From: an uncultured virus (IMG/VR IMGVR_UViG_3300020048_000025)
Lineage: Duplodnaviria; Heunggongvirae; Uroviricota; Caudoviricetes
Length of the DNA: 64,000 nt
Strand: one strand, 5' to 3'
IMG/VR virus record: IMGVR_UViG_3300020048_000025
The translations under genes were made by a program, and so were the position numbers. Positions 1 to 64,000 of this stretch are shown piece by piece (the stretch's first letter is position 1; every line of letters starts with the position of its first letter). Below the pieces are notes generated by a model, which saw only the letters and a list, made by a program, of their open reading frames with translations, was not told the DNA's origin and ran no database searches.

Positions 1-5
1 AATCA

Positions 6-620
6 ATGGAAATAGCCAAGTCATCCACATCTGAGTCAATGGCGCGTGTTACAACATCGTTATCTCAATCAATCGATGGATTCACATTAACCATGGCTAG
101 CCAATCCATAGCATTGGAAACCGTGAGAGATTTAGCGTTATCCAACACGAAATCAACCAATATACACGTAAACAAAGAGATTCCCATTGGCTCTATCAAC
201 GGAACAAATTCAACGTTTACTTTGCGCAATATTCCCGTAAACGGAAGCGAGCACATATATTTGAATGGTTTGTTGATTGAGGAAGGATCCCAAACCGACT
301 ACACCATTTCCGGTTCAACCATCACATTTAGTGAGCCATTGTGGGAAGGAGCAAAACTCCATTGCACATACTACTATGCAACCGAAACCACAGTACGCCT
401 ATTCGCAGACAAAGAACAACCATATGGCTCCATCAATAGCACAAACACCACATTCCAGTTAGCACACGAACCAGTACTAGGTAGCGAGCACATATATTTA
501 AATGGTTTGCTACAAGAGGGCAGTGGAAACGACTATACAATCACTGGAAACACAATAGTATTTGAAATGGCGCCGCAAACCGATACCAGATTGCGCTGTA
601 CTTACTACTACGAAGTGTAA
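6..620 (+). CDS. Virion structural protein with two tandem beta-sandwich-like domains (may be 5'-truncated by the window edge)
   Basis: Two copies of P.GSIN.TN.TF.L...PV.GSEHIYLNGLL.E....DYTI.G.TI.F; a related domain ends the 995-4510 protein. Confidence 0.6.
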   Translation: MEIAKSSTSESMARVTTSLSQSIDGFTLTMASQSIALETVRDLALSNTKSTNIHVNKEIPIGSINGTNSTFTLRNIPVNGSEHIYLNGLLIEEGSQTDYTISGSTITFSEPLWEGAKLHCTYYYATETTVRLFADKEQPYGSINSTNTTFQLAHEPVLGSEHIYLNGLLQEGSGNDYTITGNTIVFEMAPQTDTRLRCTYYYEV

Positions 621-700
621 TTAATAGAAATATACACAATGTTTCAAATCTCCTATTTTTTCCCCGGAGTGCGTTATATGTATAATTAAAATACCTTTAG

Positions 701-934
701 ATGAACTTGGAAAATTTATACACAACCTCAGATTTATATTTAACAGCCTACCTTAAAATTAAGGGGCACCGTTTCACAGTGGAAAAATCTGCAAAGAAAT
801 CCACATTCATGTTTAACCAAACGCCCGATTTACTATCACATGTAGATGAATATTTAACGGAAACGGGTTCGTGCGAACCTTTAGCATTTACCAATGCTAT
901 AAAGAACTTGAAGAACTTGCTATTCAATAGGTAG
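701..934 (+). CDS. Small phage protein (resembles DUF5659-type YTTSDLYLTAYL proteins)
   Basis: 77-aa ORF preceded by the ATATGTATA motif at 676; family resemblance recalled, not searched. Confidence 0.5.
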   Translation: MNLENLYTTSDLYLTAYLKIKGHRFTVEKSAKKSTFMFNQTPDLLSHVDEYLTETGSCEPLAFTNAIKNLKNLLFNR

Positions 935-994
935 TAATTTCTCGAATAGTTCAACTAGTTAACTATTTAATTAATTTCTTTAAATCTACAAAGA

Positions 995-3900
995 ATGAGT
1001 AAAATTACTAAAATTGTATTGGACAAACAGTCCGACTTGATCTTAACTAACGCTACGTTGACAACACCACAAGGTCTTGTTAAAAGTGACGTTTCAGGGT
1101 TAGTTACAGATTTAGCGAACTTAGTGACTGCTGACTCAACTGAAGCTGCTGCCCGCATTGCTGGTGATACTGCTTTATCTGAGTCTTTAGCTGCTGAGGT
1201 TGCTGCCCGCATTGCTGACGTTAATACGGAAGAGTCAAGAGCATTGGCTGCTGAAGCTACATTGTCTGCATCTATCGCTACTGAAATCGCAGCTAGAATT
1301 GCTGACGTTGACGCTGAGGAAACTCGCGCATTGGCTGCTGAAGCTGCATTGAGCGCTTCATTGGCTGCTGAAACTGCTAACCGTATCACAGATGTTAACG
1401 CTGAGGAAACTCGTGCATTAGCTGCTGAAGCTACATTGTCTGCATCTGTTGCAACAGAGGTTGCTGCACGTGAATTAGCTGTATCTAACGAAGTTACTGC
1501 ACGTATCTCAGGTGATACTGCATTGTCTGCTTCTTTAGCTGCTGAAATAACTGCACGTTTAGCTGCTGACGCTGCTGAAGTTGCTGATCGTATTGCTGGT
1601 GATACTACATTGCAAGCAAACATCAACGCTGAAGCAACAACACGTACTAATTCAGACATCGCTTTACAAGCAAACATCAACACTGAAGTAACACGTTCAC
1701 AAGCTGCTGAAGCTGCAATCGCTGCTGACTTAGCTACAGAAATTGCTAACCGTATCTCAGATGTAAACGCTGAAGAAACAAGAGCATTAGCTGCTGAAGC
1801 AATTTTGTCTAGCTCTATTTCAACTGAAGCAACTAGAGCAATCGCTGCTGAATTAGTATTGCAAGGTAACATCAACACTGAAACAGCTCGTATCAACGCA
1901 ATCTTGTCTGCATCAAACGCTGACTACGATCAATTCGTAGAAATCGTTAATTTGATCAACTCTGTTGACACTGCAAACGACGAGGCATTTGCTGGATATG
2001 TAACTTCAAACAACGCTTTCAATGCTGCTTTATCTGCATCATTAAATGCTGAGGTTGCTGCTCGTATCGCTGACGTTGACGCTGAAGAAGCAAGAGCATT
2101 AGCTGCTGAAGCTGCTATCTCTGGATCTTTAGTAAACGAAATCGCTCGTGCTACATCATTTGATGCTTCTATCTCTGCATCATTAGAGACTGAAACTGCA
2201 AACAGAATTTCAGGTGACAACACGTTACAAGCAAACATCAACACTGAAGTAACTCGTTCATTAGCTGCTGAGCAAACATTGCAAGCAAATATTGACACTG
2301 AGGTATCTCGTTCACAAGCTGCTGACAACGCATTTACAGCTGATTTATCAACTGAAATCGCTGCTCGTATCGCTGACGTAAATGCTGAAGAAACAAGAGC
2401 AATGGCTGTTGAAGCTGCTATCTCTGCATCATTGGTTGCTGAAATCGCTGCAAGAATTGCTGACGTTGATGCTGAAGAAGCAAGAGCGTTAGCTGCTGAA
2501 GCTGCATTGAGCGCATCTGTTGCTACAGAAATCGCTGCTCGTATCGCTGACGTTGACGCTGAAGAAACAAGAGCACTTGCTGCTGAAGCAGTATTGTCTG
2601 CATCTATCGCTACTGAAGCTGCAGCTCGTATTGCTGACGTTGATGCTGAAGAAGCAAGAGCATTAGCTGCTGAAGCTGAATTAGCTGCTGATATAGCTGC
2701 TGAAGAAGCTGCACGTATCGCTGGTGATGCTGCATTAAGCGCATCTTTAGCTACTGAAATTACAACTCGTACTGCAAACAGTGCTTCATTGGCTGCTGGT
2801 TTAGCAACTGAAATCACTACTAGAACTGCAAACAGTGCATCTTTAGCTGCCGCTATCGTTACTGAAGCAAACGCAAGAATCGCTGCTGACACTGCAAACA
2901 GTGCATCTGCTGCAACTGCATTAGCTGCTGAAGCTACAGCACGTATCGCTGGTGACGCTGCTATATCTGCATCATTAGTTGCTGAAATCGCTGCATTACC
3001 ACAAGTTGATGGTGTTACTATCCAGTTGACTGGAAGTACAGTTAGATTGATGGACACAGTTGGATCTGGTTCAAACGGTGTTAGAACATTCAACGGATTA
3101 ATCAACGTTGGTGCTCAACCATCTGCATTAGCTGGTTACGGTGATTTATCATTAATCACTAAGAAAATTGCATTGGATGCTGACGCTGCATTGTCTTCAT
3201 CTTTAGCTGCTAGATTAGCAACTGAAGAAGCTGCTCGCGCTGCTGCTGATACTGCAAACTCTGCATCATTCGCTGCTGGTTTAGCAACTGAAATCACTAC
3301 TCGTACTGCAAACAGTGCATCTTTAGCTGCTGCTATCGTTACTGAAGCTGCTGCTCGTACTGCTGCTGATACAGCATTGTCTGCATCTGCTGCTACAGCA
3401 TTAGACGCTGAAGCTGCTGCTCGTGCTGCTGCTGATACTGCAAACAGTGCATCTGCTGCATCTGCAATCGCAACAGAAAAAGGACGTATCGACGCTATCT
3501 TATCTGCTTCTACTGCTGATGTTGATACATTTGCTGAAGTTGTTGCATTGATCAATTCAGTTGACACAACAAACGATACTGCATTTGCTGGGTATGTATT
3601 ATCTAACGACGCTGCATTAGCTGCTGAAGTTGCTGCTCGCGCTGCTGCTGATACTGCAATTTCATCTTCATTAGCTGGTGAAATCGCTAGAGCTACTGCT
3701 GCTGAAGCTGCAAACAGTGCATCATTTGCTACTGATTTAACTGCTGAAGCTGCTGCAAGAGTTGCTGCTGACGCTGCTGCATCTGCATCATTCGCTGCTG
3801 AAATGACTACTGAAATCGCTGCAAGAATTGCTGGCGACGCTGCTACATCTGCATCATTAGCTACTGCTGTAAACAACATCAACCAAGTAGCATTTGACGC

Positions 3901-4510
3901 ATCTGCATCATTAGCTGCATCTATCACTACAGAGGTTGCTGCAAGAATCGCTGACGTAGACGCTGAAGAAGCAAGAGCAATGGGTGTTGAAGCTACATTG
4001 TCTGCATCTATCGCTACTGAAATCGCTGCTCGTATCGCTGATGTAAATGCTGAAGAAGCAAGAGCAATGGGTGTTGAAGCTACATTATCTGCTTCATTAG
4101 CTGCTGAAACAGCTGCTAGAATTGCTGCTGACGCTACATTAACTCAAGACGTTGCTGATATATTAGCTAACACTGATATTACTGCTATTGATTCATTCAA
4201 AGAAGTAATCAACAACATCAACACAGTTAACGCTGCAAACTTCGACGCGGTATACGCTAAGAAAAACACTGTTACTGCTGCACCTAACGGTACTATCACT
4301 GCATTTACATTCACAAACGCTGTTAAAGCTGGATCTGAGCAAGTTTACTTGAACGGTCAGTTACTTGACATCGACGGTGACTACACAGTAAATTCAAGCG
4401 GAAGTGCTGTAACAGGAATAACTTTCGGAGTTGCTCCAGCTACTGCAGATAAACTTACATTCTACGGTGTATACGGTACATTAACTACTGTATCTAACGC
4501 TGGTTTATAA
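995..4510 (+). CDS. Long Ala/Glu-rich coiled-coil fibre or whisker protein
   Basis: Repeats such as EIAARIADVDAEEARALAAEATLSASIAT (29 aa); three D.F.E(I/V) knob-like interruptions; C-terminal GSEQVYLNG domain; strong GCT/GAA codon bias. Confidence 0.7.
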   Translation: MSKITKIVLDKQSDLILTNATLTTPQGLVKSDVSGLVTDLANLVTADSTEAAARIAGDTALSESLAAEVAARIADVNTEESRALAAEATLSASIATEIAARIADVDAEETRALAAEAALSASLAAETANRITDVNAEETRALAAEATLSASVATEVAARELAVSNEVTARISGDTALSASLAAEITARLAADAAEVADRIAGDTTLQANINAEATTRTNSDIALQANINTEVTRSQAAEAAIAADLATEIANRISDVNAEETRALAAEAILSSSISTEATRAIAAELVLQGNINTETARINAILSASNADYDQFVEIVNLINSVDTANDEAFAGYVTSNNAFNAALSASLNAEVAARIADVDAEEARALAAEAAISGSLVNEIARATSFDASISASLETETANRISGDNTLQANINTEVTRSLAAEQTLQANIDTEVSRSQAADNAFTADLSTEIAARIADVNAEETRAMAVEAAISASLVAEIAARIADVDAEEARALAAEAALSASVATEIAARIADVDAEETRALAAEAVLSASIATEAAARIADVDAEEARALAAEAELAADIAAEEAARIAGDAALSASLATEITTRTANSASLAAGLATEITTRTANSASLAAAIVTEANARIAADTANSASAATALAAEATARIAGDAAISASLVAEIAALPQVDGVTIQLTGSTVRLMDTVGSGSNGVRTFNGLINVGAQPSALAGYGDLSLITKKIALDADAALSSSLAARLATEEAARAAADTANSASFAAGLATEITTRTANSASLAAAIVTEAAARTAADTALSASAATALDAEAAARAAADTANSASAASAIATEKGRIDAILSASTADVDTFAEVVALINSVDTTNDTAFAGYVLSNDAALAAEVAARAAADTAISSSLAGEIARATAAEAANSASFATDLTAEAAARVAADAAASASFAAEMTTEIAARIAGDAATSASLATAVNNINQVAFDASASLAASITTEVAARIADVDAEEARAMGVEATLSASIATEIAARIADVNAEEARAMGVEATLSASLAAETAARIAADATLTQDVADILANTDITAIDSFKEVINNINTVNAANFDAVYAKKNTVTAAPNGTITAFTFTNAVKAGSEQVYLNGQLLDIDGDYTVNSSGSAVTGITFGVAPATADKLTFYGVYGTLTTVSNAGL

Positions 4511-4529
4511 TTAGCATATAGAATATAGG

Positions 4530-4556
4530 AAGGGGCGCTTTTGCGCCCCTTTTTTT
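4530..4556 (+). terminator. Rho-independent terminator between convergent genes
   Basis: AAGGGGCGC-TTTT-GCGCCCCTT followed by a T run. Confidence 0.85.
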
Positions 4557-4562
4557 GTTTTG

Positions 4563-5141
4563 CTATATGAATGAACCACCATGGTTCTCAATGAAATTTC
4601 GTATGTACAGCATCTTATCGGCCTCTGTGGTCGCGTGATACCACAACCAAACATACGATCGCTCAATGCTAGCTAATTCATCCTTTTTCTTCTGCACTCG
4701 CATTTCAATTATTGGCTTATCCATTGCATCAATTGTATGCGCTATATTCAATTTAGTGCATATGCTATACAATTCAAACAAATCGTATGTCTCCATCGCA
4801 ATAGTGGCAGCAACATACAAATCGTTATGTTCATCGGTTTTGGCTCTATCCGGGTGTGTTAACTTAACTATATCGCGGTACAATTTCTTCACCTTGTTGC
4901 GCACTGATTCATCTATTGTGTTCGGATCTATTCGCTTCTTGCTTTTACCCTCTTGCTCTAGCACAGGTGGTGTTGGTGGAGGAGGAGACATATTTAGCGT
5001 AGCCATAAACTCATGCACCTGCTCAAGAAAAGGTGCTTTTCCCTCAGCAATCAATTCCTGCTTGTATTCATCATCCAGTAGCAAATAGCTGTATTCTTGC
5101 AGTAGTTTTTGTATCTCCAGTTGTTTTAATTTATCGTTCAT
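4563..5141 (-). CDS. J-domain (DnaJ-like) protein
   Basis: VKKLYRDIVKLTHPDR with the HPD motif; the only credible minus-strand gene in the window. Confidence 0.75.
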   Translation of the reverse strand: MNDKLKQLEIQKLLQEYSYLLLDDEYKQELIAEGKAPFLEQVHEFMATLNMSPPPPTPPVLEQEGKSKKRIDPNTIDESVRNKVKKLYRDIVKLTHPDRAKTDEHNDLYVAATIAMETYDLFELYSICTKLNIAHTIDAMDKPIIEMRVQKKKDELASIERSYVWLWYHATTEADKMLYIRNFIENHGGSFI

Positions 5142-5218
5142 GAAATATAGTTTTGTCGATACATATTTTCCCGAAATGTTGTAATATGTATAATAGTAAT
5201 AACTTTAAACATTTAAAT

Positions 5219-6034
5219 ATGGCAATTTTATCTTATGGTCAGGTTGGGTGGCGTTCATCGTCAGTTACACCCTCAGTAGACGATGCACAAGCATTCATAT
5301 TGGCTGCGGGAATAACCAACCCAACACAACAATCAGCAATTACCACACTGGTATCTCAATTGAAAACCTACGGTATCTGGAGTAAAATGAAAGCAATTTA
5401 TCCATTTGTAGGTGGTAGTGCGTCATCGCATAAATTCAACCTGAAAGATCCACGTGATTTAGATGCCGCGTTTAGATTGGTATTCAATGGTGGATGGACA
5501 CATAGCTCAACTGGTGCTAAACCAAATGGTTCAACAGGGTGGGCAACTACATACTTTAACCCAGTTACTCAATTATCAAGCCAATCAAGTAACCATATAT
5601 CCACTTACCTGCGTACAAATATAGATGAAGTGGCTGTTGATATGGGTTCATTCGTTAACCCAGGTGTCGGTATTGATATTGAATCAAGAATAGGTAATGT
5701 ATCCTATAACTTCAACGGTGTTCAAGCAACAAACATTTCATTTTCAAATACTGATTCAAGAGGATTTCATGTTAATACGAGACAATCATCAACATTGCAT
5801 AAGGTTTTCATTAGTGGTACTTTAAAAGGTAGTAATACATCAACATTTCAATTATTACCAAACACAAATATTGCACTTGCAACTCGCTTCAATGTGTCGA
5901 ACGGTGCACCAGAGTCATATTCATCAAAAGAATCAGCATTCGCATCAATCGGAGATGGTTTAACAGACACTGAAGCAGCTAACTTCTACACAGCAGTACA
6001 AGCATACCAAACCACTCTTGGCAGACAAGTATAA
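5219..6034 (+). CDS. Variable virion-associated beta-sandwich/lectin-like protein, cassette copy 1
   Basis: ATG at 5219 follows the late motif; N- and C-terminal parts near-identical to the 38506 and 42969 ORFs, middle divergent. Confidence 0.6.
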   Translation: MAILSYGQVGWRSSSVTPSVDDAQAFILAAGITNPTQQSAITTLVSQLKTYGIWSKMKAIYPFVGGSASSHKFNLKDPRDLDAAFRLVFNGGWTHSSTGAKPNGSTGWATTYFNPVTQLSSQSSNHISTYLRTNIDEVAVDMGSFVNPGVGIDIESRIGNVSYNFNGVQATNISFSNTDSRGFHVNTRQSSTLHKVFISGTLKGSNTSTFQLLPNTNIALATRFNVSNGAPESYSSKESAFASIGDGLTDTEAANFYTAVQAYQTTLGRQV

Positions 6035-6055
6035 TTAACTTAACAATATTACACA

Positions 6056-6271
6056 ATGAAAGTAAGACAATTGACAATCGAGCAAAAAGACACACTTGTT
6101 GGGCAAACATACGACGGGGTACAATTTTTCAACCCGACGTTGGACGCAAACGGTAACTGGTTCATCTCAAACGAGGAAGTAAACAACTGCACACACGCAG
6201 GTGTAAACGAATGGATCCATGACCTACCAGAGATCGACTACAACCCAGTTGTATCTGAATTACCATTCTAA
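6056..6271 (+). CDS. Conserved 71-aa cassette partner protein, copy 1
   Basis: Paralogues at 39327, 43790 and 51756 (FFNPTLDA.GNWFIS.EEV). Confidence 0.75.
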   Translation: MKVRQLTIEQKDTLVGQTYDGVQFFNPTLDANGNWFISNEEVNNCTHAGVNEWIHDLPEIDYNPVVSELPF

Positions 6272-6293
6272 TTCAACACAACACACAACTCAG

Positions 6294-6323
6294 ATAGCCA
6301 CCCTCACAGGTGGCTATTTTTTT
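6294..6323 (+). terminator. Rho-independent terminator
   Basis: ATAGCCACC-CTCACA-GGTGGCTAT plus a T run. Confidence 0.8.
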
Positions 6324-6351
6324 CTGCCACCCACTCATATTTATACACGAT

Positions 6352-7260
6352 ATGGCAAAAACAAGAAAACCCAGACCCAAACCGCAGAAGCAGATTGCAA
6401 ATGAGCTAATCGAACCATATGTTAACCCAGAGAACGGGCAAACATTAGGTAACCCAAACGAGCCAACCTCATTTGAACCAATCACACCCGATGAACAATC
6501 CGGAACGGGATTTAACCGCTCGGAAAAACTTTCATCTCGCGGCGATACACACAAACCGTTTACTGTTGGTATACAGGACATGGACGAGTCCATCATGTAC
6601 TACTTCAACGAAATCATTAAACCCACAGTACAGCAAAACGGGCAACGCATAGCGGTACCAGTAATATATGGTGCACCAGAGCGCTGGAAATCGGCACAAA
6701 AGGACGGGTACTACAAAGACAAAAATGGCCGCATCATGGCGCCTATCATCATGTTCAAGCGCGACAATATTGAAAAAAACCGTAGCTTGCCATACAAAGT
6801 TGACGCCAACCACCCACATTTGTATGTAACTTGGGCAACTGGATACAACGCAAAAAATGCATATTCAAACTTTGACGTACTGAACAACCGTGTTCCCGTT
6901 AAAACATATCAACTTATTGTTGTACCCGACTATGTTTACTTAACATATAGCTGTACAATACAGACATACTACGTTGACCAATTGAATAAAATAATCGAGG
7001 CCATCAACTACGCATCCGATTCATATTGGGGTGATCCAGAGCGCTTCAAATTCAAATCATCCATTGACTCATTCAGCACTACCACCGAATTAAACGATGG
7101 GCAGGATCGTATAGTGAAAGGCACATTTACACTTAAATTGTCGGGCTATATAGTTCCAGACAACATACAGAAAGAAATTGCCTCTATACGCAAAGTAAAC
7201 AGCAAAGCGCAATTCATAGTCACTACCGAAACATTCATTTCAAATAAACCGAATAGTTAG
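6352..7260 (+). CDS. Tail completion/terminator protein (T4 gp15-like)
   Basis: IAVPVIYGAPERW...DKNGRIMAPII and VPDYV.LTY...QLNKIIE motifs; position in the tail module; start moved to ATG 6352. Confidence 0.6.
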   Translation: MAKTRKPRPKPQKQIANELIEPYVNPENGQTLGNPNEPTSFEPITPDEQSGTGFNRSEKLSSRGDTHKPFTVGIQDMDESIMYYFNEIIKPTVQQNGQRIAVPVIYGAPERWKSAQKDGYYKDKNGRIMAPIIMFKRDNIEKNRSLPYKVDANHPHLYVTWATGYNAKNAYSNFDVLNNRVPVKTYQLIVVPDYVYLTYSCTIQTYYVDQLNKIIEAINYASDSYWGDPERFKFKSSIDSFSTTTELNDGQDRIVKGTFTLKLSGYIVPDNIQKEIASIRKVNSKAQFIVTTETFISNKPNS

Positions 7261-7294
7261 TATATATTAACATATTTATAATCAAAAATATCAG

Positions 7295-10200
7295 ATGGCA
7301 AAAATACTATCGAACAATGGCATAGTTCTTAACCAAATCATATACCCTCAACAAGTATCCCAATCCATAGATGCATTCACTGGTGCAGAAGCATATGATA
7401 TAACCGTATCCGGTTCATTTACCGTAACCGGTTCCACATTAATTGATGGTAATGTAACTGTAGATGGTGCTATTACCATGGAAGGAAATGTAGTTGCACC
7501 TAACTTAACCAGTACAGCACAATCCGATGTAGTTACATATAATCCAATCAATGGACAATTCTACTACACATCATCAAACGCTATATCTCCAGCTACCGCA
7601 TCAAACGCTGTAAGCGCATCATATGCTGCTACTGCCTCGTATGTAGCAAATGCACAAACAGCCTCGTATGTTGCTACCGCATCTTGGGCATTCAATGCTG
7701 TAACCGCATCGTATGTACAAAATGCACAAACTGCATCATATGTCACGTTAGCGCAAACCGCTTCGTATGTACTGAACGCTGTATCTGCTTCGTATGCCAC
7801 CACAGCAAGCTATGTTGCAAATGCACAAACCGCTTCGTATGTTACACTAGCGCAAACCGCATCATACGTTAATCAAGCTGTATCCGCTTCATACACAACA
7901 ACCGCTTCGTATGCTGTGAGTTCATCGGCCGCTGACAGCGCTATATCTGCGAGTTACTCAACGACAGCATCATTTGCACAGAACGCCACATCCGCATCAT
8001 ACGCTGTAAGCGCTTCGTACGCTAATTCAAGCAACACAGCATCGTATGTTACTACGGCACAAACCGCTAGTTATGTTACACTAGCGCAAACCGCTAGTTA
8101 TGTTGCCACTGCTTCATACTCAAACAATTCAACCACTGCATCCTATGCATTAACCGCATCGTATTTAACTGGATATGTTTCACCATTTCCATTCACCGGT
8201 TCGGCATTAATCACTGGCTCGCTTGGTGTAACTGGTAGCGCAAACATAAGCGGCGATTTAGTTGTAAACGGTACCGCATCATTCAATGTATTCCATACAA
8301 TATATAATTCGTCATCAATCATTTACGCATCCGGTTCAACCAAATTCGGAGACACATCAGACGATACACACCAATTCACAGGTAGCTTGTACGTTAGTGG
8401 AAGTGTGACCGCAGATACATTTACCGGAACCGCATCATATGCTACCCAGGCCGCTACAGCATCATTCGTTACGTTAGCTCAAACGGCATCGTATGTCACA
8501 TTAGCACAAACCTCGTCATACGTTAACCAGGCTGTATCTGCATCATATTCAACTACCTCATCGTTCGTTGCAAATGCGCAAACGGCATCATATGTCACAC
8601 TAGCGCAAACTGCATCGTATGTTAACCAAGCTGCATCCGCTTCATTTGCATCCACAGCTAGTTATGTTGTAAACGCTCAAACCGCTTCGTACGTTACGTT
8701 AGCGCAAACAGCAAGTTATGTTGCGAATGCACAGACAGCTTCGTATGTTGCTCAAGCGGTATCCGCTTCATATGCAACTACTTCTTCGTTTGCAACACAA
8801 TCAACAACTGCATCATATATTACATTAGCGCAAACCGCTTCATATGTTGCTACGGCGTCATATTCAAACAATTCACTATCGTCATCATACGCATTAACTG
8901 CATCGCATGTAACGGGAATTGTTGCCGCGTTCCCATACACAGGTTCGGCACAAATCACCGGTTCATTGGGTGTAACCGGTAGCGTAGACATATACAAATC
9001 TGGTTCAACTGTGTTGTCCGTCAATGGATCAACTGGAACATTAATTACCGTAACCGACACAAATTCCGGTGCGCTATTAACAGTGGCAACTGGATCCACA
9101 AATATATTGGTGGTAGATTCATCGCTAGTTACCACAATCACCGGTAGCTTAAACGTGCAAAACGGAGTTACCGCATCACTATTCGGTACTGCATCGTGGG
9201 CATTAAATTCCACCACTGCATCATTCGTTACCACTGCACAAACCGCTTCGTATGTACTGAACGCTGTATCTTCATCATTCGCTACTACATCCAGCTACGC
9301 ACAAAACGCAGTAACGGCATCGTTCGTTACACTAGCACAAACTGCTAGTTATGTCACGTTAGCACAAACCTCGTCATATGTTAATCAAGCAGTATCCTCT
9401 TCATACGCAACTACCGCTAGTTACGCAGCAAATGGTGGTGTGACTCAATTATTCGCGGGTCCAAACATTACTTTATCGCCTACCACCGGAGTTGGTCAAG
9501 TTACCATTTCATCAACTGGAGCGGGCACGTACTACAATACATCAACGGGTTCATATGGTAGCTTCTACGACACAACCACACAAACTAACCCGGTAGCAAA
9601 TGTACCACGTTCAATGTCGTTAAACACTACCGACATTACCAATGGTGTGTCTGTATCAGGTTCATCTAGCCCATTCAACACATACCTCAAAATAGCAAAC
9701 GCTGGTGTATACAACATCCAATTCTCGGCGCAGCTATACAAAACCGATTCCGGTACCGACTTCATAGACATATGGTTGAGACGAAATGGCGTGGATTTAA
9801 TGGATTCAGCAACCAACGTTGCATTAATTGGAAACCACGACAGACAAGTAGCAGCATGGAACTGGTTTGCTACCGCTGGTGCTGGCGACTACTACCAAAT
9901 CATGTGGGCATCCGCTGATACCGATGCACAATTATTAGCAGAACCTGCAACTGGAGTACATCCAGGTATACCATCAGTAATCGCAACAGTTAACCGAATA
10001 GACACATTCTTAAGCAATACAGGTTCATTTAGTGGTTCATTCACTGGTGTATTAAACGGTACAGCATCATACGCTACACAAGCAGCAACCGCATCATATG
10101 TACTAAACGCTGTATCCGCATCGTTTGCATCAACATCAAGTTATGTACTAAATGCAGTATCCTCATCGTTTGCATCAACTGCATCATACGTTAACCAACT

Positions 10201-11302
10201 AAACCAAATCGTAAACATATCCGGTTCATTGAACGCAACTGGAAGTGTAAACATATACAAATCAGGTTCGTCTCCACTTATAGTTAGTGGATCGCAAGGC
10301 CCGCTATTTGAAGTAACCGATTCTGTATCCGGTTCATTATGGACGATATATACTGGATCGTTACCTATATTTGACGTATCTTCGGGTCGCGTTATGACTT
10401 TAAGTGGTTCTGCAACCATTACCGGCAGCTTAAACGTACAAAACGGTATTACCGCATCGCTATTCGGTACATCATCATGGGCTGTAAACGCTGTATCTTC
10501 ATCCAAAACTATTTCATCGTCATATGCCGATGTTGCCTCAGCAGTATATGTTACCGGTGCAACTGAGGCCGGAACTACATACTATATACCCATAGCTAAC
10601 GATTTAGGTATAACCCCAGTTGACGATAGAACGTTATATCAATCATCCATATCAATTAACGGAAGTAACGTATTCATCAACAGTGGAGCCGGTACACTTA
10701 ACGCTACCGCATCATATGCCACTAAAGCTGTATCCGCTTCGTTTGCTTCCACTGCATCATATGTTAACCAGCTAAACCAAATTGTAAACATATCCGGTTC
10801 AATTAACGCAACAGGTAGCGTAAATGTATACAAATCGGGTTCAACCGTATTTGCCGTTAGTGGATCAAATGGCGTGTTATTTGATGTAGAAGATGCTGTA
10901 TCTGGTTCGCTATTTACAGTATGGACTGGATCTAACCGCATACTACAAGTCAATTCCGACTACACAACAATATTGGGTGGTGCTTCCAGTGCAGCAGCAT
11001 TATTCACCACAACCAAAAACACAGTAACCAGTGGTTCAACCACACTATATACACTACCAACTGCATCATACGATAGTATCCATATCGACTACAATATTCG
11101 AAGTGGTTCTGTAGCTAGAGCAGGAAATTTATTTGCCATATGGAGTGGAAGTAGCGTAAACCAAATCGAAACATCCGCGTCATCATTCGGAGACACATCC
11201 GGATTCACATTTGGTGTAATCGTATCTGGCGGTAACTTAGCATTAACCGGATCTACTTCAACAAGTAGCTGGACAGTTAAAACAATTATTCGTAGCATTT
11301 AA
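7295..11302 (+). CDS. Long tail fibre protein with (A/T)QTASYV nonapeptide repeats
   Basis: Dozens of TASYV..AQ repeats and GS-rich beta segments; N-terminus shared with the 11319 ORF (VSQS.DAFTG..AYDI..SGSF). Confidence 0.75.
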   Translation: MAKILSNNGIVLNQIIYPQQVSQSIDAFTGAEAYDITVSGSFTVTGSTLIDGNVTVDGAITMEGNVVAPNLTSTAQSDVVTYNPINGQFYYTSSNAISPATASNAVSASYAATASYVANAQTASYVATASWAFNAVTASYVQNAQTASYVTLAQTASYVLNAVSASYATTASYVANAQTASYVTLAQTASYVNQAVSASYTTTASYAVSSSAADSAISASYSTTASFAQNATSASYAVSASYANSSNTASYVTTAQTASYVTLAQTASYVATASYSNNSTTASYALTASYLTGYVSPFPFTGSALITGSLGVTGSANISGDLVVNGTASFNVFHTIYNSSSIIYASGSTKFGDTSDDTHQFTGSLYVSGSVTADTFTGTASYATQAATASFVTLAQTASYVTLAQTSSYVNQAVSASYSTTSSFVANAQTASYVTLAQTASYVNQAASASFASTASYVVNAQTASYVTLAQTASYVANAQTASYVAQAVSASYATTSSFATQSTTASYITLAQTASYVATASYSNNSLSSSYALTASHVTGIVAAFPYTGSAQITGSLGVTGSVDIYKSGSTVLSVNGSTGTLITVTDTNSGALLTVATGSTNILVVDSSLVTTITGSLNVQNGVTASLFGTASWALNSTTASFVTTAQTASYVLNAVSSSFATTSSYAQNAVTASFVTLAQTASYVTLAQTSSYVNQAVSSSYATTASYAANGGVTQLFAGPNITLSPTTGVGQVTISSTGAGTYYNTSTGSYGSFYDTTTQTNPVANVPRSMSLNTTDITNGVSVSGSSSPFNTYLKIANAGVYNIQFSAQLYKTDSGTDFIDIWLRRNGVDLMDSATNVALIGNHDRQVAAWNWFATAGAGDYYQIMWASADTDAQLLAEPATGVHPGIPSVIATVNRIDTFLSNTGSFSGSFTGVLNGTASYATQAATASYVLNAVSASFASTSSYVLNAVSSSFASTASYVNQLNQIVNISGSLNATGSVNIYKSGSSPLIVSGSQGPLFEVTDSVSGSLWTIYTGSLPIFDVSSGRVMTLSGSATITGSLNVQNGITASLFGTSSWAVNAVSSSKTISSSYADVASAVYVTGATEAGTTYYIPIANDLGITPVDDRTLYQSSISINGSNVFINSGAGTLNATASYATKAVSASFASTASYVNQLNQIVNISGSINATGSVNVYKSGSTVFAVSGSNGVLFDVEDAVSGSLFTVWTGSNRILQVNSDYTTILGGASSAAALFTTTKNTVTSGSTTLYTLPTASYDSIHIDYNIRSGSVARAGNLFAIWSGSSVNQIETSASSFGDTSGFTFGVIVSGGNLALTGSTSTSSWTVKTIIRSI

Positions 11303-11318
11303 CACAAATATATAATTC

Positions 11319-13313
11319 ATGGCAAAAAGATTAGACAAATCAGACATAGTATCGCTAAACACCATACGTCCATACCATGTATCCCAATCCGTGGATGCAT
11401 TTACGGGAACCGATGCATACGATATCAATATATCTGGTTCATTCCAGGTTACGGGATCCACTATTCTATCAGGTAGTGTAACTATACAAACACTCACAAA
11501 CCCAGCACAAACCGACGTCCTCACATATAATTCAAGCACGGGGCGTGTGTATTACACAGCCTCGAATGCTTTTGGTGCACCATTAGACACTGGTTCGTTT
11601 TACAAACAAAACGGAAACTCATTTGGTACCACAGCGGTGTTAGGTACAAACGACAACAACGCGTTGCGATTTGAAACAAACGCAACTACCAAAATGCATA
11701 TTGGTACTGATGGTAATGTAGGTGTCAACACAACTACACCACTTGGTAAATTTACCGTGAGTGGAAGTGGAGGATATCTATCGTACAACGATACTGATGC
11801 TGCTGGAAATTTAGTGGTATTGTCTGGTTCATCAGACGAGCTAGTACGCAACGATGTAACAGCATTGTCTGGTTCATTTTCCACCATACTTTCATATGGT
11901 GTTCGTGGGGTAGACGAAACATCCCATCCCGGATATGGTAAACCTGGAGATGCATTCATATATGCCTCAAATCTTGCAAACGGTCTAAACATTATCAACC
12001 AGGGGGCATTTGGAAGTATCAAAGAAGACTACATCCGATTATATGCTGGTGCAGATGCAGATTCAAGTGCAATTAATTACATCCCAGACATTCATGTACA
12101 AGGTTCCGGAAGTACTCGAGGATATGTAGGTATCCATACCGAAACACCAACAGCCCACTTACACGTAAGTGGTTCATTAGCAAATGGTAGAACGGTATTA
12201 ACCACAGGTTTGTTTTCCCACGCAGAAGGTAGAGACACATTTGCTTCCGGTGCATATTCACATGCAGAGGGTACTGGCAGTATAGCTGAGGAATGGTACA
12301 CACATGCTGAAGGTCGCCAAACAATAGCTCGTGGAATTTATTCACACGCTGAAGGGCGAGATACTTTATCATCCGGTGCAAGTTCACACACCGAGGGATA
12401 TTTAACCACATCATCCGGCGATTATTCACACGCTGAAGGATACCTAGGTAGATCCAGCGGTAATTATTCACACGCAGAAGGAAAACAAACACTCGCATCT
12501 GGTGCATATTCACATGCAGAAGGTTCAGGCAGTATTGCATCTGGAGACATATCACATGCTGAAGGTAGATTTACCACTGCATCTGGTGATTATTCACACG
12601 CTGAAGGACTCAGCACAAATGCAGGAGGATTCGCATCACACGCAGAAGGCAAAGAAACCACCACTATTGGCTTCAGCTCACACGCAGAAGGTTCCGGTAG
12701 TATTGCATCTGGAGATGTATCACACGCAGAAGGTAGAGAAACATTTGCCTCCGGTGCATATTCACACGCTGAAGGATTCTACACAACTGCATCCGGGGTT
12801 GCATCACATGCAGATGGACGATCCACATGGGCAAAAGGTGATTTATCCCACGCTGAAGGGCAATACACCACAGCACATGGTGATTCATCCCACGCTGAAG
12901 GAGCTTATACAATTGCATCCGGTTCATATTCGCATGCAGAAGGTTCGGGTAGTATTGCATATGGATTTGGTTCCAATGCTAGTGGAAGAGAAACCCAAGC
13001 AATTGGAGACTACTCATATGCGGGTGGTATTAACACAATCGCATCTGGATCCCCACAACACGTTGTAGGAAAATACAATACCCAGGGCGACGATACATCA
13101 TTATTCATTGTAGGAAATGGTGATTCAATCACATTAAGAGACGCATTTAAAGTTACACACAGCAGCTCAATTATTGTCGCTACTCAATCAATTGCCCCAT
13201 CTTGGGTGGGTGTAGAAGGTGAAATTAAACCAGTAGCTACTGGCGGTAACTATTACTTGTACGTGTATATAGGAGGAAATTGGAGAAGAACCGCACTTAC
13301 ACTAGCGCCATAA
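11319..13313 (+). CDS. Tail fibre/adhesin with YadA-head-like SHAEG repeats
   Basis: About 20 14-residue repeats of the form T.ASG.YSHAEG; C-terminus shared with the 59986 ORF. Confidence 0.75.
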   Translation: MAKRLDKSDIVSLNTIRPYHVSQSVDAFTGTDAYDINISGSFQVTGSTILSGSVTIQTLTNPAQTDVLTYNSSTGRVYYTASNAFGAPLDTGSFYKQNGNSFGTTAVLGTNDNNALRFETNATTKMHIGTDGNVGVNTTTPLGKFTVSGSGGYLSYNDTDAAGNLVVLSGSSDELVRNDVTALSGSFSTILSYGVRGVDETSHPGYGKPGDAFIYASNLANGLNIINQGAFGSIKEDYIRLYAGADADSSAINYIPDIHVQGSGSTRGYVGIHTETPTAHLHVSGSLANGRTVLTTGLFSHAEGRDTFASGAYSHAEGTGSIAEEWYTHAEGRQTIARGIYSHAEGRDTLSSGASSHTEGYLTTSSGDYSHAEGYLGRSSGNYSHAEGKQTLASGAYSHAEGSGSIASGDISHAEGRFTTASGDYSHAEGLSTNAGGFASHAEGKETTTIGFSSHAEGSGSIASGDVSHAEGRETFASGAYSHAEGFYTTASGVASHADGRSTWAKGDLSHAEGQYTTAHGDSSHAEGAYTIASGSYSHAEGSGSIAYGFGSNASGRETQAIGDYSYAGGINTIASGSPQHVVGKYNTQGDDTSLFIVGNGDSITLRDAFKVTHSSSIIVATQSIAPSWVGVEGEIKPVATGGNYYLYVYIGGNWRRTALTLAP

Positions 13314-13393
13314 ACCATAACATATTGGTATAAGTTACAACAAAACTCAACTTACATAACCCAGATATATATTTATATTAAAAAATAAAAGTC

Positions 13394-13657
13394 ATGTCAA
13401 TAATTACAGAAAAAAAAGCACTTTCACCAGAAGATCTATCCACACTGCGTGATATACAAGAAAAAACTCAAACCCTAGTGTTCACACTAGGGGAAATTGA
13501 GATCATGCGACTTCAATTGAACGAACGCCACGAGGAAGCAAAAAAACAATTGCTTGACCTTACAAACCGTGAAAACGCATTCAACACGTTATTGTCAAAC
13601 AAATACGGTGATATTGAACTTGACCCAACAACGGGTGAATTTAACGTATCCAACTAG
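13394..13657 (+). CDS. Small coiled-coil protein
   Basis: 87-aa ORF ending KYGDIELDPTTGEF, preceded by the late motif at 13369. Confidence 0.6.
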   Translation: MSIITEKKALSPEDLSTLRDIQEKTQTLVFTLGEIEIMRLQLNERHEEAKKQLLDLTNRENAFNTLLSNKYGDIELDPTTGEFNVSN

Positions 13658-13708
13658 TTGTTTGTAGTTTATGCATATTTATAATTAAATAAAACCATAC
13701 ATTAAATC

Positions 13709-15418
13709 ATGTCTGAAACTTTAATATCTCCCGGTATACAAATAAACGAAAATGACCAATCATTCATCACCCAGCAAGTACTTCAAGCTGGTGCAGCAAT
13801 AATTGGCCCTGCCGTTAAAGGACCCGTAAACATACCAACAATAGTTACCACATATTCAGATTACCAAAACATTTTCGGTGAAGTATTTGAAAGTGGTTCC
13901 CAAACATACGAATATTTTACGTCCATATCAGCTAAAAACTATTTCGATGCCGGGGGAGGTGGTTCATTGTTAGTTACCCGCGTTGTAAGCGGCTCATTCA
14001 CACCCGCTACCGCATCTATAAACAAGTCCGGTTCATCATCACCTGCGTTCATTATTGAAACGTTGTCTGAGGGTGTAATCATGAACAACGAGGGCCCACA
14101 AAACCCAGACGGCTCATTACCTAGCGGATCATTAGACAATATTCGATGGGAAATTAAAGCAGCAAATACTGCATCAGGTACATTTACATTAATGGTCAGA
14201 CAAGGAACAGACAATACCAAATCCCCATCTGTACTTGAAACATTCAACAATTTATCATTAGATCCATACTCAAACAACTACATCGAAAAACGCATTGGTA
14301 ACTCAACACAAAATATCGCCAGCGATGCTGGTGACTATTACTTGTCATCAACTGGAAGTTTCGCAAATTTATCTCGCTACATACGAGTTAAATCAGTACT
14401 TGCAACTACACCAAACTATTTAGACAATTCAAACCTACCTAAAGCAATATATACTGGAAGTTTACCATTCCCATCCAGTGGCTCATTTGGTGGTGCTCAA
14501 GGAAGCAATATCCCATCCACACCAGGTGAATATTACGAGAATATAAACGGTAATTTACCACAGGGTATACCAACATCGTCATACAATGATGTAATACAAT
14601 TATTAGCAAATAAAGAAGCATATTTATTCAAATACATTACCACACCTGGATTGATATTTGCAAACCATTTCCAGACCGTTACATCGTTAATCAACATGGT
14701 TCAAGAGCGAAACGACACAATGGCGGTGATTGATTCATCACCATATGGTTCAAACGTGGGAGATGTTACCTCAAATGTACAATTACTTGATACATCATTT
14801 GCTGCTACTTATTGGCCATGGGTTCAATTAAACAATTCACAGAATACTCAAGTGTGGGTACCTGCATCCACTATCATCCCCAACGTATACGCATTTAATG
14901 ATGTTGTATCCAAACCATGGTTCGCTCCCGCTGGTGTAAACCGTGGAAGACTTACACAGGTATCTCAACTTGAGAGAGTTGTCACCCAAACAGTACGTGA
15001 TAATTTATACAAAGCAAACGTTAACCCAATCACACTATTCCCAGGATATGGTACAACCGTTTACGGTCAGAAAACGTTATCGAAAAAGCCAAGCGCATTG
15101 GATAGAGTAAACGTTAGACGTTTGCTAATCGAATTGAAAAGCTTCATCGGCCAATTCGCAAACACATTAGTATTTGAGCAAAACAACCAAATCACTCGTG
15201 ACCGATTCTTAACCCAAGTTAACTCATACCTAAACCAGGTACAGTTGCAACAAGGTTTAGACGATTTCGATGTAATCATGGACGAAACAAACAACACACC
15301 AGATGTAATCGACAACAACCAATTAGTAGGTCAAGTATATATCAAACCAACACGCTCTGCGGAATTCATTTTACTTGAATTCAACATATTACCAAGCAGC
15401 GCTACATTAGGTGGATAG
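13709..15418 (+). CDS. Tail sheath protein 1
   Basis: SPGIQINEND start; PWFAPAGVNRG; GQKTL..SALDRVNVRRLL; IKPTRSAEFI. Confidence 0.93.
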   Translation: MSETLISPGIQINENDQSFITQQVLQAGAAIIGPAVKGPVNIPTIVTTYSDYQNIFGEVFESGSQTYEYFTSISAKNYFDAGGGGSLLVTRVVSGSFTPATASINKSGSSSPAFIIETLSEGVIMNNEGPQNPDGSLPSGSLDNIRWEIKAANTASGTFTLMVRQGTDNTKSPSVLETFNNLSLDPYSNNYIEKRIGNSTQNIASDAGDYYLSSTGSFANLSRYIRVKSVLATTPNYLDNSNLPKAIYTGSLPFPSSGSFGGAQGSNIPSTPGEYYENINGNLPQGIPTSSYNDVIQLLANKEAYLFKYITTPGLIFANHFQTVTSLINMVQERNDTMAVIDSSPYGSNVGDVTSNVQLLDTSFAATYWPWVQLNNSQNTQVWVPASTIIPNVYAFNDVVSKPWFAPAGVNRGRLTQVSQLERVVTQTVRDNLYKANVNPITLFPGYGTTVYGQKTLSKKPSALDRVNVRRLLIELKSFIGQFANTLVFEQNNQITRDRFLTQVNSYLNQVQLQQGLDDFDVIMDETNNTPDVIDNNQLVGQVYIKPTRSAEFILLEFNILPSSATLGG

Positions 15419-15466
15419 TAATTTGACTTTACATAGACATATTAATATTTATAACTAAAAATAAAC

Positions 15467-17212
15467 ATGGGCAATTTCACAACTTCACCAGGAGTAACAC
15501 TAAACGAGGTAGATCAAACATACCTCTCCGGCCAGCCAGTACAAGCGGGTGCGGCTATAATAGGACCTACAGTTAAAGGTCCCGTAGAAATTCCAACTGT
15601 GGTTACATCATATTCAGAATATAAAAATATATTTGGCGATGTTTTAACAAGTGGGAGTGACGTATATTCATACCTTACATCAATAACTGCATACAACTAT
15701 TTCAATTATGGTGGTAAATCATTAATTGTAGCTAGAGTAGCAAGTGGTTCATTTACATCAGCAACTTCATCATTCGTTGGCGACAATGCATTATTCGTAA
15801 CAGACGGATACGTACAACCAGGATACGTTGCTGCAAGCAGCAGCCGTAACTTATTTCAGCTTGAAACAATATCTGAGGGTATAATCATGAACAATGATGT
15901 AAGAAACGTAGATGATGTATTAATTAACGGAACTCCAGACAACATTCATTTCCAAATCACATCACCAAACACTGCATCTGGTACATTTAACGTACTTGTA
16001 CGTCAAGGTAATGATTTAGAAAACAAGAAATTAATTATTGAGTCATTCAACGGTGTAAGTTTAGACCCGAAAGCACCAACATATATCGCTAAAGTAATTG
16101 GTGACCAAACATACAACTACAATTCATCAACAAACCAAATGGAAATTGAAGGTTCATTCCCGAACCGTTCAAAATATATTCGTGTGGCTCAAGTAAACGT
16201 AACTACACCAGACTATTTAGACTCACAAGGTAAACCAAAAGCAGCATATGTAGACGATATACCAGCAGCACAATTAGGTACTTTTGGTGGTGCTACAGGT
16301 ACATTCGCAGCGGGTGCTAATTTCTACCACAACATCAATAGTACAAATACACAAGGTTTAGTTGCATCTAATTACGACAACATGATCAACTTGTTGTCAA
16401 ACAGAGACGAATTCCGTTTCAACTTACTTGTTGCCCCTGGATTAACTAGCAATTTACACACTGCTAAAATCAACACAATCATCAGCAACACACAAGAGAG
16501 AGGCGACAGTTTATTCATCGCTGACTTAACAGACTACAACGGAACAGTAGGTGACGCAATTACACAAGCACAAGCAATTGACAATTCATATGTTGCTTCA
16601 TACTGGCCATGGTTAAACATTGTGGACCCAGCTACAGGAAAATACGTTTGGGTTCCAGCATCAACATTGATACCAGGTGTATACGCAAACAACGACAATA
16701 TTTCAGCTCCTTGGTTCGCACCAGCAGGTATAAACAGAGGTGGTTTATCAACTGTACTACGCGCTCAATACAAATTGACACAGGGTCAAAAAGACGATTT
16801 ATACACAAACAATATCAACCCAATCAATACATTCCCAAAACAAGGTGTGGTTGTATTTGGTCAGAAAACATTGCAAAAAGGTAATTCTGCACTAGATAGA
16901 GTAAACGTAAGACGTTTATTAATCGAGTTGAAAGGATACATTGGACAATTAGCAGACAACATTGTATTTGAACAAAACACATCACAAACACGTTTCTCGT
17001 TCACAAACAAAGTAGATCCATATTTGAAAAGCATTCAGCAACGTCAAGGTTTGTACGCGTACAAAATCGTAATGGATGAAAGCAACAATGGACCTGATGT
17101 AATAGACAGAAACCAATTAGTAGGTCAAATTTATATTCAACCAACAAGAACAGCAGAATTTATTTCATTGGATTTCGTATTGCTTCCAACTGGGGCAAAT
17201 TTCCCGAGTTAA
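15467..17212 (+). CDS. Tail sheath protein 2
   Basis: SPGV..NEVD; PWFAPAGINRGGL; SALDRVNVRRLL; IQPTRTAEFI. Confidence 0.93.
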   Translation: MGNFTTSPGVTLNEVDQTYLSGQPVQAGAAIIGPTVKGPVEIPTVVTSYSEYKNIFGDVLTSGSDVYSYLTSITAYNYFNYGGKSLIVARVASGSFTSATSSFVGDNALFVTDGYVQPGYVAASSSRNLFQLETISEGIIMNNDVRNVDDVLINGTPDNIHFQITSPNTASGTFNVLVRQGNDLENKKLIIESFNGVSLDPKAPTYIAKVIGDQTYNYNSSTNQMEIEGSFPNRSKYIRVAQVNVTTPDYLDSQGKPKAAYVDDIPAAQLGTFGGATGTFAAGANFYHNINSTNTQGLVASNYDNMINLLSNRDEFRFNLLVAPGLTSNLHTAKINTIISNTQERGDSLFIADLTDYNGTVGDAITQAQAIDNSYVASYWPWLNIVDPATGKYVWVPASTLIPGVYANNDNISAPWFAPAGINRGGLSTVLRAQYKLTQGQKDDLYTNNINPINTFPKQGVVVFGQKTLQKGNSALDRVNVRRLLIELKGYIGQLADNIVFEQNTSQTRFSFTNKVDPYLKSIQQRQGLYAYKIVMDESNNGPDVIDRNQLVGQIYIQPTRTAEFISLDFVLLPTGANFPS

Positions 17213-17257
17213 AAGTTAAATCCACACATATTTATAATTAAATAAAATTAGACAAAG

Positions 17258-17746
17258 ATGCCTATAATTGACTCAACACAAATACTTGGAACCCCATTCG
17301 AACCAGTACAATCCAATCGATTTGTATTATCAATGGATGGAATACCTGCATACCTAGTAAAAGGAGTATCCGCTATATCGCTTGATCAAACAGCTGTAGA
17401 ATTAAACCACATTAACGTTCAACGTTTCGTTAAAGGTAAAACTAAGTGGAACACAATTGACTTAACCCTATTCAGCGCTATTTCTCCATCCGGAGCACAA
17501 GCGGTAATGGAATGGATTCGTTTAGGTCACGAATCAGTAACCGGTAGAAATGGTTACTCGGATTTCTATAAAAAGAAACTAACATTACAAATACTTGGTC
17601 CTGTGGGAGATGTCGCATCGGAATGGATACTATATGGGTGTTTTGCAACCAACGTTAATTTCGGTGATTTTAGCTACGATGACGATGGTACTGCAGTTAA
17701 TATCAAAATGACAATCAGACCAGATTATTGCGTCCTCAATTACTAA
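17258..17746 (+). CDS. Tail tube protein (T4 gp19-like)
   Basis: FEP...NRF, GKTKW..I.LTL and EW.LYGCF motifs directly after the sheath genes. Confidence 0.85.
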   Translation: MPIIDSTQILGTPFEPVQSNRFVLSMDGIPAYLVKGVSAISLDQTAVELNHINVQRFVKGKTKWNTIDLTLFSAISPSGAQAVMEWIRLGHESVTGRNGYSDFYKKKLTLQILGPVGDVASEWILYGCFATNVNFGDFSYDDDGTAVNIKMTIRPDYCVLNY

Positions 17747-17770
17747 AATATACTTATATATTACCCAATT

Positions 17771-17798
17771 ACCCCACACCTCAAATGTGGGGTTTTTT
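17771..17798 (+). terminator. Rho-independent terminator
   Basis: ACCCCACA-CCTCAAA-TGTGGGGT plus a T run. Confidence 0.75.
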
Positions 17799-17856
17799 AT
17801 TTCCCCTTGCCCACCCCACATCCATTTAATATATTTATACACATATAATACATTGT

Positions 17857-18225
17857 ATGAAATCAAACATAAAACAACTAATACGCGAGGAAATCAAACG
17901 CATATTATCAGAGGAATACCAAGACAAATACAAAATGGTAGGTGGATTAACTACCAACCTAGAAATGCGTCCACAAAAAGAAATATTGTCAGACATACGC
18001 TCAATCACTGGAATCACCATAGTATCTGAAAAGGAGCTACTTCCATATAACGAACAAGACAAACGTAACTTCAAAGCGGTACTAACCGTAAAAGTAGACG
18101 GTTACCCATTCATCAAATCTGGTGGTTTTGACCGTAAGAAAATGGAAGAAATAGCGGCACAAATACGCAAAGTGGAAGGAGTTGTTGGATTTAATTTAAA
18201 TCCTGAGACTATCGAGACCATTTAA
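17857..18225 (+). CDS. Hypothetical virion protein
   Basis: 122-aa ORF with late motif at 17831 and N-terminal IKQLIREEIKRILSE. Confidence 0.6.
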   Translation: MKSNIKQLIREEIKRILSEEYQDKYKMVGGLTTNLEMRPQKEILSDIRSITGITIVSEKELLPYNEQDKRNFKAVLTVKVDGYPFIKSGGFDRKKMEEIAAQIRKVEGVVGFNLNPETIETI

Positions 18226-18272
18226 TATATGTATATAAGAACACACAACAAGTTATAATTAAATTCAAATCT

Positions 18273-19001
18273 ATGAGCGAATTCAAAGCACCAACCGAAA
18301 CTATCGCGTTGCCATCCAAAGGTTTACTTTATCCATCAGACAACCCATTATCAAAAGGCGAAATCGAAATAAAGTACATGGGAACAAAAGAAGAAGATAT
18401 TCTTACCAACCAAGCATTCATCAAAAACGGTACCGTTTTAGACAAACTGTTACAATCGGTAATAGTTACCCCAATCAACTACGATGACTTACTAATCGGA
18501 GACAAAAATGCAATCATGGTTGCGGCACGAGTATTGGGTTATGGAGGTGAATATTCATTTGACTACAATGGCGAATCCCACACAATTGATTTATCTCAAA
18601 TAGACAGCAAACCATTGCACGCTGAAATTGAAAAAAACAAAACAAACAATTTCACCTTCACCCTACCCCATTCAAAAAACATAGTTACCTTTAAACTATT
18701 AACCCACCGTGATGAACAAGCAATCCAGGGTGAATTGGATGGTTTGAAAAAAATCAACAAAGATTCAGCTCCTGAATTATCAACCAGATTGAAATATATG
18801 ATCACTTCGGTGGAAGGTAAAACGGATACTGCATCAGTCAGGGAATTTGTCGACAACTATTTGATCGCGCGAGATTCGCGCGCATTACGCGAATATATCA
18901 GAGAAGTTCAACCAGATGTTGATCTAACTTTTTTTCCCACCAGCGATAGCGATAGAGTCAATATTCCAATTGGGCTTGGGTTTTTTTGGCCTAGTATCTG
19001 A
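18273..19001 (+). CDS. Baseplate hub/tail assembly chaperone (T4 gp26/gp51-like)
   Basis: LPSKGLLY, KEEDILT, DLLIGDKNAIMVAARVLGYG and C-terminal FFWP; lies before the tape measure gene. Confidence 0.75.
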   Translation: MSEFKAPTETIALPSKGLLYPSDNPLSKGEIEIKYMGTKEEDILTNQAFIKNGTVLDKLLQSVIVTPINYDDLLIGDKNAIMVAARVLGYGGEYSFDYNGESHTIDLSQIDSKPLHAEIEKNKTNNFTFTLPHSKNIVTFKLLTHRDEQAIQGELDGLKKINKDSAPELSTRLKYMITSVEGKTDTASVREFVDNYLIARDSRALREYIREVQPDVDLTFFPTSDSDRVNIPIGLGFFWPSI

Positions 19002-19284
19002 TACAGCAGCCCAAGTTAGGGAAAGCGTATACACCCAAATACACGAAATTGTATTTCACGGAAACGGCGGATATGATTGGCAAACAGTATACAACATGCC
19101 AATTTATCTCCGCCGCTTTACATTCAACAAAATACAAGAACACTACACTAAACAAAACGAAGCCGCAAACAATGCCACCAAAGGTAATTCAACCACATTG
19201 ATGGATGCTAGCGGTAAAATAAACACATCTGAGGCCGCCAAACTCAAACAGACACTACCTACTAAAAAAGTAAGCTACCAATAA
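18970..19284 (+). CDS. Tail assembly chaperone extension, probably reached by frameshift from the upstream ORF
   Basis: Overlaps the upstream gene in the +1 frame across GGG-TTTTTTT; no ATG until codon ~43; YDWQTVYNMPIYLRR motif. Confidence 0.6.
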   Translation: MGLGFFGLVSDTAAQVRESVYTQIHEIVFHGNGGYDWQTVYNMPIYLRRFTFNKIQEHYTKQNEAANNATKGNSTTLMDASGKINTSEAAKLKQTLPTKKVSYQ

Positions 19285-19327
19285 AGTTATATTTACCCAA
19301 TATTTATAACGAAAAATATCCCATCAA

Positions 19328-21667
19328 ATGTTTGATCCCAACGACGCTAAACAACTCGCACTTGAAATTGAAAAGATATATAAACGCATAGGTTTATCCA
19401 ATCCGTTTAGTAGTGGGATTCACACTGTAGCCGAATTAAAAACTGGGTTAGAAGAAGCACGCGATATATTGCTGGAATGGGATGAGGGTGTAGGCGACAT
19501 TGAACGAGGTTTCCGCTCCATATTAAATGAAGTAAACACCACAGGAAACTCATTCAACACTGTAAAACGCAGCTTAACCTCAATCACCAGTATATCAGCA
19601 CAAATACGCGACCATCAACTGGGTATCAACCAATTAACATCTAAGCAACTTACCCAATACAAATCCAAATTAGATTCTGAAGCAACAACATTATCAAACA
19701 ATGTTAAAGCGCTTCAAGACGAAAAGGATATATTGGATACTAAAACCCAACTTGACAAAACTGAAAGGGCTCGTCTAGCTCAACTTAACGTACTCATAGC
19801 TAATACTAATGGGCTACTACAAGATCAAGATAGTATACAAAAATTACTCAACGAAAAGTTAGACCAGGAAATACACCAACGTGAAACCATCGAGAAAAAA
19901 CTTGGTGTAGTTGGTGGTTTACTTAGGGGGATTGGAAAAATACCAGTTCTAGGTGATTTAGTAGACACCAATGAAGCACTCAATACTGCAGAGTCCACCA
20001 TTGAAACCACTGGATCTAGTGTTAAAGGACTTGGCGCCGCATTAGGTAATCTAGGCAAACAAGTAATATCTGGCATACTCAACCCAGCTAATTTAGTATT
20101 GGGTGCGTTTACAATGATGATTGAAGCGCTTAAAGATGTAGACAAAGGTGCTGGTGAATATGCCAAATCTATGAACCTAACATATGGTGAGGCGTTGAAT
20201 TTACGAGGTGAACTAGCAGTTGTATCATCAATGTCAGGTGATGTTGCATTAAATTCTGAGAGACTCCAGAATACATTAATGGCTGTTGGTAACACAATGG
20301 GGTCAAATGCTAAACTAAATATAGCTGATCTTAAAACATTTACCAAACTTAGAGAACAAGCCGGATACACCAATGAAGAATTAATGGGAATCCAGAAATT
20401 GTCATTGGTTAATAATAAAACACTCGAGGCAAATACCAAAGAAATACTTGGTGCCGCTAGGGCATATAACGGTAAAAATAAGTTAGCGTTAAATGAGAAA
20501 CAAATACTCAAAGACGTAAACGCTTCATCTGCTTCACTTAAATTATCGTTAGGTGGAAGTGCATCCCAATTAGCCATAGCTGCGGCTAAATCGCGTGAAT
20601 TTGGTTTAAACCTACAACAAACAGAAAAAATAGCAGAATCGCTACTCAATTTTGAATCATCCATTGAATCAGAATTATCAGCTGAGCTATTAACTGGGCG
20701 CGATCTAAACCTAGAACAAGCGCGTTTACTTGCGTTAAATGGTAAAACCGCCGAAGCGGCTGCTGAAATAGCTAGACAAGTTGGTACGTCAGCTGATTTT
20801 TCCCGAATGAATGTTATTCAACAGGAAGCTTTAGCAAAAGCAGCCGGAATGACCCGCGATGAATTAGCACAATCATTAATTGACAGAGAATCATTAGCTA
20901 AACTAGGTGTAGCAGATGCTAAAACAGCACAAGAGGCATACAACATACTCAAATCCAGAGGTATGTCCGAGGCCGAAATCCAGAAAAAGTTAGGCGATGA
21001 AGGATTGGCACGTCAATATGAACAGCAATCATTACAGGATCAATTTAACGATACTGTATTGAAACTTAAAGACATATTTGTACAGTTAGCTGAACCTATG
21101 TTGAAAATAATCACCCCATTTGCTAATTTAGTAACTGAAGTATTACCATTAATAAACATAGTACTCCAACCAGTAATAGCAACATTACGTGTCATAGGTT
21201 CACTCATAACGGGTATTATTAAACTTATCACCCTTGATTTTAAAGGTGCAATGGAGGCTTTTAGCCCACCCAATTTATTTAAAGGATTTGAAGATTTAAA
21301 AGCTGCCAACAACCCATCCCTACCAGGAGGAAATAATTTAGCCCCACCTACCCCAACAATAGGAAACGACGTCGTATCCCCAGGATCTGGAACAGGATAT
21401 GGTAGTCGTACATTATTGACCGGCAAAGACGCCATCCAATTAAACAATCAAGACACTGTAATAGCAGGTACCAATTTATTTGGTGGTAAACAAAACCAAT
21501 CCACAACCGTAGACAATTCATCTTTAATTGCCGAAATCAGAGCACTTCGCAACGAAATGAACAGTAGACCAGTTGTAGTACATAGTACTGTACAATTACC
21601 AAATGGTGAAGCGCTTGCCAGAGCAACCAATTCAGAAAACCGTAAAATACATTACGGAGTTCAATAA
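19328..21667 (+). CDS. Tape measure protein
   Basis: Long helical ORF after the chaperones; LLNFESSIESELSAELLTGRDLNLEQAR segment. Confidence 0.8.
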   Translation: MFDPNDAKQLALEIEKIYKRIGLSNPFSSGIHTVAELKTGLEEARDILLEWDEGVGDIERGFRSILNEVNTTGNSFNTVKRSLTSITSISAQIRDHQLGINQLTSKQLTQYKSKLDSEATTLSNNVKALQDEKDILDTKTQLDKTERARLAQLNVLIANTNGLLQDQDSIQKLLNEKLDQEIHQRETIEKKLGVVGGLLRGIGKIPVLGDLVDTNEALNTAESTIETTGSSVKGLGAALGNLGKQVISGILNPANLVLGAFTMMIEALKDVDKGAGEYAKSMNLTYGEALNLRGELAVVSSMSGDVALNSERLQNTLMAVGNTMGSNAKLNIADLKTFTKLREQAGYTNEELMGIQKLSLVNNKTLEANTKEILGAARAYNGKNKLALNEKQILKDVNASSASLKLSLGGSASQLAIAAAKSREFGLNLQQTEKIAESLLNFESSIESELSAELLTGRDLNLEQARLLALNGKTAEAAAEIARQVGTSADFSRMNVIQQEALAKAAGMTRDELAQSLIDRESLAKLGVADAKTAQEAYNILKSRGMSEAEIQKKLGDEGLARQYEQQSLQDQFNDTVLKLKDIFVQLAEPMLKIITPFANLVTEVLPLINIVLQPVIATLRVIGSLITGIIKLITLDFKGAMEAFSPPNLFKGFEDLKAANNPSLPGGNNLAPPTPTIGNDVVSPGSGTGYGSRTLLTGKDAIQLNNQDTVIAGTNLFGGKQNQSTTVDNSSLIAEIRALRNEMNSRPVVVHSTVQLPNGEALARATNSENRKIHYGVQ

Positions 21668-21700
21668 TTAAACATATTTATAATTAAAAATTAACATATC

Positions 21701-22075
21701 ATGGGAATACTAGACAAATTAAATAAGTTAGCTACTGAGGAAAAATTCAAAACACTTAGCCCGAATGGTTCAATATATGCACCTAATTATGTTGTTGCTA
21801 ATGGTGATGTACCTAAATCTAAATTAGCAGGTGAAGAATCTCCACTACATGCTGGTAAAGATGGAACAGAGGGATATTCATTGAATGGCAATAGCTCAGC
21901 TGAAGTTACCAAATTATATAATGAATATGATGATGGAATAGCTAACGCATTACCAAATCCAACCGAATATGAAAATTTCCCAGACCCTACAGGAAGATTT
22001 ATACCCCCATACAACTCTGGTAAAAAATACGAAGACAACCACCCAGAAAAACCAACTACAAACCCCGCACCTTAA
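21701..22075 (+). CDS. Hypothetical virion protein
   Basis: 124-aa ORF with late motif at 21674. Confidence 0.55.
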   Translation: MGILDKLNKLATEEKFKTLSPNGSIYAPNYVVANGDVPKSKLAGEESPLHAGKDGTEGYSLNGNSSAEVTKLYNEYDDGIANALPNPTEYENFPDPTGRFIPPYNSGKKYEDNHPEKPTTNPAP

Positions 22076-22112
22076 TTTAAACACACAACATTACTAACCG
22101 TATACACACCAT

Positions 22113-24149
22113 ATGGGTTTATTCACTACATATAAGGGACTTGAGGTATCAGGTAACGTTGCATTGAAGTCATTAAAATTCAACAACGATGACTCATTTA
22201 ATGCCCAACCATTCATACAAACACCCATACCAGGTGATAACGGAATAGTATCTATTACCAATAATAAAAATACAGGGTTTGTTAATACAATAAATGAAGC
22301 TTCAGCTGGGTTCCTTAACTTAAACGATAAACTAAAAATATCCCCCACAGTTTCAACCCTAGCCACGGGTATATATCGCTCAGCGGTGGATGTTGTTAGG
22401 TTATCTAAATTCATGACTACCCCGGCAGGCCTTGAATTCATAGCTAAACAAGAATTGTTTTCATTAATGTCACCACGATTGGAAACCAGTGGTATATTAA
22501 ATGGTGGTATATATAACCCATTATCCACATTGGTTCAAGCTGGTGTTAATATTGCAGGAATTCATTTACCAACATACCAGAATAGTGCCGCTAAAATCAA
22601 GTTTGGGAAGAAAAACAATAAAGAAACTAAGGAAAAAGGAAAAAGTGGTGAACTTAGTGCTGGAAAAACATATGGTAGATTAATTTATGAGCGTGGATTA
22701 TCCGACCCCAACGAAAAACTAGACAATCGCCTTACCAGTCTATATTCTAAACATGTAGGAACCAGATACGCACTCAATTCAGGAGTCCGCACCTCACTTT
22801 ACCGATATATTGGTGGGCCCGGTTCCATCATGGGAGTAGGTTATACTAGTATTGATTTCCAAACTGACCCCTCAGGTAACCCTATACGCACTATGGGGCC
22901 AAATTTTATTTACCCCACAGGTGATTATAATACACCAGAAACATTTGAGGCTGTATATGTTCACCCTGAAAGAACCCTATATGAAATTGCCAATGGATAT
23001 CAATCCCTTGAAACTAAATATGGACTAGGCGACCCAGGAAGAACAAAATTTACAGGGAGTGCAGTTGGTGGGGCTTGGGTACCGGATAGAGATATTACAT
23101 TACCATTAGATAAAATAAATGGGCATTTAATATATTCATCAAAAGAAGAAGAAGAAAAAATCAAAGTTAAAACGAGTGCACTAAAAGATTTAGTGACATT
23201 TAGAATAGGTGTAATTAGTTTGGGTGGACTTACAGATGTCATATCTGAACCTCCCATATACTATATGCATTTCCGCTCGTTCATTGATTCATTCTCTGAT
23301 TCATACAGTTCAGATTGGTCTGCACAAACATATATGGGTCGTGGTGAAAAATTATACAAATATAATTCATTTGATCGCAATATAAACATGTCATTTACTG
23401 TGGCTGCTCAATCTCAAGCAGAGATGATGGGAATGTACCAAAAATTAAATTACTTAGCTTCCACTACAGCCCCACAATATACTCCATATGGATATATGAC
23501 GGGCACAATAGCTAAAATGACTCTAGGAAGATATCTCAACAATGTGCATTGTAAAATAGATAGCATTGAATACGAAATACCGGAAGATTCACCATGGATG
23601 GTAGATAACCCAGATGATGGTGTTAGTAAAAATCCTTATAATCAATTACCATTCATTATTAAAGTTAGGATGAGATTTACTCCACTTCACAACTTTAGAC
23701 CTGAATTAGTGAAAGATTTAACCGATACAGAGGGTAATACTGGGGTAGGACATATATCATACTTAGCATCTCCAGACGATAAAGAAACACGAGTACAATT
23801 TACAGAAACCCAAAACTTAGAGATAGGACAAGTTATGGTGACAGGTAAAAAACCAACAGGATTACCACCAGGGAATTACAAATCTAGAAAACTATTTACC
23901 GATCTAGCCTCAGCTAATCTACCATCCGCAACAGAAGGATTTTATGAACAAAGTGCTGAATATAACTGGGAAGATTTTGGTGGTGATATTAAAGCTGGTG
24001 CTAAAGCTGTTGAAAAAAGATTTAAACCAGTTCAAAGCGCTATCAGAAAAGGAAATATTGCTGTTAAAAATGGAATAGGAAGCGCATATTATTACATTAA
24101 AGAAAAATTAACAAAAGACAGTAACCCTCCAATTGCTGGTGGGCAATAA
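22113..24149 (+). CDS. Baseplate/tail-tube initiator-like protein
   Basis: FRSFIDSFSDSYSSDW...YMGRGEKLYKYNSFDR.I.MSF.V tube-fold segment; baseplate context. Confidence 0.6.
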   Translation: MGLFTTYKGLEVSGNVALKSLKFNNDDSFNAQPFIQTPIPGDNGIVSITNNKNTGFVNTINEASAGFLNLNDKLKISPTVSTLATGIYRSAVDVVRLSKFMTTPAGLEFIAKQELFSLMSPRLETSGILNGGIYNPLSTLVQAGVNIAGIHLPTYQNSAAKIKFGKKNNKETKEKGKSGELSAGKTYGRLIYERGLSDPNEKLDNRLTSLYSKHVGTRYALNSGVRTSLYRYIGGPGSIMGVGYTSIDFQTDPSGNPIRTMGPNFIYPTGDYNTPETFEAVYVHPERTLYEIANGYQSLETKYGLGDPGRTKFTGSAVGGAWVPDRDITLPLDKINGHLIYSSKEEEEKIKVKTSALKDLVTFRIGVISLGGLTDVISEPPIYYMHFRSFIDSFSDSYSSDWSAQTYMGRGEKLYKYNSFDRNINMSFTVAAQSQAEMMGMYQKLNYLASTTAPQYTPYGYMTGTIAKMTLGRYLNNVHCKIDSIEYEIPEDSPWMVDNPDDGVSKNPYNQLPFIIKVRMRFTPLHNFRPELVKDLTDTEGNTGVGHISYLASPDDKETRVQFTETQNLEIGQVMVTGKKPTGLPPGNYKSRKLFTDLASANLPSATEGFYEQSAEYNWEDFGGDIKAGAKAVEKRFKPVQSAIRKGNIAVKNGIGSAYYYIKEKLTKDSNPPIAGGQ

Positions 24150-24231
24150 CCAACAACCCCCAAACCACACAAAAAAGCTTGGCTTAGCCAGGCTTTCATT
24201 GTATATTAATATTTATAATTAAAATATACAT

Positions 24232-24546
24232 ATGTCCCGTTATACATCAACACCCATAATCACCACCCCGGATCAACCAAAACGTAGATATATCAACGTT
24301 AAATATCCTGAAATAACCCGTGATTTTGCAGACATATACGTGTATGCATCTTTAGGTGACCGTTATGATTTAATAGCCAATTCATACTACAATAATACTG
24401 AATTGTGGTGGATAATCCTTAGAGCCAACCCCTCACAACCAACCGATACACTTTACCCAAACCCAGGCGAGCAAATACGCATCCCCGCACCATCACGCAT
24501 ACCTTCCATATTAGCGCAATATGATAGTTTAAATCAAAATATATAG
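24232..24546 (+). CDS. Baseplate wedge LysM-like protein (gp53/tail X-like)
   Basis: GDRYDLIANSYYNNTELWWIILRAN...GEQIRIP. Confidence 0.8.
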   Translation: MSRYTSTPIITTPDQPKRRYINVKYPEITRDFADIYVYASLGDRYDLIANSYYNNTELWWIILRANPSQPTDTLYPNPGEQIRIPAPSRIPSILAQYDSLNQNI

Positions 24547-24550
24547 TTTT

Positions 24551-27064
24551 ATGTCAAAAATAGTAGGAGAAGAAATTCCATCGTATGTAGCTAAACAAAT
24601 TACCCAACGCCAATCCATTCATGATTCCGTTAGGCGTACAAATGAGGACATGCTGTATTTAAATTCACGAACATCGTGGGTCAAATTAGCATCTGGAATC
24701 AATATAGATGAAGATGATGGTACTGCTAAAAAATATGTGCTATGTAATGGATGGTCACGAGCAGGTGTTGGAAGTGGAAAAAACCCACCTTTAGAGCAGA
24801 GACAATCATTTGGATCAAAATATGGGTATGATCCACTATATGATTATGGTATCTCAGAATATGGTTACCAACCAATGCCCGGTATCGTTAGCGCTGATAT
24901 TAGATGTGTGAACCGTGGTTCAATTAAGAAAGCAACCGTTCAAATTAAAGCATACACCCCAGAACAATTCCACATTCTTGATCAACTATACCTTCGTATA
25001 GGATATACCATGTTTTTAGAATGGGGTCATAGCATATATTTGGATAATGGTGGTAAACTCCAACAAATGGGCTACACATTAATCGAAGCCGATCAAGGAT
25101 TTTTTGCATGTACCGATTACTACCAAATGCTCGATAAAATTGAATATTACCGTAAAGGTAAATTTGGTAATTACGATGGACTTATATGTAAAGTAGTAAA
25201 TTTCAACTGGCACATAGCACAAGATGGTTCATACGATATCACACTAGAGCTAATCAGTGTTGGAGATGTAGTAGAATCACTTAAAACAAATGTATCCCCG
25301 AACAAAGAATTAGCCGATGGAATAGACCAAATTTTACCTAGCAATAATGAAGTTGAACATGATACCAAAATATCACCCACCTCAAATATAATTTCAGCGT
25401 ATCTATACTTCCAAAAATTATTAAACGATAACCCGGTTAATTATTCAAAAGATAAAATATTTGCATATATAGAAGAGGCAAATCTATCATTACAATTAGG
25501 TCATTTCATTAAAATATCCAATAAGGGATTACCTTCAACATTCACCGGAACTGAAGCTGATCAACCAAATGAGGTCCACTCATCTCAAGCATTCCCAGAT
25601 AGGGACTTGGCTGAGCAATGGGCAAAAGATAATCTCACAGGGTATACAGAAACAACTGCTGCTATCCCCACTCCACAAACATATAAAATTAGGGATGTTA
25701 CCACTATATATACAGCTGGAGTTACAAATGATAGGCTTCAAAATAGCGGAATATATTATGTAATATATAACCCAGCCCCTAATACAACATCCCCAGAAAA
25801 TCTTCAATTCAAAAATATACGACAAGGTATACGCAACGTATTTTTTATAGATTATTTAAATCGTGCACAAAACGATACAACAACCGGTTTTTATATGCGT
25901 TTTGGACATTTACTTGAGTTTTTAGACAAATATGTTATTCCAAATAACTCAAAGAAACATAAAATAATTAAAATAAACTATGGTTTATCCAAAATGTACC
26001 GCCACCAATACCAATATTCAGCAGATCCTAGGGTATGTTTAGTTTCCATACCCACCTATGACCCAGTCCGCACTAAAACATTTTTAGTTGATGAGAATAA
26101 AAAGGATTTCGACAAGGGAAAAGTACAGTGGAAAATCGAAAATGGAGGATATGCAGCTAACTCAATGAACATATTTATCCACCACGCTCAAATTTCCAAA
26201 TCACTTGAAGCCAATTTAGATGACAAAGGTAATTTATCATTGTTTAATTTCTTAAAAGACTTATGCACTGCACTTAATGTTGCTCTATGTGGCGTAAATA
26301 ATTTAGAACCCATAATTGATGAACAAGACAACTCACTCCACATAGTGGATTCTAGTCTCAATTTAGATAAAGGAAAAGGAGGGTATGAACTTGAATTATA
26401 TGGTTACCACCCCTCCAAACCAACTGCAGATAAAACATCAGTTAATCCGGGACCATCCAATTTTGTCCGCAATTTCAACCTAAAAACCGAAATCACTCCT
26501 GAATTTGCAACCATGGCCTCCATCGGTGCTACAGCAGCTGGGTATGTAAAGGGAACTGAAAATACTATGTTCTCCAGATGGAATAAAGGTTTAACCGATA
26601 GATTCCAGGAAGAATGGCATGCACCCACATCTGAAACATCTAAAGAGGCAAAAGAAGATGTACGTGATGCATATGTAAGTAGAATCTGGATAGGATGGTG
26701 GCAAGCATTTGGATATATTGTTAACGGTGTTAAAATATCAATGGACGATGATTTAATTAACCGTAATATATCAGTGATGACTGAATTTTTCAAATATGTA
26801 CAGACCCATCTCAAATCAAAAACAGACGATAGATACGCATCCACCCAAAATGGATTTATCCCAATCAGTTTAGGTGTAACTATGGATGGTATATCAGGCA
26901 TTAAGATATATAATTCATTGAAGGTCTCAACCAGATTTTTACCAAAAAACTACCCAGAAAATTTATCGTTTATCATCAAAGGTGTTAACCATAAATTATC
27001 CAATAGTGACTGGGAAACCACACTTGAAACAGTAGTTATATCTAAAGTAAACACATTTAAATAG
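24551..27064 (+). CDS. Baseplate hub protein (gp27/VgrG-like)
   Basis: PMPGI, YLRIGYTMFLEWG, GNYDG, IPISLGVTMDGISGIK and C-terminal IKGVNHK....WETTLET. Confidence 0.65.
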   Translation: MSKIVGEEIPSYVAKQITQRQSIHDSVRRTNEDMLYLNSRTSWVKLASGINIDEDDGTAKKYVLCNGWSRAGVGSGKNPPLEQRQSFGSKYGYDPLYDYGISEYGYQPMPGIVSADIRCVNRGSIKKATVQIKAYTPEQFHILDQLYLRIGYTMFLEWGHSIYLDNGGKLQQMGYTLIEADQGFFACTDYYQMLDKIEYYRKGKFGNYDGLICKVVNFNWHIAQDGSYDITLELISVGDVVESLKTNVSPNKELADGIDQILPSNNEVEHDTKISPTSNIISAYLYFQKLLNDNPVNYSKDKIFAYIEEANLSLQLGHFIKISNKGLPSTFTGTEADQPNEVHSSQAFPDRDLAEQWAKDNLTGYTETTAAIPTPQTYKIRDVTTIYTAGVTNDRLQNSGIYYVIYNPAPNTTSPENLQFKNIRQGIRNVFFIDYLNRAQNDTTTGFYMRFGHLLEFLDKYVIPNNSKKHKIIKINYGLSKMYRHQYQYSADPRVCLVSIPTYDPVRTKTFLVDENKKDFDKGKVQWKIENGGYAANSMNIFIHHAQISKSLEANLDDKGNLSLFNFLKDLCTALNVALCGVNNLEPIIDEQDNSLHIVDSSLNLDKGKGGYELELYGYHPSKPTADKTSVNPGPSNFVRNFNLKTEITPEFATMASIGATAAGYVKGTENTMFSRWNKGLTDRFQEEWHAPTSETSKEAKEDVRDAYVSRIWIGWWQAFGYIVNGVKISMDDDLINRNISVMTEFFKYVQTHLKSKTDDRYASTQNGFIPISLGVTMDGISGIKIYNSLKVSTRFLPKNYPENLSFIIKGVNHKLSNSDWETTLETVVISKVNTFK

Positions 27065-27066
27065 TT

Positions 27067-27705
27067 ATGGAAGACGAAAGAGAATACATTGAAGCTCGAA
27101 ATGAAATATTCAAGTTATTGCAAGGTTCATCTGCTCAACAAATAATTGCTGCCCCAACCATTGTAACCCCATCTACCTCCACCACCAACCGTACATATCC
27201 TAACTTAGGAGGACCAGTTGGAAGTCCGGCCGCGGTAGCAGCCGCTAATTCTTTTGCTAGATCAAAAGGTGGATTCGTTAATAAAGGTAAAGATTTTACT
27301 ATTGATTTTTTAACTGATGTTTTAAATGGTTTAGGTATTTCATCACCAAATGTATATCAAATGAATATGATGAAATCATGGAGGCAACATGAGGGAGCCG
27401 CGGCTACTTATAACCCATTTAACACCACAAGAAATGCTGATGGTGCTAGATATTATGGAACAAATGTAGCTGGGGTAAAAAATTATGCTACTAGAGCTGA
27501 AGGGTTAGAACAAACGATACTAACACTTAAACAATCAAATTTCAGGAAAATTTTAAATTCTATACGGAATATAAACAGTGAAGCTGACATTGATAATACT
27601 ATGGTAATTATTAATAATTCACCTTGGGGTAGTGATTTTATTCCACCAAAATACCAATCATATAGAACACTCAACAATTATATTTGGGGATATGCAAATG
27701 ATTAA
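27067..27705 (+). CDS. Putative lysozyme-like virion hydrolase
   Basis: WRQHEG....YNPFNTT...GVKNY.T..EGL..T..TL, recalling tail-associated lysozyme-fold domains. Confidence 0.5.
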   Translation: MEDEREYIEARNEIFKLLQGSSAQQIIAAPTIVTPSTSTTNRTYPNLGGPVGSPAAVAAANSFARSKGGFVNKGKDFTIDFLTDVLNGLGISSPNVYQMNMMKSWRQHEGAAATYNPFNTTRNADGARYYGTNVAGVKNYATRAEGLEQTILTLKQSNFRKILNSIRNINSEADIDNTMVIINNSPWGSDFIPPKYQSYRTLNNYIWGYAND

Positions 27706-27743
27706 TTTAAACAATATACCTAATTAACCGCACATAACATACC

Positions 27744-28298
27744 ATGGAAGAAGAAGATTTTTACCAAATGTTAAGAGAATTAATACTTCAAGATCTTAAA
27801 TCATCAAAAGCCAAACCAATTAATAGTTCTGCTAATATTAAAAATGCTCCTTTAGCAACATATAATGGGGGATATGGTGGATATAATATCACACTTAGTA
27901 GAGGATGGCAACAACCACCATCAAACCCAGACCAACATGACGGATTTGACGTATTAGTTCCATCAGGCACCCCAATCCAATTCCTTAGATCAGGTACAGT
28001 AACAGATAGAAAAGATGAGCCCCTAGGATATGGCTGGTATTTATTGATTAAAATAGATGGAACTAACGATACCATTATGTTAGCTCATTTATCCGCAATC
28101 AATGTAAACGAGGGTGACCAGATATCACCCAACACCATAGTTGGTGCTACAGGGGGTATTCAAGGGGCACAGGGTGCAGGTAATTCAGGTGGTGCCCATT
28201 TACACTATGAATATAGAAAAGATGGCACAGCAGTAGACCCAGCACTTACACCCCCAGCCAAACCAATCAATTCAGTTATAAAATTACTAAAACCATAA
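27744..28298 (+). CDS. M23 family peptidase
   Basis: HDGFD (HxxxD), GYG.Y, LAHLS and GAHLHYE (HxH). Confidence 0.9.
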   Translation: MEEEDFYQMLRELILQDLKSSKAKPINSSANIKNAPLATYNGGYGGYNITLSRGWQQPPSNPDQHDGFDVLVPSGTPIQFLRSGTVTDRKDEPLGYGWYLLIKIDGTNDTIMLAHLSAINVNEGDQISPNTIVGATGGIQGAQGAGNSGGAHLHYEYRKDGTAVDPALTPPAKPINSVIKLLKP

Positions 28299-28301
28299 CC
28301 C

Positions 28302-28907
28302 ATGTACTACCCAAAATCACAATATATAGGAAATTTATACACTGATGGAGGTCAATATGTGATTGCTGTTAGTGGTGATTCATACAAAGGATACTATTTC
28401 AAAACATTCAAAAACGAATTATACACTGGGAAAACACCGGAAGATGGTACCCCACAACTATTACTCCCAGCTGATGAACCTGTATCCAACACCCCATATC
28501 CCACATCAACCCCTTCCACCACCCAAGCGTCATACATTTCAATGAATGCTTTTATACCCTACAACAACCAACCCCCAACCCCACGCTATATCCCCCAATC
28601 TAACATAACACTACCCACACCAGATGACTATACACAGGGTGTATTTACACGTTTTTTCTGCAAGAAAACAAACGAGCTAAAATACATCGAAATTGATCAA
28701 AAAACATACTCCAAACTTGCATCCCAATCCAATGAAATAGCGTGGGATTTATATATACCTCAATCCATCGATTGGTATATAACAGGAAACATGGAAAATA
28801 TATACAACTTAAACAAATCGATTGTGCATATGATCGAAACGGAGGAAAAATGGCATGGTTTCTCGCAATACTTTAAACAAAACTTTGCAAAATACTTTGC
28901 TACTTAA
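28302..28907 (+). CDS. Hypothetical baseplate-region protein
   Basis: 201-aa ORF (MYYPKSQ...LYTDGGQY) contiguous with the tail module. Confidence 0.6.
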   Translation: MYYPKSQYIGNLYTDGGQYVIAVSGDSYKGYYFKTFKNELYTGKTPEDGTPQLLLPADEPVSNTPYPTSTPSTTQASYISMNAFIPYNNQPPTPRYIPQSNITLPTPDDYTQGVFTRFFCKKTNELKYIEIDQKTYSKLASQSNEIAWDLYIPQSIDWYITGNMENIYNLNKSIVHMIETEEKWHGFSQYFKQNFAKYFAT

Positions 28908-28930
28908 CATAACTTGCATATATTTAACCT

Positions 28931-30178
28931 ATGTTTTGGTTAATTGAAGATGTAAGTAAAATAGAAATCCTGTGTCGCATACGCCACAAAAACGTATACG
29001 TGGATATACTACCGGTATCCCACATTCATCACGCACAGGAAAACGAAATATGTGCCATATACCTTAAACCCACCCAAAACGAGAAAGGGTATATTTTACC
29101 AGTGAACCACAACGACACGCTCAATTTACCAATTGATATAATCCAGGAAGTACTAGACAGTATCGAAACCATACACGTACACGACAAAAAAGAATTCCTG
29201 CACTACTTTACACACAAAAGCATAGCGTGTCCGGTTCCTGGCATTCACACACAATTACCTGCACCAACACCAACACACGAGAATTTTTACCGTTTGTATC
29301 CCAACCGAGCAGATGTTAACACAATTATACCCATAGTGAAACACTATGAGTGGTTTGAGCAACGGTTTGCTGTGTTACCCGAAACAAACACTACGCATTT
29401 CTACAACAAAGCATCCATCGTATACAACATGCTGGAACGCACTGGAATATCTGTGAATACAAGCGAGTATAAGCGATATTTCGGAAAAGACGATGTACAC
29501 CATGCCTACACACACTACAATTTAAATACCACAACAACTAGACCATCGAATACATTCGGTGGTATTAGCTTTAACACATTAAACAAAGACAATGGAGAAA
29601 GAGAGTGTTTTATTCCGAGTAACGATATATTCATTGAGCTGGATGTCAGTGGCTATCATCCTCATTTGCTATCCCATCTGGTGGACCATGATTTCGGTGG
29701 TGAGGATATTCATCAAAGTTTTGCCACTTTGTATGGGGTGGATTACCAGAGAGCAAAAGAAATAACCTTCCAGCAGCTGTATGGAGGGATTTGGAAACAA
29801 TACGAAAATTTGGTATATTTCAGTAAAGTAAAAAAATACACTGAACAATTGTGGCAACAATTTACCACTGAAGGATATATTGAATGTCCTGTATCGCAAT
29901 ACAGATTTGAGCGTGATAAGCTGGATGAAATGAACCCACAAAAACTACTCAACTACGTGTTGCAAAACTTTGAAACAGCAACCAATGTTAAATTAATGTG
30001 GAATATATTCAGAACGTTACGCGGTAAAAACACCAAACTCGTGTTGTCAGTATACGATTCATTTTTATTTGACGTTGATGAATCCGAGACAGAGGTCATG
30101 CCACAAATAGTGGAAATATTTAAACAACACAACCTAAATGTGAAGGTCAAAGCGGGCAACACATATAATTTCAAATAA
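28931..30178 (+). CDS. Compact family A DNA polymerase-like protein
   Basis: TTRPS; motif A IELDVSGYHP; motif B AKEITFQQLYG; NYVLQ; motif C VYDSFLFD. Confidence 0.75.
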   Translation: MFWLIEDVSKIEILCRIRHKNVYVDILPVSHIHHAQENEICAIYLKPTQNEKGYILPVNHNDTLNLPIDIIQEVLDSIETIHVHDKKEFLHYFTHKSIACPVPGIHTQLPAPTPTHENFYRLYPNRADVNTIIPIVKHYEWFEQRFAVLPETNTTHFYNKASIVYNMLERTGISVNTSEYKRYFGKDDVHHAYTHYNLNTTTTRPSNTFGGISFNTLNKDNGERECFIPSNDIFIELDVSGYHPHLLSHLVDHDFGGEDIHQSFATLYGVDYQRAKEITFQQLYGGIWKQYENLVYFSKVKKYTEQLWQQFTTEGYIECPVSQYRFERDKLDEMNPQKLLNYVLQNFETATNVKLMWNIFRTLRGKNTKLVLSVYDSFLFDVDESETEVMPQIVEIFKQHNLNVKVKAGNTYNFK

Positions 30179-30186
30179 AATAAGTT

Positions 30187-30660
30187 ATGCACCCAAATTT
30201 CGAAGAAGCTCTGTATATGTATGATACGAGTCATAGCTATGACTATGACTATTTCATGAACACAGAACTTATGATCAACAACAGACTACTATGTACTTTT
30301 ACCACCCTCGAAACACTTGACGAGTTGATTTCGGGTTTAACCAAAAAGTACTCCATATTATATAATAAAATGTTTGTCCTTCACGTTAAAAGCAACAACG
30401 AATACGTTGTTACCTACAACATAGACCAAGGTAATGCAACAGACATGCCAGAAAATACCATTTTGGTTCACCGCAAGAAAGAACACAATGTACTATACAC
30501 AATCAATTCATTGAATGAGTTAATCAAACGATTGAATGGTGGTGTAGTTGACCCAAAATTTCCAATTAACTGGCAACACTACAGAAACAGCATATTGTTA
30601 ACACAAAATTCGGATTTGAAACAACTTCAAACCCGCATCTACAAAATAATTGAACTATAA
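30187..30660 (+). CDS. Conserved hypothetical replication-region protein
   Basis: NRLLCTFT...HRKKEHNVLYTINSLN; the true start may be a later ATG. Confidence 0.65.
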   Translation: MHPNFEEALYMYDTSHSYDYDYFMNTELMINNRLLCTFTTLETLDELISGLTKKYSILYNKMFVLHVKSNNEYVVTYNIDQGNATDMPENTILVHRKKEHNVLYTINSLNELIKRLNGGVVDPKFPINWQHYRNSILLTQNSDLKQLQTRIYKIIEL

Positions 30661-30756
30661 CCCACCCAGTAAAACGGTTGGGTTTTCAGACAAGATACTT
30701 GTCTACCAAATAGAGGTTACGTATATTCAAGTTGTAAACAAATAAATAAGTTATAT

Positions 30757-31587
30757 ATGAACATTGATGCAATCAAACGCAAATTAGAGGCAATGCAAGC
30801 GCCTAAGTCATCATCAAAAGGTGGTGAAAAAAACTACCCGGAAAAATTTAAACCAACAATCGGTAAACAATCTATTCGTGTAGTACCATTCAAATTCAAC
30901 AAAGAGAACCCATTCACTGAGTTGAAATTCTACTACAACATCGGCAGTAAAAAAGTAATCGCATCACCATTAAATTGGGGTGAAAAAGATCCAATCGCTG
31001 AGTTCGCAAAACAATTGAGAGGCACAAACGACAAAGAAAACTGGCGTTTAGCGAAAAAACTTGACCCAAAAGTTCGTATCCAAGTTCCAATCATTGTACG
31101 CGGTGCAGAGGAAGAAGGAGTGAAAATGTGGGAGTTCGGTAAAGAAATCTACGAAGCGTTCTTGCAATTAGCAGCAGACGAGGAAGTAGGTGACTTCACA
31201 GACATCATGGTTGGTAGAGATATCAAATTAAACACAGTAGGACCAGACGTAACTGGAACAGCATACAACAAAACAACTATTTCAGTTGCAATCAAAACAT
31301 CACCATTATACGATGACGAGGCTGTAATTGAGCGTATATTGGAAGAACAGAAAAATCCATTAGACACATACAAACCACTTCCATTTGACGAAATCAAAGC
31401 AGCATTGCAAGAATGGCTAGCTCCAGTGGGCGAAGAAGACGAAGACAGCATCACATTCACAACTGAAACGAAATCTGAACCGAAATCAAACTACAGCGTT
31501 TCCACTAAACCTGCCGCTAAAACAACCAAAGCAGACAAATTCGACGAATTGTTTGGTGATGATGAAGACGACGATATGCCGTTCTAA
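30757..31587 (+). CDS. Single-stranded DNA-binding protein (T4 gp32-like)
   Basis: KPTIGKQSIRVVP, DPIAEF, GVKMWEFGK and an acidic DDEDDDMPF tail. Confidence 0.8.
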   Translation: MNIDAIKRKLEAMQAPKSSSKGGEKNYPEKFKPTIGKQSIRVVPFKFNKENPFTELKFYYNIGSKKVIASPLNWGEKDPIAEFAKQLRGTNDKENWRLAKKLDPKVRIQVPIIVRGAEEEGVKMWEFGKEIYEAFLQLAADEEVGDFTDIMVGRDIKLNTVGPDVTGTAYNKTTISVAIKTSPLYDDEAVIERILEEQKNPLDTYKPLPFDEIKAALQEWLAPVGEEDEDSITFTTETKSEPKSNYSVSTKPAAKTTKADKFDELFGDDEDDDMPF

Positions 31588-31624
31588 TTCACACACAAAA
31601 TTATTTACTACTTAAAATAAAGTT

Positions 31625-32719
31625 ATGGCTAAAGGAAGAAAATCATTGTCAGCAGCCGCTGACGAAGCAATCAAATCAAGTTTTAGTTTAGACAAATTTA
31701 AGCAAAGTAAAGGATTGGCATCCAACGTAAAGTTCAAGGAACAACGTTGGATTCCTTTTTCTCCCGCTTTGCAAGACGCATTGTCTATTCCTGGATGTCC
31801 TATGGGGCATGTAACTATCGCTCGTGGGCGATCCGATTCTGGTAAAACCACATTAATGATTGAGCTTGCAATTGAGGCACAGAAGATGAACATACTTCCG
31901 GTATTCATTATCACTGAAATGAAGTGGGACTTTCTGCATGCCGAGAAGATGGGTTTCAAATTAACCAAAAACATCGACCCTGAAGACCCGGACAACATAG
32001 ACTACGAAGGGTTTTTTATTTACGTTGACCGCAGTACATTAAACACAATTGAAGATGTAGCAGCATTTATAGCAGATATACTTCAATCACAAAAGAAAGG
32101 CGACTTACCATTCGATCTACTATTTTTGTGGGATTCAGTTGGATCTATTCCATGTGAAATGTCAGTAAACGCAAACAAAAATAACCCACAGTGGAATGCT
32201 GGAGCGATGGCTACTCAATTCGGTAATTTCATCAACCAGAAATTCCCTATGTCACGTAAAGTTAGCTACCCATACACGAATACATTCTTTGTGGTAAATA
32301 AAGTGGGAGTACAACCGGCAGCAACACCAATGTCTCAACCAAAAATGACCAACAAGGGAGGCGACGCTATGTACTGGGATGCATCATTAGTAATTACATT
32401 CGGAAATGTAACCAACAGTGGTACCTCAAAAATCAAAGCAGTCAAAAACAAGAAAAATGTTGAATTTGCTAAACGAACCAAAATCGCAATAGACAAAATC
32501 CACTTAAGCGATGGAGTTTGCACCCAATCAACGGTAATAGTTACCCCACACGGCTTTATCCCAGACACTGACACTGCAATTAAAAACTACAAATCATCAT
32601 ACTCAAACGAATGGTTCCAGGATGCTAATGGTGAAATAGACATAGTTGAAGACAATTCAGAATGGACTGAAAAACAAGACAGCTACCCAACCCCAGACGA
32701 AATTGATGCAATAATTTAA
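31625..32719 (+). CDS. recA: RecA/UvsX-like recombinase
   Basis: Walker A GRSDSGKTT; Walker B LFLWDSVG; KGGDAMY. Confidence 0.85.
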   Translation: MAKGRKSLSAAADEAIKSSFSLDKFKQSKGLASNVKFKEQRWIPFSPALQDALSIPGCPMGHVTIARGRSDSGKTTLMIELAIEAQKMNILPVFIITEMKWDFLHAEKMGFKLTKNIDPEDPDNIDYEGFFIYVDRSTLNTIEDVAAFIADILQSQKKGDLPFDLLFLWDSVGSIPCEMSVNANKNNPQWNAGAMATQFGNFINQKFPMSRKVSYPYTNTFFVVNKVGVQPAATPMSQPKMTNKGGDAMYWDASLVITFGNVTNSGTSKIKAVKNKKNVEFAKRTKIAIDKIHLSDGVCTQSTVIVTPHGFIPDTDTAIKNYKSSYSNEWFQDANGEIDIVEDNSEWTEKQDSYPTPDEIDAII

Positions 32720-32725
32720 CTTAAC

Positions 32726-32920
32726 ATGGAAAATTTAGACGAAGCAATGAACGAATACCTCAAACGAAACCCACCTGGGTCTCGTGAGGAGCGTAAACGA
32801 ATGAGAAAATTAGCAGGTATAAACGAATCTACACCTAGCCCTAAAGTAAAGGAGGCAGTAGATGCATTTAAACAAGCCATTGAACAAATCAAAACTAATT
32901 TAGATGGAAGAAGAAAGTGA
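32726..32920 (+). CDS. Hypothetical protein
   Basis: 64-aa ORF containing RMRKLAGINE. Confidence 0.55.
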   Translation: MENLDEAMNEYLKRNPPGSREERKRMRKLAGINESTPSPKVKEAVDAFKQAIEQIKTNLDGRRK

Positions 32921-33134
32921 CTACCAATGGTTAGCTTCTCGAGTTAATCAAGCATTGAATTATTTGAAAGAACATTCATCTGAATCATATGATATTTTAA
33001 AGGAATATATTGATGTTTACTTTATCCCTATATTAAACGGTGATTTGGATTTGAATGAAGAAGACGAATACTTTGACTTAATGGATTCCATCCTAGACGA
33101 ATTTGAAGAACAATACCCAGAAATATTCAATTAA
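32904..33134 (+). CDS. Acidic hypothetical protein
   Basis: 76-aa D/E-rich ORF overlapping the previous gene. Confidence 0.55.
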   Translation: MEEESDYQWLASRVNQALNYLKEHSSESYDILKEYIDVYFIPILNGDLDLNEEDEYFDLMDSILDEFEEQYPEIFN

Positions 33135-33145
33135 CCCATAAACCA

Positions 33146-34171
33146 ATGAAGAAAAACCTACTCAACTTACTAGACAATATCCAGGAAAACCAGGACACAC
33201 CAACCGGTGAACGCTACATGCTAATAGATTCCTTAAATCTTTTCTTCCGCAACTTTTCAGCCATCAACGCAGTTAATTCAAACGGGGCCCACATAGGTGG
33301 GTTGGGTGGGTTTTTTCGCTCATTGGGCGCGTTAATACGCCAAATACAACCAACACAAGTAATCATGGTGTTTGATGGCATTGGCTCATCCACATCACGT
33401 AAAAACATCATCCCCGAATACAAATCGGGGAGAAATGTTACCCGTGTAACCAAACATGAACTGTTCGACAACATAGACGACGAGGACGAATCCAAAATAG
33501 GACAAATCGTTCGCATCATCCAATACTTGAAAACGTTGCCCGTGAAAACAATCACTTTGGGTAATGTAGAAGCGGATGATGTTATCGCATATTTAGCGAA
33601 TACATTGCCTGTAAACGAGAACGATCGTGTATTCATAGTATCTAGCGACAAAGACTATTTGCAATTGATTACGCGCCAAGTAATCGTTTATCGTCCTGTT
33701 GAGCGTGAATTCTACACTGAAGAAACAGTGCGCGAAAAATTCAACCTGGACCCACACAACTTCATATTGTACAAAACACTACTGGGTGATGCCTCGGATG
33801 CACTACCGGGCATTAAGGGACTGGGTGCTGGAAAATTATTCAAGTTATTCCCAGAGCTATCCACTCAGCAACTCACATTCGAAAACATACTCGAGATAAG
33901 CGAGAAAAAAATGAGCGAGCACGTAATTTACGCAAGAGTATTGCACGACATACAATTGCTCGAAAACAAATACAAAATCATGGATTTATCCAACCCCATG
34001 ATGAGCGACCAAGACAAACTAGACGTTGACCATTTAATCAAACACACCCCACTTGAATACCACCCAGAGGCATTCGTGGAGTTATACAACGAGGACCAGT
34101 TGGGTGGTTTAATCAGAAACGTAGAATATTGGATTCGCGATACCTTCAAAGATTTGTTGGTAACCCAATAG
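33146..34171 (+). CDS. 5'-3' exonuclease/flap endonuclease (PolI N-terminal, T4 RNase H-like)
   Basis: LIDSLN, VFDG, EYKSGR, EADDVI, SSDKDYLQL and GDASD..PGIKGLG. Confidence 0.92.
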   Translation: MKKNLLNLLDNIQENQDTPTGERYMLIDSLNLFFRNFSAINAVNSNGAHIGGLGGFFRSLGALIRQIQPTQVIMVFDGIGSSTSRKNIIPEYKSGRNVTRVTKHELFDNIDDEDESKIGQIVRIIQYLKTLPVKTITLGNVEADDVIAYLANTLPVNENDRVFIVSSDKDYLQLITRQVIVYRPVEREFYTEETVREKFNLDPHNFILYKTLLGDASDALPGIKGLGAGKLFKLFPELSTQQLTFENILEISEKKMSEHVIYARVLHDIQLLENKYKIMDLSNPMMSDQDKLDVDHLIKHTPLEYHPEAFVELYNEDQLGGLIRNVEYWIRDTFKDLLVTQ

Positions 34172-34209
34172 ATAATTCATACATTTAATACAAATAAAAG
34201 TTATAAACT

Positions 34210-35574
34210 ATGGCAGCACTCCAATCAATGGAAGAGTATGGTGTACCTTTTCAAATGAAGGTTATCTCATCGCTACTCAACCACAAAGAATTCTTGCAAA
34301 ATATACACGATGTGCTCACCGAAGAACACTTTTCGAACCCGGCACACAAATGGATAATTAGCGAAATACTAAAGTACTACAGTCGATTTCACACAACCAT
34401 TTCAATGGATATGATTAAGGTTGAAATGAAAAAACTCGACAACGAGGTACTCAAAGTGTCCATCCGTGAACAGTTACGTGAAGCGTACAAAACAGATGTA
34501 TCTGATTTGCCTTACGTGCAAGAGGAATTCAGCACATTCTGCAAAAACCAGCAACTTAAAAAAGCATTATTGTCCAGTGTGGATTTACTTAAAGCAGGTG
34601 ACTACGAGTCAATCAAATACATGATTGAATCAGCCATGAAAGCGGGACAAGACAAGAACATTGGTCACGAATACAAACGTGACACTGAATCGAGGTACCG
34701 CGAAGACCATAGAAAAACCGTACCTACACCATGGGAACAAATCAACGAGCTAATCCAAGGTGGAATAGGCAACGGCGATCTTGGACTTATATTTGGTGGC
34801 CCAGGTGGTGGTAAATCATGGACATTAGTGGCAATGGGTGGATTGGCAGTGAAAATGGGATACAACGTTATCCACTATACACTGGAGTTAAGTGAAGCAT
34901 ATACCGGTAGACGATACGATGCATTTTTCACCAATGTTGACGTTGACCAATTGGACAAAAGCAAGGAAAAAGTGGAGGAAATTACCTCGCAACTACCGGG
35001 CGAATTAATCATCCGTGAATTTGCAATGGGAAAAACAACCATATCTACCATTGAGTCACACATCAACAAAGTGAGGGAAATGGGAATCGAGCCCGATTTA
35101 ATCATCATTGACTACTTAGATCTACTTGCGAGTAAAAAACGAAACACGGATACTAAAGGCGAAATAGACGATATTTATACTAGCGCGAAAGGCCTTGCTC
35201 GCCAATTGAACCTACCAATTTGGTCGGTTTCGCAGGTGAACAGAGCCGGAGCAAAAGATAGCGTTATTGAAGGCGACAAAGCAGCAGGTAGTTATGCAAA
35301 AATGGCAGTAGCCGATTTATGTATGTCACTATCCAGAAAAAAAGAAGACAAAGTAAACGGTACCGGACGATTGCACATCATGAAAAACAGATATGGTGGT
35401 GATGGTATGACTTACGAAGTGGATATAAACACAAAAACCGGACATATAGTAATCGGAGACGCGTACGATGAGGAAGCAGATACACAACCTGCCAGACAGA
35501 GTCGCAAATTTGAGGACTTTGACAATTTAGACAAACAATTATTGAAAGAAAAATTTTTCGAATTAAACACATAA
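34210..35574 (+). CDS. dnaB: Replicative DNA helicase (DnaB/T4 gp41 family)
   Basis: GGPGGGKS, TLELSE, IIIDYLDL, SQVNR and KNRYG. Confidence 0.92.
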   Translation: MAALQSMEEYGVPFQMKVISSLLNHKEFLQNIHDVLTEEHFSNPAHKWIISEILKYYSRFHTTISMDMIKVEMKKLDNEVLKVSIREQLREAYKTDVSDLPYVQEEFSTFCKNQQLKKALLSSVDLLKAGDYESIKYMIESAMKAGQDKNIGHEYKRDTESRYREDHRKTVPTPWEQINELIQGGIGNGDLGLIFGGPGGGKSWTLVAMGGLAVKMGYNVIHYTLELSEAYTGRRYDAFFTNVDVDQLDKSKEKVEEITSQLPGELIIREFAMGKTTISTIESHINKVREMGIEPDLIIIDYLDLLASKKRNTDTKGEIDDIYTSAKGLARQLNLPIWSVSQVNRAGAKDSVIEGDKAAGSYAKMAVADLCMSLSRKKEDKVNGTGRLHIMKNRYGGDGMTYEVDINTKTGHIVIGDAYDEEADTQPARQSRKFEDFDNLDKQLLKEKFFELNT

Positions 35575-35578
35575 AATC

Positions 35579-36532
35579 ATGGCATTAACAGAACCACGTT
35601 TACATTACAAACCATTTGAATATCCACAGGCGTTTGAATTCTACAAAGACCAGCATCGTGTGCATTGGCTTGCTGACGAGATTCCTTTAGCATCTGATTT
35701 AGCAGACTGGAAGGGCAAGTTAACCGAAAGTGAAAGAAATTTAGTGGGCAACATATTGAAATCGTTCGCTCAAACCGAAGTACACGTGAATGACTACTGG
35801 TCAACTAAGGTGTCAGCATGGTTCCCGAAACCTGAAATTCAAGCAGCAGCTCGCGCATGTGCTGATTTCGAGTCGATACACGCTGAGAGCTATTTTCGCT
35901 TGAACGAGGAACTTGGCCTTGACAACATACTGGAATTCATGGAAGATCCTGCTACCGCAGGGAAATTGGAGCGACTAATTGAAACACCAGGCGATACATT
36001 AGAGGAAAGAGCATTGTCGCTAGCTATATTTTCAGCATTCACTGAAGGTGTAAACCTATTCTCATCGTTCGCTATATTGATGTCATTCCAGTTGCGTAAC
36101 TTAATGAAAGGAACTGGACAGATCGTGGAATATTCAGTACGTGATGAATCGTTACATTCACGATTTGGATGTTGGTTATTCAGAATATTGATCGATGAAA
36201 ACCCAGAACTTGGTACACCAAAATTCGCACAAGCGATATATGAAGCATGTGACTTGTCTGTACAGTTGGAATTCAATTTCATCGACAAAGCATTTGAAAT
36301 GGGTGATATTGAGGGGCTATCGACAGCACAATTGAAAAATTTCATCAAAGAACGCGCCAACCAAAAATTGGTTGAACTTGGGTACAATCGTTTATACAAC
36401 GATATTGATCCTAACCTATTGAAACAAATGGAATGGTTCGGACATTTAACTAGTGGTAAAAGTCACACCGATTTCTTTAGCACCCGCGTAACTGACTACT
36501 CCAAATCAACTGCAGACTGGAGCGACTTGTAA
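35579..36532 (+). CDS. nrdB: Ribonucleotide reductase class Ia beta subunit
   Basis: W...EIPL..D, ESIH..SY, EGVNLFSSF, RDESLH and DFF. Confidence 0.95.
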   Translation: MALTEPRLHYKPFEYPQAFEFYKDQHRVHWLADEIPLASDLADWKGKLTESERNLVGNILKSFAQTEVHVNDYWSTKVSAWFPKPEIQAAARACADFESIHAESYFRLNEELGLDNILEFMEDPATAGKLERLIETPGDTLEERALSLAIFSAFTEGVNLFSSFAILMSFQLRNLMKGTGQIVEYSVRDESLHSRFGCWLFRILIDENPELGTPKFAQAIYEACDLSVQLEFNFIDKAFEMGDIEGLSTAQLKNFIKERANQKLVELGYNRLYNDIDPNLLKQMEWFGHLTSGKSHTDFFSTRVTDYSKSTADWSDL

Positions 36533-36536
36533 AATA

Positions 36537-36680
36537 ATGGACGAGAACATAATATATAAAATAGAAATACTTCAACTTATTGAATCAAAATATGACATTG
36601 AAATACAAGACGAACATGTTGAAAACATATTAACTATTCAAGATTTAATTGAATTTATCAAACAAAACAAACACATATGA
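36537..36680 (+). CDS. 47-aa acyl-carrier-protein-like peptide (not in the ORF track)
   Basis: MDENIIYKIEILQLIESKYDIEIQDEHVENILTIQDLIEFIKQNKHI; fills the nrdB-nrdA gap and overlaps the nrdA start (ATGA). Confidence 0.65.
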   Translation: MDENIIYKIEILQLIESKYDIEIQDEHVENILTIQDLIEFIKQNKHI

Positions 36681-38404
36681 GCAAAATAAACGTAGATACA
36701 TCAAATTGGGTAAAACACAAAGACTATCCACACTGGATGAACTCGATTGGCATGGCCACTATCTCACAAGGTTACTTATTGCCACACGAGAATGTATTCA
36801 AAGCATTTACACGTGTATCTAAAGCAGCATCCCGTCGCCTTAAACGCAAAGACTTACAACAATACTTTTACGAGGCGATGGAAAAAAATTGGCTTTGCCT
36901 AGCATCACCAGTGCTATCCAATTTAGGCACTGAGCGTGGTATGCCTATTTCATGTTTCGGTATTGATGTGCACGATTCAATCGATGGTATTGCCAATTCA
37001 AACGCAGAACTAATGCGCTTGAGCGCATCTGGTGGTGGTGTAGGTATAGGCGTATCCCATATTCGCGGACGTGGTAAAGAAATCACTGGAAATGGTGTGA
37101 GCGAGGGTGTTGTTCCATGGTGCAAAATATTCGACTCAACGATATTGGCCACAAACCAAGGCTCCGTTAGACGTGGTGCTGCATCAGTTAACCTATCAAT
37201 TAACCATCCAGATATCGAGGAATTTCTGGGCATCAGACGACCAAAGGGAGACGTAAACAGACAGTGCTTGAACTTGCACCAGTGTGTTGTAATTGACGAT
37301 GATTTCATGAACCGATTAGAGGCAAAAGATCCGCACGCGCAGAAATTGTGGGGGGAAATTTTGAAAACACGCTTGGAAACAGGTGAACCGTATATCATGT
37401 TCGAAGACAATGTGAACAATGCTAACCCGGAAGCGTACAAAAACCTTGGGTTTAACGTAACAATGACCAATATATGCTCAGAAATCGTATTGAAAACAGA
37501 TGAACTTCACTCATTCATCTGCTGTTTATCGTCACTTAATTTAGCGAGATGGGACGAATGGAGCGAATACAAATTTGCAAACGGAATGGATTTACCTGAG
37601 CTTGCATGTTGGTTTTTGGAGGGTGTATTGCAAGAATTCATCGACCGTTCGAAAAACGTCAAACTGATGGAAAACACATACCGCTCCGCAGTGAAAGGTA
37701 GAGCAATTGGTATTGGCGTGTTGGGATGGCATACATTCCTACAAGAACACAACATTCCATTTGCTGGTTTGCAAGCAAATTCATACACACGTTTAATGTT
37801 CGACAAAATCGAAAAAGGTGCACTACGCGCATCTCGTGAACAAGCCGAACTATATGGCGAACCGGAATGGTGTAAAGGAACAGGTTTGCGCCACACTCAC
37901 CACATCGCTATTGCACCAACTGTATCGAACGCAAACATTTCTGGTGGTGTATCGGCATCAATTGAGCCAATCCCAGCAAATATATTCAACCTCAAAACAG
38001 CAAAGGGCACGTTCATCAAGAAAAACCCGGTACTCGAGCGCGTGTTGGAGGCAAAAGGCTACAATATTGACAGCGTTTGGAAACAAATCCAGGAAGACAA
38101 AGGAAGCGTACTTAACTTACCCGACTATATATTATCGGCGGAAGAAAAGGAGGTGTTCTTGACATTCAAGGAAATCAACCCATACGAGATAGTTAGACAG
38201 AACGGTATCCGTCAAAAATACGTTGACCAAGCCATATCACTTAACCTTATGTTCGATCCGAACACACCACCAAAGGTAATCAGCGAAGTGCACAAGTTAG
38301 CGTGGCGTGAGGGAATCAAATGTTTGTACTATATGCGCAGTGAAAGCTCGTTGCGAGGCGACAGTATATCAACAGACAATGAATGTATCAGCTGCCACGC
38401 ATAG
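36677..38404 (+). CDS. nrdA: Ribonucleotide reductase class Ia alpha subunit (short, no ATP cone)
   Basis: SPVLSN, PISCF, GGGVG, TNICSEI, APTVS, DQAISLN, LYY and C-terminal CISC. Confidence 0.95.
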   Translation: MSKINVDTSNWVKHKDYPHWMNSIGMATISQGYLLPHENVFKAFTRVSKAASRRLKRKDLQQYFYEAMEKNWLCLASPVLSNLGTERGMPISCFGIDVHDSIDGIANSNAELMRLSASGGGVGIGVSHIRGRGKEITGNGVSEGVVPWCKIFDSTILATNQGSVRRGAASVNLSINHPDIEEFLGIRRPKGDVNRQCLNLHQCVVIDDDFMNRLEAKDPHAQKLWGEILKTRLETGEPYIMFEDNVNNANPEAYKNLGFNVTMTNICSEIVLKTDELHSFICCLSSLNLARWDEWSEYKFANGMDLPELACWFLEGVLQEFIDRSKNVKLMENTYRSAVKGRAIGIGVLGWHTFLQEHNIPFAGLQANSYTRLMFDKIEKGALRASREQAELYGEPEWCKGTGLRHTHHIAIAPTVSNANISGGVSASIEPIPANIFNLKTAKGTFIKKNPVLERVLEAKGYNIDSVWKQIQEDKGSVLNLPDYILSAEEKEVFLTFKEINPYEIVRQNGIRQKYVDQAISLNLMFDPNTPPKVISEVHKLAWREGIKCLYYMRSESSLRGDSISTDNECISCHA

Positions 38405-38427
38405 TTGATATGCAATGTAAAAGAATT

Positions 38428-38458
38428 TAGCCACTTTATTTCAGGTGGCTATTTTTTT
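38428..38458 (+). terminator. Rho-independent terminator
   Basis: TAGCCACT...GGTGGCTA plus a T run after nrdA. Confidence 0.75.
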
Positions 38459-38505
38459 GCTTTTGCGACATATGTATGATAGTAATAACTTTAAACATTT
38501 AACTT

Positions 38506-39306
38506 ATGAACATTTACGGACGAGTTGGTTGGAGAACCGCTGCTGTAGCACCCTCAGTAGACGACGCCCAAGCATTCATATTGGCTGCTGGAATAACCGA
38601 TCCAACTCAACAATCAGCAATTACCACACTGGTATCTCAATTGAAAACCTACGGTATCTGGGGTAAAATGAAAGCAATTTACCCATTCGTGGGAGGTAGC
38701 GCATCATCTCATAAATTCAACCTAAAAGATCCACGCGACTTAGATGCAGCGTTTAGATTAACTTTCTTTGGGGGTTGGACACACAGCTCAACTGGTGCTA
38801 AACCAAATGGAACAACTGGATATGCAAATACATTATTCCAACCATCAATATCATCTACTTTAAATTCACATGGTATAGGTTATTATGCTACTGAAAACAC
38901 GACTAATCTAGGCGACCCTATTCAAATGGGTGCTAATAATTCGGGCACACAATCATTAATTTTAGCTTCTAAAAACACAACTATGTTTGGTGCTGCTGAC
39001 GGAACAAACATCAGTGGTGCTATCAGTGGTGGTGCTGGGTTATTTTCAGTACATAGAACCTCATCTACAGTTACAACAATATATAAAAATGCGGCATTAA
39101 TAAATTCGGGCAATAGTGGGGGGTCATTACCTATTGCTATGATTTACATAGGTAATATTTCAGTAAATTACATTCCTTACAGCTCTGGTTATGTCAATAG
39201 TGAATTTAGATTATCATATATTTCCGATGGTTTAACAGACGCAGAAGCAGCTAACTTCTACACAGCAGTTCAAGCATACCAAACCACTCTTGGCAGAGCA
39301 GTATAA
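38506..39306 (+). CDS. Variable virion-associated protein, cassette copy 2
   Basis: Paralogue of the 5219 ORF with a divergent middle. Confidence 0.65.
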   Translation: MNIYGRVGWRTAAVAPSVDDAQAFILAAGITDPTQQSAITTLVSQLKTYGIWGKMKAIYPFVGGSASSHKFNLKDPRDLDAAFRLTFFGGWTHSSTGAKPNGTTGYANTLFQPSISSTLNSHGIGYYATENTTNLGDPIQMGANNSGTQSLILASKNTTMFGAADGTNISGAISGGAGLFSVHRTSSTVTTIYKNAALINSGNSGGSLPIAMIYIGNISVNYIPYSSGYVNSEFRLSYISDGLTDAEAANFYTAVQAYQTTLGRAV

Positions 39307-39326
39307 CCCACTAAACATACTACAAA

Positions 39327-39542
39327 ATGAAAGTAAGACAATTAACCGAAGAACAAAAAGACCAATTAGTTGGACAAACATACGATGGCGTACAATTCTT
39401 TAACCCTACTTTGGATGCAGATGGTAACTGGTTTATTTCGAATGAAGAGGTAAACAACTGCACACACGCAGGTGTAAACGAATGGATACACGAATTACCA
39501 GAAATTGACTACAATCCAGTGGTAAGTGAATTGCCATTCTAA
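39327..39542 (+). CDS. 71-aa cassette partner, copy 2
   Basis: Near-identical to the 6056 ORF. Confidence 0.75.
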   Translation: MKVRQLTEEQKDQLVGQTYDGVQFFNPTLDADGNWFISNEEVNNCTHAGVNEWIHELPEIDYNPVVSELPF

Positions 39543-39622
39543 TTCATTTTCAATTCCCCATCAAATAGCCACCCCTCAAAAGGTGGCTTTCTCTCTGTAT
39601 ATTTATTTACAAACAACCAACC

Positions 39623-39832
39623 ATGAAAAAACTACTAAAAAATTACTGGGCACCAACACCAAAAAAATGGCGTAAACTTGGTGACGCATTGTTAACCGTA
39701 AGCACAACAATCACTGGTTTTTCAATTGCCATGGACCACAAAACACTTGCATATACAGCACTTATATGCGGTATATTAGGTAAAGTAATCACTAATTTAT
39801 TCACTGAAACTCAACAAACTGAAAACATATGA
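39623..39832 (+). CDS. Putative holin
   Basis: 69 aa, basic N-terminus, two hydrophobic segments, directly upstream of cell-wall enzymes. Confidence 0.6.
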   Translation: MKKLLKNYWAPTPKKWRKLGDALLTVSTTITGFSIAMDHKTLAYTALICGILGKVITNLFTETQQTENI

Positions 39833-40413
39833 GCAACGTACGTAACTACACAGACAAAGAAATACTAGACCGCATCAAGTCACTTTCATCCTTCAAAACC
39901 ATACCAACCAAAAAATTCATTGTTGGCTTCCGCTCAAACGAGGATGCACCAAACAAATTCGACGACAAATTCTATATGTTCGAAGGTGAAAAATTCATCG
40001 ATGTAGTAACAGGCACAACCAACCCAGGTACACCTGTGTTACAGGGTGGATACTTGAAATACAACAAAGTGGGAGCCGCTGTAGTGAAAGCAGACATGTG
40101 GTACTACGATGTATGGGCGTATGGTTTGCATATGGGCAAGATGCCAGCACTTAGACAAGTTGCACCAATCACTGTATATCGCGATGGCGACAAAGATGGC
40201 AAATCGGAGGAAATCGGTGCACCAATCACAGGACTGTACGGTATTAACTTCCATGCAGCAACATACAACAATGCATTCACTGGATTGCAAGAAAACATTG
40301 GCGAATGGTCAGCAGGATGCCAGGTGGTAAACGATAAGCAGAAACACTTGAAGTGGATCGAAATGTTGAAAACACAATCCCGTGTAAGTTATGTATTGTT
40401 GAACGAATTTTAA
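39829..40413 (+). CDS. Putative peptidoglycan-active enzyme (L,D-transpeptidase-like fold)
   Basis: GINFH...WSAGCQV His/Cys motif. Confidence 0.55.
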   Translation: MSNVRNYTDKEILDRIKSLSSFKTIPTKKFIVGFRSNEDAPNKFDDKFYMFEGEKFIDVVTGTTNPGTPVLQGGYLKYNKVGAAVVKADMWYYDVWAYGLHMGKMPALRQVAPITVYRDGDKDGKSEEIGAPITGLYGINFHAATYNNAFTGLQENIGEWSAGCQVVNDKQKHLKWIEMLKTQSRVSYVLLNEF

Positions 40414-40422
40414 TACAATAAC

Positions 40423-41052
40423 ATGAGCCTTAAAGCACTACAAGAGAAAATAGGGGTGTTGGCCGATGGTAATTTCGGACCGAAAACACTTAAAGCAGCC
40501 GCTGCATACTTCAAATTCACACCCGAACGTGCTGCACATTTCTTCGGGCAAGTTGCAACCGAAACAGGTAACTTTGCAGCATTTAGCGAGAACTTAAACT
40601 ACTCAGCAGATGGACTGCAACGCATATTTGGCAAATATTTTCCAGGCGATCTAGAAAAACAATACGCTAGACAACCAGAGAAAATAGCCAATCGTGTATA
40701 CGGTAGCAGAATGGGCAACGGTCCGGAGGCAAGCGGAGACGGGTGGAAATACCGTGGAAGAGGTGCTGTGCAATTGACAGGTAAATCAAACTACCAAACA
40801 TTCGCAACGTACTTGAAAAACGCGGAAATCATGAACAACCCAAATTTGGTTGCCACTACATATGCATTTGAATCAGCTATATTTTTCTTTGAGCGAAACA
40901 AATTGTGGCAATACACAGTGAAAGTAGACCATCCATCTATACTCAAACTATCCCGTTCCATTAACCTAGGCAACGCTAACTCAACAGCGACACCCCATGG
41001 GCTAGATAGCCGCATCAAATTCACAGAACAATTTTATTCTTGGTTGAAATAA
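40423..41052 (+). CDS. Endolysin, glycoside hydrolase family 19, with N-terminal peptidoglycan-binding segment
   Basis: LQEKIG..ADGNFGPKT; AHFFGQ..TETG; ENLNYS; DGWKYRGRGAVQLTGKSNY. Confidence 0.9.
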   Translation: MSLKALQEKIGVLADGNFGPKTLKAAAAYFKFTPERAAHFFGQVATETGNFAAFSENLNYSADGLQRIFGKYFPGDLEKQYARQPEKIANRVYGSRMGNGPEASGDGWKYRGRGAVQLTGKSNYQTFATYLKNAEIMNNPNLVATTYAFESAIFFFERNKLWQYTVKVDHPSILKLSRSINLGNANSTATPHGLDSRIKFTEQFYSWLK

Positions 41053-41089
41053 TTTGGAGCCCCGCAATTTTTTCCATACATTTATGCCC

Positions 41090-42061
41090 ATGAAAAAAAC
41101 ATATTTACCTTACCTTTTGCTATTTTGCGCACTTGGATTGTCCGCAACAGCAGCATACTACAGTGTAGTTGGACTCGCAGTGATATTCTCCAGCGTAGCC
41201 ATACCAGTTGTAATCATGGGCACATTTTTGGAAATATCCAAAATATCTATTGCCACTTACCTACATAATTCATGGAGTAAAATATACACCGCAATGAAAG
41301 TATATCTGGTTATTGCTGTGGTAGTGCTATCATTCATTACCTCACTGGGTATATATGGTTTATTGAGTGGTGGTTTCCACCAAAACATATCCAAACTAGA
41401 GGTGGGCGAGCGTGTAATTCAAAGCGTGAACGTAAAAAAGCAACGCTATGAGCAAATCAAGCAGGAATATATCGTGGAAAAACACACGCTAGACAAAGAC
41501 ATATCCGCGCTTAGAGGCGCATTGTCAACCAACTCCACATTGTCCCATGTAGACAAAAAGACCGGCGCTGTTATTAACACGGAAAGCGCAGGTAACCGTA
41601 AAGCATACGAGGCACAATTGCGTGAAACATCCCAAACACGAAACGAGCTCACACACAAGATAGATGTACTGAACGATTCAATCACCGCACTTGACATGCA
41701 CGTGCTAGATTTGGAAAACACTGAAAATTCATCCAGTGAATTAGGCGTAATCAAATACATACATGAGCTAACTGGATGGAGCATGAAAGGAATCGCAAAC
41801 GTATTCATATTGCTACTCATATTTGTGTTCGATCCTTTAGCCATCATGCTTGTGGTAGCCACAAACCAAGCATTTGAATCAGCCAAACCAAAATTCAACA
41901 TATATGGTGAAATAAAACAAGACGATCCAGTGCAACCCGCACCAATATACAGCGCGGAGGACGTTATTTATCCCATAGTGGAGGAAAAACCGGCACGTGA
42001 TGTCACTAGCGAATTGAGAAAACAATTGTTCGGCAATGACGACACTTCCAAGACCTACTAG
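41090..42061 (+). CDS. Membrane protein with coiled-coil domain
   Basis: Three N-terminal hydrophobic segments, coiled coil, then IFVFDPLAIML helix; start moved to ATG 41090. Confidence 0.7.
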   Translation: MKKTYLPYLLLFCALGLSATAAYYSVVGLAVIFSSVAIPVVIMGTFLEISKISIATYLHNSWSKIYTAMKVYLVIAVVVLSFITSLGIYGLLSGGFHQNISKLEVGERVIQSVNVKKQRYEQIKQEYIVEKHTLDKDISALRGALSTNSTLSHVDKKTGAVINTESAGNRKAYEAQLRETSQTRNELTHKIDVLNDSITALDMHVLDLENTENSSSELGVIKYIHELTGWSMKGIANVFILLLIFVFDPLAIMLVVATNQAFESAKPKFNIYGEIKQDDPVQPAPIYSAEDVIYPIVEEKPARDVTSELRKQLFGNDDTSKTY

Positions 42062-42143
42062 AGTTGTTGTATACGTATAAACATAACCACACAGAGATAG
42101 TGGAACGTTTTGTTTATGTAGAATGCATTAACATTAATATTAA

Positions 42144-42866
42144 ATGGAAGCAATATTCAACGCACTTGTAAACAAATTTAGCAATTTATCACCACTACTG
42201 ACATTCATCTTCATCATTCTAGCAACAACCATGTACTTATTCAAGGATGCAATATCCAAGAAAATACAAGAGTACCGTATGCGCAGAAACAGTGACTCAA
42301 CATCAGAAGATGGGCAATACGATTTCGACGATTTAGCATACCATGACCTGTTTAGCGTCATATTTGAAGTTAGATCCGCAATTAAACACCACCATTTCCA
42401 CGAGGAAGACGGTGGTGAAACCAAAACACGCATATTCCACGATTTCCTTAACATCATGTTAAACGAAATATTCGAAAACATGAAACAACTTATCGCAAAC
42501 ATAGCCGCACAACACAAAGCAGGGGATGTATCGCGTGATGAGTTGAAGCAAATGATACGCAAATCACTAAACGTGATTGTAGATAGTTATTGTGTGAAAG
42601 GTGAGCACCATTTAATCGACAAGGGCCTCACCAAAAAGGACGCAACATATGTTGTTGATCTATTCGAGAAATGGAGAAGCGAAACACGCGCATCAATCAA
42701 TTCCCGTATTGACGCAATATTTGCCAGCTCATTCCACACCACAAATTTTCAGCGCACATTAGCGGTATATGAGCTAATCAGCGTGTCGGTATCATTGATA
42801 CCGAAAGACGGAATCCGTTCATTTGAATCCATGAACGGCAAATTCAAAACCATCCAGTATGAGTAG
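42144..42866 (+). CDS. Membrane-anchored protein, possibly holin-like
   Basis: One N-terminal transmembrane segment followed by a soluble helical domain, at the end of the lysis block. Confidence 0.6.
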   Translation: MEAIFNALVNKFSNLSPLLTFIFIILATTMYLFKDAISKKIQEYRMRRNSDSTSEDGQYDFDDLAYHDLFSVIFEVRSAIKHHHFHEEDGGETKTRIFHDFLNIMLNEIFENMKQLIANIAAQHKAGDVSRDELKQMIRKSLNVIVDSYCVKGEHHLIDKGLTKKDATYVVDLFEKWRSETRASINSRIDAIFASSFHTTNFQRTLAVYELISVSVSLIPKDGIRSFESMNGKFKTIQYE

Positions 42867-42968
42867 TGAATGCCTTTAAAGTTAGTTACACAAATTGGCT
42901 CCCGCAAGGAGCCACTTTTGTCTTTTTCCACCATATGTATTATAGTAATAACTTTAAACATTTAACTT

Positions 42969-43769
42969 ATGAACATTTACGGACGAGTTGGTTGGAGAAC
43001 CGCTGCTGTAGCACCCTCAGTAGACGACGCCCAAGCATTCATATTGGCTGCTGGAATAACCGATCCAACTCAACAATCAGCAATTACCACACTGGTATCT
43101 CAATTGAAAACCTACGGTATCTGGGGTAAAATGAAAGCAATTTACCCATTCGTGGGAGGTAGCGCATCATCTCATAAATTCAACCTAAAAGATCCACGCG
43201 ACTTAGATGCAGCGTTTAGATTAACTTTCTTTGGGGGTTGGACACACAGCTCAACTGGTGCTAAACCAAATGGAACAACTGGATATGCAAATACATTATT
43301 CCAACCATCAATATCATCTACTTTAAATTCACATGGTATAGGTTATTATGCTACTGAAAACACGACTAATCTAGGCGACCCTATTCAAATGGGTGCTAAT
43401 AATTCGGGCACACAATCATTAATTTTAGCTTCTAAAAACACAACTATGTTTGGTGCTGCTGACGGAACAAACATCAGTGGTGCTATCAGTGGTGGTGCTG
43501 GGTTATTTTCAGTACATAGAACCTCATCTACAGTTACAACAATATATAAAAATGCGGCATTAATAAATTCGGGCAATAGTGGGGGGTCATTACCTATTGC
43601 TATGATTTACATAGGTAATATTTCAGTAAATTACATTCCTTACAGCTCTGGTTATGTCAATAGTGAATTTAGATTATCATATATTTCCGATGGTTTAACA
43701 GACGCAGAAGCAGCTAACTTCTACACAGCAGTTCAAGCATACCAAACCACTCTTGGCAGAGCAGTATAA
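42969..43769 (+). CDS. Cassette copy 3 (duplicate of 38506)
   Basis: Identical translation. Confidence 0.6.
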   Translation: MNIYGRVGWRTAAVAPSVDDAQAFILAAGITDPTQQSAITTLVSQLKTYGIWGKMKAIYPFVGGSASSHKFNLKDPRDLDAAFRLTFFGGWTHSSTGAKPNGTTGYANTLFQPSISSTLNSHGIGYYATENTTNLGDPIQMGANNSGTQSLILASKNTTMFGAADGTNISGAISGGAGLFSVHRTSSTVTTIYKNAALINSGNSGGSLPIAMIYIGNISVNYIPYSSGYVNSEFRLSYISDGLTDAEAANFYTAVQAYQTTLGRAV

Positions 43770-43789
43770 CCCACTAAACATACTACAAA

Positions 43790-44005
43790 ATGAAAGTAAG
43801 ACAATTAACCGAAGAACAAAAAGACCAATTAGTTGGACAAACATACGATGGCGTACAATTCTTTAACCCTACTTTGGATGCAGATGGTAACTGGTTTATT
43901 TCGAATGAAGAGGTAAACAACTGCACACACGCAGGTGTAAACGAATGGATACACGAATTACCAGAAATTGACTACAATCCAGTGGTAAGTGAATTGCCAT
44001 TCTAA
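43790..44005 (+). CDS. 71-aa partner (duplicate of 39327)
   Basis: Identical translation. Confidence 0.6.
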   Translation: MKVRQLTEEQKDQLVGQTYDGVQFFNPTLDADGNWFISNEEVNNCTHAGVNEWIHELPEIDYNPVVSELPF

Positions 44006-44085
44006 TTCATTTTCAATTCCCCATCAAATAGCCACCCCTCAAAAGGTGGCTTTCTCTCTGTATATTTATTTACAAACAACCAACC

Positions 44086-44295
44086 ATGAAAAAACTACTA
44101 AAAAATTACTGGGCACCAACACCAAAAAAATGGCGTAAACTTGGTGACGCATTGTTAACCGTAAGCACAACAATCACTGGTTTTTCAATTGCCATGGACC
44201 ACAAAACACTTGCATATACAGCACTTATATGCGGTATATTAGGTAAAGTAATCACTAATTTATTCACTGAAACTCAACAAACTGAAAACATATGA
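44086..44295 (+). CDS. Putative holin (duplicate)
   Basis: Identical to 39623. Confidence 0.55.
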   Translation: MKKLLKNYWAPTPKKWRKLGDALLTVSTTITGFSIAMDHKTLAYTALICGILGKVITNLFTETQQTENI

Positions 44296-44876
44296 GCAAC
44301 GTACGTAACTACACAGACAAAGAAATACTAGACCGCATCAAGTCACTTTCATCCTTCAAAACCATACCAACCAAAAAATTCATTGTTGGCTTCCGCTCAA
44401 ACGAGGATGCACCAAACAAATTCGACGACAAATTCTATATGTTCGAAGGTGAAAAATTCATCGATGTAGTAACAGGCACAACCAACCCAGGTACACCTGT
44501 GTTACAGGGTGGATACTTGAAATACAACAAAGTGGGAGCCGCTGTAGTGAAAGCAGACATGTGGTACTACGATGTATGGGCGTATGGTTTGCATATGGGC
44601 AAGATGCCAGCACTTAGACAAGTTGCACCAATCACTGTATATCGCGATGGCGACAAAGATGGCAAATCGGAGGAAATCGGTGCACCAATCACAGGACTGT
44701 ACGGTATTAACTTCCATGCAGCAACATACAACAATGCATTCACTGGATTGCAAGAAAACATTGGCGAATGGTCAGCAGGATGCCAGGTGGTAAACGATAA
44801 GCAGAAACACTTGAAGTGGATCGAAATGTTGAAAACACAATCCCGTGTAAGTTATGTATTGTTGAACGAATTTTAA
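44292..44876 (+). CDS. L,D-transpeptidase-like enzyme (duplicate)
   Basis: Identical to 39829. Confidence 0.55.
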   Translation: MSNVRNYTDKEILDRIKSLSSFKTIPTKKFIVGFRSNEDAPNKFDDKFYMFEGEKFIDVVTGTTNPGTPVLQGGYLKYNKVGAAVVKADMWYYDVWAYGLHMGKMPALRQVAPITVYRDGDKDGKSEEIGAPITGLYGINFHAATYNNAFTGLQENIGEWSAGCQVVNDKQKHLKWIEMLKTQSRVSYVLLNEF

Positions 44877-44885
44877 TACAATAAC

Positions 44886-45515
44886 ATGAGCCTTAAAGCA
44901 CTACAAGAGAAAATAGGGGTGTTGGCCGATGGTAATTTCGGACCGAAAACACTTAAAGCAGCCGCTGCATACTTCAAATTCACACCCGAACGTGCTGCAC
45001 ATTTCTTCGGGCAAGTTGCAACCGAAACAGGTAACTTTGCAGCATTTAGCGAGAACTTAAACTACTCAGCAGATGGACTGCAACGCATATTTGGCAAATA
45101 TTTTCCAGGCGATCTAGAAAAACAATACGCTAGACAACCAGAGAAAATAGCCAATCGTGTATACGGTAGCAGAATGGGCAACGGTCCGGAGGCAAGCGGA
45201 GACGGGTGGAAATACCGTGGAAGAGGTGCTGTGCAATTGACAGGTAAATCAAACTACCAAACATTCGCAACGTACTTGAAAAACGCGGAAATCATGAACA
45301 ACCCAAATTTGGTTGCCACTACATATGCATTTGAATCAGCTATATTTTTCTTTGAGCGAAACAAATTGTGGCAATACACAGTGAAAGTAGACCATCCATC
45401 TATACTCAAACTATCCCGTTCCATTAACCTAGGCAACGCTAACTCAACAGCGACACCCCATGGGCTAGATAGCCGCATCAAATTCACAGAACAATTTTAT
45501 TCTTGGTTGAAATAA
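44886..45515 (+). CDS. GH19 endolysin (duplicate)
   Basis: Identical to 40423. Confidence 0.8.
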   Translation: MSLKALQEKIGVLADGNFGPKTLKAAAAYFKFTPERAAHFFGQVATETGNFAAFSENLNYSADGLQRIFGKYFPGDLEKQYARQPEKIANRVYGSRMGNGPEASGDGWKYRGRGAVQLTGKSNYQTFATYLKNAEIMNNPNLVATTYAFESAIFFFERNKLWQYTVKVDHPSILKLSRSINLGNANSTATPHGLDSRIKFTEQFYSWLK

Positions 45516-45552
45516 TTTGGAGCCCCGCAATTTTTTCCATACATTTATGCCC

Positions 45553-46524
45553 ATGAAAAAAACATATTTACCTTACCTTTTGCTATTTTGCGCACTTGGA
45601 TTGTCCGCAACAGCAGCATACTACAGTGTAGTTGGACTCGCAGTGATATTCTCCAGCGTAGCCATACCAGTTGTAATCATGGGCACATTTTTGGAAATAT
45701 CCAAAATATCTATTGCCACTTACCTACATAATTCATGGAGTAAAATATACACCGCAATGAAAGTATATCTGGTTATTGCTGTGGTAGTGCTATCATTCAT
45801 TACCTCACTGGGTATATATGGTTTATTGAGTGGTGGTTTCCACCAAAACATATCCAAACTAGAGGTGGGCGAGCGTGTAATTCAAAGCGTGAACGTAAAA
45901 AAGCAACGCTATGAGCAAATCAAGCAGGAATATATCGTGGAAAAACACACGCTAGACAAAGACATATCCGCGCTTAGAGGCGCATTGTCAACCAACTCCA
46001 CATTGTCCCATGTAGACAAAAAGACCGGCGCTGTTATTAACACGGAAAGCGCAGGTAACCGTAAAGCATACGAGGCACAATTGCGTGAAACATCCCAAAC
46101 ACGAAACGAGCTCACACACAAGATAGATGTACTGAACGATTCAATCACCGCACTTGACATGCACGTGCTAGATTTGGAAAACACTGAAAATTCATCCAGT
46201 GAATTAGGCGTAATCAAATACATACATGAGCTAACTGGATGGAGCATGAAAGGAATCGCAAACGTATTCATATTGCTACTCATATTTGTGTTCGATCCTT
46301 TAGCCATCATGCTTGTGGTAGCCACAAACCAAGCATTTGAATCAGCCAAACCAAAATTCAACATATATGGTGAAATAAAACAAGACGATCCAGTGCAACC
46401 CGCACCAATATACAGCGCGGAGGACGTTATTTATCCCATAGTGGAGGAAAAACCGGCACGTGATGTCACTAGCGAATTGAGAAAACAATTGTTCGGCAAT
46501 GACGACACTTCCAAGACCTACTAG
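45553..46524 (+). CDS. Membrane coiled-coil protein (duplicate)
   Basis: Identical to 41090. Confidence 0.6.
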   Translation: MKKTYLPYLLLFCALGLSATAAYYSVVGLAVIFSSVAIPVVIMGTFLEISKISIATYLHNSWSKIYTAMKVYLVIAVVVLSFITSLGIYGLLSGGFHQNISKLEVGERVIQSVNVKKQRYEQIKQEYIVEKHTLDKDISALRGALSTNSTLSHVDKKTGAVINTESAGNRKAYEAQLRETSQTRNELTHKIDVLNDSITALDMHVLDLENTENSSSELGVIKYIHELTGWSMKGIANVFILLLIFVFDPLAIMLVVATNQAFESAKPKFNIYGEIKQDDPVQPAPIYSAEDVIYPIVEEKPARDVTSELRKQLFGNDDTSKTY

Positions 46525-46606
46525 AGTTGTTGTATACGTATAAACATAACCACACAGAGATAGTGGAACGTTTTGTTTATGTAGAATGCATTAACATTAA
46601 TATTAA

Positions 46607-47319
46607 ATGGAAGCAATATTCAACGCACTTGTAAACAAATTTAGCAATTTATCACCACTACTGACATTCATCTTCATCATTCTAGCAACAACCATGTACT
46701 TATTCAAGGATGCAATATCCAAGAAAATACAAGAGTACCGTATGCGCAGAAACAGTGACTCAACATCAGAAGATGGGCAATACGATTTCGACGATTTAGC
46801 ATACCATGACCTGTTTAGCGTCATATTTGAAGTTAGATCCGCAATTAAACACCACCATTTCCACGAGGAAGACGGTGGTGAAACCAAAACACGCATATTC
46901 CACGATTTCCTTAACATCATGTTAAACGAAATATTCGAAAACATGAAACAACTTATCGCAAACATAGCCGCACAACACAAAGCAGGGGATGTATCGCGTG
47001 ATGAGTTGAAGCAAATGATACGCAAATCACTAAACGTGATTGTAGATAGTTATTGTGTGAAAGGTGAGCACCATTTAATCGACAAGGGCCTCACCAAAAA
47101 GGACGCAACATATGTTGTTGATCTATTCGAGAAATGGAGAAGCGAAACACGCGCATCAATCAATTCCCGTATTGACGCAATATTTGCCAGCTCATTCCAC
47201 ACCACAAATTTTCAGCGCACATTAGCGGTATATGAGCTAATCAGCGTGTCGGTATCATTGATACCGAAAGACGGAATCCGTTCATTTGAATCCATGAACG
47301 GCAAATTCAAAACCATCCA
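46607..47319 (+). CDS. Membrane-anchored protein (duplicate of 42144), cut by the assembly gap
   Basis: Identical up to the gap; its 3' end (...KTIQYE*) reappears at 47420-47484. Confidence 0.6.
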
Positions 47320-47419
47320 NNNNNNNNNNNNNNNNNNNNNNNNNNNNNNNNNNNNNNNNNNNNNNNNNNNNNNNNNNNNNNNNNNNNNNNNNNNNNNNNN
47401 NNNNNNNNNNNNNNNNNNN
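47320..47419. other. Scaffold gap (100 N)
   Basis: N run; the flanks repeat about 55 nt, implying overlap rather than missing sequence. Confidence 0.98.
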
Positions 47420-47594
47420 CGAAAGACGGAATCCGTTCATTTGAATCCATGAACGGCAAATTCAAAACCATCCAATATGAGTAGGGGGTATATTTAAAGT
47501 TAGTTACACAAATTGGCTCCGCAAGGAGCCATTTTAGTTGAAATATATTTGGCTACCACAATATTTATTCGTATATTGTATCAAAATTAAGGTT

Positions 47595-48101
47595 ATGCTA
47601 TACACAACTCACACACCCGAATTAATCGACAAACAGATCTCGCGTTTGCAACCACTCAACTACAACCAGTTCAGATGGTGGAGACGATTCGACACAAAAT
47701 ACAAACCACTACCGAAAGGCGCATCATTTTACCAGCGTATACGTAATGGTGAATTTGAATTCAGCCACTACTTTTGGCAAGCAAACCACTGCGAACACGA
47801 AATCAACCAAAAATACAGCGAGTGCGGTTCAGACATGCAAAAAATGCTGGAAAAATACGCAGTTGATTTTGCTCGCCGCAAGCGATTGTGGGAAGATTTC
47901 AACACACACGAGACGGATATGCTGGATTCAATATGCAAAAATTTCATGCGTGAATTTGGGTTAACCAAAGAACAGTACATGCTTAAAGCAGAAACATTTG
48001 ACGGTACACTAGAGGAACTGTATATTCACATACAAAAAACACACCCCACACTCACAACCAAAGTAGAGCGTCGTGGCAGACCAAAAAAACAAACCATATG
48101 A
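47595..48101 (+). CDS. Hypothetical protein
   Basis: ATG 47595 downstream of a TTG-N20-TATATT promoter; YNQFRWWRR. Confidence 0.65.
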   Translation: MLYTTHTPELIDKQISRLQPLNYNQFRWWRRFDTKYKPLPKGASFYQRIRNGEFEFSHYFWQANHCEHEINQKYSECGSDMQKMLEKYAVDFARRKRLWEDFNTHETDMLDSICKNFMREFGLTKEQYMLKAETFDGTLEELYIHIQKTHPTLTTKVERRGRPKKQTI

Positions 48102-48331
48102 AATACACAACACTAGCACTACTAGCGATGCTCGCTAGCTGCAACTACAAACCCAGACCACGTGAAACGGTGGAATGCGTAATTGACTCAATCTCGTGCA
48201 CGATACCAATTTCACCAATATACGCTGAACCAACATTCACGTTACACACTGACTGTAACGTAAACATTTATGTAAATCGTCACCACACTTACAGTGTGGG
48301 CGACACTGTATCGTATATTAAAATAAAATAA
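48098..48331 (+). CDS. Putative lipoprotein
   Basis: MKYTTLALLAMLASC lipobox-like signal. Confidence 0.55.
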   Translation: MKYTTLALLAMLASCNYKPRPRETVECVIDSISCTIPISPIYAEPTFTLHTDCNVNIYVNRHHTYSVGDTVSYIKIK

Positions 48332-48333
48332 AC

Positions 48334-48852
48334 ATGAGACAATTCATTCAAGGCGTACGCAATTTAATCAAATGGTTCCCCATTGTATGGCGCGATCGTG
48401 ACTGGGACTATTCATTCACATACGATATGCTCAAATTCAAAATGGAGCAGCAAGCAAACCACTTGAGCGAGAACACCGTATTTGTAAACTCACAAGCATA
48501 TGCGGATCATGCCCGCACCATAGCCAAATTAATCGAATGTGTTCGCGAAGACCACTATGGAGTGGAATATTTTGACTACCATGAATGCGATTGGGAATTC
48601 AATGACATAGAAGATAGCCCAGGATATTCATCTTTGGATATACGCGTTATATCTGAAGATTTCGACTCGTATTTCGCAAAATATTCTCGCGCATACAAGC
48701 AAATACTTGCGGGTAAAATTAATGTAGGCTTCGATGTCGACACAAATAGCAAAAAAGACATTGCATTCGCTATCTGCGTACACAACAGTAACCGTTGCAA
48801 ACGTATATTGTATGCTATGTTGGAAAAAAACTTGGAAACACTATGGACTTAA
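48334..48852 (+). CDS. Hypothetical protein
   Basis: NLIKWFPIVWRDRDWDY; tightly packed ORF. Confidence 0.65.
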   Translation: MRQFIQGVRNLIKWFPIVWRDRDWDYSFTYDMLKFKMEQQANHLSENTVFVNSQAYADHARTIAKLIECVREDHYGVEYFDYHECDWEFNDIEDSPGYSSLDIRVISEDFDSYFAKYSRAYKQILAGKINVGFDVDTNSKKDIAFAICVHNSNRCKRILYAMLEKNLETLWT

Positions 48853-48866
48853 CATATATTTAAACC

Positions 48867-49583
48867 ATGCTTAGACTTACACTTATATCCGACACTCACG
48901 CAAAACACAACCAGTTAAACGGTGATTTACCTGGAGGAGATATACTTTTGTGTGCTGGCGATTTCATGACCGATGGCTATAGCCAAACCGAAGCATGTCA
49001 ATTCTTCGAATGGTTCAACAACATCAACACATACGATGCAAAAATATTCATCGCAGGTAACCATGATCGCATCATGCAAAACGAACCGGAAATTATGCGT
49101 GGTATATTAACCGAATACAAAACCATCGACTATCTTGAAGACGAGGAGTGCGTGCTGTATTTTGATGGAGTAAACGGAGATGAACCAGAGCAAAACATTC
49201 GCATTTATGGCTCGCCATGGCAGCCTGAGTTTTATTCGTGGGCTTTCAACCTGCCACGCAATGGAGAGGAACTGGCGGCAAAATGGGCAGCCATACCAGC
49301 CAACACAGATATACTCATCACGCACGGACCCGCTTGGGGATACAACGATACAACCCAGTATCGTCGCGATACACATTTGGGTTGTGAGTTGCTACGCGAG
49401 CGAATTGATGTAATTCGACCGAAAATACATTTGGCGGGTCACATCCATAGTGGACATAATTACTACTACGATGGACATACACACCACTTTAACGCATCCG
49501 TTTTAAACGAGCGATACAATTACGCAAATTTACCATTCACATTCAACTGGAACCCAATCACAAACGAAATCATTTGGATATGA
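48867..49583 (+). CDS. Calcineurin-like metallophosphoesterase
   Basis: SDTH, AGD, AGNHD, THGP and GHIH motifs. Confidence 0.92.
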   Translation: MLRLTLISDTHAKHNQLNGDLPGGDILLCAGDFMTDGYSQTEACQFFEWFNNINTYDAKIFIAGNHDRIMQNEPEIMRGILTEYKTIDYLEDEECVLYFDGVNGDEPEQNIRIYGSPWQPEFYSWAFNLPRNGEELAAKWAAIPANTDILITHGPAWGYNDTTQYRRDTHLGCELLRERIDVIRPKIHLAGHIHSGHNYYYDGHTHHFNASVLNERYNYANLPFTFNWNPITNEIIWI

Positions 49584-49831
49584 CGCTAGACGAATTCAAC
49601 GAAAAATGGAAGAAACACATATACAAGCGGTATCCTGGCTTGCAAATAGATGATGTGCGTGTAATTGAATACTGCGATACAAAATTTGAGCAAATTTTAC
49701 ACATATACCCAAATTTCCACTGTACCTCCATACACAACCGTTATGGTATAACGCGTTGTAACATAGTGAATGTGATTGAGGAAGTGGGGGAGGAAATAGT
49801 GCGCGAAATAGATGAAATACTTAACTCATGA
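49574..49831 (+). CDS. Hypothetical protein
   Basis: 85-aa ORF overlapping both neighbours. Confidence 0.5.
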   Translation: MDMTLDEFNEKWKKHIYKRYPGLQIDDVRVIEYCDTKFEQILHIYPNFHCTSIHNRYGITRCNIVNVIEEVGEEIVREIDEILNS

Positions 49832-50763
49832 AACACTACATACTTTACTTATTTTTGCTCCTCCCAACCATATGTTGGAGTCAAACCACCATTATAACCC
49901 AGCAATTCTCCACTGTAGCGCCCGCGGGATGGTCATCAACCACCTCCTCGTGGAATTTTGTATACAATGCATCCACAACTGGCAATTCATTATCCGGTGC
50001 ATACTCAGCAAGATTGTCATCAGCTTCCACGGGCAATGGCAAGTACATTTATATTCCAGTTACAGTGGCAACTGGAAACACATACAAAGTCAAATTCTAC
50101 ACAAAGCGGGCATGTGGTGTTACCGTTAACCTAAACGAGACAGCAAACCAAACCACACTCATATCCACCTCTAGTGCAACCAATACCGGATGTTCATCCA
50201 ATTTCAGCACATGGTATATGTGGGAAGTGAATTTATTTTCAACGTACGATGGAGTCGCATATATTCAAATACTAGTGGGTACTGTATATGGTGGACCTAC
50301 ATCAGTGTATTTAGATGATGTAACCATCACCTATACAACACCCGTATCGCTCCCAATCGAGTTACTGTATTTCAAAGCATATGGTAACCCACAATTCAAC
50401 CGACTTAAATGGTGTTGCGCTACTGAAACCATGAACTGGTATTTCACTGTGTACCGCAGTGAAGATGGAATGGTGTGGTTACCTATAGCAAAACAACCGG
50501 GTGCTGGAACTACACCCCACCAAACATGCTATCAAGCCACCGATACCAATGTTTCGGAAAACGTTGTATACTACAAGTTAACCCAAACAGATTTCGATGG
50601 CAGCGAACACGAATGTGAAATAGTTTCACTATTTAATCCCGTTCCCATCAAGCAAATATCCCATATATTGGATATTGAAGGGAGATACGTTGGCGAAGGT
50701 TATGTGGGGTGGGTTATTGTCATTTATTCTGATTCATCAGCTCATTTAATGTACCAAGAGTGA
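49828..50763 (+). CDS. Secreted protein resembling Bacteroidota T9SS cargo
   Basis: Signal peptide MKHYILYLFLLLPTICWS; CBM-like beta domain; LPIELLYF..LKW..ATE..N.YF.V.RS.DG..W domain; YYKLTQTDFDG. Confidence 0.7.
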   Translation: MKHYILYLFLLLPTICWSQTTIITQQFSTVAPAGWSSTTSSWNFVYNASTTGNSLSGAYSARLSSASTGNGKYIYIPVTVATGNTYKVKFYTKRACGVTVNLNETANQTTLISTSSATNTGCSSNFSTWYMWEVNLFSTYDGVAYIQILVGTVYGGPTSVYLDDVTITYTTPVSLPIELLYFKAYGNPQFNRLKWCCATETMNWYFTVYRSEDGMVWLPIAKQPGAGTTPHQTCYQATDTNVSENVVYYKLTQTDFDGSEHECEIVSLFNPVPIKQISHILDIEGRYVGEGYVGWVIVIYSDSSAHLMYQE

Positions 50764-50823
50764 AATATTTTTGTGTGGTATGCGACTTTGGTGGAATCCA
50801 GTAATATGTATGGGCATATATAA

Positions 50824-50896
50824 GGGGGTTTAGCTCAGTTGGTAGAGCGTCTGCCTTGCACGCAGAAGGTCAACAGTTCAACTCTGTTAATCTCCA
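50824..50896 (+). tRNA. tRNA-Ala (UGC), CCA not encoded
   Basis: Acceptor GGGGGTT/AATCTCC with G3:U70; D arm GCTCAGTTGGTAGAGC; anticodon arm TCTGC-CTTGCAC-GCAGA; TTCAA T-loop. Confidence 0.93.
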
Positions 50897-50906
50897 CTTC
50901 ACTCTA

Positions 50907-50951
50907 GAAAGGTTCATTCTGATTTAATCCAGTTTGAACCTTTCCTTTTTT
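50907..50951 (+). terminator. Terminator after tRNA-Ala
   Basis: GAAAGGTTCA...TGAACCTTTC plus a T run. Confidence 0.7.
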
Positions 50952-50993
50952 CACCATATTTATACTTGTAATAACTTTAAACAATTTAAAAAA

Positions 50994-51734
50994 ATGGGAA
51001 TACTCATAAACGGACAAGTAGGTTGGAGAACTGCTGCAGTAGTTGGACCACAACCTTCAACACCACTAACCACTGGCTTATATTCAGTATATAATGCTGA
51101 AAACAATGCAAATGACTCATTTGGGTCAAACAATGGAACAGCTGTTGGTGGATTAACTTACTCTACTGGTAAAATTGGACAAGCATTCCAATTTAATGGT
51201 AGTAATGCATATGTTAGTTTACCAAATAATTCATTGAATTTTACTGGTGATTTTAGTGTGTCTATGTGGATTAACCCAACAAGTGTATCAGGATTCTCGG
51301 GGTTATTTGGAAATCAAATAGGTGTTACTTATGCAAATTTTTACGGATATTTATGTTTTATAAATGCAGGATATATTTATTTTGATATTTATAATGGTGC
51401 GAGTGGTAGTGCAACAGGTAGATGGAAAACTACAAGTGCTATCTCAACAAGTGTTTGGACACACGTAACAATTGTTAAAAAACCAAATCAAGCGGTAAAA
51501 TATTATATAAATGGAACATTAGATGCAGCAGTATTAACATATGGCTCTGATAATGGTAATCTTGTTTATCACACAACAAATTTAGGTACACTCGGGGCGA
51601 ATAGATATTCTTTGGGTACTGATGCTTATTACAACGGAAAAATTGACGCAGTTAACACTTGGACAAAAGAACTAACTCAATCAGAAATAACCGAACTATA
51701 CAACTCAGGAACTGGCAAACAATACCCATTTTAA
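50994..51734 (+). CDS. LamG/concanavalin-A-like protein, cassette copy 4
   Basis: GKIGQAFQFNG, FSVSMWINP, WTHVTIV, YINGTL, YNGKIDAV, LTQSEITELYN; shares leader DNA and GQVGWR N-terminus with copies 1-3. Confidence 0.8.
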   Translation: MGILINGQVGWRTAAVVGPQPSTPLTTGLYSVYNAENNANDSFGSNNGTAVGGLTYSTGKIGQAFQFNGSNAYVSLPNNSLNFTGDFSVSMWINPTSVSGFSGLFGNQIGVTYANFYGYLCFINAGYIYFDIYNGASGSATGRWKTTSAISTSVWTHVTIVKKPNQAVKYYINGTLDAAVLTYGSDNGNLVYHTTNLGTLGANRYSLGTDAYYNGKIDAVNTWTKELTQSEITELYNSGTGKQYPF

Positions 51735-51755
51735 TTAACCACTAAACTTTAAACA

Positions 51756-51971
51756 ATGAACGTATATAAACTAACAACCGAACAAAAAGACCAGCTAGTT
51801 GGTCAAACTTGGAACGGAACAGCATTCTTTAACCCTACATTAGATGCAGATGGAAACTGGTTCATCTCAGCAGAAGAAGTAAACGGATGTACTCACCAAG
51901 GTGCAGCAGAATGGATCCATGATTTACCACAAATCCCCCACAACCCAGTAGTGAGCGAATTGCCATTCTAA
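51756..51971 (+). CDS. 71-aa cassette partner, copy 4
   Basis: Paralogue of 6056 and 39327. Confidence 0.75.
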   Translation: MNVYKLTTEQKDQLVGQTWNGTAFFNPTLDADGNWFISAEEVNGCTHQGAAEWIHDLPQIPHNPVVSELPF

Positions 51972-52051
51972 TTCAACCCACATTTCAAAAAAACATTTGG
52001 CTCCGCAAGGAGCCATTTGTATGTTTACACATAATTTAAAACAAAACATTT

Positions 52052-52198
52052 ATGTCAAAATCAACAACAAGACAACGAGTAGAAACATTGCAAGGATGGT
52101 TAGCATTCATCACCCGCAACACACCTAAAAAAACAACCCGCGTATCACACGAGAGCAAACCATCGCTAGATCAAATCATGCGCGAGCACAACAAATAA
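52052..52198 (+). CDS. 48-aa hypothetical protein (not in the ORF track)
   Basis: MSKSTTRQRVETLQGWL...REHNK between the promoter at 51997 and the AlaRS gene. Confidence 0.5.
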   Translation: MSKSTTRQRVETLQGWLAFITRNTPKKTTRVSHESKPSLDQIMREHNK

Positions 52199-52204
52199 AC
52201 GGCA

Positions 52205-53047
52205 ATGAAAGACATCCGCACACTGTACCAACAATACTGCGAATCCCATTCCATTCCATTCAGACACGACAACAAAGTAAACCCATACGATGATACTACA
52301 TTGTTTTGCCCAGCGGGAATGCAACAATTCAAACCGAAATTCAAAAACCCAGACAACACAACCACAGCAAACATACAATCATGTATACGTTTACAGGACA
52401 TTGCGGAAATCGGAGACGGTACACACTTGTTGCATTTCAACATGCTTGGATTGTTTTCATTTGGGGAAATGAACATGCAACAAGCGGTTGACTTTTGGAT
52501 GGACTTTATCACCCGTGTACTCGAAATCAAAGTAGACACAATCACCATCCACCCCCACAAACTAAACGAGTGGAAACACATGTACTCTGCATACCCACAC
52601 CTCAACATCACCACAGATACAGAATGTATCTGGTCAGATGGTGAGATGGGAGGCTACTGTACCGAATTCTACATAAACGGAGTGGAAATAGGCAACATAG
52701 TTAACACGTTAGATCAATTCATAGATGTTGGATTCGGCATGGAGCGACTTGAGCTCATGGTAAATGGCGAACAAGTAAAGTCAGCGCTGGATACGCTACG
52801 AGAAACAATCGAGCGCATCATCGACTCGGGCTACAAACCTGGCCCACAAAAACAAGGGTATATTTTGCGTAAATTGCTACGTGAACTGTATGTACAGGGC
52901 GGAGAAATGGAGCATCCATTTTTCACCCAAGAGGTGGAACGTCAAGCGAAAGCAAAAGCGCGCTATGAGCGATTGGTAGTTAAACACCCAGATATGCCAG
53001 TGGAATGGTGGTTCGATACACATGGAGTAGATTTAGATCTCTTGTAA
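52205..53047 (+). CDS. alaS: Minimal alanyl-tRNA synthetase (aminoacylation core and tRNA-recognition remnants; no editing or C-Ala domain)
   Basis: DTTLFCPAGMQQFK, QSCIR, FNMLGLFSFG, CTEFY, EIGNIV, IDVGFGMERL, GYILRKLLR and FDTHG follow the AlaRS motif order. Confidence 0.88.
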   Translation: MKDIRTLYQQYCESHSIPFRHDNKVNPYDDTTLFCPAGMQQFKPKFKNPDNTTTANIQSCIRLQDIAEIGDGTHLLHFNMLGLFSFGEMNMQQAVDFWMDFITRVLEIKVDTITIHPHKLNEWKHMYSAYPHLNITTDTECIWSDGEMGGYCTEFYINGVEIGNIVNTLDQFIDVGFGMERLELMVNGEQVKSALDTLRETIERIIDSGYKPGPQKQGYILRKLLRELYVQGGEMEHPFFTQEVERQAKAKARYERLVVKHPDMPVEWWFDTHGVDLDLL

Positions 53048-53099
53048 AAAAACGTGCCTTCCACATATGTATGTCGTATATTGGTTGAAAACACATTTA

Positions 53100-53176
53100 A
53101 AACATTAGCCCGAAGTACAAGGGAACGAAGACAGCGCAAGGCGGTCACTTAGGTGAGCAAAATGATGTTAATGTTT
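53100..53176 (+). ncRNA. Candidate structured small RNA
   Basis: AAACATTAGC/GTTAATGTTT closing stem around three small hairpins; own upstream promoter motif; no ORF. Confidence 0.35.
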
Positions 53177-53259
53177 GCATCACCGCACACTCGGCTCCAA
53201 AACGTAGGTTGGTACAGTTTGTATGTTCTGGGGGTATTTTTCAAAAAAAACATACACAT

Positions 53260-53334
53260 GCTCCGTTAGTGAAGCGGTTAACACGCTGCCCTTTCACGGC
53301 AGAGGCACGAATTCGAATTTCGTACGGAGTACCA
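53260..53334 (+). tRNA. tRNA-Glu (UUC), CCA encoded
   Basis: Acceptor GCTCCGT/ACGGAGT-A-CCA; anticodon arm CTGCC-CTTTCAC-GGCAG; TTCGAAT T-loop. Confidence 0.93.
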
Positions 53335-53460
53335 TCCCCCCTGTCGATAGTATCGGCAGGTCAAGATCCTGTGGTCACACCATTAGAACTGCTCACTGGA
53401 CTTTCTGGTGCAAGGGAAAGCAATGCGTCGCTCGAGCAACCATTGTATAACCTGCACCTC

Positions 53461-53504
53461 CCCCAACCATGCCTACAGACGTGTGGGTTTTGGTTGGGGT
53501 TTTT
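53461..53504 (+). terminator. Terminator closing the tRNA-Glu transcript
   Basis: CCCCAACCA...TGGTTGGGG plus a T run. Confidence 0.7.
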
Positions 53505-53519
53505 AATTTAATTCAATTT

Positions 53520-53618
53520 ATGATATTGTTAATTTATTTTGGGTTTGTTGGTTTAGTGTTAGTGTTAGCCGCGCTAGTGAAAGAACTCATCGAACGAATT
53601 AAAAAACGCTTGTTTTAG
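53520..53618 (+). CDS. 32-aa membrane peptide
   Basis: MILLIYFGFVGLVLVLAALVKELIERIKKRLF. Confidence 0.35.
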   Translation: MILLIYFGFVGLVLVLAALVKELIERIKKRLF

Positions 53619-53664
53619 CAAATCTCCATTCGTATATTGTGGTTATAATTAAAAAATTAAAGTT

Positions 53665-53943
53665 ATGAAACGAAACACATTCACCTATTTCTTGCTATTT
53701 TTGCGCAGAAATGGTTTTCTTTGCCGCACCCCACGCCGCAAACCATCCAAACTACTCATTTCCCACACTGTATACCCAGATGTGCAATTGTCCCCAATTG
53801 ACACTGAAGTACACGTGTACCTTCAAAACAAAAAGTCATCCGTGAAAAACTGCGTATTCAACGTAGCGATACGCTCTTGTGTGTGCGGTATATCATTGGA
53901 CAAATTTGGAGAAAAAGGTTGCCCGAACAAGTCAAACAAGTAG
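53665..53943 (+). CDS. Hypothetical protein
   Basis: 92-aa ORF after the promoter at 53610. Confidence 0.45.
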   Translation: MKRNTFTYFLLFLRRNGFLCRTPRRKPSKLLISHTVYPDVQLSPIDTEVHVYLQNKKSSVKNCVFNVAIRSCVCGISLDKFGEKGCPNKSNK

Positions 53944-54042
53944 AATATTTATACGTAAACATCTAGCTATATGGAGGTAACACACATGGTATTAGCCGAA
54001 TATTTGTTAGATTATATAGTTAGACACCCAAACTAAACATGT

Positions 54043-54423
54043 ATGAAGGACAAAATACTACTCATTGACATTGACGGAACTATATGCTGCGATATCCGCA
54101 ACGAAGACTCGCATTTATTCCCAGACGCTAAACCATTCGAAGGTGCAACAGAGCACATTAACCGATGGTTCGAAAACGGTAACACAATCATATTTTTCAC
54201 TGCACGTGAAGAAAAAGACCGCACCGTTACCACCCAGTGGCTACACGACAATGGATTCAAGTTCCATAATTTAATCATGGACAAACCACGATGCAAAGAC
54301 GGGCAAGAATACGTGTGGATAGACAACAGACCTGTCCGCGCAGTAACATACAAGGGCATGTGGGGTGAATTTGTACCACAAACGCACATGATCATGACCT
54401 TTGGAAACATATCAAGTAACTAA
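54043..54423 (+). CDS. HAD-superfamily phosphatase
   Basis: LIDIDGT, FFTAR, MDKPR and WIDNR motifs. Confidence 0.85.
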   Translation: MKDKILLIDIDGTICCDIRNEDSHLFPDAKPFEGATEHINRWFENGNTIIFFTAREEKDRTVTTQWLHDNGFKFHNLIMDKPRCKDGQEYVWIDNRPVRAVTYKGMWGEFVPQTHMIMTFGNISSN

Positions 54424-54437
54424 TAAACCAATATAAT

Positions 54438-54773
54438 ATGAAATCAGTTTTGAACAAGGAAAACGTTGTATCAACGTTGAACAAGGTAAAGCAATATGCC
54501 ATTATTGCCGTTGCACTTACAATTGGATTTTTCGTGGGCAATTACACTCACAAAATCGAGTTATCCACCAAGATGTCAAAAAATACATACCGCGATAATC
54601 CATATCGCAACATGCGTTCTACAAAGGATATTTCCATTGCAGTAGATGAACACAACGAATTGTTGCTCATCAATAAGCAAACTGGAAAATACCAGGTGTA
54701 TTCAGACTCAATTGGCATGTGTATATTCAGAATGTACTCGTACCGAATTTACCAAAAAGCAACACAACAATGA
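54438..54773 (+). CDS. Membrane-anchored hypothetical protein
   Basis: One transmembrane segment near the N-terminus. Confidence 0.6.
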   Translation: MKSVLNKENVVSTLNKVKQYAIIAVALTIGFFVGNYTHKIELSTKMSKNTYRDNPYRNMRSTKDISIAVDEHNELLLINKQTGKYQVYSDSIGMCIFRMYSYRIYQKATQQ

Positions 54774-55303
54774 AACAAATCAAATTTTTACTAGTGGCCA
54801 CCATGGTTATGGTGGTACTGGTAGCATCCATGAAACCCCACCCCAAAACACCGGCGGATTCAATCAAAACAACCCTACCAACACACAAAAACCCACCTAC
54901 ACACAAAGATCCACCGTGTCTTCAAATGTACTACCACATTGAGCGATACGCGGATTCATTCAAAATACCAAAGCGATTCGCATATGGTATTGCGTACAGT
55001 GAAACCCGATACGAGGGTCCATTTCACTGGGCATACAACCATTCCAGGTCATCCGGTTCGGGTGCATATGGTCCTATGCAGATATTGCTTTCAACCGCAT
55101 ATAGTGTGAACAAGGAAAGAGTAACGGTACACAAGTTACGCAACGACATTGACTACAATGTAATGACATCAATGAAATTGTTGCGCAAGTTAAACAACAA
55201 ATACAGGGACTGGAAAACCACATTTGGTGCATATAACTGTGGCTATCCTTGTGTAAACGGATATGCAATTAAAATATATAATCATAGAATACAATGGAAG
55301 TAA
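54770..55303 (+). CDS. Secreted lytic transglycosylase (SLT domain)
   Basis: Signal/anchor MKQIKFLLVATMVMVVL; IAYSET, GAYGPMQI and AYNCG. Confidence 0.8.
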   Translation: MKQIKFLLVATMVMVVLVASMKPHPKTPADSIKTTLPTHKNPPTHKDPPCLQMYYHIERYADSFKIPKRFAYGIAYSETRYEGPFHWAYNHSRSSGSGAYGPMQILLSTAYSVNKERVTVHKLRNDIDYNVMTSMKLLRKLNNKYRDWKTTFGAYNCGYPCVNGYAIKIYNHRIQWK

Positions 55304-55548
55304 AAAAAGTAGTGTGCGTAGATGACAATAATCTACCAGAGGGAGCGTATCTAATGTTTGACATGGAATACGAAGTGGAACACGAATACGTGAACGCGTT
55401 AGATCAGCGCGTATACATTATTAAAGGCGCAGTAAACGAAGGAACCACCAAGTGGGGCATGCGATGGATGGGCTATCGAGCAGATCGCTTCAGATGCGTT
55501 GAATACGATTACGCGGAAAGTTATGAACACAATTACGCATTAAATTAA
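55294..55548 (+). CDS. Hypothetical protein
   Basis: 84-aa ORF (KVVCVDD...YRADRF). Confidence 0.55.
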   Translation: MEVKKVVCVDDNNLPEGAYLMFDMEYEVEHEYVNALDQRVYIIKGAVNEGTTKWGMRWMGYRADRFRCVEYDYAESYEHNYALN

Positions 55549-55670
55549 AAAACCTAGGCTCCGTAACGGAGCCTTTGTATATTCAATTAAAAATTAAAGT
55601 TATATGAAAAAAATAGAGTAATTTTATACAAGGGTATACTTTGGTATACCTCTAACATATTTATAATAAA

Positions 55671-55814
55671 ATGAAAAAATCAATTATCATCAACGAAGAA
55701 GTACATTTTCAATTGAAACAATATTGTGATGAGAATGGCTTAAAATTGCAAAAATTGGTCGAACAAATTATTATTAAATATGTTGGAAATGGAAGCAAAA
55801 AAAGAAAAATATAG
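55671..55814 (+). CDS. 47-aa ribbon-helix-helix-like DNA-binding protein (not in the ORF track)
   Basis: MKKSIIINEEVHFQLKQYCDENGLKLQKLVEQII: beta strand then helix-G-helix pattern; late motif at 55657. Confidence 0.6.
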   Translation: MKKSIIINEEVHFQLKQYCDENGLKLQKLVEQIIIKYVGNGSKKRKI

Positions 55815-56442
55815 CACGGTATACATATATTACCTTCATTTAGGAGATAATATTCCATTTTATGTAGGAAAATCGGTTTCCCCAACTTCTAGAAGAAATG
55901 ACCATGTTCATAGAAAATTAATCCCTAATCACGATTGTTTTTGCATTATAGATCAGTTTCCTGAACATGAGTGGAAATACTGGGAACGGTTTTATATAGG
56001 ATTATTTAAATCATGGGGGTTTGCACTAACCAATAAAAATGATGGTGGTGGGGGGTTAACTAAACATAATCATGATTCTATAAGTAAAATCTCACAATCA
56101 ATGACTGGAAAAGTTATGTCAGATGATACTAAAAATAAAATGAGTAATAGTGCTAAAGGAAGAAAAAACACTCCTGAACAAAAACAAAAACTTTCATCTA
56201 GTTTACAAAAATACTACTCCCAAAACCCTGGTTCATTTTCCGGGAAGACTCATTCACCTGAAACCTTGGAAAAAATATGCAAACCTGTTGTAGCCTTAAA
56301 AAATGGAGTTATTGTTGAAGAATATGCATCATTAAAAGAGGCAGGAAAAGCACATAAATCCCATAGCGGAAATATAATTAAATATATGAGAGAAGGAAAG
56401 CTATATCACGGAATGGAATGGAAATACAAACATCAATTATAA
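55780..56442 (+). mobile_element. Free-standing GIY-YIG homing endonuclease with NUMOD3-type repeats
   Basis: VYIY...FYVGKS, WERFYI, LTN...GG, and GK.(M/H)S.(D/E)T..K repeats; start may be ATG 55789. Confidence 0.85.
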
Positions 56443-56452
56443 ACTTAAACAC

Positions 56453-57247
56453 ATGAACAAAATTAAAGTTAGCCACGAAACACCTTTTTGCCTGTTGGAG
56501 AAAAGTCTCGAATTTTGCGACTACCAATATGCACTTCCTCACCTGTTAGAGGGTAATAAAACATATCGTAACTTTTTCTTCAAATGTCAAAAAGACGGCG
56601 TCGAAATATACCTCGACAATTCATTGCATGAACTTTCATACGCGTTAGACGATATGACCCTAATGAAATGGGCAAACATACTAATGCCATCCACATTTTT
56701 CGTTCCGGACGTGTGGGAAGACTACGATGGTTCAGTTGTAAACGCAAGACGATGGGCAAAATTACCCGTTCCTATCCAAACCACAAAATGTGCTGTAGTT
56801 CAAGCAAAATCGTTGCACGAGGCAATGTTGTGCGTACAAGTATACCGTGATTTAGGTTACCAAAAATTCGCATTCTCGTATGGCGCATCATACTACAATG
56901 ATTTATGCTCACACCCAAACAAAGACTTCGGCAAAGCAATTGGGCGATTCATGGCTATATCCAGAATGCACGAAGAGGGAATATTGCGCGATTCAGATCG
57001 TGTACACTTGCTAGGCACTGCATTCCCATACGAATTTGGGCTATACAAAGACATACCATTCATCGAATCAATCGATACATCAAACCCAGTTATGGCCACA
57101 CTTGAGGGCTCCATTTACACTGACATGGGCTTAACCAAAAAACCAGTGGCAAATATGAACAATTTTCAAGACATACACATTGATGATGTAAACCTGGATT
57201 TACTCGAGTACAATGTGCGTAGATTTCGCGAAATCAATGGTCTCTAA
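56453..57247 (+). CDS. dpdA: TGT-fold protein, putative DNA 7-deazaguanine transglycosylase (DpdA-like)
   Basis: YLDNS..EL, PDV, VVQ, VHLLG and SIDTS motifs of TGT/DpdA-like barrels; heads the queC/D/E-folE cluster. Confidence 0.6.
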   Translation: MNKIKVSHETPFCLLEKSLEFCDYQYALPHLLEGNKTYRNFFFKCQKDGVEIYLDNSLHELSYALDDMTLMKWANILMPSTFFVPDVWEDYDGSVVNARRWAKLPVPIQTTKCAVVQAKSLHEAMLCVQVYRDLGYQKFAFSYGASYYNDLCSHPNKDFGKAIGRFMAISRMHEEGILRDSDRVHLLGTAFPYEFGLYKDIPFIESIDTSNPVMATLEGSIYTDMGLTKKPVANMNNFQDIHIDDVNLDLLEYNVRRFREINGL

Positions 57248-57303
57248 TTTGGAGACCATATATTTAATTCGTATATTCAATCAAATTTAAAACAATAAAA
57301 GTT

Positions 57304-57558
57304 ATGGAAGAAAGAGAAACATTTTTGTCGTTGTACGACTATTTAGGTAAAGCAGCTGGACCTGAACTTGGAAGAAAAGTAGCAGCAGCAGCTAGAAAAT
57401 CGCGTTTGAGCTTAAAAACACGCGCTGTATCTAACCCAACATACGCTGGATTCGTGTATTTGTACCCGAAAGATTTCCTGGACGCATTCTTTGCTGAACC
57501 GGAACCAATGGATTCATTCGATTTGGGTGATATGCAAGACTATGATTTACCATTTTAA
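57304..57558 (+). CDS. Hypothetical protein
   Basis: 84-aa ORF after the promoter at 57249. Confidence 0.6.
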   Translation: MEERETFLSLYDYLGKAAGPELGRKVAAAARKSRLSLKTRAVSNPTYAGFVYLYPKDFLDAFFAEPEPMDSFDLGDMQDYDLPF

Positions 57559-57576
57559 ACTATATATCAATTACAT

Positions 57577-58383
57577 ATGAAACAAGAAAAAAAACATGCA
57601 GTAGTTAGCCTTAGTGGTGGTTTAGATTCAAGCACATTATTACTTCGTTGTTTAAAAGAATACACTACAGTAACCGCTATTTCATTTGACTATGGTCAAA
57701 AACATAGAGTAGAATTGGAACGCGCTCAAGCGTTAGTAAACTACTTGAACTCAAAAGAAGACATATGCATTAATTATCGCGTAATTAAATTAGATGGTTT
57801 AGTTGATTTACTCAACTCTACATTAGTAGCTGGTGGAGACGATGTGCCAGAAGGTCATTATGCTGAGGAAAACATGCGCGCTACGGTAGTTCCAAACCGC
57901 AACAAGATATTCTCTTCTATCACTCAAGCAATTGCTTTATCCGTAGCAGATAGAACTGGTGAAAAATGTGATATTGCGTTAGGGTTACATAGCGGCGACC
58001 ACGCAGTTTATTTAGACACTACTGAAGAATTTAGACAAGCCGATACACATGCATTTAAAATAGGGAATTGGGGCTCAGAAAACGTTGGTTTCTTCACCCC
58101 ATATATGGAGGGAGACAAATTCACCATCCTACAAGATGGTGAAACACTATGTAGCGATTTAGGTTTGGAATTCAATGAGGTGTACAAACGTACAAACACA
58201 TCATACAAACCATACCCATCTGGTAATTCAGACTACAAATCAGCATCTAGTGTTGAGCGCATTGAAGCATTCATCAAATTAGGCAAACCAGATCCAGTGC
58301 AATACGAAGACGAAACAGGTGAGGTAAGTTGGGAGGTAGCCCGAACACATGCAGAACATATTTTATCCACTCACAATTCATAA
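57577..58383 (+). CDS. queC: 7-cyano-7-deazaguanine synthase
   Basis: SGGLDSST PP-loop, FDYGQKH..EL, TVVPNRN and H.GDHAVY. Confidence 0.92.
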   Translation: MKQEKKHAVVSLSGGLDSSTLLLRCLKEYTTVTAISFDYGQKHRVELERAQALVNYLNSKEDICINYRVIKLDGLVDLLNSTLVAGGDDVPEGHYAEENMRATVVPNRNKIFSSITQAIALSVADRTGEKCDIALGLHSGDHAVYLDTTEEFRQADTHAFKIGNWGSENVGFFTPYMEGDKFTILQDGETLCSDLGLEFNEVYKRTNTSYKPYPSGNSDYKSASSVERIEAFIKLGKPDPVQYEDETGEVSWEVARTHAEHILSTHNS

Positions 58384-58385
58384 AC

Positions 58386-58934
58386 ATGATTAAACTCACC
58401 GATCTTCTCAAATCCATACTACCACCACATCGCAATCCAAACCATTTCATAATCGAAAGCAAACAAGTAGTACGCGAAATCACACTTCAACCAGAAAATT
58501 CATACGAAGTAACATACGAGAAAGACGGTGGGTATTTTTCAACAGGTGATGTTGAATACACATTCAACATAAACGAGCTCCCCAACCAATTTGTATTCCC
58601 TGGCGATCCATCCCAAACCGAATTTGTTGGTGGGATGTTAGATATAGGTTTTACCCCAACCGGAGATAATTTAACCGAACCAAAAGGTGGGAGGGAGAAT
58701 TTAATCAAAATATACTCAACCATATTCAAAGTAATATTGGATGTAGCATCAAAATATAAACCAACATACCTGTCCATTTCATGCACTGATTCAAGTGGAT
58801 ATTTCCCCATATATTCCCAGCTAACCAAAACAAACAAAATACCTGGGTACCATAGGAAAATAGTTATATCGTGGAAACACTACCAATTAAGCAACATGCA
58901 CACCATAGTTTTAACCAAAAATAATTTAAAATGA
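58386..58934 (+). CDS. Hypothetical protein
   Basis: Likely start ATG 58386 (MIKLTDLLK). Confidence 0.55.
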   Translation: MIKLTDLLKSILPPHRNPNHFIIESKQVVREITLQPENSYEVTYEKDGGYFSTGDVEYTFNINELPNQFVFPGDPSQTEFVGGMLDIGFTPTGDNLTEPKGGRENLIKIYSTIFKVILDVASKYKPTYLSISCTDSSGYFPIYSQLTKTNKIPGYHRKIVISWKHYQLSNMHTIVLTKNNLK

Positions 58935-59086
58935 ACCAACCAGACCCAAAAATGCACCAAATCGTTAGCTTCGTGAAATCCGGAGCACGTATAGTCGGAT
59001 ACGCGTTGATCTTAGTAGACATCAACATGGCCGTATCTACATTAGTATTATCCGAATTAATCGGCATTGTAGAAGAACTTGTATAG
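58931..59086 (+). CDS. 51-aa membrane protein (not in the ORF track)
   Basis: MNQPDPKMHQIVSFVKSGARIVGY...ELIGIVEELV. Confidence 0.55.
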   Translation: MNQPDPKMHQIVSFVKSGARIVGYALILVDINMAVSTLVLSELIGIVEELV

Positions 59087-59133
59087 TTCAAACATTATTC
59101 GTAAATTTGTAACAAAATTAAAAAACAAACAAT

Positions 59134-59603
59134 ATGACACAGTTTAAATCCTCAAAATTATACGATGGGTACTCTGCATGCTTTAGACAATGGCGTGCAA
59201 CGGGTACCCATTGTTAGGTAGGTTCGTTCACGGATACGCGATTTCGTTTCGCGTATGGTTCGAAGGCGAGCTAGATCACCGCAATTGGGTAATGGATTTT
59301 GGAGCAGCAAAACGCGCTAAACATACCATTGAGGGTATGAACCCAAAAGACTATTTCACCTACCTACTAGACCACACAACCATTATCGCTGAAGACGATC
59401 CGTACTTGGACAAATTTAAGCAAATGGATGCTGATGGTATTCTCCAGCTACGAATCCTCCCTAGTGTTGGGTGTGAACGTTTCGCTGAACACTTATACAA
59501 TGTAATCAACACTTGGTCCCTAGCTGAAACCGAAGGACGTGTTCGCGTAGTTAAAGTAGAAGTGTATGAACATGAGCGTAATTCATCATCATATGAAGGA
59601 TAG
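59134..59603 (+). pseudogene. queD: 6-carboxytetrahydropterin synthase, interrupted by a frameshift and TAG
   Basis: ATG 59134 reads MTQFKSSKLYDGYSACFRQWRATGTHC then TAG (59215-59217); RFVHGY...DF...LDH...CERFAE...EVYE continues in another frame. Confidence 0.8.
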
Positions 59604-59657
59604 TTACTGGACAACATCCACCACTTTTGGTGATGTAATAATCAATTATGTAATTAA

Positions 59658-59900
59658 ATGAAACAACTAATTTACTTTTACGGTACATTTTGCAACCCTT
59701 GCAAATCATTCCGCCCCACCATCGACGCCCTAAGCAGAGAATACCCAGTGCGATATGTTGATGTCGATCAAGAACCACAACTTGTGGCAGAACACGGAAT
59801 CCGCTCAGTGCCTACTGTGGTGGTAGTGCAAAATGGCCGCCCAGTTGGAAAACAATCGGGCGTACTGACGGAAGGTCAGTTGCGTGGTATGTTAAATTAA
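59658..59900 (+). CDS. Thioredoxin-like protein
   Basis: FCNPCK, VDVD and IRSVPT. Confidence 0.88.
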   Translation: MKQLIYFYGTFCNPCKSFRPTIDALSREYPVRYVDVDQEPQLVAEHGIRSVPTVVVVQNGRPVGKQSGVLTEGQLRGMLN

Positions 59901-59905
59901 AATAG

Positions 59906-59928
59906 GGCCCCAAATAGGGGCCATTTTT
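59906..59928 (+). terminator. Rho-independent terminator
   Basis: GGCCCC-AAATA-GGGGCC-ATTTTT. Confidence 0.65.
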
Positions 59929-59985
59929 ATCCACAACCATTATACCTTTCACAAATTTATCAATATGTATAACTAAAATTAAAAC

Positions 59986-61431
59986 ATGGGAAACTTAATT
60001 TTGCGATCCACTAAAGGATCTGCACTCACACATACCGAATTAGACAATAATTTCGGTTATTTTACAGGCTCGCACGCCATTACTGGATCAATTACAGCAT
60101 CCGATGGTTTTGCAGGGAATGTAGTTGGTACAGCTTCGTACGCTACGCTAGCATTAACTGCATCTTATGCAGTAAGCGCGTCATACGAAATTAACTACGA
60201 GGTTAGTTCATCGTACGCTGAAACAGCATCAATTGCAACCAGCGCATCATATGCTGCAACTGCATCTTTTGTTAAAAATGCACAAACAGCTAGTTACGTT
60301 GCAAATGCTCAAACAGCATCGTATGTAACATTAGCACAAACTGCTAGTTATGTTACGTTAGCACAAACAGCATCATACGTTGCAAACGCTCAAACTGCTA
60401 GTTATGTTGCAAACGCTGTATCGGCATCATATGCTACAACTGCATCTTATATAGCAACTGCTCAAACAGCTAGCTACGTTGCAAATGCTGTATCCGCTTC
60501 ATACGCTGCAACAGCGTCATATGTAAGAAATGCTGTATCTGCATCATACACAACAAACTCAGTATCTGCATCTTATGTTGCAACTGCTGCTACTGCTAGT
60601 TACGTGAAAAACGCTGTATCCGCTTCGTATTTCAACACTGGATTTAATGCAGTTGCTGCTGGTCCATTCTCTCACGCAGAAGGTTATACTACAGCAGCAA
60701 ATGGGTTTTATTCACATGCTGAAGGTGGTTCTACAGTAGCAAATGGTGAAGGTTCCCATACAGAGGGTGCTAATGCAACAGCTAATGGTGGATATTCACA
60801 CGCAGAAGGTAATGGCACAACAGCAACCGGAAACTATTCACACGCTGAAGGTAACGCTACAACATCAACTGGAGAAGCGTCACACGCTGAAGGTTCATCC
60901 ACTAATGCTATTGGAAACTATTCACACGCTGAAGGTCAAACTTCAATATCTAATGGATTGTATTCACATGCTGAAGGTGGGAATACAAAGTCATGGGGTA
61001 ATTATTCACACGCTGAAGGTTCAACTACATACGCTAGTGGAGAAGCGTCCCACGCTGAAGGAAATTTAACCACTGCATCTGGGCAATACGCACACGCAGA
61101 AGGTGTGTCCACAATTGCGATAGGTTCAGGATCTCACGCTAGTGGTTACTCTACTATGTCCAGTGGTTCATACCAAAACGTTACCGGTAGATTCAACACT
61201 CACGGCGACACAACATCCAGATTTATTGTTGGTAATGGAACAAGTGATGGAGCGCGTAAAGATGCATTCAAAGTTACACATAGTAGTTCAATTGTTGTTC
61301 CACCACTAGATGCTGCACCAGCATGGGCCGGTGTAGAAGGTGAAATGATCCCTGCAGTTGTAGGTGGTACTTCATACCTATACGTTTACATAAACGGTGG
61401 TTGGAAAAAAACCGCATTATCTGCAACATAA
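59986..61431 (+). CDS. Orphan short tail fibre/adhesin (TASYV and SHAEG repeats)
   Basis: KGSALTHTELDNNF N-terminus; both repeat types; C-terminus homologous to the 11319 ORF; late motif at 59963. Confidence 0.75.
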   Translation: MGNLILRSTKGSALTHTELDNNFGYFTGSHAITGSITASDGFAGNVVGTASYATLALTASYAVSASYEINYEVSSSYAETASIATSASYAATASFVKNAQTASYVANAQTASYVTLAQTASYVTLAQTASYVANAQTASYVANAVSASYATTASYIATAQTASYVANAVSASYAATASYVRNAVSASYTTNSVSASYVATAATASYVKNAVSASYFNTGFNAVAAGPFSHAEGYTTAANGFYSHAEGGSTVANGEGSHTEGANATANGGYSHAEGNGTTATGNYSHAEGNATTSTGEASHAEGSSTNAIGNYSHAEGQTSISNGLYSHAEGGNTKSWGNYSHAEGSTTYASGEASHAEGNLTTASGQYAHAEGVSTIAIGSGSHASGYSTMSSGSYQNVTGRFNTHGDTTSRFIVGNGTSDGARKDAFKVTHSSSIVVPPLDAAPAWAGVEGEMIPAVVGGTSYLYVYINGGWKKTALSAT

Positions 61432-61499
61432 TCCAATTTACATACAAAAATATTTGGCTCCGCAAGGAGCCATTTGTATCTTTAAATAAAAACAGTTAT

Positions 61500-62285
61500 A
61501 TGAACGAAAAGAAACTAGGTCGCATTAGCGACTACAACAAAACACTACCCGTGCTGGAACTCTATACTTGCCTCCAGTCAGAAGGTTCTCGTTTTGGTCG
61601 CCCAAACGTATTAATCCGCACCACAGGTTGCACTCATCGCTGTTATTTTGGTGAAGGTGGATGGTGTGATTCATGGCAAACATCAATCCATCCAGAAAAA
61701 GGTAAGTTCACATTCAATGACATCATCAAAATGTACGACGATAACCCTCAAATACACGAAATGATGATCACTGGAGGTTCACCTACCATGCATGGTGATT
61801 TAGTAAACGAGTTAATGCATTTCGCTCACGAGCGGGGTATATTCGTTACCATTGAAACAGAAGGATCCCATTTCCTTCCCACGGATCACCCAATCGATTT
61901 AATTTCATTGTCACCTAAATTTGCAAACAGTATACCACAATTGGGTGTGTTAACCCCACAAGGTAAACCAACCAACCAGAAAATGATCGACCAACACAAC
62001 AAATTCCGGTTGAATTATGAACCAATTCGAAATACATTGGCATACCATAAAGACTATCACTTCAAACCAGTGTGGGACGGTACTGAGGGAAACCTAGAGC
62101 AAATTGAGGCCGCCCGAGTATTCCTAGACATACCAAAAAACAAAACATTCATCATGCCTGCAGGAGACAATCGAGACGAATTAATTCGTATGTATCCACT
62201 TGTATTTGAAATGTGTACCCGTGAGGGATACAACATGACTGGCCGAGACCACATCATTGCATATAACAAAGAGCGCTACGTTTAA
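61500..62285 (+). CDS. queE: 7-carboxy-7-deazaguanine synthase (radical SAM)
   Basis: LQSEG...G.P..LIRT.GC, CTHRCYFGEGGWCDS, ITGGSP, IETEG and SLSPK; start ATG 61500. Confidence 0.9.
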   Translation: MNEKKLGRISDYNKTLPVLELYTCLQSEGSRFGRPNVLIRTTGCTHRCYFGEGGWCDSWQTSIHPEKGKFTFNDIIKMYDDNPQIHEMMITGGSPTMHGDLVNELMHFAHERGIFVTIETEGSHFLPTDHPIDLISLSPKFANSIPQLGVLTPQGKPTNQKMIDQHNKFRLNYEPIRNTLAYHKDYHFKPVWDGTEGNLEQIEAARVFLDIPKNKTFIMPAGDNRDELIRMYPLVFEMCTREGYNMTGRDHIIAYNKERYV

Positions 62286-62306
62286 CCAATCAAATACAAC
62301 CCAGTT

Positions 62307-62807
62307 ATGAACGAATTAATAAGCAAAGCATCCCTCAACCACCACGTTAGAAAAATAGGCGCACTAATAACCAAAAAACACCAACCAGACATGAACAATG
62401 TAGTGATGGTATGTTTGTTAAACGGTGCGTTTGTATTTTTCGCCGATTTAGTTAGACAAACTCACTTGAATATCCAGTGCGATTTCATGCGCGTTAAATC
62501 ATACGATGGGCAGGAACAATCCGAGATACAAATACTCAAAGACATCGAAATGGATTTGGCTGGAAAACACGTGTATATCGTTGATGACTTTTACGATACG
62601 GGCAATACTATGAACGCTGTTTACTCGCATTTAAAATCGCGTAATCCTGCGTCGTTAACGGCGGTTACTTTACTTAAACGCTACCGTTGTAAACGACCTA
62701 CATACCCATTTATATATGGTATTGAAATTAAAAAAGACTGGGTGTTTGGATATGGTTTAGACAATATTGGATATTGTCGAAATTTATCGTCAATTTTCAA
62801 AGTTTAA
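62307..62807 (+). CDS. hpt: Hypoxanthine/guanine phosphoribosyltransferase
   Basis: LLNGAFVFFADL, VKSY, IVDDFYDTGNT PRPP loop and VFGYGLD. Confidence 0.88.
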   Translation: MNELISKASLNHHVRKIGALITKKHQPDMNNVVMVCLLNGAFVFFADLVRQTHLNIQCDFMRVKSYDGQEQSEIQILKDIEMDLAGKHVYIVDDFYDTGNTMNAVYSHLKSRNPASLTAVTLLKRYRCKRPTYPFIYGIEIKKDWVFGYGLDNIGYCRNLSSIFKV

Positions 62808-62856
62808 TTTGGATACCACAATTTAATTTAGTATATTTACATAAAAATAGAAACAT

Positions 62857-63567
62857 ATGAGTAGAAACGAAAAGACAGTAAGAGTGGAAGATCTCGAAAT
62901 TGCAACACCTGGATTTGCAAATGGTATTTCCACACAATTAAAAGCATTGCTAGACTCTGGTGAGCACCGTTCATTAAACGATGAAGAAAAAAGCGCCATC
63001 ATCGATGAGGCATCAGTACATTTTGGGAATTTCTTAACCGCATTGGGTTGTACATGGCAAGATGATCCGAATTCATCAAACACACCTAAAAGAGTTGCGA
63101 AAGCATATGTAAATGATTTATGGGCTGGTCGATACAACATCATGTCACCAGTTACATCATTCCCACATGACGGATACCAGGGCATCGTGCTTGAGAAAAA
63201 TATCGCATTAACCAGCCAATGTTCCCACCACCACCAAACAATCAAAGGCGTTGTGCATATTGCATATATCCCAGGAAAAGATGGGAAAGTGATAGGTTTA
63301 TCCAAACTTAACAGAACAGTTGAGTTATATGGTAGACGTGGAGCTATCCAAGAGCAATTAACCGTTGCAATCCATAACGCTATCAACAAAATATGCGAAG
63401 GTAATATTGGCGTAATGGTAGTAATTGACTCTGCACATAATTGTGTTTCGTGTAGGGGGGTGAAGCATTACGGTGCATCCATGGTTACCTCTGAGGTATC
63501 TGGTGTATTTGCTAACCATGAGAAAACAGCAAAGCAAGAAGTAATGGAAATGATTAAACTAAAATAA
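62857..63567 (+). CDS. folE: GTP cyclohydrolase I
   Basis: TPKRVAK, SQCSHH, IGLSKLNR, IQEQLT and H.C..CRGV. Confidence 0.95.
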   Translation: MSRNEKTVRVEDLEIATPGFANGISTQLKALLDSGEHRSLNDEEKSAIIDEASVHFGNFLTALGCTWQDDPNSSNTPKRVAKAYVNDLWAGRYNIMSPVTSFPHDGYQGIVLEKNIALTSQCSHHHQTIKGVVHIAYIPGKDGKVIGLSKLNRTVELYGRRGAIQEQLTVAIHNAINKICEGNIGVMVVIDSAHNCVSCRGVKHYGASMVTSEVSGVFANHEKTAKQEVMEMIKLK

Positions 63568-63568
63568 T

Positions 63569-64000
63569 ATGAACAAAATATTTCAGCAATTAGCAGATTT
63601 CAGTGTAAACCTATTCAAACCAAACTACGTGCCATTTATCAGTGAAGTAGAAGAATTCAATACGTTAATGGGAAAAGAATGGCAGAACAGAACCACCCCA
63701 ACCATTAACCCAGATGACGCAAAGTTTGTTGTTGAATTTATCCAAGAAGAATTGGATGAACTGAAAGAAGCAGTGTCCACTAATGATATAGTGGGGATAT
63801 TCGATGCCCTTTTAGACATTACATATGTCTGTACGGGAAATGGTGCATTGGTATTCGGTTTGAAAGATAGATTTTTGGAAGGATACGCAGAGGTACAAGC
63901 ATCTAATTTATCCAAAATATGTATGAGCGAAGAAGACGCCATCGAAACGGTTAAAGTACGTTCAAAGCAGCAGGGTCGCCCATGCCACTACGAGAAAGTA
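63569..64000 (+). CDS. MazG-like/all-alpha NTP pyrophosphohydrolase (runs off the window; not in the ORF track)
   Basis: MNKIFQQ...FIQEELDELKEA...DALLDITYV...EVQASNLSK. Confidence 0.75.
   Translation, partial: MNKIFQQLADFSVNLFKPNYVPFISEVEEFNTLMGKEWQNRTTPTINPDDAKFVVEFIQEELDELKEAVSTNDIVGIFDALLDITYVCTGNGALVFGLKDRFLEGYAEVQASNLSKICMSEEDAIETVKVRSKQQGRPCHYEKV

Follow-up and report, generated by a model that had tools for sequence, protein, structure and literature searches.

What is a 280-aa protein with the motifs of alanyl-tRNA synthetase (AlaRS) doing in a phage: is it a working enzyme, a relic of a larger one, or a protein turned to another use? The question is raised by one gene in the window, the whole 64,000-nucleotide stretch of DNA from an uncultured virus that was analysed here. 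AlaRS has been described as keeping a four-domain prototype throughout biology, and a 461-aa Tupanvirus enzyme (TuAlaRS) has been cited as the sole synthetase in nature to consist of nothing but the aminoacylation domain (both from excerpts of PMC10036535). A sequence-only reading of the window had listed a series of AlaRS motifs in this ORF, had taken the product for a streamlined enzyme and had suggested that it could form a private pair with a tRNA-Ala gene close by. All of the quoted motifs are present in the translation and in the order given: TLFCPAGMQQFK, QSCIR, FNMLGLFSFG, CTEFY, EIGNIV, IDVGFGMERL, PGPQKQGY and GYILRKLLR, followed by WFDTHG, six further residues and the end of the protein.

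The window is a fragment of a myovirus, from a freshwater phage. Its large ORFs lie on the + strand throughout, and its PHROGs matches comprise two adjacent tail-sheath paralogues, a tail tube protein, SSB, a UvsX-like recombinase, an exonuclease, a DnaB helicase, both RNR subunits and a QueC/QueD/QueE/GTP-cyclohydrolase set. The closest relative of the window, a 63,957-bp IMG/VR contig with 96% identity in the AlaRS-like protein, is rated 37% complete, and related phages measure 155-174 kb. ARAGORN found two tRNA genes in the 64 kb, for Ala and Glu (Table 1; the Rfam gathering score for tRNA calls is 29). The acceptor stem in this tRNA-Ala reads G1:C72, G2:C71, G3:U70, G4:C69, G5:U68, U6:A67 and U7:A66 with A73, and 1308 nt separate its end from the start of the AlaRS-like ORF; the G3:U70 tRNA-Ala(UGC) that had been placed 1.3 kb 5' of the gene was thus confirmed by both tRNA callers and by the stem itself. 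These two tRNAs were the sole Rfam matches over positions 49500-54500, where no leader or riboswitch was found.

The tRNA-Glu gene occupies the identical position in the loci of two close relatives, L081 and L082; we regard it as context only, and with its neighbours it makes a small translation islet. The 48-aa ORF just upstream of the AlaRS-like gene is identical in L081, 94% identical in L082 and 57% identical in a third close relative, L083; it is absent outside the window's closest relatives and has no Pfam match. A complex prediction for the 280-aa protein and the 48-aa ORF product gave a score of 0.00, which counts neither for nor against. Judged by its sequence, the hairpin upstream of this ORF may separate the AlaRS-like unit from the preceding genes. 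The coding sequences of the window have 39.6% G+C. Since alanine makes up 9.0% of their codons, 84% of these being GCA or GCT (47% and 37%, respectively), the suggestion that the AlaRS-like gene helps to meet alanine demand is plausible. Among Glu codons 74% are GAA, and the favoured Ala and Glu codons are matched by both local tRNAs, which, as a correlation only, fits a supply role.

Table 1. Features of the AlaRS-like locus, in positions of the window.
Feature	Coordinates	Strand	Basis and remarks
tRNA-Ala(UGC), G3:U70 and A73	50824-50897	+	ARAGORN; Rfam 70.3 bits; stem read from sequence
Terminator-like hairpin with T-rich tail	51998..52015	+	Consensus scan only; 5' of the 48-aa ORF
48-aa basic ORF	52052..52198	+	Ends 6 nt 5' of the AlaRS-like gene
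Gene for the 280-aa minimal AlaRS-like protein	52205..53047, stop codon included	+	ATG-start ORF; PF01411
Predicted class II catalytic core with shortened loops, residues 1-190	52205..52774	+	Profile alignment to 3hxu, invariant columns, model
Predicted remnant of the tRNA-recognition domain with four helices, residues 194-280	52784..53044	+	Alignment and model
tRNA-Glu(UUC)	53260-53334	+	ARAGORN; Rfam 65.2 bits; 213 nt 3' of the AlaRS-like gene

By profile comparison, the resemblance of the protein to AlaRS is far beyond chance. The tRNA-synt_2c profile (PF01411), a search that the sequence-only reading had proposed, matched at 78.2 bits, above the gathering score of 30.3 (E 6.7e-22), with the best stretch at profile positions 2-133 of 552, and a profile of the family matched solved AlaRS fragments at E 3e-41. 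The NCBIfam alaS equivalog TIGR00344, which describes the full-length architecture, gave 79.2 bits against a cut-off of 457, and the small-AlaRS model NF002436 gave 57 bits against 529. Pfam detected neither an editing (tRNA_SAD) nor a C-Ala domain in the protein, which ends at residue 280, and editing or aminoacyl-transferase genes were found neither among 30 other window ORFs searched with Pfam nor among 47 searched with PHROGs.

This short form, a third of the usual AlaRS size, recurs in a large family. A word-seeded search of proteins of 154-490 aa returned at least 947 at E <= 1e-3, and the best 120 of these matches are 259-319 aa long and 53-96% identical to the window protein. A scan of 1.84 billion cluster representatives yielded 2012 matches, 45 of them at E <= 1e-30; the full-length members had ~275-330 aa and stopped at query position 276-280, and true AlaRS of 550-900 aa appeared only at ~1e-15 to 1e-19. 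In the 139 proteins matched among 150 family proteins of 250-420 aa, the median number of residues after DTHG[IV] is 6. Fused forms were not found among proteins of 491-2000 aa, where the one match was an 879-aa AlaRS at 1e-11. Furthermore, dN/dS was 0.045-0.147 in all six pairs formed by the window protein and three close relatives.

Because length and end point are fixed, dN/dS is low and no fused forms were found, a decayed fragment is excluded, and with it the idea that the gene is the decaying remnant of a captured alaS; the at least 947 homologues, as well as the confident fold prediction and the monophyletic clade described below, likewise speak against it. The pattern is the opposite of scattered truncation and neutral evolution, and the proposal of a streamlined enzyme gains further from catalytic residues that stay invariant in homologues down to 27% identity.

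We then compared the predicted structure of the protein with solved synthetases. The AlphaFold2 model, which draws on an alignment of 38 sequences reaching down to 27% identity, had a pLDDT of 94.6 and a pTM of 0.87. Foldseek placed AlaRS catalytic fragments first (9jc7, E 6.7e-17, TMq 0.79). In VIA-align the model superposed over its whole length, giving Z 25.5 with 279 residues aligned against E. coli AlaRS 3hxu (1-441); residues 1-280 of the model map onto 1-412 of the E. coli protein, 1-400 of the Aquifex protein and 59-458 of A. fulgidus 3wqy. The GlyRS alpha subunit (GlyQ) aligned at Z 16.8 and over residues 1-199 only, and a GlyQ identity was rejected on the comparison with the AlaRS value of 25.5 over 1-280.

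Since 280 residues span E. coli 1-412, ~130 residues have been deleted, and on the model the protein is a shortened version of the entire aminoacylation domain as far as the Asp400 loop. By profile alignment, the segments missing relative to E. coli are the motif-2 loop G71-H74, ~186-206, 219-231, 257-283 and much of 329-398. K73 of the E. coli enzyme cross-links to the tRNA 3' end. The loss of ~130 residues of E. coli 1-412, including the motif-2 loop, counts against reading the protein as a self-contained AlaRS.

The active site has been spared. The printed profile alignment to 3hxu equates R62 with E. coli R69, W143 with W170, E161 with E209, N164 with N212, V166 with V214, D174 with D235, G176 with G237 and R181 with R242. 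Across the 38 members, the invariant columns are F34, G38, Q58, R62, D65, F78, M80, G82, F84, H116, W143, E154, E161, V166, D174, G176, G178, R181 and G274, and N164 is at least 90% conserved. Thus, the window protein retains all alanine/ATP-site residues of AlaRS, and in the family each of them is either invariant or conserved to at least 90%; on this alignment the invariant set consists of the alanine/ATP site and a single glycine in the C-terminal loop.

Such conservation bears on two alternatives in which the protein would not activate alanine. One is a non-catalytic or regulatory binder of tRNA-Ala that acts as a decoy, a shield or a sensor of alanine or of uncharged tRNA. Retained acceptor-stem elements and the frequent proximity of tRNA genes, both described below, would suit such a protein, but the family-wide invariance of R62, E161, D174, G176 and R181 is unexpected for a mere binder, and we consider this role very unlikely. 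The other is an alanyl transferase that takes Ala-tRNA made by another enzyme, after the manner of AcmF of ascamycin biosynthesis, which among characterised truncated AlaRS-like enzymes is the one without alanine activation and takes Ala-tRNA as its donor (PMC12945691, in excerpt). AcmF is likewise truncated to aminoacylation and tRNA-recognition domains; however, it has lost most ATP- and alanine-binding residues, including by N219Q and D232E (PMC12945691, in excerpt), whereas N164, D174 and the rest are retained in the window protein, which makes an AcmF-type activity scarcely credible.

We next examined the elements by which AlaRS recognizes its tRNA. Within residues 194-280, PGPQKQGYILRKLLR aligned to E. 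coli P300-R314, so that P212-Y219 (PGPQKQGY) corresponds to E. coli P300-Y307 (PSNENRGY). The only Asn that E. coli, Aquifex and 9jc7 have in common in this motif is that of PSN, and the window protein has Pro214 there. Toward the C-terminus, F270-D271-T272-H273-G274 matches YDTYG of Aquifex by sequence, and the structural end points of the Asp loop agree within 2-3 residues with the model ending on E. coli 411-412. In 9jc7, however, the profile set this C-terminal stretch against an ERFAETLG helix. Asp271 is therefore the probable equivalent of D400 on the Aquifex alignment taken together with the structural end points. A retained Asp motif, a changed Asn position and compressed intervening helices had all been read from the sequence, and each is borne out by the alignment and by a model whose residues 1-280 cover E. 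coli 1-412.

E. coli AlaRS uses an Asn (N303) and an Asp (D400) to read G3:U70 (excerpts of PMC10036535 and PMC6055181). Asp400 is the positive recruiter of G3:U70, Y399, D400 and G403 are strictly conserved, and D400A and D400N lower kcat/Km ~25-fold; N303A is fully active but starts charging G3:C70 tRNA (PMC6055181, in excerpt). In TuAlaRS the Asn and Asp positions are occupied by Pro and Thr, and yet the enzyme is G3:U70-specific (Antika et al. 2023, PMC10036535, in excerpt). The Pro of TuAlaRS and the activity of E. coli N303A thus provide a precedent for the change from Asn to Pro in the window protein, whose specificity may be relaxed as a result.

The two positions differ in the family as well. 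Among 150 family proteins, the Asn position holds P in 67, N in 50, S in 7, A in 5 and G in 1, with 20 unmatched; the Asp position holds D in 117, G in 9, E in 8, N in 2 and other residues in 3, with 11 unmatched, so that Asp is replaced in 22 of the 139 matched proteins. These counts suggest that the positive determinant for G3:U70 has been kept and that roughly half of the family can do without the negative one. Q217, Y219, R222 and R226 do not vary among 25 members, and few parts of the family are as conserved as the GYVLRKLLR helix and the D-T-x-G loop.

The recognition elements weigh on the main alternative, an alanine-adenylating ligase that passes alanine to an acceptor other than tRNA, for instance a small molecule or nucleotide, a carrier protein, or a precursor of the cell wall or of lipids. 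Truncated synthetase paralogues of other kinds include AsnA, PoxA/EpmA and the amino-acid:carrier-protein ligases. An intact Ala/ATP site and the lack of an editing domain would serve a ligase, and the size of the protein is near that of the GlyRS alpha subunit, which alone cannot bind tRNA and to which the model bears the partial likeness given above. However, an enzyme that made only alanyl-adenylate for a non-tRNA acceptor would have no need of the AlaRS-specific acceptor-stem elements, which are so strongly conserved here; in addition, neither a conserved partner nor a gene for an acceptor turned up among the neighbours, which are replication genes in viruses and vary in bacteria, and no fusion to another domain was seen. 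We regard such a ligase as possible, though unlikely.

If the protein charges tRNA, its gene might be expected to travel with a tRNA-Ala gene, and the sequence-only reading had indeed suggested a possible phage-private charging pair, one that might counter host tRNA-targeting defences. A tRNA gene of any kind lies within 8 kb in 25 of 76 viral loci and a tRNA-Ala gene in 14; the corresponding figures for bacterial loci are 11 and 0 of 80. The 211 tRNAs near the viral gene include 28 for Ala, second only to 32 for Glu, and the nearest tRNA is one for Ala in 4 of 25 loci. That the AlaRS-like gene is often found in or beside phage tRNA arrays counts in favour of the AlaRS reading. A search of whole contigs with RF00005, covering 27 viral records, detected tRNAs in 18 and tRNA-Ala(UGC) in 8; tRNA-Ala was the sole tRNA on one 84-kb contig and one of two on three contigs. 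None of the five gene-bearing records rated 88-100% complete has a tRNA-Ala, and one of the five has 22 tRNAs.

As a matched control, 20 loci with contigs of at least 32 kb were taken from 80 DnaB-related phage loci (67-97% identity). The AlaRS-like gene was present in one of the 20, a known carrier, and three genomes that were 96-100% complete were without it. Fourteen gene-less control contigs of at least 46 kb comprised five with tRNAs, two of these with tRNA-Ala(UGC), one 96% complete. The proposal of a private pair was therefore not upheld: all five near-complete gene-bearing phage genomes lack tRNA-Ala, bacterial loci have none within 8 kb, bacterial carriers were mostly seen to possess a normal alaS, and tRNA-Ala is about as frequent without the gene (2 of 5 tRNA-bearing controls) as with it (8 of 18). 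Thus, this phage group commonly has tRNA-Ala whether or not the AlaRS-like gene is present, and the pairing is not obligatory; the gene itself belongs to the accessory content of the sub-lineage that includes the window.

The family extends well beyond this sub-lineage. Viral carriers comprised 76 loci on contigs of 4-608 kb, and species-representative genomes contributed 80 loci, mostly from Rhizobium, Neorhizobium, Inquilinus, Phyllobacterium and Caulobacteraceae. Matches were found in 113 plasmid records, 93 of them from Rhizobium, under the PGAP name 'alanine--tRNA ligase-related protein'; the copy on p42b of R. etli CFN42, RHE_RS22135, has 280 aa. Only 4 of 50,697 phage records matched; the top match, with 53% identity, comes from a 635-kb phage that is uncultured. 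In Rhizobium the gene lies 3' of genes for DHDPS-family, sialidase, Fe-ADH and PdxA proteins, and in R. brockwellii it is separated from those genes by inserted VapBC and RES-Xre modules; these toxin-antitoxin insertions show that it is not tied to the upstream metabolic genes. All-against-all ORF clustering of the 156 loci revealed no conserved neighbour: viral neighbours encode RecA/UvsX, 5'-3' exonuclease, DnaB, gp32, ThyX, RNR and ClpP, and bacterial neighbours vary.

Five bacterial carriers were examined, and in four of them a full alaS (944-969 bits) together with AlaX-like pieces was detected; the remaining one, an Armatimonadota MAG, gave a match to the small gene only. Since a full alaS is present in such carriers, the small protein is not needed there for ordinary translation and may act otherwise. 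A separate role is therefore likely in these bacteria, a point that also speaks for the non-tRNA ligase considered above.

A tree was built from the window protein, ten true AlaRS N-termini and 49 loci (18 bacterial and 31 viral) picked from the 156 so as to be well spread; one row, L149, is unreliable because it is mistranslated. The branch separating the family from AlaRS had an SH-aLRT of 100, and the family was monophyletic. The deepest branches are viral, and a single clade (SH-aLRT 95) takes in 16 of the 18 bacterial rows together with five viral ones. The topology fits a phage-borne family that was captured by Alphaproteobacteria, although it depends on a long outgroup branch.

How does the protein compare with the reduced forms of AlaRS already described? 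The Rhizobium 'alanine--tRNA ligase-related protein' belongs to the same family, having the same length and motifs and 53-56% identity; its copies stand alone beside metabolic genes in genomes with a full alaS and are nested inside phage diversity. The window protein has the length, the motifs, the end point and the place in a separate clade that define this 280-aa family. No published study of a ~280-aa AlaRS family or of its function was found in the literature searched.

In function the closest counterpart is TuAlaRS, likewise a viral AlaRS without editing and C-Ala domains and with Pro at the Asn position, which uses the acceptor stem only and whose genome also has G3:U70 tRNA-Ala genes (PMC10036535, in excerpt). 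Compared with it by sequence, the window protein is 181 residues shorter, ~130 loop and helix residues having been removed; it is of bacterial type, forms its own clade and keeps the Asp that TuAlaRS lacks (PMC10036535, in excerpt). It thus falls outside the TuAlaRS type of mini-AlaRS, which has intact catalytic and recognition domains in ~460 aa.

In architecture the closest counterparts are the engineered E. coli and Aquifex fragments and the alpha subunit of N. equitans. The former (3hxu, 1riq; N441-N461) share the whole-length fold (Z 24.3-25.5), the alanine/ATP residues and the Y-D-T-x-G loop, but were engineered from 875-aa enzymes and are 160-180 residues longer than the window protein. 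The N. equitans alpha subunit contains only part of the recognition domain and works with a beta subunit, charging weakly and without G3:U70 specificity when alone (PMC10036535, in excerpt); no beta-like partner was found among the neighbours or the longer proteins of the present family. Small-AlaRS (~590 aa; bioRxiv 10.1101/2023.05.29.542759) is naturally shortened and of bacterial type, like the window protein, but unlike it keeps the editing domain and the full recognition (ATL) domain.

Taken together, the model and the alignments make it probable that the gene product is an autonomous, editing-free AlaRS that reads the acceptor stem alone. The class II core would bind alanine and ATP with the residues used by cellular AlaRS and form alanyl-adenylate, and the four-helix remnant would dock on the acceptor stem. 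The loop with Asp271 and Gly274 would then read the minor groove at G3:U70, and alanine would be transferred to A76, all this with no C-Ala elbow clamp, no editing domain and no Asn to repel G3:C70. Host tRNA-Ala would be charged along with phage tRNA-Ala, which could provide extra alanylation capacity for an Ala-rich, GCA/GCU-biased phage proteome, and tRNA mischarged with Ser or Gly would presumably be left to trans-editing factors of the host.

Another version of a fully autonomous AlaRS, which we hold to be rather improbable, is that the loss of editing and of the Asn opens to the enzyme RNAs which its host counterpart refuses or has no access to; phage tRNA, tRNAs that are damaged or belong to competitors, and tRNA-like helices could then be alanylated. 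Phages and Rhizobium chromids would in that case possess an insulated or relaxed-specificity alanylation channel.

The family that includes the window protein is real and widespread and, from its sequences, a very reduced form of AlaRS with predicted activity. If active as an autonomous synthetase, it would be the smallest natural tRNA-charging enzyme and lower the known minimum size of a working synthetase; it would reveal what the aminoacylation domain can do without, offer a natural test of the acceptor-stem "operational RNA code" and provide a compact scaffold for engineering. If it does not charge tRNA, it would represent a new synthetase-derived alanine ligase. Its distribution raises the questions of why phages carry an alanine-charging enzyme of their own and why the Rhizobium group keeps one beside alaS.

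The basic ORF that closely precedes the small AlaRS gene in the window was kept, at 57-100%, in the three closest relatives only, and it matched no family. Further afield in the window, the two tail-sheath paralogues were both full-length and lie side by side. A tandem duplication of ~4.4 kb (offset 4463 nt) was exact, with 100% identity between the copies across all 100-nt blocks; the duplicated stretch holds four ORFs, one of them GH19/endolysin-like, and may represent a genuine recent event or else an assembly artefact. The 7-deazaguanine set and its accompanying phosphoribosyltransferase suggest that the phage carries modified DNA.

Coordinates of features in the window and at two further loci carrying the small AlaRS gene family
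Location	Feature	Coordinates	Remark
Window	Tail-sheath paralogue, 569 aa	13709-15418	phrog_23 match
Window	Tail-sheath paralogue, 581 aa	15467-17212	phrog_23 match
Window	Tandem copy, first	38450-42850	
Window	Tandem copy, second	42913-47313	
Window	Basic ORF, 48 aa	52052-52198	stop 6 nt ahead of the AlaRS-like gene
Window	Homing endonuclease	55780-56442	
Window	7-deazaguanine pathway set	57577-63567	QueC-, QueD-, QueE-like genes and GTP cyclohydrolase
Window	Phosphoribosyltransferase	62307-62807	accompanies 7-deazaguanine set
L114 (7,038-bp viral contig)	Six-tRNA array, both copies	1699-5340	Glu, Tyr, Glu, Ile, Gly, Ala
L208 (R. brockwellii plasmid pRltCC275eD)	Two toxin-antitoxin modules	5119-6876	Phd/VapC and Xre/RES

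tRNA genes were also found near the small AlaRS gene in other viral contigs. The array of L114 occurred twice, on the + strand upstream of the gene and mirrored downstream on the - strand, and this arrangement may be a fold-back assembly artefact. At three viral loci (L136, L138 and L152), ARAGORN called an 88-nt 'tRNA-Ala(AGC)' ~0.7-1.4 kb upstream; the predicted tRNA has U3:A70 instead of G3:U70, and the call itself is doubtful.

Among the bacterial carriers, the toxin-antitoxin modules of L208 form an insertion immediately upstream of the small AlaRS homologue and are absent from the equivalent position in R. etli p42b. In G052, the Armatimonadota MAG carrying locus L062, the small gene was the sole match to the alaS model (38 bits), and this search found no full-length alaS in the 3.8-Mb assembly. 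This reflects either incompleteness of the MAG or a small enzyme that serves there as the sole AlaRS; the latter would be strong evidence of function.
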